DNA from: Porphyridium purpureum
Lineage: Eukaryota
Assembly: GCA_008690995.1 (NCBI GenBank)
Contig: VRMN01000017.1
Coordinates: 186,001 to 250,000, forward strand
DNA: 64,000 nucleotides
Reading direction: 5' to 3'
Shown here: piece by piece, positions 1 through 64,000 of the stretch
Layout: each line of letters opens with the position of its first letter
Position numbering within the stretch: the first letter of the stretch is position 1
The notes under the pieces: model-generated
What the model was told of the DNA's origin: nothing
The model's input: the letters and a program-made list of their open reading frames with translations, nothing else
The model's database searches: none
Made by a program: the position numbers and the translations under genes

Positions 1-790
1 GGAATTCTTTGGACATAGCATCCAAAATTTCGATGAATTTTGTCCTTGGATGCCTTTTCACGAACTCAGATGCCTGCCCGGCCAACGTTAGGGGCAAAAT
101 GAGGCGGATATCGGAGTCTGACAGTGAATAAACGTGCTTAACTTCGAGAAGTTTGTCTCGCCAAACACGGAAGGGTACCTGCGCTTCGTCTCCCGAGTAC
201 ACGTGTTTCTCCAGTGCCTTGAGCACTCCACCGATCACGGCCGGGGGCACTGTTGCAGACGAGGACGCGGGTGCCTGACGAGAAGAGTGGGCACCATGGT
301 CTTCGCGTGGGGCGTAAATCGCGAAGTTTTCAGGGAGCGGGATGTTCGAGTCGAACACATCCCGTTGGACGGCGTACCTGGCAAACTGCATCGTTACGAA
401 CGGCCCGGCGGCACGCAAAGTTTCCAAAGTGACAATCTGATCGATAATCACCGACGCAAACTCATCCCGGGTGAGGTAGTCGCACGAGCGAAGAAGCCGG
501 TCCCAGTCCGGGTTTTCGGTTCTAATCGCTAGCCACGGATACTCGCCCGTCTCGTCGTCCTCGATGTCGACATACTTGCGAGGCTGCTGCCCGGCCACTT
601 GAAAAGTACCGGGGGCTCCCGATAGACGCGGGCTACTGCTCGTAGTGTGGTCCCCGCCCGTCGATGGCGCGCCGACTGGGTTGGCCGGGTCACTCGAAGT
701 GGGCGACGGGGAATCTCCAACGCGGCCGGGAGCACGCGATGCTCCACCGGCCGCTGCGCCGGAGCGCGTCCTTGGTCTATCCCTTGTCAT
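1..790 (-). CDS. Putative retrotransposon Gag-like ORF, truncated by window edge
   Basis: Hand translation: ATG at 790, frame open to position 2 (~263 aa). Low-complexity N-terminus, then YSGDEAQVPFRVWRDKLLEVKHVYSLSDSDIRLILPLTLAGQASEF, which resembles a retroelement capsid N-terminal domain. Not in the ORF track because it has no stop in the window. Confidence 0.5.
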   Translation of the reverse strand, partial: MTRDRPRTRSGAAAGGASRAPGRVGDSPSPTSSDPANPVGAPSTGGDHTTSSSPRLSGAPGTFQVAGQQPRKYVDIEDDETGEYPWLAIRTENPDWDRLLRSCDYLTRDEFASVIIDQIVTLETLRAAGPFVTMQFARYAVQRDVFDSNIPLPENFAIYAPREDHGAHSSRQAPASSSATVPPAVIGGVLKALEKHVYSGDEAQVPFRVWRDKLLEVKHVYSLSDSDIRLILPLTLAGQASEFVKRHPRTKFIEILDAMSKEF

Positions 791-1749
791 CCTTTGTTCG
801 AGTCAGATATGTGTATCCTGATTTCGAAATGTCCGATACAACACGTAGGAGCACGGCAACGTGCTCGTACTGATGTGAGGAGGGGAAGCGCTTGATGTTA
901 TCCCACAAGCGTAGCCACGCAGTGGACACCCACGCAATGGCTCCCGGTGCAGAAATCAAAGTTGCTCTTGGCAATACTTATAAACTTCTTTTATGCTATC
1001 CACTCCTGCCGTCCCTTCTCCAGTCGCTCGTCCGAGCCCCGCGAAAACAGGGGCTTAAATAAACGTATGCAGTCTACTGCGACTAGTGACATCTTCGGTG
1101 CGAGTGAACACTACAGTTGCAACACTCTATCTGTCGAAGCCGCAGGGTCTCACGGTAGAAGCGTATCCCAGCTGACGCCGCCACGTGCCTTTTGAGACGG
1201 AATGATGCTCGAACATCTGCTTGTCCTCGCACCTGGACCAATGCCCCCTTGTGCGAGCGTGCTGCAGGCCGGTAGCGTGTGCGCCCGCAGCCGCTTGGTG
1301 TGAAAAGGCAGCGCAATCGGTCGCCAGCCTGGGGAGAGCACAGACAATGAGATCCAGAAATAAGATTAGCGTTAAAGAAGTGCAGGAGTTCGAGATGCCA
1401 AATGGAGAAAATAGTAGGAGTCGTTTCACCCAGCCGCTGAAGCATATCCGGCTTTTCTGCCTGCCTGCGTAGTCCAATTCACGTTCTCCTCCCTGCTCGC
1501 TCCGGCGCATCGACTTGGCATACGTGCGCACGAATTGCGTGGCAAACCGAGTCTGCTAGCCCGGCGTTGCAGGCAGGCGCGGGCCACTTGGAAACCGCAC
1601 TTCATCATCAAAGCCATGCGCATATATTTACTTTGAATTCTGGGCTGCTGACAAGAAAAGAGACCGCAACTCAACAGCCTTCACGACAGCTCACTCGCAA
1701 AGAGCTCTTCATCCCCTCACATCGACATGCAGCCGACAGTCCTGCGCGC

Positions 1750-3450
1750 TCAAGCGCAAGTCAACATCCTACAATCAAGAGAAAACCCGCACAGCAGCGC
1801 AGAATTATCACTGAAAGTGTCGCAAGAGTTCAGGTTTCCTACACTCCAACAAGAGAGGTCCTGGCCAAAAGCTCGAGCGTTCCTAAACAAAGAGCCCATG
1901 TCTGTCACACTGCTGACGTCCCAACCAGAAATATCCTGGTTGAACGCGGCGGCGCTCCGAAACATGGCATACATGTCTGTCACACCGCTGACGTCCCAAC
2001 CAGATATATCCTGGTTAAAGGCAGCGGCGTCAGAAAACATCAAGCGCATGTTTGTAGCACTGCTGACATCCCAACCAGAAATATCCTGGTTAAAAGAAGC
2101 GGCGAGCCAAAACATACCAGACATGTCTGTCACACTGCTGACGTCCCAACCAGAAATATCCTGGTTAAAAGAAACGGCGCCAGAAAACATGGATGTCATA
2201 TGTGTCACACTGCTGACGTCCCAAGCAGATAAATCCTGGTTAAAAGCAGCGGCGTCGGAGAACATATAGCGCATGTCTGTCACACTGCTGACATCCCAAC
2301 CAGAAATATCCTGGTTAAAAGAAGCAGCGCCCGAAAACATGGAGGACATACTTGTCACACTGCTGACGTCCCATCCAGAGATATCCTGGTTGAAGGATTT
2401 GGCACCACTGAACATGTCGGACATGCTTGCCACACTGCTGACATTCCAACCAGAAATGTCCTGGTCGAAGGAGGCGGCGCTCCAAAACATGCCTGACATG
2501 TCAGTCACACTGCTGACGTCCCAACCAGAAATATCCTGGTTGAAAGAAGCGCTGGCGGAAAACATGTAGGACATGTCTGTCGCACTGCTGACGTCCCAAC
2601 CAGATAGATTCTGGTTGAAAGAAGCAGTGAACGAAAACGCGTGGGACATGCCTCTCACACTGCTGACGTTCCAACCAGATATATCCTGATTAAAAGAAAC
2701 GGCGTCATAAAACATACTGCCCATGTCTCTGACACTGCTGACGTCCCAACCAGAAATATCCTGGTTAAAAGAAGCGGCTCCCAAAAACATACTGTGCGTG
2801 TTTGCGACCCTTGACAAGTTCCACGTACCAATCTCGCCATTGAAACTTGAAAAAGAAAACATGAAACTCAGATCTGTGACTGTGGGCGGCAAGTCGGCAG
2901 GAACACTCTTCAGCGACCTTATTCCAGAGAACGCCCCAGTCAGCTTGGTCAGGCCAAGCTCACCCCACGAAGCTACATTGGTTAAGCCATTGAGGAACCT
3001 GATTCCGCTCAGATCCCCCGAGACCACGACTCGATAGTTTCCCTGAACACTGTAAAAGTGATCACATGTTCCCGTGCTCGCGTAGTTCGCCACCGTTCCA
3101 TCGCCAAAATCGACCGCAACGTCCACAGGCCCCGCAGAAAACTCGAAGGATACTTCAGAAACGTCCTCGTACTCGAGCACCATTTCTTTCTGGGCTTCAA
3201 CAATCTCGACGTACACCTCACAGGGCTGCGCCGTGCACTCTGGGAACTCCCTAAGACATGCCGCCGAGACGGCAGCGCATGGAATCGCGCCTGCAGCGTC
3301 TGGAATCAGGCCGCGTGTTCCCTCCGCCATGCACGGGTTGGTCAGTTCGGTGCGCTGGCAAAGCACCTGCGCGACCGCTTTGAGCCACGAAGACAGAGCC
3401 GCGAACAGTGCGATGGATACAGCCCAAGCGAACGGAAACATCCGCGCCAT
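1750..3450 (-). CDS. DUF285/BspA-like (PARCEL-repeat) secreted or surface protein
   Basis: Hydrophobic signal peptide, PKD-like segment (VDFGDG...HFY...G.Y.V), then ~14 tandem 25-aa repeats of the form FNQDISGWDVSSVTDMSxMFxxAxS. Confidence 0.9.
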   Translation of the reverse strand: MARMFPFAWAVSIALFAALSSWLKAVAQVLCQRTELTNPCMAEGTRGLIPDAAGAIPCAAVSAACLREFPECTAQPCEVYVEIVEAQKEMVLEYEDVSEVSFEFSAGPVDVAVDFGDGTVANYASTGTCDHFYSVQGNYRVVVSGDLSGIRFLNGLTNVASWGELGLTKLTGAFSGIRSLKSVPADLPPTVTDLSFMFSFSSFNGEIGTWNLSRVANTHSMFLGAASFNQDISGWDVSSVRDMGSMFYDAVSFNQDISGWNVSSVRGMSHAFSFTASFNQNLSGWDVSSATDMSYMFSASASFNQDISGWDVSSVTDMSGMFWSAASFDQDISGWNVSSVASMSDMFSGAKSFNQDISGWDVSSVTSMSSMFSGAASFNQDISGWDVSSVTDMRYMFSDAAAFNQDLSAWDVSSVTHMTSMFSGAVSFNQDISGWDVSSVTDMSGMFWLAASFNQDISGWDVSSATNMRLMFSDAAAFNQDISGWDVSGVTDMYAMFRSAAAFNQDISGWDVSSVTDMGSLFRNARAFGQDLSCWSVGNLNSCDTFSDNSALLCGFSLDCRMLTCA

Positions 3451-3829
3451 TTCAGCTTCGTGCTTCGATATCCTTTACAAAGCCCGGCAGCGGCGCACCC
3501 GTGCCCAGATGCCGCTCGAAGCAGCAAATGCACTTTTCTGATGGATATGTTCAGTGGCGATTGCGTGCGGAAGCTGTCGTGCACCTACCACCTCTGCGTG
3601 ATGCTCGTTCCGTTCCGTACGACCGCTCCACCCAGTTTGTGTCTTCCACGAACGCGCGTCCATCCTGCTCGTGCCCGCCGGCCCATTTGTATACACGACT
3701 GCTCTCGACGACAGAACGCAAAATCTATCAGGTGGGATTGCATGTGGCCAAAATGATTGAGCCACCAGCGTCTGGCCACATCCACGACGAGTTGGTCGCA
3801 AGACCCTTGCACCTCGCCCATTCACGCCA

Positions 3830-4480
3830 GCACGTGTCCATTGCGCGCATCGCCAGCGCAAAATCAACCAAATGGCACGGTGTAAAGGGTGACAGCGCTC
3901 GCACCACACCACGGCGTGTTCATCGCGCGCATCGCCAACGCAAAATCAACCAACCAACCAGGCGAAGGTGAAGGCGGCGCCCGCTCCACACCATCGCGTA
4001 TCCATTGCGCGCATTGCCAGTGCAACATCAACCAACAAGGTGTAATGGTCGGCAGCGCTCGCGCCTCACCAGCGCGTGTCCATGGCACGCACCGCCAACG
4101 CAGAATCAACCAACTAACAGGACGAAAGGGAAGGCAGCACTCGCGCCACACCACGGCGTGTCCATTGCGCGCACCGCCAAAGCAAAATCAACCAACTGGC
4201 ACGGCGTAAAGGGTGGTAGCGCTCGCACCGTACCACGGCGTGTCCATTGCACGCACCGCCAACGCAGAATCAACCAACGAACACAGCGAAAAGGAAGGCA
4301 TCACTCGCGCCACACCACGGCGCGTCCAGTGCACGCATCGCGAACTCAACATCAACCAACAAACAGGATGAAAAGGAAAGCAGCGCTCGCGCCACGCCAG
4401 AGCGCATCTATTGCGCACATCGCCAGTGCAACACCAACTAACACGGTGTAATGGTCGGCAGCGTGTGCGCCACACCACTT
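3830..4480. repeat. Degenerate ~81-bp tandem repeat, ~8 units
   Basis: Recurring core CACACCACGGCGTGTCCATTGCGCGCATCGCCAACGCAAAATCAACCAA about every 80-84 nt, with a variable purine-rich linker. Confidence 0.85.
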
Positions 4481-4874
4481 CGTGCCTACCTTGTCTCTGC
4501 GCGCACACAGACAGACACACACATACAGACACACAGACACTTTACACCGAGGCGCGTTCCACGCACACGCCAATGCACGTCCACGACCGCATCAAGCACG
4601 ACGCGACCCGCCATTCAAAAAGAAGGTCGCAACACCGCGACGCATTATGTCACCGCTGATTCCACGCATGTGGCGAGCAGCGCGGAAAACAGCGCCGCGA
4701 ACACCGCGAGGAGCGGCCGTCGCCGCGGCGGCAATGCATGCCGGAATTGCCACAACACTACACACGGATCGGCGATACGTGCCACAGCACACGCGCGCGT
4801 TCCACACAACCGGCGGCACGCGCTCGCAACGCCAGATATTCAACTGTACCTCACCATCACCCACTGTACATTGA

Positions 4875-4968
4875 TCCGTTAAGCCATTAACCCATTAACC
4901 CATTAACCCATTAACCCATTAACCCATTAACCCATTAAGCTGTTAAGCTGTTAAGCCGGTAAGCCGTT
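4875..4968. repeat. 8-bp tandem array (CCCATTAA)6 with degenerate flanking units
   Basis: Six perfect CCCATTAA at 4891-4938, flanked in phase by TCCGTTAA, GCCATTAA, GCTGTTAA x2 and GCCGGTAA. Confidence 0.95.
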
Positions 4969-5727
4969 TGGATTTGTGCGTGCGTGTGCGCGTGGGATTG
5001 TGATGTGAGGGCCTCTGCGCGATGGGATGCGCGACGCACAGGCGCGAGAACGAAGCGACGGCTGCGTTGGGGCGGCAGCAGCGCGCCGCAGGCAGCGGCG
5101 GGGTTCAGCTCGATGTACAACATGCGTGTATTTACGCACGCGCCTGTGAGCTCGTTGCTGGGGCTGCGGGAACCGGTCGTGGCGGCGCGCCTGCTCACCT
5201 GCGCGAGCCGCGCCCGTCAGCGCGGCGTGGAATGCACGTGACAATAATAGGCGGCTCGCAGAGCAGATATGCGCCGATGTCGTGCAATTCTTTGGTACGC
5301 ACGGCCCGCCTTGAGGCCAAGAATGCGTCACAAGAAATGCTGAAACGGACTTCCGCGCAGTTCCAGCTTGCGATGGCAGCTAGTCAGCAACTCTTCGGTT
5401 CTGCTGCCTACATGCCCAGCTGACTGCCATGACATTTGTCATTCAGTGCTGGACTGCTCATTTTGCTCCGTCGGAACGCAAAGTGCAGTCCTTGCGGCTG
5501 CGATGTTAGGTCGCCGCCGGTGGCTAGCGGGAGAATTCGCGCATGGCTCGCCTCTCAACGCCACCTTCTTTCGACATATCGCCGCCTTCTCGTCAACAAG
5601 CGGAGGCTCGCAGGTTATCCTCCTCGTCGGAATCCGTCTCGGTCCAGTGCGGGTCATCCACGTCGTCCGTCACCCTTCTGGCCTGCGCTCTTTGCTCCCA
5701 CCGCTGAGCCCACCACATATGCGAAAG

Positions 5728-6558
5728 TTAGCCGCGCAAAAAAAGCTCGACAGCGTCGCGATACTTGTCTGGCTCGTCCTTGAGCAGCGCGCAGTGCGGG
5801 CCCTCAAAGTCATCCACCCGCGTAAACGTCAGTCGCGCGCTATTGCCGGCGCGGGCCTGCTGCCGACGCAACCACGCGTCCACCTCGGAAAGAGGCACCA
5901 CGCGGTCGTTGCGGCCGTGCAGGCAAAGAACACGCAAGCGCGGCCGATTTAGATCACGCGGGCCCGTCCAGCGCCGCTCGAATACGAGGCGCAGGCTGCG
6001 CTCGCGCCGTGCCATGCCGCTCAGCGCCAAGTAGGATGTGACCGCACGCAAAACTAGCGGCCTGTCCGCTGTCTGGCGCGCGCACAGTCCCAACGCCACG
6101 GCCGATTCGATTACAGCGGCAGGCGAGATAGGACCCGGTGCCGAGTCTAGAATGAGACGGAGTCCGTCGCTGCCGCCAAACTGCTCGAGCTGGCGCGCAA
6201 AGCAGCGGTCGCGAAGCAGCTCGCACAAAAAGAAGAAGCCATTGTTACTAAACGCGTGGACAACCACACCGGCGTCGTGTTCATTGTCTCTCTCACTGTG
6301 CATGAGCTGTCGCATTCGGGCGCGGATCTGCTCGGCTTCAGTCTGTCGCGCACGGCTGAGCGGGCACAGCAGGCCCAGCGGAGACGGAGTGAACGCAAGA
6401 ATGATGTTTCTGCCCCTGACATCGCGGCCCGGCCGTTCCGCGTCCGTACCACGCGCAATGCTTTGATGCAAGCTCACGTACTTTTCCAAGTGGCGCGGTT
6501 GACACCCGAGCCAGCCGAGCAGCAGTGTGATCGGCCGCCGGAGCGGCGCAACGTTCAT
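5728..6558 (-). CDS. TMEM53/DUF829 family alpha/beta-hydrolase-fold protein
   Basis: Motifs LLGWLGCQPRHLEKY, VHAFSNNG, LILDSAPG, HCALLKDEPDKY. Confidence 0.85.
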   Translation of the reverse strand: MNVAPLRRPITLLLGWLGCQPRHLEKYVSLHQSIARGTDAERPGRDVRGRNIILAFTPSPLGLLCPLSRARQTEAEQIRARMRQLMHSERDNEHDAGVVVHAFSNNGFFFLCELLRDRCFARQLEQFGGSDGLRLILDSAPGPISPAAVIESAVALGLCARQTADRPLVLRAVTSYLALSGMARRERSLRLVFERRWTGPRDLNRPRLRVLCLHGRNDRVVPLSEVDAWLRRQQARAGNSARLTFTRVDDFEGPHCALLKDEPDKYRDAVELFLRG

Positions 6559-6595
6559 GGCGCGGTCAGTCAGTCAGACTTACCGTTCTTTCTCT

Positions 6596-8023
6596 TTACT
6601 TCGCGAATCCTTCAGACGTGTGGCGATCTGGCGCTTGATTGTCATTCAACAATGGCTCACTGGTATTCACGCTTGCAGCGTCGCGTCGCTCGGTGGCGTC
6701 ATGATGTGAAGCCGTCGCAGCGCGTATCTGGGAACCAGATAACGGCACGACCAACGAGCCGGGCGGTGCCGCCGAGCAAAGAATGAAGAGCCGCTGCTGG
6801 ATCTGATCCTCGAGATATCGCTCCGTGCTGCTAGGACGTGACGGCAGCACCTGTGAGAATTCGTTGCGTGAGTCACTGGCGCTCGATGCGCGGATTGCAC
6901 GCAGCTGTATGATCTTGACCATGTCTCGGTGATTTTCGTCCAGCACGCGATGGACCAGGTTGGTCTCAGCGGCGTTATTCGTGGACACATTTTCTAATAC
7001 AGACGGCTGCTGCGCCTTGCATTGTGTATCCGCGCTGGCGAAGCCTCGACCTTGCAAAAGGTCACGGCATAGTTGCGCTGCCGCCGGCGAGAATGAATGC
7101 GTGAACCCTTCCCGCAGGCGCAGTATACTCGCTGTCCCGGCTTCGGTTGTACCGGCGTGAGCGGCGTTCATTTTGGCCATGTCCAGAAGAACCGACATGG
7201 AGGGGTGCGCGGCCTGCGGTCGTGCGACTGCTTGTCTAATTTTTTGTTGCGCAGAGCGCAGCTCGTCAAACTCTGCAGTGACCTCGGCGCTGGACAAACT
7301 CAGCGATCCCTCCACCGCGCGGCGTTTCCGTGCGCCAAAGAAACCGAGTTGCTGTGCGCCTGACGCCTGCACTCCCGCGGGGGAGGCATTAGCTAGGCCG
7401 GACGCCCCGCCACCCGAGGTCGAGACCCCAGTGGCCTGAAGCTTCGCCACGAGCTGCGGGAAGCTTTGCTTCATGAGCGCCTTGAGCCGCTGCGCCTTTT
7501 TGTAGTAGTCCGAGCTGCTTGCATTGTACTTGCAGCAGTTGTTCCAAATCAGCTCCATATCGTCGCGCAGTTTTGCTGCGTCTGTATAATACGTTCCGCT
7601 CGCCAAACGCTCACGGAGCGTGCCCAGGTCCATCGGCGTCTCCACAATGCTCAAGTAGTCCGGCACCAAGTCGAGCGGCACAGGCTGCGTAAAGTACGAC
7701 GACTTGTCCCTCCTAATCATGCGATCCACCCACGCCAGGCCATATTTCCGCAACGGGTCGAAATGCGCGTATGGGTCCACTGCCACGTCGGGCGTTCCGG
7801 CGTCCGCATCGAGCGCCGCGCCGGGTGCCGCTGGACTGGACTCTGGCCCTGCGCCGGCCGTTTCATTATCTGTAAAGACGCTTCCATGGAAAGATGCGGG
7901 ACTTTGCGGATACAGGGGCGTGCCGCCACCTTGACTGCTACTACCACCCGCCAGCGCACTGCTACTCCCTCGATTTGGAGGTTTGCCCCGGGACTTGCCG
8001 CGGCTGGTTTGCGATGTTGGCAT
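6596..8023 (-). CDS. Bromodomain-containing protein
   Basis: FTQPVPLDLVPDYLSIVETPMDLGTLRERL...DDMELIWNNCCKYN is a canonical bromodomain. First ATG in the ORF is at 8023; the true start is uncertain. Confidence 0.85.
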   Translation of the reverse strand: MPTSQTSRGKSRGKPPNRGSSSALAGGSSSQGGGTPLYPQSPASFHGSVFTDNETAGAGPESSPAAPGAALDADAGTPDVAVDPYAHFDPLRKYGLAWVDRMIRRDKSSYFTQPVPLDLVPDYLSIVETPMDLGTLRERLASGTYYTDAAKLRDDMELIWNNCCKYNASSSDYYKKAQRLKALMKQSFPQLVAKLQATGVSTSGGGASGLANASPAGVQASGAQQLGFFGARKRRAVEGSLSLSSAEVTAEFDELRSAQQKIRQAVARPQAAHPSMSVLLDMAKMNAAHAGTTEAGTASILRLREGFTHSFSPAAAQLCRDLLQGRGFASADTQCKAQQPSVLENVSTNNAAETNLVHRVLDENHRDMVKIIQLRAIRASSASDSRNEFSQVLPSRPSSTERYLEDQIQQRLFILCSAAPPGSLVVPLSGSQIRAATASHHDATERRDAASVNTSEPLLNDNQAPDRHTSEGFAK

Positions 8024-8116
8024 GCTGGTGTGTACCGCCTCTGCTCTTTCCGGATCCGCTTGACTTCGTGGCTCCTTTCCGGCAAACAGCCACAGCGCGT
8101 GGGCCAAAAGCCGGCT

Positions 8117-8515
8117 TCAGTCTTCGCTTTCCTCGTCGTCCTGGTCTTCCACGACAACCCGTCTCCGCTTGCGCGACGCGAGAGGCGACGGCTGCGGTGC
8201 TGTCTGAGGAAGCGGCGCTCGTGACGCCGCGGAGTCCAGCCGCGCGTCTGACGCAGCACTTTTGCAGGACGTCGAAGGCTCTGCGCGGTTCTGCGCCGTC
8301 TTCTGCAGATGCTGCTCAAACCTGAGCTCCTTCTGGCGCCTCCACAGCTCCTCCTCCAGCCTCTCACGGAGCTCGATCTCGCCGGCGCGCGCCTGCTCGC
8401 TCAACCGCAATACCTCGCTCAAATCGCGCGACGCGTTATAGTACACCACTTCCGCTTCTGTCTCACATCGCCGCTCGGGCGCTACCGACGTTCCACCCTT
8501 CCTGCGTCGTCCCAT
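8117..8515 (-). CDS. Small coiled-coil protein with basic NLS-like and acidic tail (or 5' part of the bromodomain gene)
   Basis: ATG-initiated 132 aa; ELRERLEEELWRRQKEL helix, RKRRR motif. In frame with the bromodomain ORF, separated by a single TGA. Confidence 0.5.
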   Translation of the reverse strand: MGRRRKGGTSVAPERRCETEAEVVYYNASRDLSEVLRLSEQARAGEIELRERLEEELWRRQKELRFEQHLQKTAQNRAEPSTSCKSAASDARLDSAASRAPLPQTAPQPSPLASRKRRRVVVEDQDDEESED

Positions 8516-9706
8516 CCACCATCACCGTCCATACATCCGCCTCCTCTCTCTTCTCTCTTCTCTCTTCTCTTCTGTCGCGTTCAGAAATGGGGACTTTTCG
8601 TAACGCTACCAAGTGCGATCAGATCTATGCGCGACTGTGCGAGAGAGATGTGACACGGCTGCGCAGGGCGCAGCGCAGATGGCGTTGCGGTGCTGCGGTA
8701 AACCGGTCTGCGTCGGACACTCCGCAGAGCGGCGGTCTAAATCTACCAAGCAGGCACTTTATGTTCGTGGCTGCGTTCTGCAGCACTCCCGCTTGCGCCA
8801 ATACTGCCGCTCGACGTCACTTCACTCTGCCGCTGACCACGGAACGCGCTCACGCACCGGCGCATTGTTTATTTATTCGTTTGAGAAACAGGCTTGAATG
8901 CCAAAGACCTCAACCGCCAGCTTGCGCCATGTGAAAACGATAGACTAAATGCGTTCCGAGAACTCCAAACTCAGAATACGCGCGTTCCACCGTCGCGGAC
9001 CGCACAGTTAGGCATCGCCCACCGTCTGCGCGTGCACCACTCACCTCACTTGCGCTGCTTTGCACGGCATTTCGCCACCAGCGCGCGTTCCACGAAAAGC
9101 AGAGTGCAGGGGCACAGCATCAAGCACGAAGGCGGCGCGCTTCTTCCTAGCCAGAAAGCCGCGAGCGCAGCGCGATGCCGACTCAGCCCTCCTTGCCCGA
9201 GCGCCGGCGGATATCCACTCGAACCAACTGCTTCATTTTCGCATACCAGAATTCATGACTTGCGGCGCTCGCTGTATACCCTACAGCCGCGAGACGACAC
9301 AAGCGGTCTTCATCACCAGCCCGCGAACAGCATATCAGACCAAGCCATCCTCACCACACCGCCACACAACAGCCTCCTCCGTCTGGGTTGAGAAGGGAAC
9401 CTGCTGGTGGCGATGGTCGGCTGAGCGGCAAGAGCGATGGAGAACATATGCGTTTGGGGGTTTCAGCCGCGCACAAAGCTTGGCGCGCAGAGAGCGCGAA
9501 CGCGGCGGCTGTTGGTACGGAGTGCGAGCTGGAATAAGTTATGCACGCTGAGAAACTTGATCGACTTGGTCGTTGCATTGCAGGTTGACCATCTGTCGGA
9601 GCAAGGTTTCCGAACTATTCGTTGCCGGTTCCTTATCGGTTCGGTTTATGCCGCGGTAAACCGAAAAGGGATGTGGGAGGTACAGTGCGCAGAGACGCGC
9701 TGTGTT

Positions 9707-10090
9707 TGTCACCGCCCAGAAGACCCAAGGCTTCTATCCAGAGCCCAGGCCCAACAGCTTGGCGGCTAAGCTGTCCACCTGGGACTTCTCCTCTCCCCTG
9801 TTGGCAGTACTGAAGATTGCACACCAACAAATTTCAACAAATAGGTGCTTTTACTCTCGCAATCCTCCCTTTCAAACTTTTCCAACGTGAGCGGCCGGCT
9901 GGCTCGCATCCATTTTATACCCGTCGGCTGGCCAGAGTCCGCCATCTCGCACAGTCTCACATCTCCACCGAAACGCCACTCCAGTCGCCACTCATACCGC
10001 CATCACCAGTCCGCACCCTCTTCGTCACTGCGCGCTGCAAGTCTGCATCTGCGTGGCGCTTCAGCAGCGCGTTTCGAAGCGCCTGCAACA
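9707..10090. mobile_element. Solo LTR-like repeat, copy 1 (384 bp, TG...CA)
   Basis: Starts TGTCAC, ends GCAACA. Near-identical direct repeat of 16311-16694. Flanks TGTT (left) and CACT (right). TATAAAA on the minus strand. Confidence 0.85.
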
Positions 10091-10499
10091 CACTGCGGAA
10101 GCTTGTTCACTCCCACTGTACCTCCACGACGGGTCCTCACGCAAGGACTTCGACTTGTGCTGCTTGTCTTCATTCCGACTCCGCGATCAGCGACCCGCTC
10201 GACGCGGAATTCCATCCAGAAGCAATCCAGAGTCCAGTCAGGCCAAGGCGGAGCGCTCGGACAGCTCAGCTAATCACAAGGCAGGTTTATACACTCACTC
10301 ATCAAGAGACATAAAAAAGAATTAAGAAAAATATAAAAATAAGGAAGGTCCGACGTTGCAAAGCTTGATCCGAACCGACCGGGCAGAGCACAAATTGCTC
10401 ACCCTTCCACCGAACAAACCACAGACGCAGCAGGGACAGCAGCGAGCTCACCCCAAGCTTGTGAATGCCATGACGAACGCCATTGAGGAGACGAAATCA

Positions 10500-12206
10500 C
10501 TACTCTTCAACCAGCAGCTCCGATGCGAACGTCAGCGTGCAAGTCTGGATGTCCGCGTTACCCACACATGTGTACTCGTAGTCGTTGAACGCATTCTCCA
10601 CTCCATCACCTACCACGGCGGACGGCGGCACAAACCACTGTCCCTGCGTTCCTCCGCGGCAGATCACGTACATCAGCGCGTTCAGGCCCATCGCCACCGG
10701 TAGCGTCAGAACCCACGACGCCGCCACCTTGAGCATCAGCTTCCAGTTCACCTTCTTGTAGCCCTGCGCCTCGCACAGACCGGCTCCAATCACTCCACCC
10801 ACACTGCAGTGCGTCGTCGACACCGGGATCCCAATGTACGACGCAATCAGCACAGAGAACGCCGTCGCAAGCTCAGCGCTCAGGCCGCGGATCGGCGTCA
10901 TTAGCGTAATGTTCTGCCCAATCGTGCGCATCACGTTCGCACCAAACAGCCACAGACCCGCAACAATCCCAACCGTGCAGTACGCCAGTGCCCAGTACTC
11001 TGGCGAAGGCTTGCTAATCACACTCGCGTACTCAATCGTCTGGTACACCGCAATCAGCGTGCCACTAGAGTTACCAATGTCGTTGGCGCCAAACGCAATC
11101 GCCTCGTAGCACGCAGACACCATCTGTCCAAACGCAAATCGCGACTCCAGCTCGGGGTGCCAGATGTCGTTCGGCGGCAGCCGATCGGCGCGCAGGTCCG
11201 CATCTGACCTCATGATCGAGCTCACCACAGACATCGCGTTCGAGCGCTGCGACGCACCAGACACCGCAGCGCTGCCCACCGCGGCCGAAGCTGTCGCCGC
11301 CTGCGCGGGCGCCGTCGCAGTCTCCTCGTCGTGCTCGCTCGACGAGCTAATCTCATTCAGTTCGTCCAAGTCCTTGGCCACAACCTCGTCCTCGTCGTGG
11401 AAGCCACCAACCAGCCCGCGCTTCGCAAAGTACCCGTTGATCGGCTTGTGCAGACCGGCGATCCACGCAATCGCGATCGCACCTGCCACACCGAACGAAA
11501 TGCCCAGGTTCATCCCCACAGCCTTCTTGTCGTACTTGAACGTCACGAAGATCAGGAATGTGAGGAACGCCAGGAACAGTACAATGGCCATGTACAAAAT
11601 CTGCTGCTTCAGGCCCCACTCTAGACGCGACTCGTCCTGCTGCACCTTGCGAAGGAACCAGTACTTCGCAGTGAGGTAGAACGCCACAGAAAAAATGCCC
11701 GTCACGAGCGGCGACGCCACCCATGAGATCACAATCTTGCCCACGCCCGGCCACCAGTCAATGCCAGACCCGCCAAACTGCACCAGCCCAAAGCCCATCA
11801 CCGACCCAACCACCGAGTGCGTCGTCGACACAGGCATGCTCAACCACGTCGCGAGAGTCACCCACAATCCCGTCGAGATCGCCGCAGTCAACATGCCAAG
11901 CGCAAACAGCTGCGGGGTGTCCGCAAACAGCTTGTAGTTCACAATGCCCTTGCCGACAGTGTTCGACACCTTTGACCCAATGGTCATCGAACCCAGCGTG
12001 ATAAAAATCGTCGCCAGAATACACGCCTGCGTGATCGTCAGCACCTTGGCGCCGACCGACGTGCCAAAGCAGTTGGCCACGTCGTTCGCACCCATTGACG
12101 CGCCCTGCAGGAACGACGTAATCAGGCAGATCGCAAAAATCCATTGCCACGCCTGCATCTGCGTGGTCCCCGAGAAGGGATCAATGACGTATTCGATGGT
12201 TTCCAT
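10500..12206 (-). CDS. Inorganic phosphate transporter, PiT/PHO4 (SLC20) family
   Basis: Both signature halves present: GANDVANCFGTSVG...PVSTTHSVVG and GANDIGN...PVSTTHCSVG. Multiple TM helices. First ATG at 12206. Confidence 0.95.
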   Translation of the reverse strand: METIEYVIDPFSGTTQMQAWQWIFAICLITSFLQGASMGANDVANCFGTSVGAKVLTITQACILATIFITLGSMTIGSKVSNTVGKGIVNYKLFADTPQLFALGMLTAAISTGLWVTLATWLSMPVSTTHSVVGSVMGFGLVQFGGSGIDWWPGVGKIVISWVASPLVTGIFSVAFYLTAKYWFLRKVQQDESRLEWGLKQQILYMAIVLFLAFLTFLIFVTFKYDKKAVGMNLGISFGVAGAIAIAWIAGLHKPINGYFAKRGLVGGFHDEDEVVAKDLDELNEISSSSEHDEETATAPAQAATASAAVGSAAVSGASQRSNAMSVVSSIMRSDADLRADRLPPNDIWHPELESRFAFGQMVSACYEAIAFGANDIGNSSGTLIAVYQTIEYASVISKPSPEYWALAYCTVGIVAGLWLFGANVMRTIGQNITLMTPIRGLSAELATAFSVLIASYIGIPVSTTHCSVGGVIGAGLCEAQGYKKVNWKLMLKVAASWVLTLPVAMGLNALMYVICRGGTQGQWFVPPSAVVGDGVENAFNDYEYTCVGNADIQTCTLTFASELLVEE

Positions 12207-15200
12207 GGTGCCCAGACCCCTCAACCTCGGAAAAGGCCTCTTCAAAATTCCTCTCCACGCACTCACTCACTCTTCGGCCTTGCCTGCGCCTCTTACTCGA
12301 CGCCTGCTACTTCCTCCTCCATCTCCCACATGCTCGCCTGCCAATATATAGTCGCGAGACGCCGCTGCCCCGGCCTCAAGATCCGTTCCTCGTTCGTCCG
12401 TGATTCGGTACTGAGGAGCGCGCGGGAGCCCATCCGCACTGGCGCGAGTTCACCGACGTCTGCTCAGCACGCAGCAGCCGCCGCGACCACGCAACACGGC
12501 CGCCAGCCTGAACGATGCGGGTACGTCACCAAAATAAAAACAAAACAAAAAAAGAAAAAAAAAGGGGGGGGAAAGCAATTTGTGCCGGTGCGCGTCTCCA
12601 CCAGGGGGTTTTGTGACGCGGCTCACCAGCATTGCAAAAGATTCGCAATACAAACACACGTGCGAGCACACCGCCTGTGCCTTACCGGGTCGCCGGGTCG
12701 TCCAGCAAAATGGGCATTTCGGTCCACTGTGCTATCAGATTTCGAACCGCGAGGTGGTCGTCCTCAATCACCACGCCTCGTGCTTAACGGCTCTCCCAAC
12801 TCCGGCGCACGCGTGAACGCAAAGATACCTTGCGTGCGACTGCGATTTCTCCGCCTCTCAAGGAGCATGGCCCGCACCATCCGCACGACTGCTTGAGACG
12901 ACAGAGCGGCGGCGGCTGTTCATCAGTCGCACGGCATGCGGTATCGAAAAAGCGTCCCGCGCGAGACTCGCGAATCTCGAGCGGCTCAAGCATTCGCAGA
13001 CACGTCATGACGGTCGCAAAACGCACGCGCAGACGGGCGAAAATCGCATCTCAAACGGAAAGAGGAGTACGACTCATCACCCTGTCATGCCTCCCACCAC
13101 ACCGTGCCCATCGGCTGGCGCCTGCTGTTCCGCTCCCTCATCTCACACAGAGGTTAGGGTAGGAGCAAAGGTCTCACGAGCGCGAACACGTTTGCTTCGA
13201 GCGACTTGCCGGCCGGGTCACGTCAACACAACAGCCACAAGTGGCGAAACTGGCTGTGTACGCACGCTGCGTTGCGACCTCGCCAAGTCGCCAAGTCCTC
13301 TAGCAATCTTGAAGTCGTGCACGGGGGGTGGGAGACCGCAGAAGGATGTTTCCTCGACTCGGATGTTCGGGGCCGGTGCTCCATGCAGCATGACGGAGAA
13401 GCAACGATCCCGGCGATCGAAGTGCGACTGGCGCCTGACCTCGCTCAACATCTGATGACCCAAGTGGTTCCGAGCGCCGTGCCCCGCACCACCTGCGGCG
13501 TACGCGCGCTGCGCACATTTCGCTCTGCGGTGCACATCGTCGCCGACGCTGCGCTCGTGCGCCCGCCAGCCTGCATGCCGCTTCTTCGTTCAACGAAACC
13601 GTGTGCGTTGCCCCCCTTGCACGCGCCCAACCGCATCGAGCGGGTTCATCACTGAACAGCGGAAATGCAACCGAAGTTGTGGTGTGGTTTGGCCGTGCCC
13701 TCAGAGGGCCAAAAAATCGGAACCACCGCGTACCGTGCCCGTCAGAACCGAAATCCGGCGTCATTTCATGCCGTATTGCAAAAATTTTGCGCACAGAGTT
13801 GCATTCTCACCTCGAAATTTGTTACCCTTTCGCTACGAAGAAATGCATCCGGGTTGCACGAAACACCTCGCATGAAGTACTGAAGCTCGGAACTGCGTGA
13901 GCGAGTGACCGCCTTGGAGGCTGCGCGTCAAGCCTGCCGTGGCCGCGCGGGGTCGACGCCGCAATATCGCACCGAGCAGACGAAGGCAACACGCTCCGAA
14001 ACGGAGAAGCGGACGCTGGCTCTGTGCCTGCGCCTGGAAAGGCAATGCGCGAGAGACTTGATCTGGCTGCTCGCTTCGATAGAAGCACTAACGCGGGAGC
14101 CGCGCAAGCCGGCTGTAATTTCGCGGCGGCGCGTTCACAGGCGCATGTGAAGCGGGCTCAAGGACCAATGGTTTGTTCAGACTGCGCCGAAGTAGAGGAG
14201 ATTCGCAACGTAGTGCGCTGTCTAAGGGACCGGCAGGCACACGGAATTGCCGTGCATTGCTGCAGCCAGCATGCTAAAGTCCGCACTGGGCAGCTGCTTC
14301 TGAAGCTCGAATTCGCAGAGTACGGCCGCGCGGACGGGGCGATCAGCTTGAGCAGCTCGAGCAGCTCGAGCAGCTCGAACAGCTGCGTGCCAATTGACAT
14401 CTGCTGGAATCTTTTCTGTGCAGCCACGTGAAAGCGCTCGGGAAAGGATCACTTTGATGCGGAATGAAACGAAGAATGTGCGCAGCGTGCTTTCTGAAAG
14501 TCGATCGCAAGGCGGCTTCCGTCCAAGAACACTGAGTACAATGCCCCAACCGCCACGAACAGGCGCGGTCGAAGCTGTGCATATCCAATGCTCTGACTCG
14601 CTGGCTCGGAGGCCAGCTGTCGCGAGGTGCGCAGTCTCTGTAATTTGAGTCACTGTTCATGGAGCTGGACACGTCCGGGTTCGAGAATTATGAGAAAGCC
14701 ACGAGCCGCTTGCGAGCGCAGACAGTTGGGGTGCGCGTACAAGCAAATGCGATCAAGGAGGAGCTTCATACCGCTGCTGCGGAATTCAATCGGCTGCGCC
14801 ATGGAACCCAATGCAGTGGAAGGTCAGCTATCCACGGCGCAGGCTCAGCAGAATTGTCAGTGAAAAATTGTTGCTCGATGGTATTTAATATCCGAAAGGC
14901 GGAGACAGGAGCACTGGCAATGGATAGAGAAGAGGCCAACGATGGTATTGGATTCTTTCGTGCGGGATGACAGTGATGCGAGTGGTGGTGGCAGCGAGCG
15001 AAAGGAGCATGGAGCTGGCGGCGGAGCAGCGTTGCTGGGTCACCGGAGTACTCAAGCCGAGCGACGACAGTACGCCGCTACCAACTGAGAAAGTGGCCAG
15101 GACGTCGCGGAGTGTATTTCTGTTGCTCATGCGCTGCCCATGGTGCTCTCACTCTTGAGCCGAAGACTGTTCAGCGATCGATGTGCCTTTGTCGAATGCT

Positions 15201-16310
15201 GCTCTATCAACCAGGATCTAAGGAATCCATCGATCCGGACGCACTGGGCACTTGCGTGTCATGCAGTTGCGGTACTAGGATGCCTGTGTGCCGCCTTTGG
15301 AGTGTTTAAGAGTGTGCAGTGCGGATACGGGTGTCGTGCTCCGCATTGCACCGACAATGCCGGAAGACTTCGAATGGTGCGTGGAACGCGGCTCCGTATG
15401 TAGAAAAAAATGCAGTAGGCGCACTTGAACTGAAAGAGGGTCACGTTTTGTGACAATATGAGCGGACATCGTCGTTTCATCATAGCGCACGGGCAGAATG
15501 TGGCATGTCGTCGAGAGCGAGATGACAGTGTGAGCAGCAGGCGCTAGCCAACAGTGCGCGGATGCGTTGGATATCTGGCTGGGATGTTGATAGGTGCTTC
15601 CGGGCCTTCTTTATGTGCTGCGCTTTGGGATGGGCAAGCTCGCGCCGCAGAATGGTCCCTGCCTTCATTTTCACCGTTGCTGCTGGATTGCTTTTCTGCA
15701 GACGAGCCTAGCAGCAGTTTTCAACACATGCGAGCAACATGGACCCGTTGAGAAATGCACAACGTCATAAAGTCCAGGCTTTTCTGTTTTGCTGCGCACC
15801 GTGCCTACCGGCTCGGCGAGCTGCTTTATTTTTGTCGATGATTTCTGTCTGCGAAGCTGCCTGACCTCACGCTCTTCAAGTTTTGTTGCACGCAATCGTG
15901 GAAGCATGTTGCTGTTTCAGGTGTCTTCTTTTCCTTCCAGACCACATTCCTTGTGCAAAACTTGTATTTGAAGCTTCTTTGTCCACATGAGGTAAGGTTA
16001 TTCGTTGGTTTGCTGCGGTTGGAACTGCTACAGCAGTACCGGCGATCAGGCATTGACGTCCTTATCGCGCAGCATCGCTGAGAACCAGCCCAGAAGTGCT
16101 CAAAGCCGCTTCAGGCTGCTTCTCCTCCCGCCAATGCGCACCTGCTCGCTGCCTTGCGTCTTGAACTTCGCGTCATGTTTTGCCGGTTTATTGGTTCAAA
16201 TTCTATGGAATCTACCGGTTTAACGGCTCTCCCTATTTACTATGCTTTACTATGGGTTGCGGTACGGGTTGCATAAAAACCGAACACGTGCACTGCGCAC
16301 GCGGTACACT

Positions 16311-16694
16311 TGTTACCGCCCAGAAGACCCAAGGCTTCTATCCAGAGCCCAGGCCCAACAGCTTGGCGGCTAAGCTGTCCACCTGGGACTTCTCCTCTCC
16401 CCTGTTGGCAGTACTGAAGATTGCACACCAACAAATTTCAACAAATAGGTGCTTTTACTCTCGCAATCCTCCCTTTCAAACTTTTCCAACGTGAGCGGCC
16501 GGCTGGCTCGCATCCATTTTATACCCGTCGGCTGGCCAGAGTCCGCCATCTCGCACAGTCTCACATCTCCACCGAAACGCCACTCCAGTCGCCACTCATA
16601 CCGCCATCACCAGTCCGCACCCTCTTCGTCACTGCGCGCTGCAAGTCTGCATCTGCGTGGCGCTTCAGCAGCGCGTTTCGAAGCGCCTGCAACA
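16311..16694. mobile_element. Solo LTR-like repeat, copy 2 (384 bp, TG...CA)
   Basis: Starts TGTTAC, ends GCAACA. By eye it differs from copy 1 only at position 4. Flanks CACT (left) and TGTT (right). Confidence 0.85.
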
Positions 16695-16826
16695 TGTTCA
16701 GTGCAGAACTGTACCTCTGCAAGACGCGAAGTGGCGCGAGCCGATGTAATGCGGCATGACGTGAATTGGACATTGCGGAGTGTGTGCGGGATGCGGAGGT
16801 GGTGGAAGGGAAGAGGCGCGGGTTCA

Positions 16827-18200
16827 ATGTCCGCCGAGGCGATTGTGCGGATTCTGCTAGAGGAGGAAAGCGTGAACGGGTGGTGCGTGCAGTGGACGCA
16901 GCAGAAGCTCGCCGGCGTCCGCGATGGCAGCGTCGGCTCGTCGCTGCGCAGCGTCGCCACCGCGGGAGACGCGGACGCCGCGCGCTCCGCCGCCGACGAC
17001 TGGGTCGACCGGAGGCTCGCGTACGGCGAGCTCTCGCCACATGAGATGCGCTGTCTCGCCACACTGCCCACGCAGCGCGACTTGGACGCTGCCCTCATCG
17101 TCGATAGTGACGTCAGTCGCATCAACGACGCACGGACGTTGATGGCGTTCGTTCCCGTGTTCGAGGCGGGACGCTTCTGCTTCGGAATCACGTTTCAGAA
17201 CACGACCATCGTGCGCCTGCCGCCGGGCGTGGTCAAGCTGCCTGGACAGCGCTTCGTGGGCTTCCGCACGCGCTACGGCCACGCTCTCATCAATGTCGCC
17301 ATGTGCAGCGACGGCTCCGTGCTTTTCAACACGCTGCGGATATGGGAAAACCACAAGCTCAAGTTTGAGTCGTTTCATACCCCGCGAATCGAGAAGAACG
17401 CCACCATTCTGGCGTATGCAAGCATCGAGCGCCCGGGCTCATGCCAGCCCGATTGCACCGCGGGCAAGAGCCACTGCCTCTGCTGGCGCCAGCCTTGGCA
17501 TTGCCGAGCCGACCGTGAGCTCGCTGCGCCGCTCGGCTGGGCCGACCTGAGCAGCCAGCTGGCTCACGGTATTCCGGCGAAAAGTCTGGGTACCTACTCT
17601 GTCATTCTGCAAATGTATGCGGGCAATGGGCATCTGGCGCATCAGCAAGCGTTCCCAGCACGATATCAATCCTCGTATGGTGCCGAGTACCGCGATATGG
17701 ACAAGCTGCGCTTTTTATTTTTTGACCGCTTGACAACGACGTCTTCTGTGTATCACAGTCGGATGCCTGAGAGCTTCGAATTGGGCTCACATTGTCTTGA
17801 TGACGGTGCAGCTGAAGAAAACAGAAATGCGGTAGGTGCGGACGCTAGTACCGGCACGCCTCGGCGTGCACCTCGAAAGGGAAGTTGCGCATCGCATCAG
17901 GACGAGCTTTCATCATCTCCGTGCCCGCGCACGTTTCGCTGCGAGACATGTGGCAAAGAATTCAGGCGAATGAGCGAGCTACGTCGCCATGCAAAGACAA
18001 TACACGAAGGAGTTCGAAAGCACAGCTGCAGCCAGTGTGATCTCTCGTTCAGTCAGCTGTCGCACTTGAACTCACATATCCGCACCATCCACGAAAGACG
18101 GCGAGATTTTGTGTGTGAGCTGTGCACGGCAACCTTTGCGATGATAAGCAACTTTCGGCGCCATATGCGTACCGTTCATAGCGTTGGCAAAGAGCAGTGA
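16827..18200 (+). CDS. C2H2 zinc-finger protein (3 fingers) with conserved family-specific N-terminal domain, paralog 1
   Basis: Three C-terminal CxxC..HxxxxH fingers. Start set at MSAEAIVRILLEEE by alignment with paralogs. Confidence 0.88.
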   Translation: MSAEAIVRILLEEESVNGWCVQWTQQKLAGVRDGSVGSSLRSVATAGDADAARSAADDWVDRRLAYGELSPHEMRCLATLPTQRDLDAALIVDSDVSRINDARTLMAFVPVFEAGRFCFGITFQNTTIVRLPPGVVKLPGQRFVGFRTRYGHALINVAMCSDGSVLFNTLRIWENHKLKFESFHTPRIEKNATILAYASIERPGSCQPDCTAGKSHCLCWRQPWHCRADRELAAPLGWADLSSQLAHGIPAKSLGTYSVILQMYAGNGHLAHQQAFPARYQSSYGAEYRDMDKLRFLFFDRLTTTSSVYHSRMPESFELGSHCLDDGAAEENRNAVGADASTGTPRRAPRKGSCASHQDELSSSPCPRTFRCETCGKEFRRMSELRRHAKTIHEGVRKHSCSQCDLSFSQLSHLNSHIRTIHERRRDFVCELCTATFAMISNFRRHMRTVHSVGKEQ

Positions 18201-18519
18201 AAATTGGTATCCCTGGGTTTCGCACGTCCGGGTACCACGGCTCTGACGCGCGAGCAATCAGATCCGCGATGACTCGGCAGCACTTCAACTGTCAGTGACT
18301 CGCTGCGCTGACTTTCAAACGCATCGTTACGCGATCGCTAGAGTATTTATACAAAACGTTGAACCTGTGTTAGCATTCTGATCACGGCTTTATCTATCCC
18401 ATTCGTTCGACGCACGCCCTTTCCGGCTGCAGATCCTGCGCTGGACAGTCGCCTCTCGCGTGCCAGTTGCAGGGAGAATTGAGTTCACCAGGACCGAGAA
18501 TCTGGTCAAAGCGGAGGGC

Positions 18520-19505
18520 CTGAATGCGTTGTGCGTGCAATGGACCCAGCACTTTAACCTGCGCGGGCGGGTGTGAGCATGTTAACTTCTTGAATACGAG
18601 TGAGGACGCAGACCAGTAGGCCGGGTTCCCGCTCAAGGCCCGGTCCACGTAAAATGACGTTGCGCGCGACGAAAATCAGCACCTAGCCCTTTACTGCGGA
18701 GAAGGACATTCGAGCCATGCATTGGTTATCGATACCGACTGCAGCTACGTGAAGTACAACGGCAAAAGAATCTGTTTACACATTCCCATTTTTGAGAAGA
18801 ACAAGTCAGTGATGGGCTGCTCCGTCAAGAATACCGCACGTTGGCCACTTTCTTCTGGCTTGTGGAAGTTGCCGGGTCAGCGCTTTGTTGGGTTTTGGAC
18901 GCGGTACAGACATGCCCCTGACCAGCACTGTCATGTGGACTGAGGGCTCCGTCATCTCCAGAAAGTGTCTATTCTGGGAAACTCACAAGATCCGCGTCGG
19001 CATCGTTCGAACCTGGCGCATCGAAAGGAAAGCCATGCGCCCTTGTCCACGCCCACGGTATCTGTCGAAGGCTACAGTTTACAATACTACGCCTGCAAGA
19101 ACAAATTCGCTTGCTGGCGGCAGCCGTGGCACCGCTGGACTTTGACGTTCTGCCAAGCGAGAGGCGTGGCACAGGTCGATTCGTCTACATCTGCGCATCC
19201 AGCAGTATCCATGTAAGAAGGCTCTCTTGCGATGCTCAAGAAGTAGTCTTGCAAGACTTGCGCTGTAGCAGTTGGAAGCGTGAGCGATCTCTGCCGACAA
19301 ATCAAGCACGTGCACGAAAAGATCACGTCATCTCAACGCTGCATTCGCGGGCGAGCGCCTTTTTCTTTAACCAGACAGTGCTCTTATGATCGCACGCATG
19401 TGTTGTGAACGAGTACCTGCGCGCCTGCGCGTACAAAGGCCGCAAGGCCAGCTTTGCCTTTGCGGCAAACTTCCGGCGACATGTATGAAGAGCGTCCACG
19501 CAACA
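18520..19505 (+). pseudogene. Degraded paralog of the C2H2 cluster
   Basis: Fragments in shifting frames: CVQWTQ, GLWKLPGQRFVGFWTRY, CWRQPWHR, and finger remnants ending HVHEK/SVH. Boundaries approximate. Confidence 0.8.
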
Positions 19506-20182
19506 ACGTGCCCGGGACTTCCTCTGCGCCTGTTTCGATGCAGACGAATTCTGGGGTGTGCATGTTTTTCCAACGCCCATGAATGGCATTTGACTTGTCA
19601 GCCGTTTCTGTTCGCAAACGAACATTTCGTGCATACACCTTTGGACCTTGTCGTGGCAGTGGTCCAACGATTGGCCATTCCGTTTACAGCACGTGGTGAC
19701 ATGGCCATACTGCATTCCAAAATTTCAGAAGAAGACGTTGTCTGCTCAGGTCATCCGTGCCCAACCAACAACCTTCGACGTGTCCACGCGGAAAGTCGCG
19801 CATGCAGACCGAATTCGCGAAGAGCATCTAGCTTTCTGTCTCGAGAAAACAGTACTCCACATCACATTCAAAAGCCAACTGCCATTATGACATCGCGGCG
19901 AAGGCCGGAGCCATCATTCATACCGATCGTTCCCAGTCTGCTTGCCACGCGTGCTCACGCGCAATTGCCACCTCAAACGATGCCACGAATCCTCCTTACA
20001 GTGTCCCGCCACGGGATTGTGGCACTTCAACAGCAACTCGCTCAGCGTACATTTCGAGATTTGCGGCGCGTCACAAAGGTGCAAACGCGCGACGCTTGTG
20101 TGTGGGGAACAAACGCCACGACACAGATGTCGGCGATGTGGCCCCGCCTTCCGGCAGACACGAACGGGCGTCAACGGGCAGC

Positions 20183-21583
20183 ATGTCGGCCAACTCTATA
20201 ATGAGAGTGTTGCTAGAGGAGGATGACGTCCATGAGTGGTGCGTAAAGTGGACGCAGCAGAAAGACACGCGCGCGCAAACGGGCGGCGCCGCAGCAGTGC
20301 TCGTCGAGTCTGCGTTGTCGTCGAGCGGGAACGACGAGACGTCCGGCGACATTCGCGTCGACGTAAAGGCGTCCTACAATGAGGTTCTGCCGGAGGATTT
20401 GAGGTGTCTGCCATTTTTGCCGACGACGCGTGACTTGGACTCCGCCGTGGTTGTTGACAACGACATTTCGCACATGAGTGACGGCAAAACGCTTATTCTG
20501 TACCTTCCCATGTACGAGAAAAGCCGGTTTTGCTTTGGCGTTTTGATGCAAAATACAACATTGCTACCATTGCCCCCAGGCGTGTACAAGCTGCCCGGCC
20601 ACCGCTTTGTCGGGTTCCGCACACGATACGGGCACGCAACCATCAATGTGGCCATGTGCAGTGATGGCTCTGTGATTGTCAACATGCTGCGTCTATGGGA
20701 CAATCGAAAGGCGCGATTCGACACGTTTCGTACGTGGCGCATCGAGGATAACGCCGGGGTCTTGAGCCACGCGACCATGGGCTCCTCTGGCTCGTGCCAA
20801 CCAGATTGTACGGACAAGAGCACATGCGTGTGTTGGCGCCAGCTCTGGCACCGCCGAACGGACAATGAGCTGGCCGCACCGCTGAGCTGGTCGCAGCTGG
20901 GTACGGCGCTTCGTCAAGGGTTGGTCACACCATCAGTGGATGGATTGGGCGTGCCGATGGAGATTCACGTATCAGCAGGCAACGGAGCGGTCAAACGCCG
21001 GATGCAGATTCCGGTGAATTTACAGAATGTGTTTGGAAGGGACTATAGCGATATGAACAAGCTGCGCTTTGTGTTCTTTGATCGGCTCACGACGGCCTCC
21101 TCTGTACGCCACAGCCCCTTGCTCACCGATGTCAGTGATGCGAACGACGGAGCGACGTCCGACCGTCTGCGTCGTGATGGCCAAATGAGAACGCGCGAGA
21201 CCGAGTACGGCGCAGCGCCGACCATGACACGGGCGCAGCTAGCAAACCCTTCCATTGGGGAGTGCTTTTCCGCCGACGATTCTGGCGAGGGCGCGACACG
21301 TGAAAGCGCACCCCAACGGAGCTGCGACAAGTGCGGCAAAGCGTTTCGACGAGTGAGCGAGCTGCGCCGCCATATCCGGCACGTACACGACAAGATCCGG
21401 CCGTACATCTGCGACGCGTGCGGATTCACATTTTCACAAAGATCCCACCTGAAGACGCACGCGCGCGTCGTGCACGACGGACGGTACGACTATACGTGCA
21501 CGGTCTGCGGCGCCGTTTTCGGCGCACTGGGCAATTTCAGGCGGCACATGGAAAGCAGGCACCGAGAGAGGTCGCCCTCTTGA
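20183..21583 (+). CDS. C2H2 zinc-finger protein, paralog 2
   Basis: MSANSIMRVLLEED start; GVYKLPGHRFVGFRTRYG; CQPDCT..C.CWRQ; three fingers. Confidence 0.88.
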   Translation: MSANSIMRVLLEEDDVHEWCVKWTQQKDTRAQTGGAAAVLVESALSSSGNDETSGDIRVDVKASYNEVLPEDLRCLPFLPTTRDLDSAVVVDNDISHMSDGKTLILYLPMYEKSRFCFGVLMQNTTLLPLPPGVYKLPGHRFVGFRTRYGHATINVAMCSDGSVIVNMLRLWDNRKARFDTFRTWRIEDNAGVLSHATMGSSGSCQPDCTDKSTCVCWRQLWHRRTDNELAAPLSWSQLGTALRQGLVTPSVDGLGVPMEIHVSAGNGAVKRRMQIPVNLQNVFGRDYSDMNKLRFVFFDRLTTASSVRHSPLLTDVSDANDGATSDRLRRDGQMRTRETEYGAAPTMTRAQLANPSIGECFSADDSGEGATRESAPQRSCDKCGKAFRRVSELRRHIRHVHDKIRPYICDACGFTFSQRSHLKTHARVVHDGRYDYTCTVCGAVFGALGNFRRHMESRHRERSPS

Positions 21584-21829
21584 GCAGCTGCTGCCCGCTG
21601 CTTGCACGCGTTTCGGTCAGAGTTTCACTGTACCCCCGACTCTTCATAATAGAATACACCTATTTTACTATAGCGTAGGTACAGTTTGAGTTCATAGCGC
21701 GCGGTTTTCAGCCGATGCGTTCAACCGAGAGCGGAGGAAGAGGAAGAGGAAGAGGAAGAGAGACTGTCCGGTGTTGCCGAGAGAGTAGTCCCGGGGGCCG
21801 TGAAGGGAGCAGTCTGCTGCGTCGTCGCG

Positions 21830-23398
21830 ATGCCGGCAGACTCTCTATTGCGCGTCTTGCTGGAGGAGGACGTGGTGAATTCGTGGTGTGTGAAATGGTG
21901 TGAGGGCGTGCTTGCGGGTGAGGGCCTTGCGCGGCAAGTCGCCGTGCTTGGGGGTGGAGGCATGGGTGGCGTGCGCAGTGCGGCGTCGAGCGACTGCGCG
22001 CACTCGCAAGGAGCGCAGGATGTTCGGCAGCTGAGTGTAGGGCTCGACGTGCGGTATAATTACGACGTGCTCACTCCACGCGAGCTGCATTGCATTCCGT
22101 TCCTACCCACGCCGCGAGATCTCGAGAACGCACTGGTTGTGGATAGTAACGTGAAGCAGCTGAACGAGCGCACAATGGCTTTGATTGTCCCGATGTTTGA
22201 AACGGGAAGATTCGTCGCAGGGATTTCATATTTGAACACCAGCAGTATTCCACTCCCGGCGGGCGTGTACAAGCTGCCTGGCCACCGCTTTGTCGGCTTT
22301 CGCACCAGGTATGGTTACGCATACCTAGACGTGGGGATCTGCACAGACGGAACGGTTATTTTTCGCCTCTTCAGGATGTGGGAGAACGGCAGAACGAAAG
22401 CAGAAGTCTTCCACGTACCCCACATCGAAAAGGATGCACCGGTCCTGAGTTACACAAGCATGGAGCGTCGGGGATGCTGCCTTCCAGACTGTACGAATGA
22501 AGCATCGTGCATTTGCTGGCGGCAACCGTGGCATCGCCGATCCGATCGCGAGCTCGAGTCGCTATTGACGTGGAAAGAGTACAGGGCTCGCTATACACAA
22601 AGCATTCAGGGAATTCACGTAAGACACGATGGTCAAGTTCCGATCATGAATGTCTTTAGTGGCGATCGTCGGCTCATGTATCAGTTTCCAGTTCCTTTGC
22701 AGCTCGAGGTGGCGGCAGGCAACAGGTATCACGACATGGACAGGCTCAAGTTTCTCTTTTTTGACCGGCTGTCCATGGCTTCCTCTGCTTATCACAGTCG
22801 AGTCCTGACGCGTCCCGGGTCGCTTTCATCGCATTCTCCGAAGGCGAAAACCCGGAATGATGACGCTCGCAACGGGACTTTGGCAGAGGTGATTTCGTTT
22901 GAAACGATTGCACCGAGCAAGCGGGCGCGCGTGGACACGACTATCGCGGTGACCAGTAGTGGGGCGTCTTTCTCTCAGCCCTCGGTGAAGTCTGAAGATG
23001 ACGGCACAGGCGCCGGCGGGAGGCGCGCGGCCGGATGTTCGTCCGGTCGGTCGAAAGACGGGAAGTACAAGTGCACGATGTGTGGCAACGTGTTTGGGCG
23101 TAACAGCGAGCTTCGGCGACACGAGAAAACGGTGCACCTCAAGGCGAGCAATCATCAATGCACCAAATGCGAGCGCTCCTTCTCTCAGGCTGTGCACCTG
23201 CAAACGCACGTTCGCGCCGTGCACGAGAAGCGCCGCGACTTTCGATGCCCGGTGTGCCCGAGCTCGTTTGCCGTCTCCAGCAACTACAAGCGACACATGC
23301 GCTCCTTCCATCCATCCAACATAACTACCGTCAACATGAATGCTGCCACTTCCACTAGCAGGGTCGCGCCAAATATGTCGCGCTCGTCTGCTCGCTGA
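21830..23398 (+). CDS. C2H2 zinc-finger protein, paralog 3
   Basis: MPADSLLRVLLEED start; same conserved blocks; three fingers. Confidence 0.88.
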   Translation: MPADSLLRVLLEEDVVNSWCVKWCEGVLAGEGLARQVAVLGGGGMGGVRSAASSDCAHSQGAQDVRQLSVGLDVRYNYDVLTPRELHCIPFLPTPRDLENALVVDSNVKQLNERTMALIVPMFETGRFVAGISYLNTSSIPLPAGVYKLPGHRFVGFRTRYGYAYLDVGICTDGTVIFRLFRMWENGRTKAEVFHVPHIEKDAPVLSYTSMERRGCCLPDCTNEASCICWRQPWHRRSDRELESLLTWKEYRARYTQSIQGIHVRHDGQVPIMNVFSGDRRLMYQFPVPLQLEVAAGNRYHDMDRLKFLFFDRLSMASSAYHSRVLTRPGSLSSHSPKAKTRNDDARNGTLAEVISFETIAPSKRARVDTTIAVTSSGASFSQPSVKSEDDGTGAGGRRAAGCSSGRSKDGKYKCTMCGNVFGRNSELRRHEKTVHLKASNHQCTKCERSFSQAVHLQTHVRAVHEKRRDFRCPVCPSSFAVSSNYKRHMRSFHPSNITTVNMNAATSTSRVAPNMSRSSAR

Positions 23399-24049
23399 CT
23401 CAAGGCGTTCGTAACGATATATTTTCAATTTGTTGGGATAATGTCAGATCACTTCAAGGCAAATCGGAACGGCATGGGAGCGTGTCAGAGCTGGAAAATC
23501 CGGATGCAGGTTAACTCACAAAACGCATGCTAGGCAAGGGCCTCGGCTCGCCAAGGCGTCTTCATAGCGGTGGCGCTGTCGATTTTGAAGACTGCGCTCG
23601 GTGAAAAATAGCCGGTTTAGTCATGGTGTGTCATGTGGATGCAACGTGATCTCGGCGGCGAGTATTCCGGTTTGACTTGCGTGAGCGGCATTGGGGCGTG
23701 ACGTGGGCCCGAGAGGCCGCACTCGACGCGTCGCGGTGCATTGACATCGGAGACACACTGGCACCAGAAATGCAAAGGTTAATGTCGTATTTTATTTCGT
23801 CGTCGGGCCTACCCAGCACGTACGAACGCCATCGGTTTGTATTCGATGTCAGAAAGCACTTTGACGCGCTCGCGTCGCACGAGGTTCAGACCATGCTGTA
23901 AGTATATCTCAAGGAGGAGCTTGCTGACGTCGTGCAAACAGAAATCGATATGGCGTGCTTGAGGAATAGTGGCAACATGATAGTTGTGCCGGTATTCATT
24001 CAGGGTCGCTCTTTTGGCGGTTTGCACCAGAATTCCACGTTCAATCCGC

Positions 24050-24560
24050 TTTCGCAAGTTGTGCTGAGACTATAGGACAGGTGTTCCCTGGTCTTTGGCT
24101 CCTTCTACGGCCTCGTCATTGTTCACGTCGTCGCCATGCACAGTGACGGCTGTGTGCTATACAACATGTTGCGTCCGTGGGAGAACGGCAGGATCAAGTT
24201 TTCTGCAAGTCGCTCGCCGCGCAAGGAAAAGGACGCTCCGATTCCTGCGTTCAATCGCACGGAAAGGGCAGGCACGTGTCTACCAAATTGGAAGGGCAGG
24301 AAGAACACTTGTGTGCGATCGGAGACGGCTTTCGCACCGACACGTAGCTTGCGAACTATTTGGCCCAGTCAAATGGGCAGAGTTGGGCTTGAGCCTTCGC
24401 TCTAGCTTCTCTGCCGTACCGCTGTGTGGTGTCGCACGTGGGTGTGGGCGTGTTTGCAGGCGACGGGCGACCATTGCATTTTCACAAAGTGGTGACAAAG
24501 TTTCAGAGCGTCCGCGGACAAGCCTTCAGTGACGTGAACCAGCCACGAGCGCCTCGTCGG
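24050..24560 (+). pseudogene. Degraded fragment of the C2H2-cluster N-terminal domain
   Basis: MHSDGCVLYNMLRPWENGRIKF...EKDAPI...ERAGTCLPN matches paralog blocks; disrupted on both sides. Boundaries approximate. Confidence 0.7.
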
Positions 24561-25738
24561 TGTGACAAAGTCGCACGATTGGATTTAGTGGCTGGTCGCC
24601 TTTTGAAACCATGGAGGCCAGAGGGGCGTCTAGTGGCTGTGTCATTCTTCCACAACATGTGAAACATCGTGCAAGGGCGGGGGCCGCCCATTTGCTTTTG
24701 GGCAAGTTCATTATGCTTTCAAACGGTCCCCATGCACAGTGTCTGGAGCAATCCGGGCACGATCGCTCGAGGCGTCGCCATTTGCCAGACAATTCCGCTT
24801 CGCCGCAAGCTGACAATGCATCACCAACACAAATAGCCTGGTTATTGGCTGCGGAAGAACGGCGTAGAACCTGTTCAACGGAAAAGTTCCCGAGGAATAA
24901 TGCGCAGAAAGGTGCAAGGACATGTCACGTCGCGCCCACGTCGCGCCCACGTCCGCTGTGTTGCAGAATGTGATGCACGACCGGGCCGCGAACGATCCGG
25001 CTCGCCGATGCGCACCATGCGACAGGACGCGTAGATGACACCGGAGGATTCTGTGGCGCGCGCGGACTGTGCTCGAGAAGCTGGCAAAGGTGCAGCTAGA
25101 GCTTCACTAGCTGAGCTCGAACAAACCGACCGTATACTACTTCAACTTTTAAAAATACAGTACCGAGTGACTTTCCGGTGGGAAGCGACAAGCGCGGCAC
25201 GCTCGGGAATGCGGTCGTCGGCATCGAGGTCTTCCCTGGCCTTCCGGTGCGAGAGACTCTTTGACACGACAGCGCGTGAACACATCCGGTTTAAATCTGT
25301 CAATGCTTCCACCCAGCCAACATCCAAACACACACCAACCGCGCAACCTCGACCTTTTCTTCATTAACACGCACGACGTTGCCGGCTGCTTGGCATCGGC
25401 GCACGCACGGCGTGCTTGACCAGCACGCGCGCGCGCACTGCGCGAGCGTGCCGCACGGCGAACGCGCAAATCCGCGCGAGAACGCACAAAGTCTGCGCGT
25501 GTGTCTTGAGCGGCCTCGCTGTGATGGCGGCGGCGGCGGCGCTGTTGGACGCGGCGCACGTAACAGACACACCGCACGGCAACTTGTGGCTGTGAACATG
25601 CGGAGCCTGTGAGAGGGACAAGTATCGGTGAGAAAGAGGAAGGACAAAGAGGGAGTGCAGGGGTCAGGGAGGGAGATGAGGGCAACGAGGAGGGCGTCTG
25701 GACCTTCTGCACAGACAAGCGAGTCTGGAGAGGCTGCG

Positions 25739-27073
25739 ATGGCAGGCGCCAATGGCGGCAGAATGTCCTTGCTGGGTGCGAAGCGCACGGTCTCGCGCGC
25801 GCAGGTGACCGCGCTGGCTGCGCTAGCCATGGTGTCGTGTCTCATTCTGGGCTACTTATTCACGCACCGTGCCGCCGCGAAGAAGGTGCGCTACGGCCTC
25901 ATGATTGACGCGGGAAGTACGGGATCGCGCATGCACACGTTTGCGTTCTCGCCGTCGCTCAGCGGAAAGCTCGTCTTGCTCAGCGATGATTTCTACCCGG
26001 TGAAACCAGGCTTGTCCTCGTACAAGGACGCGCCCAATACCGCAGGTGCGTCGCTGCTGCCGCTCTTGGAGCGCTCGCGGTCGCTGATTCCCGCATCTCG
26101 CCACGCAAAAACGCCTGTGTATCTGAGAGCCACCGCCGGGCTCCGCATGACCGGGGCAGAAGCATCGGCCGCGATCCTGGACAGCGTGCGCGCCACGCTG
26201 CAATCGTCGGGCTTTATGTTCCGTGACCACTGGGCGTCGATTCTTGGCGGCAACGATGAAGGAATCTATTCGTGGATCACTGTCAACTACTTGCTCGGTC
26301 GCGAGGCCGCAGACACCGTGGGTACGCTCGAAATGGGCGGCGGCTCGGCGCAGGTGGCGTTCATCCCGCGCGCAGCGCCGAAGCCCATCTCCAATCCAGA
26401 ATGCGTGGTGCCAGAAGAGAATATCAGCTTTTCCGGCCAGAAGATGAAGCTTTACACGACGAGCCATCTTGGATACGGTCTCAAGAAGGCCAAGGCCGAC
26501 ATGATGACTAAGCTGGTTGCCATGAATCGGCGCGATTCAAACCCATGCTTGAGCAAGGGCGCTCAGGAGGTCGAAATTCCGTTTGCCTCCAAGGTCGAGC
26601 AAATGACTGGCACTGGTGCATTCAAGGAGTGCGAGGAGCTGATTGACTCGGTGCTCGGCAAGGACGCGGGTAACTGCACGTGCGGGCTGTGCACGTACGG
26701 AGCCAAGTTCCAGCCGCAGCCCATCAAGGAGTACGTGGCGTTCGCGTTCTATATGGAGCGCACAGTGGACATTGGGTTAACGTCACCCATCACGCTAGCG
26801 GACCTGCGCCGCAAGGGCGACGAAGTTTGCTCAATGACCAAAGAGGCCGTCAACAAGGCGTATCCGCACATTGCAAACGGGCAGGGCGTCGACCTGTGTT
26901 TTGACCTGGCCTTTATCCACTCGCATCTGCATAAGGGGCACGGCATTCCGGAGTTTGATGAGACGATCAAGATCCATGTCGTCAGCAAAATCAAAGGCGT
27001 CGAGCTGGGATGGGCGCTCGGGGCCATGTTTGACGAGCTCAGCAAGCTAGACGAGGAGGCCATGCAGCAGTAG
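25739..27073 (+). CDS. Apyrase / nucleoside diphosphatase (GDA1/CD39 family), type II membrane protein
   Basis: Apyrase conserved regions DAGSTGSR, ATAGLR, GNDEGIYSWITVNYLL, EMGGGSAQ, WALG; N-terminal TM helix. Confidence 0.95.
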   Translation: MAGANGGRMSLLGAKRTVSRAQVTALAALAMVSCLILGYLFTHRAAAKKVRYGLMIDAGSTGSRMHTFAFSPSLSGKLVLLSDDFYPVKPGLSSYKDAPNTAGASLLPLLERSRSLIPASRHAKTPVYLRATAGLRMTGAEASAAILDSVRATLQSSGFMFRDHWASILGGNDEGIYSWITVNYLLGREAADTVGTLEMGGGSAQVAFIPRAAPKPISNPECVVPEENISFSGQKMKLYTTSHLGYGLKKAKADMMTKLVAMNRRDSNPCLSKGAQEVEIPFASKVEQMTGTGAFKECEELIDSVLGKDAGNCTCGLCTYGAKFQPQPIKEYVAFAFYMERTVDIGLTSPITLADLRRKGDEVCSMTKEAVNKAYPHIANGQGVDLCFDLAFIHSHLHKGHGIPEFDETIKIHVVSKIKGVELGWALGAMFDELSKLDEEAMQQ

Positions 27074-27400
27074 AAGTACTGGCGGGATCACGCATAGCCA
27101 CATGTACTGCTCATCGATGCCCAAGTCTCAGTATTGGGCGGCGAGTCGCACATGTCAAAATAAAAAAGCGCTGTGAAAATCACGAGCCGCACAGCAAGAA
27201 CCTCAGAGCCTCTGGCTCCAGGAAGAATCTTTGCAAATCTCAGCGACCACACCGCACATCGTGCCCTTGCCCACCTGCGACTGCCGACAAAGTCTCCACA
27301 GCTTTACGACGAAACGTCGTGCAACCACGGGCTTTGCGGAGCCGGCGAACGGAGAAGCAGAAGGAACGAAAGGGGGGAACGGTGTGTAGGCAGACGGGCG

Positions 27401-27688
27401 ATGGCTGGGATGGCAGGGATGGGCGGGATGGGGATGAGCGCGGATCAGGAGGCGATGATCCGCAAGATGGAGATGGAGGAGACGCTCAAGACGTACAATG
27501 ACACCGTGTACCGGTGTTTTGGCGAGTGCGTCGACTCGTTCCGCGGCAAGACGCTGGATGGTAAGGAGGAGGCTTGCGTGCGCAAGTGCGCAGAAAAGTT
27601 TGTCAAATTTTCGCAGCGCGCGCAGATGCGGTTTGGTGAGAAGCAGCAAGAAATGCAGCAGGAAATGATGCAGCAGATGCAAAAGTAG
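27401..27688 (+). CDS. TIM9: Mitochondrial small Tim chaperone (Tim9-like)
   Basis: YNDTVYRCFGECVDSF...EEACVRKCAEKF..SQRAQMRFGE with twin CX3C motif. Confidence 0.85.
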   Translation: MAGMAGMGGMGMSADQEAMIRKMEMEETLKTYNDTVYRCFGECVDSFRGKTLDGKEEACVRKCAEKFVKFSQRAQMRFGEKQQEMQQEMMQQMQK

Positions 27689-28015
27689 TAGGCGCGGAGC
27701 GCACTAGAACAGCGGAGGGAGAGGGAGACAGGGGGCGGAAGTTTAAGTATTGCTAAAGCTGCTGCGGCGATTGTTGTATACATCAATCTTGAGGTTGGAA
27801 CCGGACACAGCGCATGGACTCGGCGCAAGATCGAGCGCTCGGACGTGTCGAAAACTAGCTTTACCACCTACATACAACCCACATGGAAACTGGGCACGCG
27901 GCGAGCTTCTGTGGCGCTTCTATCCAGAGCTTCCGATGATTTTACTCCACACTACAGTCGGTCAGCAAGTCAGACAGGCGTTGTGCAAAGGACGCCCCCC
28001 AGTCGTCTACTGTGC

Positions 28016-28804
28016 TCAGACCAACGACTTTGGCTTGGCGCTCTCACGGATATCCTTTATGGCCTGCGCGTAGTCTGGCGCACCAAACACAGCCGACCCG
28101 GCGACAATGGCATTAGCTCCGGCGTCCTTGACGATGTAAGCATTGCTGCCCTTGACACCGCCGTCGATTTCGATCCACGGATTCAGCCCGCGCGCGTCGC
28201 ACATCTCACGCAGCGCCTTGATCTTTGGCACGACGGCGTCGATAAACGTCGCGCCGCCAAAGCCCGGATTGACGGTCATGAGCAGCACCAGGTCGACCTC
28301 TTGGAGCACGTACTCGATGGCTGACAGCGGCGTGCCTGGGTTCAGCACGACGCCGGCCTTGCATCCGAGATCCTTGATCTGGCACAGCGTGCGGTGGAGA
28401 TGGATGGTGGAGGCGCCCTCGCAGTGCACCGAAATAATATCTGCGCCGGCCTTTGCAAAGTCTGCGACGCGCTGTTCGGGCTCGACGATCATGAGGTGGA
28501 CGTCGAGCGGAAGCTTGGTGATGGGCCGAATCGCGTCGACGACCAGCGGGCCGATGGTGATGTTTGGCACGAAGCGGCCGTCCATGACGTCCACGTGCAC
28601 CCAGTCGCAGCCGGCCTTCTCAATGGCCAGCACCTCCTCGCCCAGCCGCGCAAAGTTGGCCGACAGGATCGACGGCGAAACCATGCAGTCGCCGCTCTTG
28701 GGCGCCGGCACGTCCACCTTGGCCATGGTACAGACGTGCTTCTTCTGTGCGCACGCGCGGCGGCCCGCCGCCGCACTCCAGCCATTCACAAACGCGGCCG
28801 CCAT
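28016..28804 (-). CDS. RPE: Ribulose-phosphate 3-epimerase, plastid-targeted
   Basis: [40 protein letters not shown]-terminal MAAAFV transit peptide. Confidence 0.96.
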
Positions 28805-29368
28805 TGTTCCCGCTGTTCTCGCCCCTCCTGCTCTGCCACCACTACACGCGCCGCCGCTCTCTCTCTCTCTCGCCGCCTCCGGTGCGTCTTTCGAGTCGCA
28901 CTGCGTACGCGCCACCGCGTCACGTGTGCCAATCTCGCCCGCCAAAATCACAAAAACACCCGCTTTTACAAGAACGCGCGCACGTACAATCTCCCACCAC
29001 AGAACACAGCGTACAGTGGCATGTGCGGGCGTTGGAAAGGGCGGGCGCTTGTCGTGGCGGCGGCACGCGCTGCCGCGTGCGCGCGCGCGGCTGTGGCGCA
29101 GCAACGGGTCTGCGTGGGTGTGCTCGCTGCTGCGTCGAGCCGCCGTCGCCGCACGCGATTCGGTTGCGCCAGGGGAATACAGGTTTGATGAACCATGCAA
29201 CACGTTTGTATTCAAGAAGCGTTAAAATTGACAAGCAACATGTGTTCTCCAAGCCGCCAAGCGGAACTCCAAGGGGCCCTTTTCCTTTGCTTCTACATAT
29301 ATACACAAGCCTCGCCGCGTCAAAAAAGACAGTGGCCGCAACTCGGCTTGATGTCTGTCAGTACAACG

Positions 29369-30376
29369 TTAAATGAGAACAGGCGCAGCCGGCCGACAGG
29401 TTGGCGCGGCACCAGGTGAGGCAGCCGCGCCTGGCGACGAGCTGCCGCCATGAGACTGAAGCAGTGCTTGAGACATTCCATGCTTGTGACTTGATTGCGG
29501 GCCGGTGTTCTTGCTGATTGCCTTGAAGTGCACGGTTCCCATGTGCTTCAGAAGAGTGGAGCGTTGTGAGAACTTTTGCGAGCACTGGTTGCATTCAAAC
29601 TTGCGCTCGTTGTTGTGCACGTGCCGCACGTGCTTGTACAAATTTGACTTGTGCGAAAACTTGGCCACCTGGCAGATGGTGCACACAAAGCGTCCTTCGT
29701 CGTCTTGGATCACGTCGATTCGGCGCACCCTTCCGTTGGAAGACACCGGGAGCGAGCGCTCCTTCGCGTCTTCCGGCTCGATTGACGGGGGCACGGATGC
29801 TGTGGCGGCGTGCTGCTCGAGCGTCATGTACGAGAAGCTTGGCGAGCTGAGCGAGCCCAGTGACCCTAGCGATCCCAGCGAGCCGAACGAGTTCCACTCG
29901 GCGCGTCCTGGCGACTGGATGGCTCCCGAGCTCACTCCGCTCGCAAATGAGAGCGTGCGGTTGAGAGGCTGCATTGGCGGCATGGGCACTGTGAGCGGGT
30001 GGCGCGCCCACTCGTGCGTGCTTGCTGACGACGCAGGCGGCTGCGTCGGCGCTCGATCCATCATCGTCATCATCGCATGGGACGCGGCTGGCGGGCGCGC
30101 GCGGGCCACATGCTGCGGCGTCACGAGCCTCGCCGGCGGCGCCGGCGCGTACGTGCTCGCGTCTGTGTCGAGCCCGCGGCTGCCGGGCGAGTCGTCAACG
30201 CTGGTCGTGGACCCCGACGCCGCGCTGCTGTGGCTGCCTTTCCTCTTGAGATCAAGCAGCCCGAATGCGGCGTCCGAGTCGCAGCGCACCAGGCCGCCGG
30301 AGCCGGGCTCGATTCCCAGCACGTCACACCCCTGCGCCGTGCGCACTCCCAGCGAAGCCCTCAGCGCGACCTCCAT
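29369..30376 (-). CDS. C2H2 zinc-finger transcription factor (2 fingers)
   Basis: FVCTICQVAKFSHKSNLYKHVRHVH and FECNQCSQKFSQRSTLLKHMGTVH; Ser/Pro-rich N-terminus. First ATG at 30376. Confidence 0.85.
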   Translation of the reverse strand: MEVALRASLGVRTAQGCDVLGIEPGSGGLVRCDSDAAFGLLDLKRKGSHSSAASGSTTSVDDSPGSRGLDTDASTYAPAPPARLVTPQHVARARPPAASHAMMTMMDRAPTQPPASSASTHEWARHPLTVPMPPMQPLNRTLSFASGVSSGAIQSPGRAEWNSFGSLGSLGSLGSLSSPSFSYMTLEQHAATASVPPSIEPEDAKERSLPVSSNGRVRRIDVIQDDEGRFVCTICQVAKFSHKSNLYKHVRHVHNNERKFECNQCSQKFSQRSTLLKHMGTVHFKAISKNTGPQSSHKHGMSQALLQSHGGSSSPGAAASPGAAPTCRPAAPVLI

Positions 30377-30601
30377 TGCTTCCCACCAGACACCCACGTC
30401 TTCCCCACTGTGCAAACCACCAGCACCAGCACCAGCACCAAAACCAAAACCAAAACCAAAAACCAGAGCTCAACCTCTCCCTGAACGACGCTGTGATCCA
30501 CTTCCTTCACGTCCACACCCCCACCCCTCTTGATCCTCTGCCGCCTCTCCCTTCTCCTTCTGCTGCTTCTCCTTCTTCTCCTGTCTCATACCCTCTGGTG
30601 C

Positions 30602-31336
30602 GTGTCCAGTAAAACACCCCACACCCCACACCACACACACACACACGCTGGATAAACGCGGCTGCGTGCTTCCTTTTTGTGCGTGAGTGACCGTGTGTAT
30701 CGACCACGCTCCCAGTAAAACACCCCCCCTCCCCACACACACACACACACATACGCGTGCGTGTGCGTGTGCGTGTCCGTGTCCGTGTGAAGGAGAGCTT
30801 GTATGCGTGGGTGTCTCTCTCTCCCTCACCGCATTTACACGCAGTCCACCGGATCCAGACGCGTGTCCAGTACCGTTGGACACCACCCCCACACACACAC
30901 GCCAGACAACACCAACACGGGCGACCAACAGGTCATAACAAAGCGACACGGTTTGCGGGGGGTACAGTTACTGGGTGAGGCGGTGAGTCAGTGATGAGTG
31001 GTTGCTATTCCGCACGCTGGACACCACGCACGCAGTCAGCGCATCTACCAGCGCTGTGTGTGTGGCTTGCTGGACACGCGTCGGTTGGTGCGTCCTATGA
31101 CAAAACGGGGGCGCTGGATCGGGTTCCGCACACAGATGCGTGTCCACTTCCGTTGGACACCAGCCCCCCTTTTGACCACCGTTGCTCGTAGTTTCTATCC
31201 GCGCGTGTGCGTTTCTGGGGGTGAGTTTTTTTGTGGATCGCGGCAAGGTGTTGTGGTGTGGTGTGTTTTGGATAGTGAGGCCACAGCCATCGACGCAGAG
31301 CAGCTGGTGTCCGCGCGACGTGCTTTTTGGTGTCCA
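30602..31336. promoter_or_regulatory. Cluster of GTGTCCA/TGGACAC motifs upstream of the C2H2 gene
   Basis: Two GTGTCCA-N7-TGGACAC palindromes (30863-30883, 31140-31160) plus four single half-sites. Confidence 0.4.
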
Positions 31337-33353
31337 CTTGGAATCCTCGCGCTCCTCCACTTCACGTGGTAACAACAATGGTGGGAAGAGCGAGTGTTTG
31401 GAGGGGGGCTGTTGGCATAGAAGAGAGGAAAGAGCGAAGACACCAACTGTAACGCTGGAGGCCTTGGCGGCATCTGGTGACGCAACGCGCGCATGTGAGC
31501 ATGGCCGCACGACGTTGCGCACGCGTCTTCGTTATCCGCCGAGCGGAAACGACCCGGGCCATTCCGGCGCGCGCCACTTCGGTTCAAGAGGAAAACTGCG
31601 CGCGTTGCGATGCAGAAGTGGGCGCGCGCCACTCGGGCTCGGTGGTGATGGCGTGGAATAGGCGGCGCAGATGGATGGCGCAACAAACGGTCTAGCGGTC
31701 TCGCGGTTATTCGGATTAACGGCTCGCGCCGATCTGACAGAGCAGTCGGTTCGGTGTGGTTCGGGGTATGGCGCACATGTGCCACAGGCGTCTGTGTCTG
31801 TTGCCTCCGTGCTTTGACACAGATGGCGGCCCATTGTCATCACCGTTTTATGCCTTCCCGCCATCGCCATTCTGTGAATGGAGCGGTATCGTTGGGGACA
31901 ACTCTCACGGTAGGGCAGACGATGATCGTCCGGTTCTTCCGCACAGGCAAAAACGGCCGTTCATTCTCTCCATGGTTGTGTACTCGCGCGGTGAAGCACG
32001 GTCGAGACTTGGGAAACGTTAGCGTCACGAAACTCCCCAAAGCTGTGTAAGGCGCAGCGACGAGTGCACGAGATGAGATTTGAAGCACCCGCACACACAC
32101 ACACACACACACACACACATTTTCTCTGTCTTTCCTCATCGGATCGGCCGCTGGGGATGCGCACGCGTACCATCCACTTCGTGGTGGACTGCACGGAGTA
32201 TTGGGCGCTCGCACGCTGACGCGTGCTATCACCGCTCCACGTTGGACTTTTCAGCGCGCAAGGAGAACGAAAATGCTACTCGAGCGCACGCATCCAGCTT
32301 CTTGCCTTGGAAGAAAGGCACAGCCGCCCACCGACGAGCTCCTCGTCAGCCCTTCTGTGCTTTGCTCAACATTGCTCCACTTTGGCGGCGAGCGCCCAGC
32401 GCAACGTTCAGCGTTTCCTCGGAAACGGCCAAGCGCGGCAGCGGGCAGATGCAGGCAGTCCAGAAACTGTCGCAACACACTCGGCAGTGCGCCTTGGAAG
32501 ATACCTTCTAGGACATGGGAGTGAAGCTACGAGGCCGAGGACCGTCTGGTCATCGGCTTCCTGGTGACCCGGCGAGAGGAGAAGATTGTGCCCTCTGTCG
32601 AACTTTGAACCAATCTGTAGAATCTCGCTCACACACGTTTCCCAATTCGTTTCTTACCTTCTTGCCCTGAGAGCGTCCAGCAATACATGCGACGCGCTTT
32701 CTACATGGGCGACGGGAACTTCAGACGACAGCAAACTGCCGTGAGACACAGCCCCCGCCTAGAATCGTGCGCGTAAGCTTCAGAGTCTCGACACAAATGC
32801 ACGATGCTCTCATCTTCTTAAAACACATGCGCTTCCGATGAATGGTGAAGAACGTGCGGAACCGGACACCGGGACATTGAGTTCCCGCTGAACCAGGGAC
32901 GGCAGTGCTCGCTTGGGCACACGGCGCTGCTGAAAAGCACTGGGGCAAGGTATATGGCTCAATCATTTGCTAGCAGCAAGACGCGTATCGGCAGAGCTTT
33001 ATACATTTGGAAGGCGTGCTGTGGTGTCGCCCGTGGGTCCGCATACGGTGGCGCTACGGTCCCGGTTTTTAATTATACACGTCCTCCTGAACTCTGCAAG
33101 GCGGAAGAAATTGCTTCATGTCAAAGCATGCCCCGAGTGGAGTGAAAACGTAAATGCCCACAGGCACGCTTTCCTTATTCAATGACCACAACACTCGATC
33201 CTTCGCTTGGACCACATGTTCCGGGGGTGGCTTTTTTTTGGGCAAGACTTTTCACGGGGTTTACCCCTGTGCTTTGGCGTTTCTACACTTCGAGCCAAGC
33301 TTCCCTCTCCACAAGTCCCGCACCGCGAGAAACCGACCCCATCCGCTTCGGAT

Positions 33354-36300
33354 CTATTCAAACAACCAGTTCCTGCGCTTGCATTCCTCGATGAATTCGC
33401 ACATGTATTTTTGATCCTGCGACAACGCGTACAACGCGCACTCGAGATACTTCACCGCGGCGCGGAAGCCAGAGCCAAGCTTACATTGCAGCTCGCATGT
33501 TCTGCGCAGCAGACCGATGCACTTGATGATTCGGTTCACTAGATCAGATCGCGTCGACTGGGAGATGTTTGCGTCCGCACCGGGCGGCCGACCGAGCAGA
33601 AGCGCCATGCGGGTTGCAACGCGCAGGTACTCGCCAATCAGCTGGATTTCCGTCAACTCGCATGTCGACGCGCTACCCTGGTAAGTGCTGAGCACCTCGA
33701 GCGCCTTTTCCACGCGGCGCGAGCACCGGCGTAACCCAGATTCATCAAAGCACGCAATGAGTCCTGCGCCTTCGGAGCCATTTTGCGCCGCTCGGTTTGA
33801 GCACATTACTAGCTCAAACATGGCCGTGCGGCTCCACTCGGCGCGCTGCTCGCCATTCACGCGTAAGCTTGTGCCGGACTTTATGCAAAGCGCATTGAAC
33901 TCACCGAACATGGTCAGCACGGCGCCCAGCTGACCGCCCTGGTCGCCATCTCCAAACACATGAACGTCGAGCAGCCGTGCCAGAAGCTCCATGCCGTCTC
34001 CCGAGTCGAGGTCGAGACTCGACTGTGCGCCCCATGCCGAGCCGGCAAAAGCGGTGTACGCTGGCCACGACGCGATCATCGGTTGCAGCGGGCCAATGCC
34101 CGCCAGGTCGGTCAGAACCACGCCGCTCGCGTCGTGTGCCGCGCCCAGTGTACAGGCCATACGTATGAGCCTCGAAGCCTCCTTTATGGAGCCGGCAAAC
34201 GAGTTGAGGGTCGCAGCGCTCGGGCATAGCATAAAGGGCACACCGGCGTCTTGCAGGGCTACCGCGCGAGCCCGGATGACCCTCTCATCCACATGCGAGT
34301 CGAAATACTCCATCGCCACGCAATGACCATCGCCCGCGGTGAAAAGCCGCTCCGGCGCTTGCGCGTGCGTGCTTTCTCTGAACGCGTTTGACCAAAACTG
34401 GACACGCTTAGAATCAACCAGCAGCATTTGCACCGCATCAAGTGCCATAACTGCGCCCTGGGCGGCGCCCGACGCTTGCATACCCATCCCAACCGCCAAT
34501 GAGTCGGAAAGGACGTACTGCGAAGCTTTCGCAAGCGCGGCGTGCAAGCGACGCCAGTGGTCTCCAGATAGGTCTCTTGACAAGTCCAGATCCTTCAAAC
34601 CATTTGCCGCGTACATCGCTGCTTCCTCACGTGCGAGCACGTCACTGAGATCATAACTCAATTTGTGACGGGCCCCGGCATGCGTGCTCGCATGTTTTGG
34701 TCCTCGTCCCAGCAGGTCGAGGCTGATAATGAGTTCAATGTGCGAGCCCGCACAAAATGCGTCCAGCTCAGCCAGCTCATCGACCGTTAAAGCCGCTCCT
34801 TCTTCTTCTTCAACATCAGCAGTGTCGCAAGTCCACGCTCTTCCGTCAACCGATTCGTCCCGAATGAAAAGATACAGCGTGTTGATCCGCATCCGCGACA
34901 AAATTTCTGCGTAACTTTTCAGTGTCTGAATGGCTGGAACGCGGCCGGTCCTCAGGTCCATCACAATGCCACGCGTGGGGAAGAGCGGCCAGTCTGTGAT
35001 CAGAACGGCAGGAATAAATAGCGGCCGCGACCCATCCAGCGTCCCCTCTTGCGAAACGACCCCAGGCGAAAACTCTGCGCAAAAAGCCATGCACTGTTCG
35101 ACCACGCAAAATGCATAAAACAAACCTCGCTCATCGGACGCGCAGATGGATATACTGCCCGTTCCTATCTCGCCATGGGCTGCTTCCGGCCGGACCTGGA
35201 TGCTGTACGCTTCGGAGCGTACCTGGAACGCGTTCGGCACAATGCGCACTCGAATAATACCTTGCGATGTACCTCTGTCCGAACAAAGGCGCATATCAGG
35301 GAGGTGCGGCGCTATATCGGCTGCTTTCTTGGCGGCGCATCGCGCAATCCACTTGCGCGCCTCGCTGCGCGCGGCCGGGCTTGCCCCAGTGTCAATGCAG
35401 AGCACTGTAGGAACCGCAAAACCACGCGCGCAACGCTCACTCTTATCCAAAATCCGCCGCGGCCGCGGCCACAGTAATTGCGCCCACTCGGGTATTCTCT
35501 GGGGAGTTTGCGCGGGTCCCGCCGGTCGACCGTTTGGTGACTGCATCACCGGATCAGGCAAGGTGGCAGTGGGCACAGGAGCGTGGGTGGGCGTCACACC
35601 GGCACCCTGAGGTGCATGCGGTTCCTTTGCTTCTTGCTCGCTCGAGGCTCCCACATGCGGCACCGGTTTTGGCTCTGGCTCTGGCTCAGGCACTGGCTGA
35701 GATTGTGAAGGTGATCCAGCTTGCGGCGGAACAGACGAATAGGATTTCGACTGTCTTTTTCGCATGCGGTTGGCCAACGACGCAAAAATTCCGACCGGTT
35801 CTGCGATTTCAGGTTTGGAGCCGGCGGTGTCCACAGAAGCCTGAGCATCCACAGGCTTTTGATGTGTTTCGCCTGCACTGCTTTTTGCAACGGAAGCCAG
35901 TCCATTGCTCGAAGAAGCGGCGTGCGCGGGCGGGGTGTTTTGACTAGTTCGAGCAGGAGAGGACGCTGAAACGACCGCCTTGACCGCACGGGCACCCGCT
36001 AGATCCAGATTGTGTTGCGCTTGGTGCTGACTTGCTCCTTGTGGGTGAGCTGGCTGGCCATGCTGCCGGGCCGGCGTCCGTGCACTCTCATACTGGGCTA
36101 TCAGACTACGAATTTCAGTACTTGACGCCATGTCTGCGGCAGACTTGCCGGCGCCGGAGCCGCTTTTGGCCATCACCGTCGGATCTGCGGCGTTCTCAAG
36201 CAACAGGTGGACAACCTCTTCGTGGCCGCACCGTGCTGCGTCCATCAGCGCCGTGACGCCCTCTGCGTTTCGCATGTTGACGGGGGCGCCCATCTGCACG

Positions 36301-36893
36301 AGCAGAGCGGTGGCCTCGATGGAGCCAAATGTGGCTGCCCAGTGCAACGCCGAGTTGCGCGTATCCTCGCCGTCGACGCTGTCCAGAGACAGCCCCGCGC
36401 GCAACAGCTGCTGGATCCTGTCTGTTTTGCCCATGCCGGCCGACTGGCACAGCTCGGCGACGAATGCGGTCAGCACGCGCGCCCTGTTCGACGAGGCGCT
36501 ACCGTACAGGTGGGTGTTCTGCGCGAGCTGAATCGGCGTCATGTCCTGAAAGTTTGTGACTTCGCAACTCGCGCCGGCGGCGAGCAGCGCGCGCACCGAG
36601 TCCAGCGCGTCGTACCTGACCGCCGCATGCAGCGGCGCCTCCATCCGCTGCACGCCATCATCCGGATACTCCCTCACATCCGCGTGCGCAACAGCTGCCT
36701 GCCCAGCCCGTCCCGCGGCGCCCGCCCCGTCCTGCGCGTCGTCGCCGTCCTCCTCCACCGTGATCTCATACCGGATCGACGCATCGATCTGCACATCGAC
36801 ATGCGCGCCGTTCGCCAGCGCCTCCCGAATCAGATCGGTCCGCCCATGCTTGCTAGCATAGTGCAGCAGCACTGCGGCCACCTCCACCTCCAT
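33354..36893 (-). CDS. Ankyrin-repeat + GH20 (hexosaminidase)-like fusion protein
   Basis: Ankyrins (APLHAAV, SALHWAA, TALMDAA); disordered linker; GH20-like blocks LLWPRPR, EAYSIQV, DERGLFYA, ITDWPLFPTRGIVMDL. Confidence 0.8.
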   Translation of the reverse strand: MEVEVAAVLLHYASKHGRTDLIREALANGAHVDVQIDASIRYEITVEEDGDDAQDGAGAAGRAGQAAVAHADVREYPDDGVQRMEAPLHAAVRYDALDSVRALLAAGASCEVTNFQDMTPIQLAQNTHLYGSASSNRARVLTAFVAELCQSAGMGKTDRIQQLLRAGLSLDSVDGEDTRNSALHWAATFGSIEATALLVQMGAPVNMRNAEGVTALMDAARCGHEEVVHLLLENAADPTVMAKSGSGAGKSAADMASSTEIRSLIAQYESARTPARQHGQPAHPQGASQHQAQHNLDLAGARAVKAVVSASSPARTSQNTPPAHAASSSNGLASVAKSSAGETHQKPVDAQASVDTAGSKPEIAEPVGIFASLANRMRKRQSKSYSSVPPQAGSPSQSQPVPEPEPEPKPVPHVGASSEQEAKEPHAPQGAGVTPTHAPVPTATLPDPVMQSPNGRPAGPAQTPQRIPEWAQLLWPRPRRILDKSERCARGFAVPTVLCIDTGASPAARSEARKWIARCAAKKAADIAPHLPDMRLCSDRGTSQGIIRVRIVPNAFQVRSEAYSIQVRPEAAHGEIGTGSISICASDERGLFYAFCVVEQCMAFCAEFSPGVVSQEGTLDGSRPLFIPAVLITDWPLFPTRGIVMDLRTGRVPAIQTLKSYAEILSRMRINTLYLFIRDESVDGRAWTCDTADVEEEEGAALTVDELAELDAFCAGSHIELIISLDLLGRGPKHASTHAGARHKLSYDLSDVLAREEAAMYAANGLKDLDLSRDLSGDHWRRLHAALAKASQYVLSDSLAVGMGMQASGAAQGAVMALDAVQMLLVDSKRVQFWSNAFRESTHAQAPERLFTAGDGHCVAMEYFDSHVDERVIRARAVALQDAGVPFMLCPSAATLNSFAGSIKEASRLIRMACTLGAAHDASGVVLTDLAGIGPLQPMIASWPAYTAFAGSAWGAQSSLDLDSGDGMELLARLLDVHVFGDGDQGGQLGAVLTMFGEFNALCIKSGTSLRVNGEQRAEWSRTAMFELVMCSNRAAQNGSEGAGLIACFDESGLRRCSRRVEKALEVLSTYQGSASTCELTEIQLIGEYLRVATRMALLLGRPPGADANISQSTRSDLVNRIIKCIGLLRRTCELQCKLGSGFRAAVKYLECALYALSQDQKYMCEFIEECKRRNWLFE

Positions 36894-37146
36894 CCATCCA
36901 CTGCCCTCCTTCCCTTCTTCTTCTCCTGTCTCCTCTCCCTCTTCTTCTCCTGTCTTCCTCTGTCTCACCTTCTCTCTTCTTCCCTCCGGCTCGCTGCGCC
37001 TCCTCCATAACCATCGCTGTACCTCGTTCTAAACACTGTACTTTCTCTTAACAAAATCACTCTGATTCGACATGATCGTCACGCTCTGATAAAACAGCGT
37101 GTTTTAGGAGGATATTATTAATTAACCTATTTTATAAATCCCTCTG

Positions 37147-39606
37147 ATGTTAAATAACGGAAACCCTAGCGCGATGTTCAAGCGGACGCGCTGCGACTGC
37201 TCGGTGCCTGTGGCTGGAGAGGAGGAGGATGGTGGAGCTGATGGTGTTGGGGAGGATGGGAGGGTGGGCATGGAGCGGGTGGTCCAAGTGAATGAGTATG
37301 ATCTGGATGAGTATGAGGACTTGTTTGCGCAGCTGGATTATGAGGTCGACCGGTTGCAGGGAAGTCGAGCGGAAGGTGTGGTCGCGGTCGCCGATACCAC
37401 CGCTACCGCGACCGCTGCCGCCGCCACGCGCAGGGTCGCTGCGCATGACGCTCCGAACGCGAGCAATGTTGCACGTCTCGCGCGAGTACCGGCCGCGCAC
37501 GCTGGGCAAGGTCGCGCAGTGCCAACGGGAAAGATGCCGCCGGCGGACCACCGAAAGGCTTCGCGTGTGCCGGCGGCAAGAGTCGCGCCGTACAGCGCGC
37601 CGTATCGCGCAAACAACGCGACTGCAAACATTAGCCGCGCTCGGTACCCCTCCGTTCAGCTTCAAAGTGTCCCCAGGGATCAAAGCGACGGAAACACGCC
37701 CTCGCGGGCATCTGCAATCATGGGTGCAGCGCCGGCGCCGTCCCTGTCCGAGCACGACAAGCTGCGAGCCGAAATCGCGAATTTGAGAAAGCGCCTGCTG
37801 GCAGAAGAGCGCAAGAATCTCGACGTAAGCGGCCGCGCGCGGAGCCAGTCCTCAGCGCAAGTGGAAGAAGACACGGCACAGGCACAGGCACAGCTTGAAC
37901 TCGAGCGCGTGCGCGCGACTCTGGAAAGCCGCATAGCTCTGCTGGAACATGATATCAGCCAGGCGCAGCTTCAAATACGCACATACCAGCAACGCGCTGC
38001 AAGTGCGCAGACCACCGCGCCTTCGCAGAATGATACTACGACTGCGGCGGTATCTACCTCGCGTGGCCAACGCGCACGCGGTGTGGGTTCCCATGACCAT
38101 GGCTTTGATGACTTTGACTCGCAGCTCGGTCGAGCGAAGCCAGGTGGCGAAAAATTGAAAGCTCCCGTCGGAAACAAGCGCGAGCGAGCTGCATTGGAAG
38201 ACTCGCCGCAGGCACCTCTGCCAACGCATCAGCCATCATCGACGAAAGGTATTGAGATAGGAGCACAGGCACAGCGCTCGCCGGAACGAACGGAGGATAT
38301 AGGTTTGGAGGATGCCGCGCTCGAGGCGCTCTCCAGCAGCGAACGCGTCTGTGAATTACTGGACCACGTCGGACTGAAGCTTGCCCACACACCCGGCACG
38401 CAGGCACCAGCAAGGCTGTTGGTGCTCGAGAAAGAGGTGCTCCTTTGTATTCTCTCGTCGGTGCCATTGCTGTGGCGCCCCGAACACGGTTCTAGCTCCT
38501 ACCGCGTCATGGATTGTTATGCGTTTGCGTGTGCTCTGTTGCATGCTCTGCTAGAGCTGTGGAACGAGGCCGCGCGAAACCTGACCGCAAATGATCGCGA
38601 AAGTCCAGACAGAGGCACCAGTTTACACTTGGCCACATTGACCGAGATCGTGGCCATGGTGGCGGAGGCGTGCTCGGAGCTGTCACCGCACGCTCTTGGA
38701 ACTGACGGAAATGTAGCGAGCTTGATACCAGCATTTTCGAACGGGACCTTGCTGGATTTTGCGATAGGCGCAAATCAAGGCGTGATGACCGAGAATACAT
38801 TCGCCGCTGGCTTGCGCATTGCCAGCCACGACGCGAAGCGGCTTGGCTCGACGGAGAGTGTTCGTATCGTGGTCGAAGCATTGCATGGCGTGCTCGTCGA
38901 CGAGCACGATTATGAGCCACTCCATCCGGCTTGGCTAGAAATGGCGTTCACGAGCATCCTCCGCGTTTATTCTCGCTTTCGAGATGGTCTACTGGCGGAC
39001 GAGAAATTTGTGGCTGTACTTCAAGCGCTACTCAGCCAAAGCTGTGCTCGATTTGACTGCTTGCATTTGTACCGCGACGCAGTCGATTTACTGGTCGACG
39101 CGCACATTGATGGGCAGGCATCATCTCCAAGCCGGCTGCTGTCGCAGCTGGTGTTGACACCCAAGGGAGCCCCAAATCGTCGAAAGAATAAGAGTCAGCA
39201 ACCGCTGGCGTCCTTAATCATCGACAGCTTATGTGATCACGCTTTTCTGCTGCATCGCTACGACCAAGATCGGGCAGAAACAGCCAGGGCGGCGGCCGCC
39301 AGAGTCCAGGCCGAACTAATCGAGTGTATAGCATCATCCATGCTGCTCATACAAGAGTCCTTATCACAACTTGGTACGGATGCACTAGGAACATCATCAA
39401 GTGCTGAGGATGACCTCCGCAAGGACGTGCGCGACGCGTTCGGCGAGATTCTGATGCGCGCGCAAAGCGTGCTGGGGCCAGCACTGCTTTCGCTGATGGA
39501 GCGCGGCCGCGCACCTGCGGCTGTTGCACAACTGACCTCGGACGCATCCATTCCGTTCTTGGCGTCCGACCTCTATGCCAAGCTGCACTTGTATTTTCGC
39601 GCGTGA
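37147..39606 (+). CDS. Hypothetical protein: acidic N-terminal motif, coiled coil, helical C-terminus
   Basis: 819-aa uninterrupted ORF; heptads at HDKLRAEIANLRKRL and LESRIALLEHDISQAQLQI. Start may be the later MERVVQV. Confidence 0.7.
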   Translation: MLNNGNPSAMFKRTRCDCSVPVAGEEEDGGADGVGEDGRVGMERVVQVNEYDLDEYEDLFAQLDYEVDRLQGSRAEGVVAVADTTATATAAAATRRVAAHDAPNASNVARLARVPAAHAGQGRAVPTGKMPPADHRKASRVPAARVAPYSAPYRANNATANISRARYPSVQLQSVPRDQSDGNTPSRASAIMGAAPAPSLSEHDKLRAEIANLRKRLLAEERKNLDVSGRARSQSSAQVEEDTAQAQAQLELERVRATLESRIALLEHDISQAQLQIRTYQQRAASAQTTAPSQNDTTTAAVSTSRGQRARGVGSHDHGFDDFDSQLGRAKPGGEKLKAPVGNKRERAALEDSPQAPLPTHQPSSTKGIEIGAQAQRSPERTEDIGLEDAALEALSSSERVCELLDHVGLKLAHTPGTQAPARLLVLEKEVLLCILSSVPLLWRPEHGSSSYRVMDCYAFACALLHALLELWNEAARNLTANDRESPDRGTSLHLATLTEIVAMVAEACSELSPHALGTDGNVASLIPAFSNGTLLDFAIGANQGVMTENTFAAGLRIASHDAKRLGSTESVRIVVEALHGVLVDEHDYEPLHPAWLEMAFTSILRVYSRFRDGLLADEKFVAVLQALLSQSCARFDCLHLYRDAVDLLVDAHIDGQASSPSRLLSQLVLTPKGAPNRRKNKSQQPLASLIIDSLCDHAFLLHRYDQDRAETARAAAARVQAELIECIASSMLLIQESLSQLGTDALGTSSSAEDDLRKDVRDAFGEILMRAQSVLGPALLSLMERGRAPAAVAQLTSDASIPFLASDLYAKLHLYFRA

Positions 39607-42178
39607 CACTTCAAGGCACGCGACGAGCACGCAGGCACGTCGTTGATTGTATCGGTGAACGGCGAATTCAACCGGAGAATGGACCGTCTTTTCATATCCA
39701 TTGCGCAGCCAATTTTCGTCTGTCGGCTGCTGAAGAATCGCAGACCATGCGACGAACTCTGCTTTGGTGTTGTTGTTTTTCGGGCCCTAGATAGACGATG
39801 TGTCTCCGTTATTCATAAAGCGTGCGTGCAGAAGCGCTCAGCCCCACCCGAGGCGCAACCCTTTCAACTCCCACGCGCGAGGTCGCACTGTTTTCAAGCA
39901 TGTGCAGTTCGCCATCCTTACAGTCGGTTATCTTCCACGTCATATGGGAAAACAGGGCGTTTTTACTATGATGCACTGTAAACCGGGTTTTGCAGGCGTG
40001 CATTGGAAGACGGCGAGACCGCGGCTGCTTCTGGACCGGTGTTTCGAGTCGATGCTGATGGGCCAGGAGGTATGGGAGTGTTGCACGGAGATGAGGTGAT
40101 GTGCGTGCGAGATGGAAAGCAGCGTGGAGCATGTCCGGGTTTGCGATTTGCGCTGGCGGTGTGTCTTGGTATCGTTGTGGTAGGCGGTTATGTGCAAGAG
40201 GTCTGCTCCCGCAGAATGGTGCGTTGGTTTGAGCCATTTGACGCGCGCAGTGACACAATGGAAGAGTCGTTGGTGGAGGACCTGGACGGGTCGACTCCGT
40301 AACTCCGAATGTCGGCAAAGTGTAGCACTGCCTTACCGGAACGTGCTCCGTTTGATTGTGTCAGCTGGGTCCGTGAATTAGGGTCGGAGTTGATCGTGTT
40401 GCCCGTCAAAGCTTAATGCACGTGGTCAAAGTTGTGATCAAATGTGTGCGTCGAGTTCTTCACAGCGCCAGTAGCACCAATCTGGCGAATAATTCAGACC
40501 CACTCACCGTGGTGGGCTGCATTTTTGTGCGATTCTTGGTCGGGCTCTGCGGGAAGAAGCGTTGGCAATGCGGACTGGACTCCGTCATTCTATGGATAGT
40601 CGAACTGCTTTTATGGGGAGGGTACGGTCACGTCCTCCGCGTCAGACTTCGACGACCGGCGTATGTGTTGCCGCGAATGCAGTGACTCGCGTCGGCACTT
40701 CTTGGACTCGCTTGAATTGCAATGACTCTTACGAGCTGAATGGCAATCGTGCGGCCATGCATTCAGAGGCAGCTGTCATGCAGAAGACCCAGAATCTGTT
40801 ACGTAATGCGGATACTCATACAGAGATCCTGAATTGTCTCGGCGTGATTTCAGACCAGTATTGCCATCTTGGAATGAATCATTACATTGGCACGTGGGTC
40901 CTGTCAGTCAAACGAATTGAATGCCTTTTCCGCTCCAAGGCAGAACCTCCTCCGTGCTCAGTTTCCAACTGGAGTGACAAGCGTCTCGGCTGCTGTGAGA
41001 GCACAGAGAAGTCTCGCATATTCCTCGATTCGATCTAGCTTCCTTGGTACAGAGGACAGAATGGTGAATCATACAAAGACGCGGTTCCAAAGGTCCGACC
41101 AAGTGGCATCCTGATGTGCACGCGCAAAAATCATCGACAAGCCTGTCTCCGGCGAGCTCGAACATTTCAACCGAAAATTCTGCGCGCTTTACTCCTTCTG
41201 CCCGATGATCGCGAGACATGCGATGCAGCGCTTCTCAAATTCGAGCGCTTCTGTTGCTGCGAAGGCACTGCTTCACGTCAGTGCTTTTTGACCAACACTG
41301 GGACGCTTCTGTTGCTGCAGAAGCTTTGTGGAATGGCGAGTGGCTCTGCAGGCTAGCTTTAACCCCTCGCTTGTGGGGAACGTCGGTGAGTCCTGCGGCA
41401 GTGTATGCCCAAGGTTTTGTTGGCCCAAGCAACGAAAAAACGATAAATGAGGTGACTTTTTCTGGGGTAAAAGCATTGGCAGCCCGATGGGTCGCACAAA
41501 GTGTATCTGAGGGCGGTGCGTTGGACACATCATCTGGAGCGGTGCTTGCTTGGGCGAACGGAGGCATTTCGTGTCTTTATCGAAGGTGAGGCACATTGTC
41601 GTGGTGCGATAGCACGCATTGTGAAATGTAGCGGCTGTGCTGTTGTGCGTCGACGCCAGCATGCTCAGTGTGGCAATTAGTACAACTGCGAACACGTCTG
41701 TCTGGACGGCAACAGACGGTGTTTCCATTTCATCATTTGCCATGGCTTTCATATTTCCCGTCTGTGTGTTTGGCGTACCAGAACCTGCGCGACATTGAAT
41801 CAGGACGGATTTGAGCGTATCCATATGAACATTGCATCCATAGCCTAGTGGTACACATAGAGGCAGAGGGCGGAAAATCGCATCAGCTGCCCGACAGACT
41901 TTTCTTCTTTTGCTGCCAGCTCGCAAGCTCGAGTACGTTCACCTATCCGTGTCTCTGGTACCGGTCACAGCCATCGTCTACCCCAACATATACCCACTGG
42001 GCTGGTCCGCTCAAATACTCCATGTTGCAGCTGTACTGACCGCGTGTGCAACGCTTCAGGCTTTGAACATGTCAGAGACCTTTCTGAGTTTGCTCAAGAC
42101 TGCCAGACATTCTCTAGCCCGGCTTGACATCCGCTCAAAAAAAGTCTCGCATGTTGCGGGTCTCATGAATGGTCATGA

Positions 42179-44401
42179 TCAAAACTTCCAGCGGATTCGA
42201 CTCTTGTGTTCCTTGATGCCACCAGTCGATACTGAATTCTTCCTTCTCGGAGTGCCTGGATCAACAGTGTCCTTGGACCCAGCGGCCGACGTGTCATCCT
42301 TTCCTGGCGCAACTGGTTTCTTGAACATGCTTGCGCGAAGGCTCTTGAGTGATCGTTTAGAGGGGACGGACTCTGCCGCAGACCGACCGTGCGCGTCGTG
42401 CGCCATCTTTTTGAGCGTCACCCGGTGTTGCACGGTGGCGCGCAGCGTCCACTGCTCCTTCATCTGCGTCTCTCCAAACGCGATCCAGAATTGCTCTTCA
42501 TCCTGCGGTAAGTGTGCACCCTGCACAATCCCAGACTTGCTGCCCAACGCAGAGTATACCGCTGCGTCCACTTCACTCTCTTTATCCATGGCTGCCGGCC
42601 AAAAAGAAGTCAAGTACTCGCTTGTAAAGACACGAAAGAAGATGCCCAAAATAGCATTCAAGCTCTGCTCCCGTTCTTCCTCGCCCTGTGCCATCGTCTC
42701 AATAATAAACGAATTGAAGCTGTTTTCTAGCTTGGACCGGAGCTTGAGTGGCATGCGTAAGAAGCCCGAGTCCTTTCCTATATAAAAGCGCGCCGCATCG
42801 AGATCCACACGCACGGTTTCTGCTTCGACGTTCCAGTCTATTCTCGGCACACATGAAGTGTGTATACCCACCAGAAAGGGCATGGGCGCATGTACGACAT
42901 CAAGCAGCCCCGCCGGCAGAACAGGTATGTAGATACCCTGCCAAGTCAGTGGGTCAAGGGCTTTCAAGAAATTCTCAATACCGATTTCAAGCCGTCGCAG
43001 AAACCAAGAGCAAAATATAATGCGCTTCTCGAGCAAAATCGCAGTCACCACGTCTATGAAAACTGAACTGCCAAATGCAAGCAGCAGGTCGTACACAGAC
43101 ATGTCCGGCACAAGCGCGGAACCTGCGCTCAACGCTCGCTCGCTCGCCACCGCAGAAATATTCCTCTCCAATAAGAGCGGCGCCTCCTCCTTTTCAGACT
43201 GAACCAGAAGCAACGGCGTCGATGCATTTGGTATCGACGCTTGGTTCTCAGGACTGCCAACATACTTTCTGACAGCGCTCTCGCACGCGTTTCTGAACGA
43301 GCGGCGAGCGAGTGCCGCACAGTCTTCGTCCGGTGCTAGCGCGGTATTTCGCTTGCAACATTTTTCAAATTCGACGATCAACTCGTTTAGCAAAGTCTCT
43401 GCTTGCGCTCTCTCATTCACAGTCGACAGGACGAACAGCGCCAAGCCATTCTGCCGTTGCTTGGATGAAATCAGCTTTGTCTCGCCGTACATGTTATCGC
43501 TATGACTGCTGCCAGGAAAATTTGTAGAACAGCCCGAGCAACGATGTCGTCCATTCGACGCGCGCACGATGTCAAAGCAAAATTGGATACCTAGGCCGTA
43601 CGAGAAATCGCGCATCTCGTTGGTACATACAAAAGAATAGGCACTTGCCTGCAGATCCCACTGTGCCTTGCGAGTCGGGTAGCAAAGCGACGTACGGTGA
43701 AACTGTTCTTGCGGAAAGCAAAACCCGATGAATGTGCTCATTTCCTCATGTTTCACTCCGCGCAAAGACACAAGCGGAAAGTTCTCCGGCACTTCAGGTG
43801 AGGCCGAGGCAACTGACACCGTTTCTGCAGCTATACGAGAATGCGCATTGACCAACTGAGAGCGGGAATCTCCAGAGATTTCGGCGGGAGCTGTGGGGTC
43901 TTGGTCTTTCACCTCGACTTCGAGCTGCGCCAGAATGCCCGCGAGAGCTTCCGAAGTGACACTGAACGATTTTTTCCGATAGTGCTTGACCCGGGAGTCC
44001 AGCTGTTCACGTGGCCCCTCATCCTCTGAGCTTGGTGAATCTTGCTCACTATTTTCATCGGCGTACGCGTCATCTACAATCCTGTCCGTAAGCTGTTCTC
44101 CCGGCGGCAGATGATCGTTCGGCGCAGAATCGGATGCCGATGCTGACGCAGGTACAACAGGGACAGACCCACATTCATCTGGCACGCTTCCCTGCCTATC
44201 CCCAAACCCATTTTCACCTTCGTCAGCTTGCTCTTCCCCGTCGCGCACAAAGCGCAGCCCCACGGTCACGTCCAGATCGGTGCTACACAATCCCAGAATC
44301 TTGACCCACGGAATGCTCACGCTCAGTCTTCCCAGGTTCTCACGTGGCGCAGCCGCCGGCATTCCAGCAGTCTCCGCGGCCTCTGCGGCCTCCGTGACCA
44401 T
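42179..44401 (-). CDS. DENN domain protein (Rab GEF family)
   Basis: uDENN (FCFP, YSFVCTN...SYG), cDENN (ILLEKRIIF, PLTWQGIYIPVLP..LLDVVHAPMPFLVG), dDENN (FGETQM). Confidence 0.9.
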   Translation of the reverse strand: MVTEAAEAAETAGMPAAAPRENLGRLSVSIPWVKILGLCSTDLDVTVGLRFVRDGEEQADEGENGFGDRQGSVPDECGSVPVVPASASASDSAPNDHLPPGEQLTDRIVDDAYADENSEQDSPSSEDEGPREQLDSRVKHYRKKSFSVTSEALAGILAQLEVEVKDQDPTAPAEISGDSRSQLVNAHSRIAAETVSVASASPEVPENFPLVSLRGVKHEEMSTFIGFCFPQEQFHRTSLCYPTRKAQWDLQASAYSFVCTNEMRDFSYGLGIQFCFDIVRASNGRHRCSGCSTNFPGSSHSDNMYGETKLISSKQRQNGLALFVLSTVNERAQAETLLNELIVEFEKCCKRNTALAPDEDCAALARRSFRNACESAVRKYVGSPENQASIPNASTPLLLVQSEKEEAPLLLERNISAVASERALSAGSALVPDMSVYDLLLAFGSSVFIDVVTAILLEKRIIFCSWFLRRLEIGIENFLKALDPLTWQGIYIPVLPAGLLDVVHAPMPFLVGIHTSCVPRIDWNVEAETVRVDLDAARFYIGKDSGFLRMPLKLRSKLENSFNSFIIETMAQGEEEREQSLNAILGIFFRVFTSEYLTSFWPAAMDKESEVDAAVYSALGSKSGIVQGAHLPQDEEQFWIAFGETQMKEQWTLRATVQHRVTLKKMAHDAHGRSAAESVPSKRSLKSLRASMFKKPVAPGKDDTSAAGSKDTVDPGTPRRKNSVSTGGIKEHKSRIRWKF

Positions 44402-44510
44402 CCTCCTCCAATGGAGATGAACGCGCCTGCTACCAGCACGCGAGAACTCCTCAATCCACCACACAGTATCTCACCCGTCCCCATCTGCCAACCATCTCCA
44501 CAAACTTTCG

Positions 44511-44630
44511 CGGCTCCTCGGCTTATCGGCTCCTCGGCTTATCGGCTCCTCGGCTTATCGGCTCCTCGGCTTATCGGCTCCTCGGCTTATCGGCTCCTCG
44601 GCTTATCGGCTCCTCGGCTTATCGGTTTGA
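44511..44630. repeat. Perfect 16-bp minisatellite (CGGCTCCTCGGCTTAT)7
   Basis: Seven exact units at 44511-44622, followed by CGGTTTGA; internal 8-bp periodicity. Confidence 0.95.
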
Positions 44631-46081
44631 TACAACGGTACTTTGTTACTGTACTAGCTGACGGGCTCGATGCTTGCGATGATGCTCGCCCATGCGGCAA
44701 GGAGATCTTTGACCAGAAAGAAAGGACATTCATTGCGACGTGAATGTATCATCGACACACGAACAGTTTTGTTTTCCGTGACTGTGCCCTATTATTTCGT
44801 ACGCTGACACTTCTCTTCCACTTTTGCGCAATGAAGTTGGAACTACTTTCGGGTTTGGAAGTTTCCGTGCTCGGAATCAACATGGTCTTTTCTCTTTTCC
44901 CTCTTCGGCTGTGCCTCTTTCAGCTTTTCAAGTGACGTTTGCTCGATCCATGGCACGCGAAAGAAAGAGCAACTCGTAGTTGAGATCCGGTACCGTCGCG
45001 AACTCTGAAAGACCTATACAGGAAGAAGCCAAAGGGCTACAAATCATTCCAGCGCTTCATGAAAACAGCTGGGCAAGCTGTTCACCGCTCGCCATTTGTG
45101 ACCTTTCAATCCTCTGTTTTCGAGAATTTGAAACAACATTGACACAAGTTCGAGTGCCATCGCGGACTGATTTTGATTAGCTCTCACATGTGAACGATAG
45201 AAAGCCTACCGAAACTGACGTTCACAATGATGTTTCCAACATGCTATTCGCCGTGCGCTAGTCTTTTGAAGGTTACGCTCTTCTTGGAAGAAAATATTCT
45301 GGTCGCTTGTACGATGAAGCATCACAGACACAACACCTTTAATGTGAACAAGCCCAGAAGGGGATTGGTGAGCATACAGCGGCAAGCGATTGGGAGATTC
45401 ACGCAAGTCCCCAAAGTAGAGTAGCTTGAGCGCCTTGACGCTCAACGCGGAGACCAATAATTTTTCTCAAAGATTGGCTATTGAGTAAGTTGCACGGGTA
45501 CACACTCAGCTTATGCACAAACGCCCAAAGGCAAAGAGGAATCAAACAGTGGTAGAAGGAACAGCTTTTCTGCAACAAGTCGAATACGTGAAACATGTAT
45601 CTAAATATCTACAGCATCTGATGTTGAGTGAGGACTGCGCGTCGCTTGTACAGCCGTCATCCAGGCCAAAGTCAACAGAATGCGCATGTTTTTCAGATAC
45701 CTTGTCTTGCCGGACAAAAATTGGCGCATACTCGTCGCCCGTGGGCCGCACGCCGTGTGCCCCTTCCAAGCTCCTGCCCCTTGGCCAAACTGCGTTCGAA
45801 TCACGCAATCCCTTGTCGTCAGGTGTTCACTTTGGGTGTCCAGCTCAACCGAGTGTCATTACTTTCGTTGCGAATTGCCGCGAAATGTGATTCCGGCGGA
45901 ATCCATCCATTTTTTCTTTGTAGACTACCGGGTACAAGAAGACGACGCGCGTTGTCGAGAGAAGGGAGGTGGGTGCGGTGAAAGAAAACAAAGGCACTGT
46001 CAGAGCGAGACGTGGATGTAGGAGAGGGCGCGCTCACCTGCATCGCGATTGGTGGACACGAGTTTGCACGTGGAACGGAAG

Positions 46082-47962
46082 ATGACGGAGGCTGATCTTG
46101 GCGTGGAACTTGCGGTGTCTGCGGAAACCATCGAGTGGATTGCCCGCAATGTGTCGAACTTTGTAATTGAGTTCTTGGGACAACCTCAGCAAGATGGCGC
46201 CATGGGGAATGAACATCCGTTCTTTGGGACAGATGCGATCCGCATTCATTTCGAGGAAATGGATATTCAAAATGCGGTCGGAATATCTGACAATATTGAA
46301 AGGCTCTGTCGGAGCATTACTCTGCACATCGTCAATGTAGGCAACGGATTTCCGGACATCGCTGCACAAGAAATTAACGCCGCGCATGGCCGCGCAGAAG
46401 AACTTTCGCGTTTGGGTGTACCAGACGCGCACTTACTTCACATTTGGAACATCGCGTGGAGTGCGGCAAATAATACTTTCCAATATCACCGCCTGCAGAG
46501 CTCCGAGGGCTCGCCAGGGAATCCAACAGCTCTTGCTGACGTGTTCCTGTCGCTCATTGAGATTCATAAGGTCGTGTTGGCATCCGGTGCTCTCGCATGT
46601 TGTTCAGAAACGATAAGGACCATGGCTTCGGACGCGGCAAGGTACGTAGCCAATACGCGCGATGGGATATTAGATGTTGAAGGCGAACATGAAGTGCAGA
46701 GACAAGCACGTGAAGTCGCAGAACATTTGCAAGTCGGACTAGCTGGGGACACAATAGGCGACAGGATGAAGATGATCTTCTTGGACACGACGCATTCTGT
46801 CTGGAATCTGCTGACGGGACAAAACATTGACTCGGATGCGGCCGAAAATGGTCGCCGCATCAGTGACTGCGCACTTCAACTCCAGCGTATCGGGGTGCCT
46901 GGCGATGTGGTGCGTCGAATTCTCTCGCTTGCGTGGGATGCCGCATGTCACGAAGTCACAAGAAGATACCCATCGGGAAACGGAGAGGACGCATACGGTG
47001 CTCTGACGTTGTGGGATCAGCGGCTTACAGATCACGTTCGTTCATTGGCAGCATGCTCGGCATCAGTGCAACCACAAGCAGAAGACCCGTGGTGGCAGTA
47101 CGTCAAGGTAGAACACATGCGCGTCGAGCACGTCGCTCTGCTCTTCGGGAAGCTCATGAGCGACAGAGATACTATGCATGTAGTACTCAAAGAGCAGATT
47201 GACGGCATGGACTTGGTTTCCGTGATGAATGACGACGAGTACAACGCGAAGATGCAAACGGTGCCTCTTGCGCGCGAAAGTAGGCGCGCGCTGGAGCGAT
47301 GGCTGCGCTATAAGAGTGCGAGTGAGCTCGCCTGCGGGCGCAATCTCGAGACGCTCCTGCCCAACGAGTTCGCGCACCTTCTCGAGTTCAACGTCTGCCT
47401 CCGCGCCGAGCTCGCGCGCCGAGTAGTCGATAGGGGAATTTGCGGCAAGGTCCTGGCAGACTTCGATGCCGATGAGGGCATGATGCATGTGCCTTTGAAT
47501 CTGGAGGAGAAGCTTAAAGTTCAAGACTGGCTCACGTTGCGCAAGCGGAAACTTTCTTGCAAGTACGTTCCGTTCCGATCCATGTCGAGCGAGCAGCTCG
47601 CGCATTTACTCTGCGCAGAACTCGGTCTAAGCACGATATACATGCACAAGGTTCTGGATCTGCGCCTTCAAGGAAGCTCGCTCATTGAACTGGACTCGAT
47701 CAGGCGGACGCTGGGCATGCCGACCGAAGAGTTTGAGATCTTGGAAGCATGGGTTACCAGCAGGTGCTCATCCATCGCGCTTGACGGCTACATTCGCAAC
47801 GCTCTGGAAGACAAGCGGCCCGACAATGTGAGGAGTGCGCGTGACACGCTGTACGATCTACGTGATTCAATTCAGCAGTGGGACGCGTGGCTGGAGTATC
47901 GGGCCGACCCAGCACGCGCCGTTCGCGTACAGTGGATCCTTGATCGTTTTCCTGGCCTCTGA
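46082..47962 (+). CDS. Hypothetical protein with two N-terminal helical repeats and three SAM-like repeats
   Basis: Long ORF; LxRxGVP..I..(I/L)AWxAA twice; three ~75-aa units ending IDGMDL / ICGKVL / LQGSSL. Confidence 0.65.
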   Translation: MTEADLGVELAVSAETIEWIARNVSNFVIEFLGQPQQDGAMGNEHPFFGTDAIRIHFEEMDIQNAVGISDNIERLCRSITLHIVNVGNGFPDIAAQEINAAHGRAEELSRLGVPDAHLLHIWNIAWSAANNTFQYHRLQSSEGSPGNPTALADVFLSLIEIHKVVLASGALACCSETIRTMASDAARYVANTRDGILDVEGEHEVQRQAREVAEHLQVGLAGDTIGDRMKMIFLDTTHSVWNLLTGQNIDSDAAENGRRISDCALQLQRIGVPGDVVRRILSLAWDAACHEVTRRYPSGNGEDAYGALTLWDQRLTDHVRSLAACSASVQPQAEDPWWQYVKVEHMRVEHVALLFGKLMSDRDTMHVVLKEQIDGMDLVSVMNDDEYNAKMQTVPLARESRRALERWLRYKSASELACGRNLETLLPNEFAHLLEFNVCLRAELARRVVDRGICGKVLADFDADEGMMHVPLNLEEKLKVQDWLTLRKRKLSCKYVPFRSMSSEQLAHLLCAELGLSTIYMHKVLDLRLQGSSLIELDSIRRTLGMPTEEFEILEAWVTSRCSSIALDGYIRNALEDKRPDNVRSARDTLYDLRDSIQQWDAWLEYRADPARAVRVQWILDRFPGL

Positions 47963-48554
47963 AGTGCTGCTCGCGAATTTGCCCGCTGGTGAAAGGGACG
48001 TGCGAGTTCACTGATTCGGCCAAATATCTGTGAGCAACAGGGGGCGCCCCCCCGCGACCTTGGGAGGCGTTGCTAACGTAGTCGAAAGAGTGCTGCAGCT
48101 CTTCTTTGACCAACGGGTTTTCGACTGGGCAGTTTATTATTATTATTATTATCCATGCCATTCCTCAGTGAGCTTGGAGCTCAAGGCAAGCGCGACGACT
48201 TGGTTTCTCAGCGTCGCACTAGTCGTACATGCACAGCTGCGATCGCCGGATAATCAGAGCCGGCAGGTATATTAGACGGACTGGTCGTGGATCGGACTGT
48301 GTGCGCGAGAAGAACATGTTTGCAGCGTTGACTTGTGACCCATGGAAGGTCCATTTTAGCTGTCCAAGAAATGCATAGATATTCAATGGCAACATTCGCC
48401 CAGACTCGGAACATCGCGCCTTTTCCCTCATTGGGCTTCACCAGTCATTCTACAGAACAGCCGAGTTTGATCAGGACTGCACCCGACGAGCGCTACCACC
48501 TCCAGCTGCAGCACATTCTTTATCAGCGCTTTTGACCTTTTGTCGACATATCCT

Positions 48555-50279
48555 TTATACACAGGCGCATAGTCTTCGTGTGTGGCGAAAACTGCCGCTG
48601 CAGGTCAGCGCACGGCCGTCTGGGTACCCACCGTACGTGACGAGGCACTGACCACGCGTTGCAAGTTCGACCGCATCTGCCTCGACCGCCGCAGGCAAGT
48701 CCGGCCCTGTCTCCAAGCCGCAGCCACTCGGGCAGTCGAAAAAGCGCTCGAGCTGTTCGCACGTGTTGGCGAATTCAAGCTCGCTTGCTGAGCAATTTTT
48801 CCGGATGCTCGCGCATGCCGCATCGCAGCTCTCGCCTCGGCGCGCGGCGAAGAGCTGTGCCTGCGGTGACGGATGCAGCTGCTCCTCTGGACGCAAAAAG
48901 GGACAGACTCTCGCGTCAGCCAGGTACAAGGTGATGTGCGGCGCCTCTGAGAAGAATATCACCTGTACGCCCTTGTAAATGCTGCGTGGCTGCGGGAAAA
49001 TACCTAGTGGGTCGGCCACGTCTTCCACAAAGCGCTCGCGCTTGTAGATGTACAAAAAAGAGCGTGGCGATGAGCTGATGGTTTCTGCTGTCGGTGTGCA
49101 ACGCCCGGAAAGCGTGCCTGATGCGAGATCCACCATTGAGGCATTTTGCAAAGTACGGCACGTTCGCAGCTCGCTGAGTTGCACCAGCGAGCCAATACGA
49201 GTGGCCGAGTCGATTTCCTGCTGGATGTGGCGCATGTATTGCCGCGGCTCGAGGTATTCAAGCTTGGAGTCTGGTACCCACACGGCAGCCGATTCGCACG
49301 CATCTCGATTATCTCTCAGCTCGTCGTCCAATTCATCGACAAAGGCGAGCGTCGCAAGCACGGCGTCAAACTCTTGCTTGCGCACATTGGCTCCGGTGTT
49401 ACCCATGTTGCGCGCGCGGGGCACCACGGGCGCTATACAATCGCGACCCTGCATTTGCGCCGGCAGGCGCAGCCAATGATCCCATCCAGTGGATGCGTTG
49501 GCGTGCACGCCGTCGGGCCACTTCTCGCTGAGCTCGGACAGCCACAGATCGCGTGAAAGCATCCAGCCGAGGCCCGGGAAGAAAGAGGTGCGAAACAAGG
49601 CGTGGCGGACGCTCGGATGGACGAGATGGCGCATCCCATTGTCATTCCAAGCCGAGACGCAAAGCACGGAATACTTTTCGGCATTGCGCAGCAAATGGCG
49701 CGTGCTCGCAAAGAGCGCGCCAAAGTCCGAGCCTACGACCATGTCGTCTTCAAGAAGCACGGCATACTGAAACCCGCGAGCAAACACACGGTCCAGTGCG
49801 CACGCGTAGTGACGCGCAATATTTGTGCGCGCATCCGCATTCACGGGTGAGGACGCCGCGCGCGCACTCGAGGTGGCTTCAGTCCCGACCCTGACGCTGC
49901 CACGTTCACACACCCAGGTCCCTGACACGAGAGCGGCGTGGCGACCACCACTGCCCACACGGCGCAGGATCGAAGCCACTTTGGTGCTACCGCCGTCAAT
50001 CGACACAAACACGGCGTCGAACGCGTCCGCACACGTTGCACAGCGCGCTACGGAGTCCAGTGCCGCGCTCAGTGCCGGCACGCGATTATACGCCAGCACC
50101 ACGAGCGCGATGGACGTCGGTGCGGCGCTGTCCGAAGGGTGACACACAGCTTGGGCGAGCACACCACGCGGAATGGATGCGGATGGCGGCAAGAAGCGCT
50201 CACATGCTGCGCACACCGCGCTCAGCACGAACAGCGCCAGCACGCGTGACCTCGTCGTGGCACGCAAGAGGTCACCCAT
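48555..50279 (-). CDS. GT13 family (GnT-I/MGAT1-like) GlcNAc transferase with Cys-rich C-terminal domain
   Basis: LAYNR, IARHY, LLEDD, CVSAWNDNG, RTSFFPGLGWML, WDHWLR; N-terminal hydrophobic anchor. Confidence 0.9.
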   Translation of the reverse strand: MGDLLRATTRSRVLALFVLSAVCAACERFLPPSASIPRGVLAQAVCHPSDSAAPTSIALVVLAYNRVPALSAALDSVARCATCADAFDAVFVSIDGGSTKVASILRRVGSGGRHAALVSGTWVCERGSVRVGTEATSSARAASSPVNADARTNIARHYACALDRVFARGFQYAVLLEDDMVVGSDFGALFASTRHLLRNAEKYSVLCVSAWNDNGMRHLVHPSVRHALFRTSFFPGLGWMLSRDLWLSELSEKWPDGVHANASTGWDHWLRLPAQMQGRDCIAPVVPRARNMGNTGANVRKQEFDAVLATLAFVDELDDELRDNRDACESAAVWVPDSKLEYLEPRQYMRHIQQEIDSATRIGSLVQLSELRTCRTLQNASMVDLASGTLSGRCTPTAETISSSPRSFLYIYKRERFVEDVADPLGIFPQPRSIYKGVQVIFFSEAPHITLYLADARVCPFLRPEEQLHPSPQAQLFAARRGESCDAACASIRKNCSASELEFANTCEQLERFFDCPSGCGLETGPDLPAAVEADAVELATRGQCLVTYGGYPDGRALTCSGSFRHTRRLCACV

Positions 50280-50656
50280 TCAAACGTCGAAATCATCCCT
50301 GCCTCATGTCCTCTGCTGGCTCCAGAAGAGGAGAAGAAAAAGAAGCGGCCACGCACAGAAACTCCGGGTCATTATCATCGTCTAGACCTCGTTTCGCTCG
50401 CCCAACAGCGTCGCCGCAGTGATCGCCGTAAGGATACCCGCAACAGAGTGGCCGCCGCGATGATGGAATGATGCGCGGTGCTGCCACTGCATCTCTTAGT
50501 GAGTAACACGAATGGATAAGAGTCCGGGTATCTAGTTCACGCGAAGGATTGCGGACCTGGAACGCGTGTGTTGTTCCTTTAGTCAAATGGGTCTCCGTAA
50601 ATAAATCCGAAACAAAGAAAAGCGGGGTCAAAGCCTCAGAATCATGCAACGGCCGT

Positions 50657-52798
50657 CTACGCCACGATACGCGGGTATTCGGCGCGAATGCCGTTCTCCA
50701 TCTCAAAGTCTTCGCCTTCGAGCGGCTCGGAGAACTCGCCTCGACCGTACTCGTCGCGCACAATCGCTTGTTGGTACATGATATCGTCCGGTCGTGGTAC
50801 CAACGCCGGTCCTTCGGACGAGTACGAACTTTCCGTGTCTTCCTCCTCCTTGTTCGCCAAGATGAGAAACAGTGCGACCGCAATGATCAAAATCAACAAC
50901 AGTGCGGCAATGACCGAGATGACCGCAATGGCCCAAGTCGGCAGACCGCCAGACGCACCGCCCGGATCTACCGTTCCTGTTGGTACTGCTGATGGAGTCT
51001 CAATTGTTGAGCCCTCACCACGACGCACCCAATCGGGGTCCACAAACACATCCATCGCAAACTGATCGCTATCTAGGTACTCATCCAGATCCTGCCGCAC
51101 CCTGTTTGCGCCTTCGGCCGGCACAATGGCGCGCATCTCAATCTGAACGCCGTCTGCTTCTACCTGCCTGCCAGACGTGTCCATACCCGCGAGAAACCTT
51201 CTTCGGCCCGAGTTGGATACAGATGTGGGTACAATCGGCCCAAACAAGCTTCCAAAGTCCGGGTTGTTGCGGATCGCCCGAATCACCTTTGAGCATGTGT
51301 TGTTGGAAGTCGACGCCACATCCAGGAGAAGAAACTCGACATAAAACTGAATAATGTTGAATCTCTGGTCGTCATTGTCCAGAGTCCCAGTGATGCACAG
51401 CTCAGAGCTCGAAAACCTCACCTGACTGTTTGCCGCGGGCAACTGTGTGATCGGAGTGACGCCCGTCGTTGCATACTGGGCGTACATGCCAGGTACAAGA
51501 GCCTCGCCGGGCTCAATGGCGTCCGATGGCACGGTTGTCAGCCCCAACAAGTTGAGAAAATAAATTTGGAACGACGGCAACGGTGCATCCAAATCTGTAT
51601 ACGACATGTTTGCATTCACCTGCAACCGCCCGCCGAGTCCAGAGCCTTGGAATTCTGGCATGGTCTGGCTCGGATCACCAAGAGATAAAAAGCCTCCCAC
51701 CATCTCATCGTTCGACGGCCGTGGCGGGTCCACAAGATTGTACAGCGTCCAGGGGAAGATCTCCCAGCCAAAGTAATCAAACGTGTAGGATCTTCCAAAC
51801 TGGGATACGGTCGGCGGCACCGGCACGGACGCAATCGTGACTCGCAGCAGCGTCTCAAATGGCATACCGTTAATGTCCACATTCTCGTTGCCCTCCCACT
51901 CAATGTTGAACATGCCCACGCGGTACGGATTGATTACCAATACCAATGTATCGAGGTCCGGCGTGGCCTCGGAGTAGAAAATTTTGAAGCCACAGCCGGG
52001 GTCCAGTGGAAAGTCATCCGTGGCCGGATCGAATCCACCCTGCTGCGCCACCGGGCACGCGTCGCTATCACTCGTCTGGTTCTGCGGCGGGCCCATCACC
52101 GGCACCACCTGCTTGAGAAGATCATTGTACGGGAAGCGAGAAGCGACTGCCTGGTAGCGCCCAATGACGGGCATCACATACTGTGGCGTGGCCAGAGTGT
52201 CTTGGTAATTGCCCAGGTCGAGACTGTACAGCTCACCGGACACAATCTTCGGATCATCCGGGCTACCCGGGCTCGCGCGATCCGTGCCCGGAGCCAAGAT
52301 CACAAAGCCAAGCACATCAAAGCGCGGCAGCGCCAGGAAGCTTGCCGTGTACGGCTCAGACCCGGGCGACCCATCTCGAATGCTTGTGAAAATTTCGAGC
52401 GTGTAGACGGCGAGCCCGGGCAGGTAGTCAAACTCGAAATTCACCGTGATGTTGAAAACTGTGTAGCCACCCGAGCCAATCCCGCGCTCGGTGGCAACGT
52501 TAAAGTCACAGTCTGGCGCGCACGAAATAATCGTGTTCGCCTGACCTTCTCCCGTGATAACGTTGACGTCCGTCACGTTATCATTGTTTGCAAACGGGCG
52601 CAAAAAGAAAGTCAGCGAATCGGACGCGGAACCGTTTGTCTGCGCAATAATCACCGGCCCTTCGACATCACTGGTGATTTCGCCCGCCACAAAGTCCGAG
52701 CCCTGCGCGCGCGCGGCACCCGTGGCGTAGCTCACAGCCAGCAGGGTGAGCAATACCACCACGCACCCGCGTCTCAGCACAACGGCGTCGCCCGCCAT
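50657..52798 (-). CDS. Type I single-pass membrane protein of unknown function
   Basis: Signal peptide, beta-rich ectodomain, TM helix WAIAVISVIAALLLILIIAVALFLIL, acidic Tyr-containing tail. Confidence 0.8.
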   Translation of the reverse strand: MAGDAVVLRRGCVVVLLTLLAVSYATGAARAQGSDFVAGEITSDVEGPVIIAQTNGSASDSLTFFLRPFANNDNVTDVNVITGEGQANTIISCAPDCDFNVATERGIGSGGYTVFNITVNFEFDYLPGLAVYTLEIFTSIRDGSPGSEPYTASFLALPRFDVLGFVILAPGTDRASPGSPDDPKIVSGELYSLDLGNYQDTLATPQYVMPVIGRYQAVASRFPYNDLLKQVVPVMGPPQNQTSDSDACPVAQQGGFDPATDDFPLDPGCGFKIFYSEATPDLDTLVLVINPYRVGMFNIEWEGNENVDINGMPFETLLRVTIASVPVPPTVSQFGRSYTFDYFGWEIFPWTLYNLVDPPRPSNDEMVGGFLSLGDPSQTMPEFQGSGLGGRLQVNANMSYTDLDAPLPSFQIYFLNLLGLTTVPSDAIEPGEALVPGMYAQYATTGVTPITQLPAANSQVRFSSSELCITGTLDNDDQRFNIIQFYVEFLLLDVASTSNNTCSKVIRAIRNNPDFGSLFGPIVPTSVSNSGRRRFLAGMDTSGRQVEADGVQIEMRAIVPAEGANRVRQDLDEYLDSDQFAMDVFVDPDWVRRGEGSTIETPSAVPTGTVDPGGASGGLPTWAIAVISVIAALLLILIIAVALFLILANKEEEDTESSYSSEGPALVPRPDDIMYQQAIVRDEYGRGEFSEPLEGEDFEMENGIRAEYPRIVA

Positions 52799-53445
52799 CC
52801 TTGCCCCCCTTCTTGATCAAAGCCTCCTCTCGATAGCGCTCCTTCTCGGCATCCACTAACCACTAGAAACCGCGCTCTCTCCGTGTTCTCATGCAGCACG
52901 CCACGCGCGCAACCCCCGAGCCCAGGTCCCCGCTTTTGTATTCTTCCCTGCCAGTCGAGCGTCACGCAATCCCCCGGTCGGCTCTCGCCCAACCACGTCG
53001 CCTTTCACGAACGCCCAAAAAAATCCTGATGCACGACCGCACGCCAACTCGACCGTCTCCCTCCTTCAAGCACAACGCGTCACCGCCCCGAATCGCGTGC
53101 CGCCTTGCCAATCTTATCGCGAATCGCGGCTTCCACTCTCTCTCCGTCCCCCGTTCCAAACCTCCCCCCCACTTCGCCTGCGCGCGCGCAACCAAGCACG
53201 ACCCGCGCGTGTGTGTGTGTATGTCTCTCTCCTCTCCCCCCTCCCTGCTTCCCCTCTCCACCCGCGGCGCCCTTCACACCACGCCGCCGACCTTCCTCTT
53301 CCCCCCTCACCACACACACGCCCCGCTCATCTGTCTCCCTTCCATCGCGTCCTTTTTCTATGACACGCGCCACCCGCCCCGTTTCTCCTCTGCGCGCCCA
53401 GCACACTTCGCCGCACCCAAAACTGCGCAAACAATGAACAAACAA

Positions 53446-54254
53446 CTTTAAATTCTCGCACGCTTGATGATGACAAGCGCACGAACCCGGATGACACAAC
53501 CCTTCTCAGATGACCGAACCCCAGCAACACGACGCACACAGCACAGAGAACACAACCACACGACGCACACAACACAGACGACGAATACCCGGGGCGTGGA
53601 AAATCCAGCGTATAGGGCCTCTACTATTGCCTTTCGCGTCGGCACAGACAGCACCGGTCTCGACAGGGGCAGGGTGTCGTAACGGACAAAGCCGCCGTCT
53701 GCCTTCAGTGCTCCAAGAGCACCGAAACCCCCCAGACACGATGTGCTGCTGGCTCTGCTACACAGGCTCAGCAAAAGGCCCCACGCCTTCCGACGACCAC
53801 GCCCAGGCACCCGACACCAAAGAACAACTCTTCCTTTTATTCTCTGTGTCCTTCTCCCTTGCCTCTCCTTCTTCCGCTCTAAAGAAAATCCGGGGAACCG
53901 CACAGGCCCGCGCCCATTATATACCCCGCCGTCCTTGCTGTCCTTGACGCGGAAGGGAGAAATTATTTCTCCCAAAGGCTGGGCTTTCCTCCGTTCGTTC
54001 CACAGAACGAAGCCACAGCCAGCCACGTCAGCAAGCGGCTCAATGGGTGCTGGCCGGCCGCCAAGCGGCTCCTGCTTCCCTCGGACACGCGACTCCGGCT
54101 CCTCGGGGCGAAAGACAACAATGCACAAACCAGAGGTACAGGGTAAAAAAACCACGTGGGCGAAAAAGCCCCTGTACCTCAAACAATTCCGAGACGCCGT
54201 ACCTCCGGGTGTACACCCAGGGCGTCTCTCGGACCGGAACACTTTTAATCCATG
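53446..54254 (-). repeat. 3' LTR
   Basis: Direct repeat of 58641-59419 with a few substitutions and a ~30-nt internal duplication near 53530-53570. Confidence 0.92.
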
Positions 54255-56128
54255 CTCCTCCTTCCGATCTGAGGGACGCGTAACATAGTCCAACACCTGA
54301 TATGACCTTCCGGAAACAAAGGTTTTGTCATCAAGTCGGACACGTTTTCCCCCGTCCTCACATATTCCAATCTCACCAGCTTTTGCTTCTCGCAAACTTG
54401 GTGTATCCACGCCAAGTCCGTGGCTCTGGTCACTGCCATGTGATGCAACTTTGGCGAGTAGCCCATCTTGACCGCACGGAGAACAACTTGACTATCACAA
54501 AGCAGGGTCAACGCATAATCACCCTCCTGCACGCTTCGAAGAAACGACAATGCCGGAAACAGAGACAACTGCACCGCTTCTTCCAGAGCGGCCATCTCAG
54601 ACTCAGAGGTCGAAGAGCTCACAAAGCGTTGCCTTCTGGAGCTCCAGTCGACCAGATACTTGTTTCCACCCGCGACCAAGTACGTCACTCGTCCAGACGT
54701 CGACTTGCGCGTTTCCGGACATCCAGCGAAGTCGGCATCAGCATAGCCCAAGACGCTTACGTCACCGACCTTCAATGACGTCATCCGCAAATACTCAAGT
54801 GGTTCACGAGGAACCTTCAAGTATTGCATGACGCGAACCAGGAGTCTCTCAGCTGCGACGTTCCAGCTATCCACGTACCGAGCCACCACTCCAACTGCGT
54901 ACGAGATATCCGGTCTGACCGTCCTGGCCAACCACAGCAGCCGCCCAACATGCTCGCGTATTTTCAGATGTCCATGTTCGACTTGAACATCCAATACAGC
55001 GTCAGCATTCATCTTCTCACCTGGTGATTTCACCGCTCGCAGCACCTGCCCAAGTTCTTCTTCGAATTCCTTCACCACCAAAGCTTGGTAGTGATCATGA
55101 TCCAACGAAAGCCGTGCCGCCGACTCCGAGATCGTGAGACCTAGGAACCTCAACGGGGTACCTTCCGAGAGGACTTCTGGCTCCTTCTCAATGAGGAACT
55201 CTGACCTCAACTCTCGAAATATCTCACCCCGATCCTTCTCGGCACACGCGAGCAGGCCATCATCGACATACAAGGCCAAGAGTGCAACAGATGCACTTCC
55301 CGCCATCTTTTTCACGTATACGTTCTTCTCACCGTGAATCAAGTCCCACCCGAACTTTTGAAGTCTTCTGCGGGCATCCTGGGAAAAGTCAGACCCGCTT
55401 CTTGGCAAGCCATAAAGCGCCCTTCTCAAGCGAACGACAAGTCCATCACCTCCTCCTGGAACGTGACGGGGCAACATGGCAAACGTCGGTGGTCCTGATA
55501 AGTCAGCGTGTAAGTACGCCGACGTCACATCGAACGACACGATTTTCAATCCCAGGATCGCGGCCAAAGCTATCAACATTCTGATTGCAGACAGGCCCGC
55601 GGGCACCTCATAGTCAAACACATCCTGAGTGACCTTCCCTGAGGCATCCCAAATCCTATTTCCACCAGCAACAAGCCGACACTTGACCTTGCGAAACTCC
55701 TCCGGAAGCTCAGCGAACTTCAATCCGAATATAAAGTGTGTCCGCACAAATCGTGCGCCTGGGACCTTGAGAGCTTCTTCCCTTGAAATGGGTTGCTCAT
55801 CCCATACCTTGAATCGAATCATCAAGTCCACTTCTTTTTGCATGGCTTCTCTTCCAGCCGAAGAAGCCAGAGCTTGGCTCGTCTGCAACAAAGTTGTCAA
55901 GTTCAATTGCGGTGTTTCTGGAGCAACTCCTGCGCGTTGCCTCCAATTTTCCTCCGAGAGGCCCATATTATGAGCCCGGGCTCGCACATCCTTTCCGTTT
56001 CTTGAATCGCGGAACACTGCCTTGTATTCTTGCAGAGTTCTTTCCCACTTCCCCCAGCCAAAGAGCCGTAAGCCATCCATGATGGCCTGATCCTCTTCCC
56101 GGCTCCAAGATACCCTGGGTTTTCGTTT
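54245..56128 (-). CDS. pol C-terminal part: Myb/SANT-like domain, Ty1/copia RT (RVT_2) and RNase H
   Basis: KCRLVAGGN, FDVTSAYLHADL, LRRALYGLPRSG, LYVDD, RPDISYAV, GYADADFAG, SSTSESEMAAL, NVSDLMTKPL. Stop codon lies inside the 3' LTR. Confidence 0.92.
   Translation of the reverse strand, partial: KRKPRVSWSREEDQAIMDGLRLFGWGKWERTLQEYKAVFRDSRNGKDVRARAHNMGLSEENWRQRAGVAPETPQLNLTTLLQTSQALASSAGREAMQKEVDLMIRFKVWDEQPISREEALKVPGARFVRTHFIFGLKFAELPEEFRKVKCRLVAGGNRIWDASGKVTQDVFDYEVPAGLSAIRMLIALAAILGLKIVSFDVTSAYLHADLSGPPTFAMLPRHVPGGGDGLVVRLRRALYGLPRSGSDFSQDARRRLQKFGWDLIHGEKNVYVKKMAGSASVALLALYVDDGLLACAEKDRGEIFRELRSEFLIEKEPEVLSEGTPLRFLGLTISESAARLSLDHDHYQALVVKEFEEELGQVLRAVKSPGEKMNADAVLDVQVEHGHLKIREHVGRLLWLARTVRPDISYAVGVVARYVDSWNVAAERLLVRVMQYLKVPREPLEYLRMTSLKVGDVSVLGYADADFAGCPETRKSTSGRVTYLVAGGNKYLVDWSSRRQRFVSSSTSESEMAALEEAVQLSLFPALSFLRSVQEGDYALTLLCDSQVVLRAVKMGYSPKLHHMAVTRATDLAWIHQVCEKQKLVRLEYVRTGENVSDLMTKPLFPEGHIRCWTMLRVPQIGRRSMD
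54255..54265 (-). other. Polypurine tract
   Basis: GGAAGGAGGAG immediately before the 3' LTR. Confidence 0.8.
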
Positions 56129-57665
56129 CCCCCCTTCTTCCAACAGGTAGGGGAACATCCTCCTCCAAGTTCCCGGATTCACGCGCCTCGGCCGTATTCG
56201 TAGGCAACACCATAGTCTCTTGACTATCCGGTTCTTCCTGCCTAGAGTGAAAGTCGATTTCACCCTCACGTGCCGAGACCTCCTCGTCATCCCTTGTTTC
56301 CAAAGTCCGCATTGGAAACACTTCAGGGAACGCCTTGAAGTCCTGAGTGCGAGTCAGCCTCGGTGCCGCGCTCGTCCACTCCTCCTGAGGAAGGACCCAG
56401 ATTGCCAGCGGATGCTCCGCAACTCCAACAAGGACTCCAATCTTTCCTCTGGGTGCATACTTGTTCTCAGGTTGATCATTCTTGAACACCACCTTGCATC
56501 CAAATGGTACTGCTACCTTCCCCCGCTTCCATCTCTCACCGTACCTCATTTCATACGGAGACTTCCCAGACCTCTTGTCTGGGTGCAGCCGATTGAACAT
56601 GAAGACGAAATGCTGAGCGGCATGCAAAAACCACCGCTTTCCCAGCCCAGACTGCAGGAGATTTGCTCGTACCCCCTGATTCAAAGTATGATGGAAACGT
56701 TCCTGTTCAGCGTGGCTATTTGGTCTATGTGGGACCCCAATCTCATGCTTCACGAGATTCTCCCGTACCAAATTGCTCACATTTCCCCTGAACTCGTTTC
56801 CATCATCTGTCCTCAGTACCTTTGGCCATCCTCGCCCGGCTTGCACGCTTGTCCAAGCTTCAGCAACCGCCGTATGCGTTTTGGCTCTCAATCCTGCCAG
56901 TGTGGCCCACCTCGTCGCTCTATCGATGTGCGTCAGTATGTACTTCGCCCCATCGATGGCTTCCACGTTACGTCCGGGCTCCACCAGGTCGATCCCAACT
57001 TCGTCATTGAGCGACAAAGTGGACAAGTCCTTCTCCAGCCTTCTTGCTGGTTGGCTCTTGATCTTGGCCACAACACACGTCTCACAATCATCCCGCATCG
57101 GCATGTGAGTCAACGCATGTTCCATCCCGGCCATCTTTCCTTCGACCCCTTCACTGGCACTCTCCTCTTCTCCATCGTACGCTTGATTTCCGCTTGACTC
57201 GGAAAGAGCGTCCACGACATTCACCATCGCACAATCTTCCACATTTTCAAGTCCCAAGTCCATCGAACCCCTCTGCCAATCAATCCTCGGGTTCACGCGA
57301 CTCAGCCAGTCCCACCCGAGAATTGCATCCATTTGCAGCGGTCCGACATAAAACTTGACCGGCCCTTTCCAGAACCCAAGATCAACATGCTGCAACACCG
57401 GGCCATGCACTAAGACACTTTGCCCACCCGCAAGCTTGACCATTCCGTTCTCGCGCCCTTCAAATCTGCCGACAAAGCGAGATCCAAGAAAATTGTGCGA
57501 TGCTCCGCTGTCCACCAGAAATTGGACAGACTCGCCATCTAAAGTTCCACGCTTGTAGAGCAACCTCGACGCCGCATCAGCGCGCCAGACCTCACCTACA
57601 AAGCCCATCCCGGGAGGTTCCGTTCCCCTCGAGTGCACCTCCCAGCTTCTCCCTCGAGGTTTTAG
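56129..57665 (-). CDS. pol N-terminal part: aspartic protease + integrase
   Basis: FLVDSGASHNF...DAILGWDWLSRVNPRIDW; HALTHMPMRDDCETC; D-D-E core VGIDLV / LRTDDGNEF / EQERFHHTL; FGCKV, GVLVG. In the -1 frame relative to gag. Confidence 0.9.
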
Positions 57666-57671
57666 TTTTCC
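57612..57671 (-). other. Predicted -1 ribosomal frameshift signal (slippery site + H-type pseudoknot)
   Basis: G GAA AAC, 5-nt spacer, stem 1 CCTCGAG/CTCGAGG, stem 2 GGGAGGT/ACCTCCC. Confidence 0.8.
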
Positions 57672-58618
57672 GGGCCTCCCGCCAAGTGCCCATTCCGCTT
57701 TGGGCAATTGGGTTTGATGTGGCCGCGCTGCCCGCAATGGTAGCATCTGACTTTGCCCATGTCCGCATGCTTGCGCTTCTCCGGCTGGCGTTTCTCCACG
57801 ACGCCCAAATCCATTGGCGCCGTCCCGGCATACGACGAGCTGTTCCGGTAGTTTGGACTCGAGGCGCCATGAAAAGCCTCCCTCATGTCTCCTCCAAACC
57901 TACCAACCTGCTCCGCAGCCAACGCCGCCCTCAGCGACTCTTCCAGCGTCTTCGTGTCCTGACGCGCCACCTCAAGGCGAAGCTTCTCCTTCAGGCCGAG
58001 AGTGAAGATGGTGTTGAGCTCGGCATCTGTCACACTATCCACGGACAGAGCCACCATCCTCAGGCGCTGCTCAAACTCAGCAACAGTCATCTTGCCCTGC
58101 TTCAGCTGATACAAGTTCGTTCGAGCAGTCAGGTATGCCTGCGGCGGCTCAAATGCCGTCCGCACGAAGCTCGCGAACGCATTCCAACCGGACTCGGCCA
58201 ATGCCATCCTCTGTTCCTCAGGGCGAGCTGCCCACAACAGCGCGGCATCCTTCTCAAAGAAGCGCGACGCTACGATCACCTTCTGCGACTCCAGCGCTCC
58301 AGCTGGCATGCACATGTCCAAGTCTTGCTTCATCCTCGACAACCACTCGTTCACAACGAGTTTGTCGCGCTGTCCGTCGTATTTTCTCAAGCTGCGTCCA
58401 ATCAGCGATGCAACGGTCCTTTCCGTTTCGCCGGGACCAGCTGACACAGATGCCTGATGCATCACATTCTGCAGCATCTCCTGCAAGAGGCGATTTCCCT
58501 CCTGCAGCTGCACAATCATCATTTCTTGTCCTCCGATACGAGCATGAAGCTGGTTGAAAGCTTCAATCCACGACGCGCCGCCCTGCAGGCCCTGCACGTT
58601 CATTCCCTCAGAATCCAT
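57662..58618 (-). CDS. Gag (Ty3/gypsy-like) with CCHC zinc knuckle
   Basis: KYDGQRD..V.EWL, LYQLKQGKMTVAEF..., FTLGLKEKLR, APMDLG, CYHCGQRGHIKPNC. Confidence 0.92.
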   Translation of the reverse strand: MDSEGMNVQGLQGGASWIEAFNQLHARIGGQEMMIVQLQEGNRLLQEMLQNVMHQASVSAGPGETERTVASLIGRSLRKYDGQRDKLVVNEWLSRMKQDLDMCMPAGALESQKVIVASRFFEKDAALLWAARPEEQRMALAESGWNAFASFVRTAFEPPQAYLTARTNLYQLKQGKMTVAEFEQRLRMVALSVDSVTDAELNTIFTLGLKEKLRLEVARQDTKTLEESLRAALAAEQVGRFGGDMREAFHGASSPNYRNSSSYAGTAPMDLGVVEKRQPEKRKHADMGKVRCYHCGQRGHIKPNCPKRNGHLAGGPEN

Positions 58619-58622
58619 CTTC

Positions 58623-58640
58623 GCCGATGCGATGATACCA
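58623..58640 (-). other. Primer-binding site, probably initiator tRNA-Met
   Basis: TGGTATCATCGC directly after the 5' LTR; first 8 nt match the classical iMet PBS TGGTATCA. Confidence 0.75.
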
Positions 58641-59419
58641 CTTTAAATTCTCGCACGCTTGATGATGACAAGCGCACGAGCCCGGATGACACAACCCTTC
58701 TCAGATGACCGAACCCCAGCAACACGACGCACACAACACAGACGACGAATACCCGGGGCGTGGAAAATCCAACGTATAGGGCCTCTACTATTGCCTTTCG
58801 CGTCGGCACAGACAGCACCGGTCTCGACAGGGGCAGGGTGTCGTAACGGACAAAGCCGCCGTCTGCCTTCAGTGCTCTAAGAGCACCGAAACCCCCCAGA
58901 CACGATGTGCTGCTGGCTCTGCTACACAGGCTCAGCAAAAGGCCCCACGCCTTCCGACGGCCACGCCCAGGCACCCGACACCAAAGAACAAACTCCTCTT
59001 TTATTCTCTGTGTCCTACTCCCTTGCCTCTCCTTCTTCCGCTCTAAAGAAAATCCGGGGAACCGCACAGGCCCGCGCCCATTATATACCCCGCCGTCCTT
59101 GCTGTCCTTGACGCGGAAGGGAGAAATTATTTCTCCCAAAGGCTGGGCTTTCCTCCGTTCGTTCCACAGAACGAAGCCACAGCCAGCCACGTCAGCAAGC
59201 GGCTCAATGGGTGCTGGCCGGCCGCCAAGCGGCTCCTGCTTCCCTCGGACACGCGACTCCGGCTCCTCGGGGCGAAAGACAACAATGCACAAACCAGAGG
59301 TACAGGGTAAAAAAAACCACGTGGGCGAAAAAGCCCCTGTACCTCAAACAATTCCGAGACGCCGTACCTCCGGGTGTACACCCAGGGCGTCTCTCGGACC
59401 GGAACACTTTTAATCCATG
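58641..59419 (-). repeat. 5' LTR
   Basis: Direct repeat of 53446-54254; TATATAA on the minus strand near 59080. Confidence 0.92.
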
Positions 59420-59954
59420 GTTCAGCCATTGTTCAGCGGGTGTTCAGTAATATTCATCGGGGACTCGCTCGGAGATGACATATCGTGGACAGTGTCATGC
59501 TAGATGACAGTGTGTCATTTACGAGGCGCGCGGCCGTCATCCGGTCATTGCGGAAGTCTCCATGATGTCAAAGCAATGCGTGCACGGCGGTGTCGCGAGG
59601 CGCGGCCCGCACGAACGCACGCGCGCGGTGTGTCTGGTGCTCCGCCACGTGAGATGTGCGACTCGGCGGCGCCGCTGCGTATTTTGCGTGAGGAATCGCG
59701 CTCGCGATGCGTTGAGGAGGTTGGGTGGAACCCGCTCAACCGTCGCACAATCGCGGGCACTTGGCGCGCGTCTCGCCGATGCATATCTGACCCGCGCATC
59801 GTGCTTCACGCGTGGGTGTGTTCGGTTCGGCGGATCGGCGGTTCCTCCGGCACGCGCTCCGAGGCAGGCGGCTTGCCAACGCTTTACGGTCGGATGCTTG
59901 GGCGCTGACAAGGCGAATTCACTCAGGTAGTCGCAACGTATCGCGGACTTTGAA

Positions 59955-62459
59955 ATGGGGAATTGCTTGTCGGCCTCGGAACCGAGTGCGGCGGCCTCGG
60001 GCAAGCAGGCAGACAAGCCATCGTCTCCGACGCCCGTCAAGAAAAATACGGATGCTGTTCCCAAGGCGTCAGGACCAGAGCGGCCCGCGGCAAAGAAGGT
60101 ACAGGCCGCGCCCGTCGTGGACTCGACATCGTCGGCATCGTACTCGGCAAACGGTGGGTCGGAGCTTTTCGGACTGTTTGCCAAGAAGGACGAGGAAGAC
60201 AAAACCTTTTCTCTGCTTGGGGCCAAAAAGTCCAAGGTGCGCCTTGCCCAGCATGGCTTTGACGACTCAGCGGCAGCGGCGGATGCGCAGGCACCGCACA
60301 TTTCCGTGCTCGAGGGTGAAGCCATGACCATGTGGTACCGCGTGATTGTGGCGTCCGCGTCAACGCCAATCGACGAAAAGAGCGTTCAACAATGCATAGA
60401 CAGCGTCTTTGCCTTGGTGGACTCCAAGTTCAACAACTGGAACCCGAATAGCGAGATCAATCAGCTGAACGCGCTCAAGGCCAAGAAAAAGATGGACGCA
60501 TCGCCGGAAATGCACCAGCTCTTTGCGTTGATTGATAACGTGCACACACTCTCTGACGGCCGTTTTGACCCCACGGTGGATCCACTGATCAAGATCTGGA
60601 CAAAGAGTCTGGTCGAGTACGGGCATCCGTGCTCCTCACAGGACACTTCGCACCTCAAGTTTGCTCTAGGCTGGAAGACGAAAGTGACGCGCAAAAACTT
60701 GTCGGTTATGCTGGAGAATTCAAACACAAGTATCGACTTGTGCGGCATTGTGAAAGGTTATGCGGTGGACGAGATTCTAACACGAATCCAGAATGCGCGC
60801 TGGGTGGGGAACAACAAGATTAGCATTTACGTGGACTGGGCAGGGGATATTCGCAGCATCGGTATGCACCCGACTGGAAGGCCATGGCGCTCGGCTGTGA
60901 TGCAGCCGCCAGAGCTCAAACGCCTCTTTGATCTCTGGGCCTCTGACCGCATGGATCTCGCAGTTTCCGAAAAGGACGTGCAGTTTTTCGTAGACTTCCC
61001 GGACTCACATGGGGGTGCCGCGCTAGCCACGAGCGGCGACTATTTTCGCATTCAGAAATTCGGTTACCATCATATTTATGATATTACGAACCATACACCT
61101 TTGAAGGCCGGCGTGGGCTCGCTTGCCTCCGTGTCCGTACTTGCAAGCGATTGCACTACAGCGGATTCGCTCGCGACGGCTGGCATGACATGTGGCACCG
61201 TAAAAGCGGCCTCTGCATTTTTCGACGGTCTCATGAAATCGCAGCCTGATACATTGCTTGGTTACTGCCTAATTGGCCGGTCCAATGGCGATGTCAAGTA
61301 TACGAGTGTCTTTAAGAGACACAATGATTACCTTGAATCACACGGCGTCAAGACAAAAGCTTCTGACGTTTCGCCCGCACCGGGAAGCCTGATTGGTGTA
61401 GAACCTGCCGCCCTCAAGAAGCGAAACACGGACTCCAACAAGGCGCTCTTTCCAGCCGTTCTCAATCAGCTTCCGCGTACGTTGTGTGTGGTCGGTGTTA
61501 ACCAGTCAGGTGGGAAGCCATTCGTGACTGGGGTCTGCGGCTCAGTCGCGTCGTGCTCTCTATCCCCGCCATCCTTTTCCCTGCTGGTGGACCCAAGTGT
61601 GCTACCAGTTGCGGTGGGCACCGAGCTGCACGTTGCCTACTTGAACGAGAACACACGAGAACTTGTCGAAGCCTCGACAAATAATAGCAGCTCGTTCGTG
61701 GACTGGGCTCTGAAGCCTGGTGTACAATGCAAGGACGCGAAGGACTGGCAGAAAATGTTCGGCAAGGTATGCGCTGGGATGCTTGGGACAGTGGTGAAAG
61801 TGGAGAGTGTGGACGCCCATTGTGCGGTTGCTATTGTGAATCCGAGCTCCTTCACACTGATGCCCAAGAGCGGGGCGCGGCTACACGGAATTGGGTCGCG
61901 TTTGGTGTCTGGTCCGATTGTTGCGGAGAAGTACATTTGCGACTCGGTCGCGATTGAGGAGGACGAGCGTCTCAAGCGATTAATGCGCTCGAATCGGTCA
62001 CCGGTCTGTGTAGTATCCGTAAGCTCAGCAGACGGCCGCGCTCATGCGCTCACGGCGAGCTCGGTGCGAACCGAGCCGCGCACGGGTGCTAGCTTTGCGT
62101 TCAATATCCAGAAGGGGTCCGTTTTTCGCTCATCTCTTGGCTTTGAAGGCTCACGCGTAGCGCTCCACTGGCTTCACCCCGTGCAAGAGTCTTTGGCGGA
62201 ATACCACACCAAGTCAGTCACACTTGACACATCGCGCGCCGACTCGCTGTCAAATGTGGTCTCTCGTGACGAGATGGGCAGCGGCTGGCCGCCAGTGATT
62301 GCGGGCTGCGCGGCGGTTCTAATTTGCACCGTGGTGTGTGTGACTGACGCAGGTGATCATTTGGTATACGTGTGCCGCGCAACACACGTTCCGGAAGACT
62401 TGGGCACCGGCGTGTTCCTGACGTATGGCAACGGCAACTACTCCGTCCTGGAAGGTTAG
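59955..62459 (+). CDS. ApbE-type FAD:protein FMN transferase fused to two flavin-reductase-like domains, N-terminal MGNC acylation motif
   Basis: ApbE motifs SEINQLN, GRFDPTV.PL, IDLCGIVKGYAVD, AGDI, LATSGDY, HHIYD, ADSLATA. C-terminal PVCVVS...ALTASSV...DAGDHLVYV, plus a degenerate first copy (SVASCSLSPP). Confidence 0.85.
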   Translation: MGNCLSASEPSAAASGKQADKPSSPTPVKKNTDAVPKASGPERPAAKKVQAAPVVDSTSSASYSANGGSELFGLFAKKDEEDKTFSLLGAKKSKVRLAQHGFDDSAAAADAQAPHISVLEGEAMTMWYRVIVASASTPIDEKSVQQCIDSVFALVDSKFNNWNPNSEINQLNALKAKKKMDASPEMHQLFALIDNVHTLSDGRFDPTVDPLIKIWTKSLVEYGHPCSSQDTSHLKFALGWKTKVTRKNLSVMLENSNTSIDLCGIVKGYAVDEILTRIQNARWVGNNKISIYVDWAGDIRSIGMHPTGRPWRSAVMQPPELKRLFDLWASDRMDLAVSEKDVQFFVDFPDSHGGAALATSGDYFRIQKFGYHHIYDITNHTPLKAGVGSLASVSVLASDCTTADSLATAGMTCGTVKAASAFFDGLMKSQPDTLLGYCLIGRSNGDVKYTSVFKRHNDYLESHGVKTKASDVSPAPGSLIGVEPAALKKRNTDSNKALFPAVLNQLPRTLCVVGVNQSGGKPFVTGVCGSVASCSLSPPSFSLLVDPSVLPVAVGTELHVAYLNENTRELVEASTNNSSSFVDWALKPGVQCKDAKDWQKMFGKVCAGMLGTVVKVESVDAHCAVAIVNPSSFTLMPKSGARLHGIGSRLVSGPIVAEKYICDSVAIEEDERLKRLMRSNRSPVCVVSVSSADGRAHALTASSVRTEPRTGASFAFNIQKGSVFRSSLGFEGSRVALHWLHPVQESLAEYHTKSVTLDTSRADSLSNVVSRDEMGSGWPPVIAGCAAVLICTVVCVTDAGDHLVYVCRATHVPEDLGTGVFLTYGNGNYSVLEG

Positions 62460-62611
62460 CATGCGCGCACGCTTGTGTGGGTTGAAAGATGGAGATGAAC
62501 AAGCCGATGTCACGTGTCTGCTTGCGTCGTCCGACATTATAAATTTGATAGATTTCCCGGGGGCGGCTGGAACCATGTAAAGACGCATTGTAGGTAGTGG
62601 TCAGAATTCTG

Positions 62612-64000
62612 TTAACTTTCAAGCCGCTTGAGCACTTCGGCACGGTCCGCGTCTGGTAAACCGCCTAGCAGCTCCGAGATTGATGCACGCACGGCGTCCA
62701 GTCGCACCGGCGCAAGCAGCGCATCCAGGTTGGCACTGTTTTCGTCAAACCACTTCAGGAACGCGCGGTCATCGAGCCACACGGCATCGCCGCCCACAAG
62801 TGCGCGCATGACTTCTGTGGCGGCGAGCCAGTCGAGTGCTGCGTTGACTTTCGCGACGTGCTTGCGCAGCTCTAGTTCACGCAGACGGCGCTTTGTGCGC
62901 CAGAAAAAGTACTCGCGGGAGCGCTTCCACTCGACAACGTCACGAATGACGCCCTTGGCCAGCATGCGACCCGAACGGTCGTGCAGATCGGCAAACTCGT
63001 GAGCAATCTGGAGATAGATTGGCAGCAACAGATTTTCGCGCTTGCTGATAGCAGCCTTGATTTCTGCGCGATCCTTTTCTTCCGTAGCATTCTCAAGCCG
63101 CGCGTCAAGCGAAAGCAGCTCAGTGTCCAGGCGATGCATCGCCTTCAGCTGATCGGGCGCACGAAACTTGACCTCGCAGATGCCCGGCGGCTCCAAAATA
63201 CCGCCCCGGCTCTGCGTGTCCGCGTACATCTCCATCATCTTTTCATTAATGGTCGGGTCAACGACCACCCATGCACCGCCGCGAAGCTCCGCATTGGGTG
63301 GCAGATAGATCGAGACAGGCATATCATACTTGCGCAGCGCGTCCACAATCATGGCACCGAACTTGAGCACTTCACCAAACATGTCGCGCGTGCCGCCCGA
63401 GAAACCACGCCAGTTCGCAAAAATCATCAGCGGCAAATTCTCACCGCTGAAGTCTTCGATCGCCTGTGCCGTCTTGAAAGCAGAGTCTGGGTACCATACT
63501 TGCCCGGCTTGAGGTTCAAGCGTCTCACGCGATGCCGCATTTGCTGGATCGGCCGGGATCACGCGATCAAAAGTGCGCGTTTCGACAGCAATCACTCCGT
63601 ACGGAATCCCGCCAAGCCTGGCGCGGCCTACTACTACACTCCTACCCCAGCCAGCTAGGTATTCTTTGAAGCTGCCGGCGTCAAAGAAGCCACGCAACAC
63701 CTTGCCATCCGGCTGCACACTTCCACGCAACATATCACGCACATCATACGTGGCCCCACCGCCTTTGGGCGGTACAAACTCGACATCGCGGCCGATTGGA
63801 TCTGCAGGCGGTCCCGCAAGTATAGGCGGACTGCCGCGTGCTGTCGCCGGCACGTACGCGAGCCAGTCCAAGATCGCAATGACACCTTCCTGGTCGTTCT
63901 CGACGAGTTCGTGCGTCACGCCATTAGGCACCATGATTTGGGGCCCTCCAAGCTGATCCAGTGAAGAGTATACGTCACGCCCTAGAAGCTTGTTCAGCGC
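62612..64000 (-). CDS. ACC1: Homomeric acetyl-CoA carboxylase, C-terminal carboxyltransferase domain (partial)
   Basis: GRARLGGIP.GVIAVETR, QAGQVWYPDSAFKTAQAI, FANWRGFSGG.RDM, ELRGGAWVVVDPTIN, FADLHDR.GRM.AKG. Confidence 0.96.
   Translation of the reverse strand, partial: ALNKLLGRDVYSSLDQLGGPQIMVPNGVTHELVENDQEGVIAILDWLAYVPATARGSPPILAGPPADPIGRDVEFVPPKGGGATYDVRDMLRGSVQPDGKVLRGFFDAGSFKEYLAGWGRSVVVGRARLGGIPYGVIAVETRTFDRVIPADPANAASRETLEPQAGQVWYPDSAFKTAQAIEDFSGENLPLMIFANWRGFSGGTRDMFGEVLKFGAMIVDALRKYDMPVSIYLPPNAELRGGAWVVVDPTINEKMMEMYADTQSRGGILEPPGICEVKFRAPDQLKAMHRLDTELLSLDARLENATEEKDRAEIKAAISKRENLLLPIYLQIAHEFADLHDRSGRMLAKGVIRDVVEWKRSREYFFWRTKRRLRELELRKHVAKVNAALDWLAATEVMRALVGGDAVWLDDRAFLKWFDENSANLDALLAPVRLDAVRASISELLGGLPDADRAEVLKRLES

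What the first reader, a model, noticed from the sequence alone, without database searches (positions are those of the whole stretch)
53446..59419. Apparent Gypsy/Copia chimeric LTR retrotransposon
Seen: Gag carries the PMDLG motif and a CCHC knuckle, the protease has the DSGAS.NF...ILG.DWL..NP.IDW signature, and pol is reached by a -1 frameshift. All three are typical of Ty3/gypsy. The downstream order, however, is PR-IN-RT-RH, and the RT/RNase H motifs (K.RLVA.G, DV.SAYL, ALYGL..SG, YVDD, Y.DADFAG, S..ESE) are Ty1/copia. Established: the two superfamilies are normally internally consistent across domains. Inference: a recombinant lineage with a gypsy particle/protease module and copia enzymes; near-identical LTRs suggest recent activity.
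Basis: partly seen in the sequence, partly recalled or inferred. Interest (0 to 1): 0.88.

Follow-up and report, generated by a model that had tools for sequence, protein, structure and literature searches.

The report
Gypsy-shell, copia-enzyme hybrid retrotransposon family
This is a multi-copy jumping gene of the red microalga Porphyridium whose shell protein and protease match the gypsy group while its integrase, reverse transcriptase and RNase H match the copia group, likely through an old module swap across a boundary usually treated as fixed, and it also carries a Myb-like domain that may help aim integration.

Summary
Confirmed. Window 53446-59419 (minus strand) is an LTR retrotransposon of Porphyridium purpureum. 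Gag (Ty3_capsid, PMDLG, CCHC) and protease (ILG motif) match a chromovirus; integrase, RT and RNase H, in copia order, match copia only. It is not a one-off: 12 of 14 other gene models of the family hold Gag, protease and RT, short-read contigs span the junction, and four more P. purpureum families share the build. On an RT-RNase H tree the five families nest inside a copia clade whose other members keep a copia-type protease (AU test against a basal position, p=0.00014), so the gypsy module is derived. New here: a slippery heptamer plus H-type pseudoknot at the gag stop; a TRF1-like Myb domain between integrase and RT; LTR ends CA..AG. Corrections: this copy has a one-base frameshift near 56129 and no target-site duplication, so its LTR identity does not date it. 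I found no description in 10 literature searches; 0 of 69 copia elements in a reference table have an ILG protease. This scan noted similar hybrids in other genomes (unchecked). One versus several captures is unresolved.

The parts
58641..59419 (-). 5' LTR, 779 nt, ends 5'-CA..AG-3'; TATA-like TATATAAT at 59080-59087
   Evidence: TATAAT hexamer seen; ends agree with junctions of other copies
58623..58640 (-). Primer binding site TGGTATCATCGC..., directly after the LTR; likely tRNA-iMet (inferred from the TGGTATCA start, recalled; the tRNA was not found, no genome held)
   Evidence: no tRNA in the window
57662..58618 (-). gag, 318 aa: coiled N-terminus, Ty3/chromovirus-type capsid (about 57899-58414), PMDLG, one CCHC knuckle
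57662..57671 (-). Slippery heptamer G GAA AAC followed at once by the gag stop; Gags of family B and of P0077 also end in E-N
57612..57659 (-). Predicted H-type pseudoknot 5 nt after the heptamer (two 7-bp Watson-Crick stems); an alternative long stem-loop is the nested minimum-energy fold
   Evidence: 0 of 300 shuffles, 0 of 124 pol windows as good; z -0.79 for the nested fold
57270..57590 (-). Gypsy-type aspartic protease (DSGA, ILG, NP.IDW)
57120..57269 (-). Acidic linker between protease and integrase: inferred crossover zone between the gypsy and copia modules
   Evidence: similarity to copia-PR relative P0075 starts at the integrase zinc motif; domain table
56330..57119 (-). Copia-clade integrase: compact H-x3-H-x7-C-x2-C zinc motif, DDE core, SH3-like region; no GPY/F or chromodomain hit
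56129..56129 (-). One-base frameshift that splits pol in this copy (real mutation or assembly error in a homopolymer)
   Evidence: contigs without it in 8 of 8 runs; other copies continuous, e.g. P0079
55960..56128 (-). Myb-like (TRF1/telobox-type) domain between integrase and RT
   Evidence: PF00249 3.6e-05; best solved relatives TRF1 6.3e-04, B-Myb 8.9e-04
55050..55900 (-). Copia-type reverse transcriptase (RVT_2; YVDD at 55259-55270)
54245..54760 (-). Copia-type RNase H; the pol stop lies just inside the 3' LTR
54255..54265 (-). Polypurine tract GGAAGGAGGAG abutting the 3' LTR
53446..54254 (-). 3' LTR, 809 nt

Best explanation
This is one copy of a multi-copy LTR retrotransposon family of Porphyridium purpureum that joins a gypsy (chromovirus-like) Gag and protease to a copia integrase, reverse transcriptase and RNase H, likely because an ancestor in a protist copia clade had its Gag-protease module replaced once by that of a gypsy element. 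The swap point is inferred to lie in the protease-integrase linker, a natural polyprotein boundary, as a template switch between co-packaged RNAs would give. The working cycle is inferred from anatomy: the 5' LTR drives a genomic RNA; ribosomes make Gag and, by a predicted -1 slip at G GAA AAC stimulated by the pseudoknot, a minority of Gag-Pol; Gag builds a Ty3/Arc-like shell; the gypsy protease would cut out copia IN and RT-RH at co-adapted sites; RT primes on a host tRNA at the PBS and on the PPT; IN inserts the cDNA, and the Myb-like domain, if it stays on IN, would tether it to DNA or chromatin. Shown: parts, order, ancestry of each domain, many near-identical copies, five families. Inferred: swap mechanism and number, frameshifting, processing, Myb role. 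That the element is a true hybrid lineage I put at about 0.92; the confidence below is for the single-capture version.
For: Domain table: window capsid 58 bits and PR 20 bits against chromovirus L001 but at most 1.1 and 4.3 bits against 26 copia-type proteins (12 same-clade, 12 canonical, 2 CoDi-like); window IN, RT, RH score 0 or less against L001 and RT 20-127 bits against those 26. Capsid HMM of six hybrid Gags: L001 121 bits, L002 93, the 26 copia-type proteins 1.1 or less. L001 is a true chromovirus (RVT_1, SH3_Tf2-1, Chromo). Gag profile against PDB: dArc1 7.6e-07 and Ty3 7.1e-04 over the capsid, Drosophila copia Gag only at the knuckle. PR profiles: hybrids vs L001 96.8% over 97 columns; same-clade relatives vs canonical copia 96%, vs L001 14.7%. 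Llorens 2009: LLS marks copia proteases, ILG the others; 0 of 69 copia rows have ILG (62 LLS, 7 lost). Copies: 12 of 14 other family A models on 10 scaffolds hold capsid, PR and YVDD; family B 14 pols with this PR, and 10 of 10 listed Gag accessions are adjacent to a pol accession; families C, D, E. Tree: one change of PR type among 24 rows of known state; enclosing clade 100/100; hybrids outside all copia-PR rows rejected, p-AU 0.00014. No spliced joints in 4 RNA or guessed-RNA runs, contigs span the gag-pol boundary.
Against: The branch uniting the five hybrid families is not starred (85/93; 88), and 7 of its 12 rows have no N-terminus to score. On the IN tree family E does not join the other four. 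Window capsid and PR score higher to L001 (58, 20 bits) than to families C, D, E (32-43, 3-5 bits), which fits a second capture; the capsid tree leaves it open (75/86). Only three gypsy Gags and one gypsy PR were available; no donor in Porphyridium was found. The hybrid PR profile also matches canonical copia PRs locally (93.8%, 71 N-terminal columns), and two copia-PR relatives get weak Asp_protease_2 hits, so Pfam alone does not separate the types. Fold searches rank Arc/Ty3 above copia but weakly (no E under 0.001; Z 10.5 dArc1, 7.5 Ty1 Drt2, 6.4 Ty3, 5.5 copia). Family B is multi-copy without the Myb domain, so it is dispensable.
Confidence: 0.68

Rival explanations
1. Same hybrid, but made more than once: families A-B took (or re-took) their Gag-protease-frameshift cassette from a chromovirus separately from families C, D and E, so the copia enzymes of this clade accept gypsy modules repeatedly.
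For: A-B protease is closer to chromovirus L001 (42-43 bits) than to C, D, E (23-26 bits); only A-B keep NP.IDW; A-B express Gag separately while family C is annotated as one 1530-aa protein with its knuckle; family E is apart on the IN tree.
Against: All five families fall in one RT-RH branch with no copia-PR row; the best capsid tree keeps six hybrid Gags together against three gypsy Gags (75/86, 74% of bootstrap trees); all share APM(D/E)LG. Rate differences can explain the scores.
Confidence: 0.24
2. No swap: the gypsy-like Gag and protease are the ancestral state kept by an early copia branch, or arose by convergence.
For: All LTR-element capsids and proteases are homologous (recalled; Troyka paper notes Gag similarity across groups); the hybrid PR profile matches copia PRs in its N-terminal half; earlier scan notes report gypsy-type Gags in other copia branches (unchecked).
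Against: The hybrids nest inside a 100/100 clade whose 12 other scored members and the 7 canonical rows outside have LLS-type proteases; basal position rejected; capsid similarity to a chromovirus is 121 bits against about 0 for same-clade Gags.
Confidence: 0.05
3. A local accident: a gypsy element nested into a copia element, or a mis-assembly.
For: This copy has no TSD, a frameshift, and a left flank that continues into other sequence in runs X1, X2, X12; no listed contig spans the whole element.
Against: Single short-read contigs run from 56366 to 58669 (X3), 56737-58670 (X12), 56957-58670 (X20) and 55428-57859 (X7); the same junction is in dozens of annotated proteins and five families; one LTR pair, one PBS, one PPT.
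Confidence: 0.02
4. A Gmr1-like gypsy element that merely has copia domain order.
For: Gmr1 has ILG protease and integrase after protease.
Against: RT is RVT_2, scores nothing against gypsy L001 and sits deep in the copia tree; IN has no GPY/F-type hit and groups with copia-clade integrases.
Confidence: 0.01

Closest known systems
Ty1/copia (Pseudoviridae), nearest an apparently unnamed protist clade (P0075, P0106, P0108, P0109, P0117, P0118)
   Same: Order PR-IN-RT-RH; RVT_2 RT, copia RNase H motifs; IN with SH3-like region and the same compact zinc motif; RT-RH and IN trees
   Different: ILG instead of LLS protease; Ty3-type capsid; -1 frame with pseudoknot; Myb domain; CA..AG ends
Ty3/gypsy chromoviruses (e.g. 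metagenome element L001; Ty3, dArc capsids)
   Same: Capsid, PM(D/E)LG, single CCHC, protease with ILG and NP.I.W
   Different: No RVT_1, no RT-RH-IN order, no GPY/F module or chromodomain
PyRE10G of Porphyra yezoensis / GalEa clade (copia with a 'gypsy-like integrase'; title seen in a reference list only)
   Same: Red-algal copia element reported as mixed; GalEa-like elements occur in Porphyridium cruentum
   Different: There the integrase is the odd part; GalEa has an LLS protease, DTG(C/A), HX4HX30CX2C, TG..CA ends and PBS TGGTAGCAGAGC, none of which this element has
Gmr1-like gypsy elements
   Same: ILG protease followed by integrase
   Different: Gmr1 enzymes are gypsy with GPY/F; here they are copia
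CoDi-A copia elements of diatoms
   Same: Copia elements with an extra targeting-type domain (chromodomain) at the integrase C-terminus
   Different: Here the domain is Myb-like; CoDi-like proteins are the outgroup in my trees; CoDi-A proteases are scored LLS or lost, not ILG

Membership tests
Ty1/copia (Pseudoviridae) | Domain order PR-IN-RT-RH | tested here: met
Ty1/copia (Pseudoviridae) | RT and RNase H group with copia | tested here: met
   RVT_2 1.9e-17; trees; 0 bits to gypsy L001
Ty1/copia (Pseudoviridae) | Integrase of copia type without GPY/F module | tested here: met
   SH3_retrovirus weak hit, no SH3_Tf2-1 or Chromo; IN tree
Ty1/copia (Pseudoviridae) | Protease with LLS motif | tested here: not met
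   ILGWDWL; no Pol_BBD hit at E 0.5; Llorens 2009
Ty1/copia (Pseudoviridae) | Copia-type Gag (Retrotran_gag_2 or similarity to same-clade Gags) | tested here: not met
   no such Pfam hit; 1.1 bits or less against 26 copia-type proteins; copia Gag matched at the knuckle only
Ty1/copia (Pseudoviridae) | TG..CA termini | tested here: not met
   CA..AG here and at junctions of other copies
Ty1/copia (Pseudoviridae) | 4-6 bp target-site duplication | tested here: inconclusive
   none at this locus, whose flanks may belong to different insertions; one contig shows two LTR ends 5 nt apart
Ty3/gypsy chromovirus (Metaviridae) | Ty3-type capsid by sequence | tested here: met
Ty3/gypsy chromovirus (Metaviridae) | Capsid fold closer to Ty3/Arc than to copia/Ty1 | tested here: inconclusive
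   dArc ranks first but no E under 0.001; Ty1 Drt2 Z 7.5 above Ty3 Z 6.4
Ty3/gypsy chromovirus (Metaviridae) | ILG-type protease | tested here: met
Ty3/gypsy chromovirus (Metaviridae) | RVT_1 RT, order RT-RH-IN, GPY/F and chromodomain | tested here: not met
   against the L001 control
Gmr1-like gypsy | Gypsy RT and GPY/F integrase in copia order | tested here: not met
GalEa clade | DTG(C/A)/LLS protease, HX4HX30CX2C zinc motif, PBS TGGTAGCAGAGC, TG..CA ends | tested here: not met
GalEa clade | RT-RH groups with named GalEa references | not tested
   no named GalEa sequence was returned by any search
-1 programmed frameshift signal | Slippery heptamer, 5-9 nt spacer, stimulatory structure | tested here: met
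   GGA as a tolerated first triplet is recalled, not from a call
-1 programmed frameshift signal | Measured frameshifting | not testable with these tools
   needs reporter or ribosome profiling
TRF/telobox Myb domain | Helix 1-2 similarity to TRF1 | tested here: met
   E 6.3e-04 over residues 3-43
TRF/telobox Myb domain | Conserved recognition helix and telomeric-repeat binding | tested here: inconclusive
   third helix reads KDVRARAHN, third Trp absent, outside the TRF1 match; B-Myb scores nearly the same

The most novel reading that the evidence does not exclude
A deep protist clade of copia elements treats Gag-protease as an exchangeable cassette and has captured it from gypsy elements repeatedly; in Porphyridium the hybrids radiated into at least five families and evolved their own integration system, with a host-derived telobox-type Myb domain on integrase steering insertion to AAC-rich DNA upstream of genes and with LTR ends that lack the universal CA.
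Probability: 0.2. Interest if true: 0.9.

Novelty: new variant of a known kind. Interest (0 to 1): 0.75.

Why it matters
Gypsy and copia are treated as lineages that do not exchange core modules; a reference survey removed apparent chimeras as likely mis-predictions. A multi-family, recently amplified lineage shows that a shell and protease can work with enzymes of the other superfamily, so RNA packaging, polyprotein cleavage and priming are more interchangeable than assumed, and Gag or protease cannot be used alone to classify elements. It gives natural material for asking how a protease re-adapts to foreign cleavage sites, how integrase handles non-CA ends, and whether Myb domains are another route, beside chromodomains, to targeted integration in a compact genome. 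P. purpureum is a cultured laboratory alga, so these points can be examined.

Tried and rejected
No whole genome was held, so copy number, TSDs and the primer tRNA could not be read from DNA. Gag search found only Porphyridium-type relatives (3 hits) and the PR-region search only families A and B: no donor. Viral contigs gave nothing for gag alignments or L001; genome contigs was not scanned. Single-sequence PDB searches were uninformative (Gag: knuckle only; PR: ASPRV1 and Ddi1 at E 0.15-0.31). First Gag model was poor (pLDDT 54) and its fold searches weak; the second (pLDDT 77, alignment included two gypsy Gags) gave no E under 0.001. ESM Atlas hits (Retrotrans_gag/Ty3_capsid and RVP_2 clusters, 0.95) share 160-171 features, borderline, so are leads only. 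Splicing as the route to Gag-Pol: the public gene models skip the knuckle in 13 of 13 capsid-bearing cases, but no joint was seen in 4 runs (contigs drop rare forms), so I read those 'introns' as annotation bridges over the frame change. A second programmed frameshift between IN and RT: rejected, the break is absent from contigs of 8 of 8 runs. Dating by LTR divergence (0.8%): rejected for this copy. The bacterial promoter scan is not applicable. Sequence and word look-ups in earlier scan notes found nothing for this family or for a Myb-bearing copia. PMC8321522 passages held nothing relevant. Trees used a chosen subset: 74 and 34 of 217 RT-RH regions, 45 integrases, one row per family, picked for known protease state or closeness; protease state was set by motif search and inspection, and four rows (P0075, P0108, P0109, P0111) show only the C-terminal half.


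Full report
Observation. The element lies on the minus strand between direct repeats at 58641-59419 and 53446-54254 (771 matches, 6 substitutions, one 31-nt indel). It has a PBS right after the 5' LTR, a polypurine tract before the 3' LTR, gag (58618-57662) and a pol entered in the -1 frame. Pfam gives Retrotrans_gag, Ty3_capsid and zf-CCHC for Gag; gag-asp_proteas, Asp_protease_2, rve and SH3_retrovirus for the next frame; RVT_2 and Myb_DNA-binding for the last. The RT frame is 98% identical to a named Porphyridium purpureum protein, which gives the host.

It is a family, not an accident. The cluster of P0079 has 17 members, 15 listed; leaving out the Gag flagged as the window's own, 14 models on 10 scaffolds all contain this protease, and 12 contain capsid, protease and YVDD together; RT cores are 97-100% identical to the window. 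P0060 is probably this locus and is not counted. Contigs from independent short-read runs span gag-PR-IN (56366-58669 in X3, 56737-58670 in X12, 56957-58670 in X20) and PR-IN-Myb-RT (55428-57859 in X7); none listed spans the whole element. The one-base frameshift near 56129 that splits pol here is absent from contigs of 8 of 8 runs laid, and 12 of 14 other models carry the Myb domain whole, so it is private to this copy or an assembly error.

Four more families share the build. Family B (P0061; RT-RH 72% identical) has the same protease in 14 pols, and 10 of 10 listed Gag accessions are adjacent to a pol accession. A search of 1.84 billion representatives added C (P0098), D (P0100/P0248) and E (P0107/P0251), each with Ty3_capsid, a gypsy-type protease and RVT_2, all P. 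purpureum. Every hybrid for which I saw both halves is from this species; P0077 (Logan) is a sixth Gag of unknown host.

Ancestry by domain. The best Gag relative in metagenomes, L001, is an ordinary chromovirus. Window capsid and protease score 58 and 20 bits against it and at most 1.1 and 4.3 bits against 26 copia-type proteins; IN, RT and RH score nothing against it, while RT scores 20-127 bits against those 26. A capsid HMM of six hybrid Gags gives L001 121 bits and those 26 at most 1.1. Against solved structures the Gag profile matches dArc1, Ty3, dArc2 and PEG10 over the capsid and Drosophila copia Gag only at the knuckle. Protease profiles: hybrids versus L001 96.8% over 97 columns; same-clade relatives versus canonical copia 96%, versus L001 14.7%; hybrids versus canonical copia 93.8% but only over 71 N-terminal columns, 52.8% globally. 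Llorens et al. 2009 (PMC2774666; passages, section 12 parts 1-2 of 3, supplement table AF3A rows) state that LLS marks copia proteases and ILG the rest; of 69 copia rows 62 are LLS, 7 lost, none ILG. Fold searches rank dArc first but do not discriminate firmly.

Direction of the swap. In RT-RH trees (74 rows quick; 34 rows careful; chosen from 217) the five families lie in one branch with no copia-protease row (85/93, not starred; 7 of 12 rows unscorable), inside a 100/100 clade whose 12 other scored rows, like the 7 canonical rows outside, have LLS-type proteases. One change of state suffices. Holding all copia-protease rows together, which would make the hybrids basal, costs 50.5 log units, p-AU 0.00014. 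The integrase travels with RT: it falls in the same clade (95/83), with A-D together (99/97) and E unplaced. Similarity to the copia-protease relative P0075 begins at the integrase zinc motif, placing the crossover in the PR-IN linker. Whether capture happened once is open: A-B Gag and protease score higher to L001 than to C-E, yet the capsid tree keeps six hybrid Gags together at 75/86.

Expression. Gag ends G GAA AAC UAA; Gags of family B and P0077 also end in E-N. Five bases on lies an H-type pseudoknot with two 7-bp Watson-Crick stems, matched by 0 of 300 shuffles and 0 of 124 pol windows under my scoring; the nested minimum-energy fold is an unremarkable long hairpin (z -0.79). No splice joints appeared in two RNA and two guessed-RNA runs; in the RNA runs the element is covered while the adjacent flank has no depth, a weak sign of transcription. 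Copia elements described in PMC5580714 (passages) use frameshifting (Ty1), readthrough (Tca2), splicing or degradation; a -1 pseudoknot signal is the gypsy/retroviral pattern (recalled).

Extras. The Myb-like domain matches TRF1 best (E 6.3e-04; B-Myb 8.9e-04), lacks the third tryptophan, and occurs in families A, C, D, P0101, P0003 and weakly P0112, P0113, but not B or E. Its position parallels the chromodomain of chromoviruses and CoDi-A; targeting is inference. LTR ends are CA..AG here and at junctions of other copies; departures from TG..CA are known in Zam and Troyka (PMC3601003, PMC12440569; passages) but not this pair in what I read. This locus has no TSD and its left flank continues into other sequence in X1, X2 and X12, while X2 supports the right junction; recombination between two copies or a mis-join would explain that, so LTR identity does not date this copy.

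Novelty. Ten full-text searches found no description of a gypsy Gag-protease on a copia pol, of these Porphyridium families, or of a Myb-bearing copia. Neumann et al. 2019 (PMC6317226, passages) report recombination among copia lineages and removed apparent chimeras. PyRE10G, 'copia-like with gypsy-like integrase', was seen as a title only and is placed with GalEa (PMC3587641, PMC5445492, PMC2806351; passages). Subscription journals and Repbase were not searchable and may hold these families. Earlier scan notes report like hybrids in other genomes; I could not test them or link them to this clade. By RT and domain order it would be filed under copia, but it fails the protease, Gag and termini features, so I call it a hybrid variant. 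Interest 0.75.

Noticed in passing
P0100, P0251, P0099, P0102, P0103, P0105, P0075, P0106, P0108, P0109, P0111, P0118 (after the integrase SH3-like region): A conserved Cys-rich motif, CxxC-x(6-16)-CxxC...H...C-x(3-5)-CxC, follows integrase in 12 of 20 proteins of this copia clade examined, with no Pfam match seen; absent from families A, B and C. Possibly an undescribed zinc domain.
   Followed up: partly
window 53425-53445 and loose ends: Several flanks next to the 3' LTR end of other copies are AAC-rich, and this copy sits between two divergent genes (starts at 52798 and 59955), hinting at insertion upstream of genes. Not counted or tested against background.
   Followed up: no
run X2, joint 54254 to 53444 (table 5c): A contig joins an LTR end to another LTR start with 5 bases between, at about single-copy depth: tandem copies at one site, which would imply a 5-bp duplication.
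   Followed up: no
window 53594-54229 (runs X1 and X10): Contigs skip 634 bases inside the LTR and carry many differences: a related family or short derivative with a much shorter LTR.
   Followed up: no
window 59955-62459 (+): Intronless gene fusing an ApbE flavin transferase domain (2e-43) to a flavin reductase-like domain (3e-12) with an N-terminal MGNC start; ApbE is mostly bacterial (recalled).
   Followed up: no
window 16749-18200, 20183-21583, 21830-23398 (+): Three paralogous genes with a shared unknown N-terminal domain and C-terminal C2H2-like zinc fingers.
   Followed up: no
window 1750-3450 (-): Secreted-looking protein with many tandem 'FNQDISGWDVSSV' repeats, resembling bacterial DUF285/BspA surface repeats (recalled).
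   Followed up: no
P0117: A same-clade copia polyprotein ends in an AAA_28 NTPase domain after RNase H (E 4.6e-13).
   Followed up: no

Follow-up and report, generated by a model that had tools for sequence, protein, structure and literature searches.

A conserved and likely DNA-binding Myb domain between the integrase and the reverse transcriptase of several Porphyridium purpureum LTR retrotransposon families

The integrase C-terminus carries a chromodomain in the Ty3/Gypsy chromoviruses, the oomycete Chronos and the diatom Ty1/Copia elements CoDi-A and CoDi-I, as passages of two reports describe (PMC2774666, PMC5348765). In Ty1 and Ty5, the integrase C-termini are transferable targeting modules, known as the Ty1 TD1-AC40 and the Ty5 TD5-Sir4 pairs (sections of PMC7459421), and Tf1 depends on tethering by Sap1 (sections of PMC5741268 and PMC7459421). 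The non-LTR retrotransposon R2Bm reads part of its target with a Myb domain in cis (part of PMC12222951).

Here, we find that several retrotransposon families of the single-celled red alga Porphyridium purpureum carry a conserved Myb domain between the integrase (IN) and the reverse transcriptase (RT), which likely binds DNA and would help to choose the insertion sites. As with the chromodomain integrases, a captured host-type nuclear domain sits at the integrase C-terminus and is held to steer integration, and as in CoDi the element is algal and of the Copia order. The two systems differ in the contact, which is made with methyl-lysine by the chromodomains and is predicted to be made with DNA by the basic Myb helix-turn-helix.

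Ty1, Ty5, Tf1 and the P. purpureum element all appear to use the integrase C-terminus as a modular targeting slot in gene-dense genomes, but the former rely on short motifs or host-protein bridges whereas the latter encodes a folded domain of a DNA-binding type. With R2, the element shares a retroelement-encoded Myb in cis. However, R2 is a non-LTR element with an N-terminal Myb and inserts into one rDNA site by target-primed reverse transcription, whereas the P. purpureum element is a dispersed LTR element with a DDE integrase.

PyRE10G of Porphyra yezoensis, compared here by its name and a reference title, is reportedly a Copia element that is Gypsy-like in part. Both it and the P. purpureum element are red-algal, Copia-order and of mixed Copia and Gypsy features, the P. 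purpureum gag and protease being the Gypsy-like parts, and the passages on PyRE10G make no mention of a Myb domain. The word Myb is absent from the main text of PMC5348765, PMC3248453 and PMC2836005. We found no report of Myb in an LTR-element integrase among the records listed for Myb in LTR or Copia integrases and for Porphyridium retrotransposons, and an earlier description may exist outside this set, as in most subscription journals, Repbase, GyDB or supplements.

The window, which is the whole 64,000-nucleotide stretch of a P. purpureum contig (VRMN01000017.1) analysed here, holds the element at 53446-59419 on the minus strand (Table 1). It is a young, multi-copy, Copia-order LTR retrotransposon, and an alignment of its two LTRs has 6 mismatches and four indels, three of 1 bp and one of 31 bp. 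Its family, here P0001, forms a 90% cluster of 17 proteins, 15 of them listed, and its annotated copies lie on at least 10 scaffolds. P0001 had no match to the chromodomain profile PF00385 at E<=0.1.

The order PR-IN-RT-RH with an RVT_2-type RT is that of Ty1/Copia. The gag and protease (PR) are not, as they match the Ty3-type profiles of Table 1 and not the Copia types PF14223 and PF22936. The primer-binding-site-like sequence is one that we take to be of the tRNA-iMet type, and no tRNA gene was found in the 64-kb window. The gag-pol junction is likely a programmed -1 frameshift, judging from its letters, and a downstream stem of -20 kcal/mol is predicted, a value that has no shuffle control. 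The database gene model P0001 bridges this junction by skipping the zinc knuckle.

Table 1. Features of the Myb-bearing LTR retrotransposon in the window
Feature	Position	Strand	Description
5' LTR	58641..59419	-	779 bp; starts CATGG, ends TTTAAAG (not TG...CA)
Primer-binding-site-like sequence	58625..58640	-	starts TGGTATCA; adjoins 5' LTR
gag	57662..58618	-	318 aa; Ty3/Gypsy-type capsid (PF03732 Retrotrans_gag, PF19259 Ty3_capsid), CCHC knuckle (zf-CCHC)
gag-pol junction	57662..57671	-	G GAA AAC before gag stop; pol in -1 frame
Aspartic protease	57297..57548	-	Gypsy-type profiles PF13650, PF13975
Integrase	56412..57125	-	HHCC-like finger; rve core 56954-56721; weak SH3 match 56507-56412
Myb domain	55964..56128	-	single SANT/Myb-family domain, after integrase SH3 and before RT
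Hydrophobic-Thr motif, RT N-terminus	55886..55909	-	conserved in 26 relatives; downstream of Myb
Copia-type RT and RNase H region	54245..55885	-	RVT_2 at 55753-55061; stop inside first bases of 3' LTR
Polypurine tract	54255..54265	-	directly before 3' LTR
3' LTR	53446..54254	-	809 bp

The original prediction had placed a Myb domain between integrase and RT, and its position stands, but in the window copy it is not in the integrase frame. The G6 run at 56134-56129 (minus strand) has one base more than the contigs of all four runs compared, and in run X4 the extra base at 56129 is absent at a depth of 34,598 of 39,181. In the window copy, the integrase frame thus continues out of register until it meets a stop at 55968, overlapping the Myb-RT frame.

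Among the cluster members listed, 12 of the 14 Pol-bearing proteins have PR-IN-Myb-RT-RH in one frame, and the remaining two models stop at the 56129 spot or skip it. Since the extra base is absent in 4/4 runs and these 12 proteins read through, the P0001 family encodes PR-IN-Myb-RT-RH as a single protein. The extra base may have arisen by mutation or as an error of the assembly. A programmed frameshift at this base was considered and rejected, since other copies are in frame.

The minus-strand translation of 56128-55964 gives the same 55 residues as those first described. As an isolated domain, they score 29.8 bits against the Pfam Myb_DNA-binding profile PF00249 (29.4 in another search; E 6.5e-7; cut-off 24.4), so that the suspected Myb/SANT domain is real by the Pfam check proposed for it. 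Within the whole polyprotein, the score is 23.0-24.2 bits, slightly below the cut-off, and the precomputed annotation of P0001 has no Myb entry. Similar cases elsewhere may hence be missed.

Human TRF1 is the best solved-structure match by sequence (E 4e-4). Structure prediction, which had also been proposed as a check, gave a three-helix helix-turn-helix closest to TRF1, with a pLDDT of 88.6 and helices at residues 10-23, 28-34 and 45-54 when modelled from an 8-row alignment; a model from the single sequence had a poor pLDDT of 64. VIA-align superposed the model on hTRF1 1w0t with Z 8.9 and an rmsd of 1.3 A over 51 residues. By class, the Z scores were 8.1-8.9 for TRF domains, 6.1-6.6 for c-Myb repeats and 5.7-6.2 for SANT-type domains.

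A Z near 8 is common among small helical domains, so the profile match carries the Myb assignment and the fold confirms it. Foldseek ranked TRF1 chains first for the model, with nothing at E<=0.001 in the PDB and the viral library. The first two Trp are invariant in all eight aligned domains and the third is replaced in all eight, by Ala in the window element as had been noted for it. The domain of the window element is basic with a net charge of +4 and a pI of 10.0.

The domain had been called telobox-like, which holds for the fold, TRF1 being the nearest solved structure, and fails for the recognition motif. Like the telobox proteins TRF1, TRF2 and SMH, it is a single repeat that has a basic N-terminal arm and the same distance between the first two Trp, and it superposes closely on 1w0t (part of PMC4924339). 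However, it differs from them in the third Trp and in that no telomeric location was seen. The telobox motif is LKDKWRT in the same source (part of PMC4924339), and helix 3 here reads GKDVRARAHNM with VRARAHN in the place of LKDKWRT, so the domain is unlikely to recognise telomeric repeats.

That the domain is a true telobox, with copies directed to telomeric repeats or telo-boxes, is a very unlikely reading. TRF1 and TRF2 are the best matches by both sequence and fold, and passages of PMC3622300 give no telomere repeat for P. purpureum. Against these points, LKDKWRT is absent, the annotated copies are spread over the scaffolds counted above, and nine flanks, including those of the window copy, have no telomere-like repeat. 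The last result agrees with the earlier remark that this copy is not in telomeric repeats.

The SHAQKYF class was considered too. Its model TIGR01557 scored 13.6 bits against a cut-off of 29.3 and matched the first half only, with the change of the third Trp to Ala being shared.

The fold matches include the SANT domains of Ada2, RSC and CHD1. Targeting would be indirect if the domain were SANT-like and bound proteins, either histone tails or a chromatin factor of the host; these matches speak for such a module, as do the lack of the telobox residues in helix 3 and the CW fingers in the same slot of relatives. An acidic surface is the criterion for histone-binding SANT. Six of the eight aligned domains are basic (pI 9.7-11.1), the window element and five of the seven others, and only those of P0232 (net -5) and P0241 (net -7) are acidic. 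With two acidic families on its side and the basic majority and the higher Z scores of the DNA-binding TRF domains against it, this protein-binding reading is quite unlikely.

For conservation, a set of 247 proteins was assembled by searching 1.84 billion representatives with Myb-RT-RH (best 150), by an IN-RT-RH search and by cluster look-ups. A profile from eight seed domains matches 29 of them in nine lineages, and the best reversed-sequence control scored 4.5 bits. The lineages, all named P. purpureum, are P0001, P0018, P0091, P0093, P0092, P0099, P0147 (partial), P0087/P0232 and P0131/P0241. The RT identities between them are 34-67%, mostly 34-49%.

PF00249 alone matches seven of the eight aligned domains individually at E<=1, and leave-one-group-out profiles recover six of the eight at E<1e-4; the weak ones are P0099 (E 0.026) and P0241 (E 0.12). 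Among P0018, P0091 and P0093, the pairwise identities are 67, 60 and 72% in Myb, 61, 61 and 67% in RT-RH, and 7, 10 and 5% in the upstream linker. P0001 is 24-40% identical to the seven others in Myb, 34-38% in RT-RH and 7-25% in the linker.

Because the Myb domain is about as conserved as RT across the nine lineages and the neighbouring linker is not, the domain is by this measure under selection. A neutral decay, which would have spoken against the original prediction, does not fit this pattern, and a dN/dS well below 1 across the families is largely implied by it. Within the P0001 family, 12 copies vary at 3 of 60 positions in Myb, 6 of 55 in the linker and 18 of about 345 in RT, a variation too low for a selection test.

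That the domain is a neutral passenger captured from the host is a very unlikely account. Several successful families do without Myb, and in P0099 and P0241 the domain is weak or appears to drift. However, across RTs of such diverged identity it is kept at the RT level with the adjacent linker at background, and both core Trp never change.

The identity pattern fits one old capture followed by vertical descent and losses. A quick RT tree of 59 rows has four changes of the Myb state, in which gain and loss are not distinguishable. Near-identical copies and RT matches shorter than 270 residues were left out of the RT trees, all quick trees, and the Myb-only tree is poorly resolved with one of five branches starred.

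No host donor of the domain was found. The Myb profile run on proteins of 113-2000 aa (best 7996 candidates) gave nine matches, all of them P. purpureum retrotransposon proteins, which is weak evidence for absence elsewhere. The Myb region had no relative in the metagenome and viral contigs searched, where an RT query gave five distant loci at 23-29% identity. The best lead of an Atlas search with the Myb region was 0.78, below 0.9.

The slot between integrase and RT appears in other forms as well. The sister family P0016/P0017, at 72% RT and 75% IN identity, counts 16 cluster members and bears a coiled coil in place of Myb, and at least five further P. purpureum families are without Myb. Because of the sister family and these other families, Myb is, as far as such a comparison tells, dispensable for spreading. 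A CW finger (zf-CW) occupies the same slot in P0064, P0118, P0126 and P0136.

Other relatives have there a Cys/His module, absent from the window element and without a Pfam name. Its pattern after the integrase SH3 is CxxC-x~10-CxxC-x~8-H-x~5-C-x4-CxC, as in P0099 at 953-992 and P0088 at 225-263. It matches 24 of the 247 proteins, among which P0220 looks unrelated, and P0099 has the module plus Myb. An Atlas search with this module reached 0.81 to unnamed clusters, below 0.9. P0033, an unrelated Copia-order protein with a Ty3-type gag and a Copia-type protease, has a chromodomain after the integrase SH3.

Thus, the slot is modular, with Myb, coiled coil, Cys/His module and CW finger swapped in it. 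Exchange has also reached the front halves, since one RT clade has two unrelated ones, either the Ty3-type gag and protease with a lineage-specific integrase or the canonical Copia gag, PR and IN. The canonical set is found only in P0232, P0240, P0241 and P0246. The integrase data reject the RT clade with an AU p of 1e-54 (quick tree, 14 rows vs 14).

Two of the four families with the canonical Copia integrase bear Myb, so Myb stands behind two unrelated integrase cores. These two families, P0232 and P0241, are chimeric, with gag-PR-IN taken from another lineage and Myb kept together with RT-RH. Both this linkage, which also fits an RT-linked role, and the acidic charge of the same two domains count against targeting, as does the spread of the families without Myb.

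The LTR ends depart from Ty1/Copia as well, being CA...AG and not TG...CA. These termini are fixed by the flank divergence in the window and by loose contig ends from four runs, and a similar word, ATT(T/A)AAAG, is borne at both LTR ends. The unusual ends, the shared word and the linkage of Myb to RT-RH through the front-half swap would all suit a Myb that acts on the element's own DNA, holding the LTR ends in the intasome, helping RT or regulating the LTR promoter without any choice of target.

This action on the element's own DNA is unlikely. A related family in the runs has the same first LTR bases (match from 54249), and the sister family has reached its 16 cluster members without a Myb. 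Moreover, the TG/CA ends are missing also in 3 of 26 diatom CoDi families, for which no Myb is reported in the sections concerned (PMC2806351).

As a separate observation at the loose end at 54249, the LTR start of the related family has AACCCTAAAA (plus strand), similar to a plant telo-box, and the Myb-bearing family is without it. The identity of this related family as the Myb-less sister is a guess.

The genes beside the window copy start at 52798 and 59955, in agreement with the earlier statement that it lies between two divergent genes. There is no target-site duplication around the copy, which suggests that two copies have recombined or that the assembly was joined here, so this location may not be the original insertion site. 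In run X15, an identical 5-mer occurs on one left and one right flank that are not tied to a single insertion. In run X14, two LTRs are joined head to tail and only a few bases separate them, and among the database copies there are two pairs whose accession numbers are neighbours; together, these hint at tandem insertion.

A set of nine 30-base flanks was used for the insertion sites, two from the window and seven being single-contig loose ends among the rows listed. Three two-contig consensus rows and the primer-binding-site-type ends were dropped, and some flanks may come from related families. Their mean AT content, counted by hand, is 57% against 43% for the window 30-mers, and it was reached in 0 of 20000 random draws. 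The AT-rich flanks fit a bias to AT-rich DNA and also a selection against genic insertions, in a comparison that has no Myb-less control.

The motif bias for which a check of the insertion sites had been proposed did not appear in this small set, the nine flanks having no clear motif in common. A 10-mer common to two flanks was judged to be chance, for it occurs also once inside the integrase gene and 1.12 one-mismatch matches are expected in the window.

Other features of the window are noted in their own right. The single frame at 59955-62459 (plus strand) has 842 codons and joins an ApbE flavin transferase to a flavin-reductase-like domain. Tandem arrays lie at 1897-2790 (75 bp, 11.9 copies), at 3833-4478 (82 bp, 8 copies) and at 44511-44625, the last being a perfect 16-bp array of 7.2 copies made of two alternating 8-mers. 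An array of an 8-bp unit at 4876-4968 (TTAACCCA, 7.5 copies, 98% match) looks like an interstitial telomere-type repeat.

The explanation that we prefer is that Myb, likely the tail of the integrase and predicted to bind DNA, would tether the integration complex and bias insertion. Targeting is here read from the sequence, the fold model and the analogy with known integrases, and we place this explanation about midway between doubt and acceptance. Its first step would be the likely -1 frameshift, followed by proteolysis to release the pol products.

Ty1 processing is the basis for placing the cut between IN and RT at the RT N-terminal motif. Because the conserved hydrophobic-Thr motif lies downstream of Myb, the cut would fall there and Myb would be left on the integrase. 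Several Myb copies in a multimeric intasome would then contact the target DNA, each with helix 3 and its basic N-terminal arm, presumably with a gain in avidity. Their specificity would be low or non-telomeric, with a probable preference for AT-rich and likely intergenic DNA in the gene-dense genome.

A broader form of the preferred explanation is possible but somewhat unlikely. By it, the integrase would read the target directly through a self-encoded, portable Myb with no host tether, as the LTR counterpart of the Myb of R2. The domain would function on two unrelated cores, and by putting coiled-coil or zinc modules in its place the families would share out the insertion niches of the compact genome.

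If targeting by Myb is true, a DDE integrase with a DNA-binding domain encoded by the element itself would represent a third route beside the chromodomains and the short host-protein-binding motifs. It would also lend itself as a model for integrases that can be retargeted. Sister families with and without Myb, similar in copy number, make a built-in experiment, their insertion sites being comparable in the public assembly.
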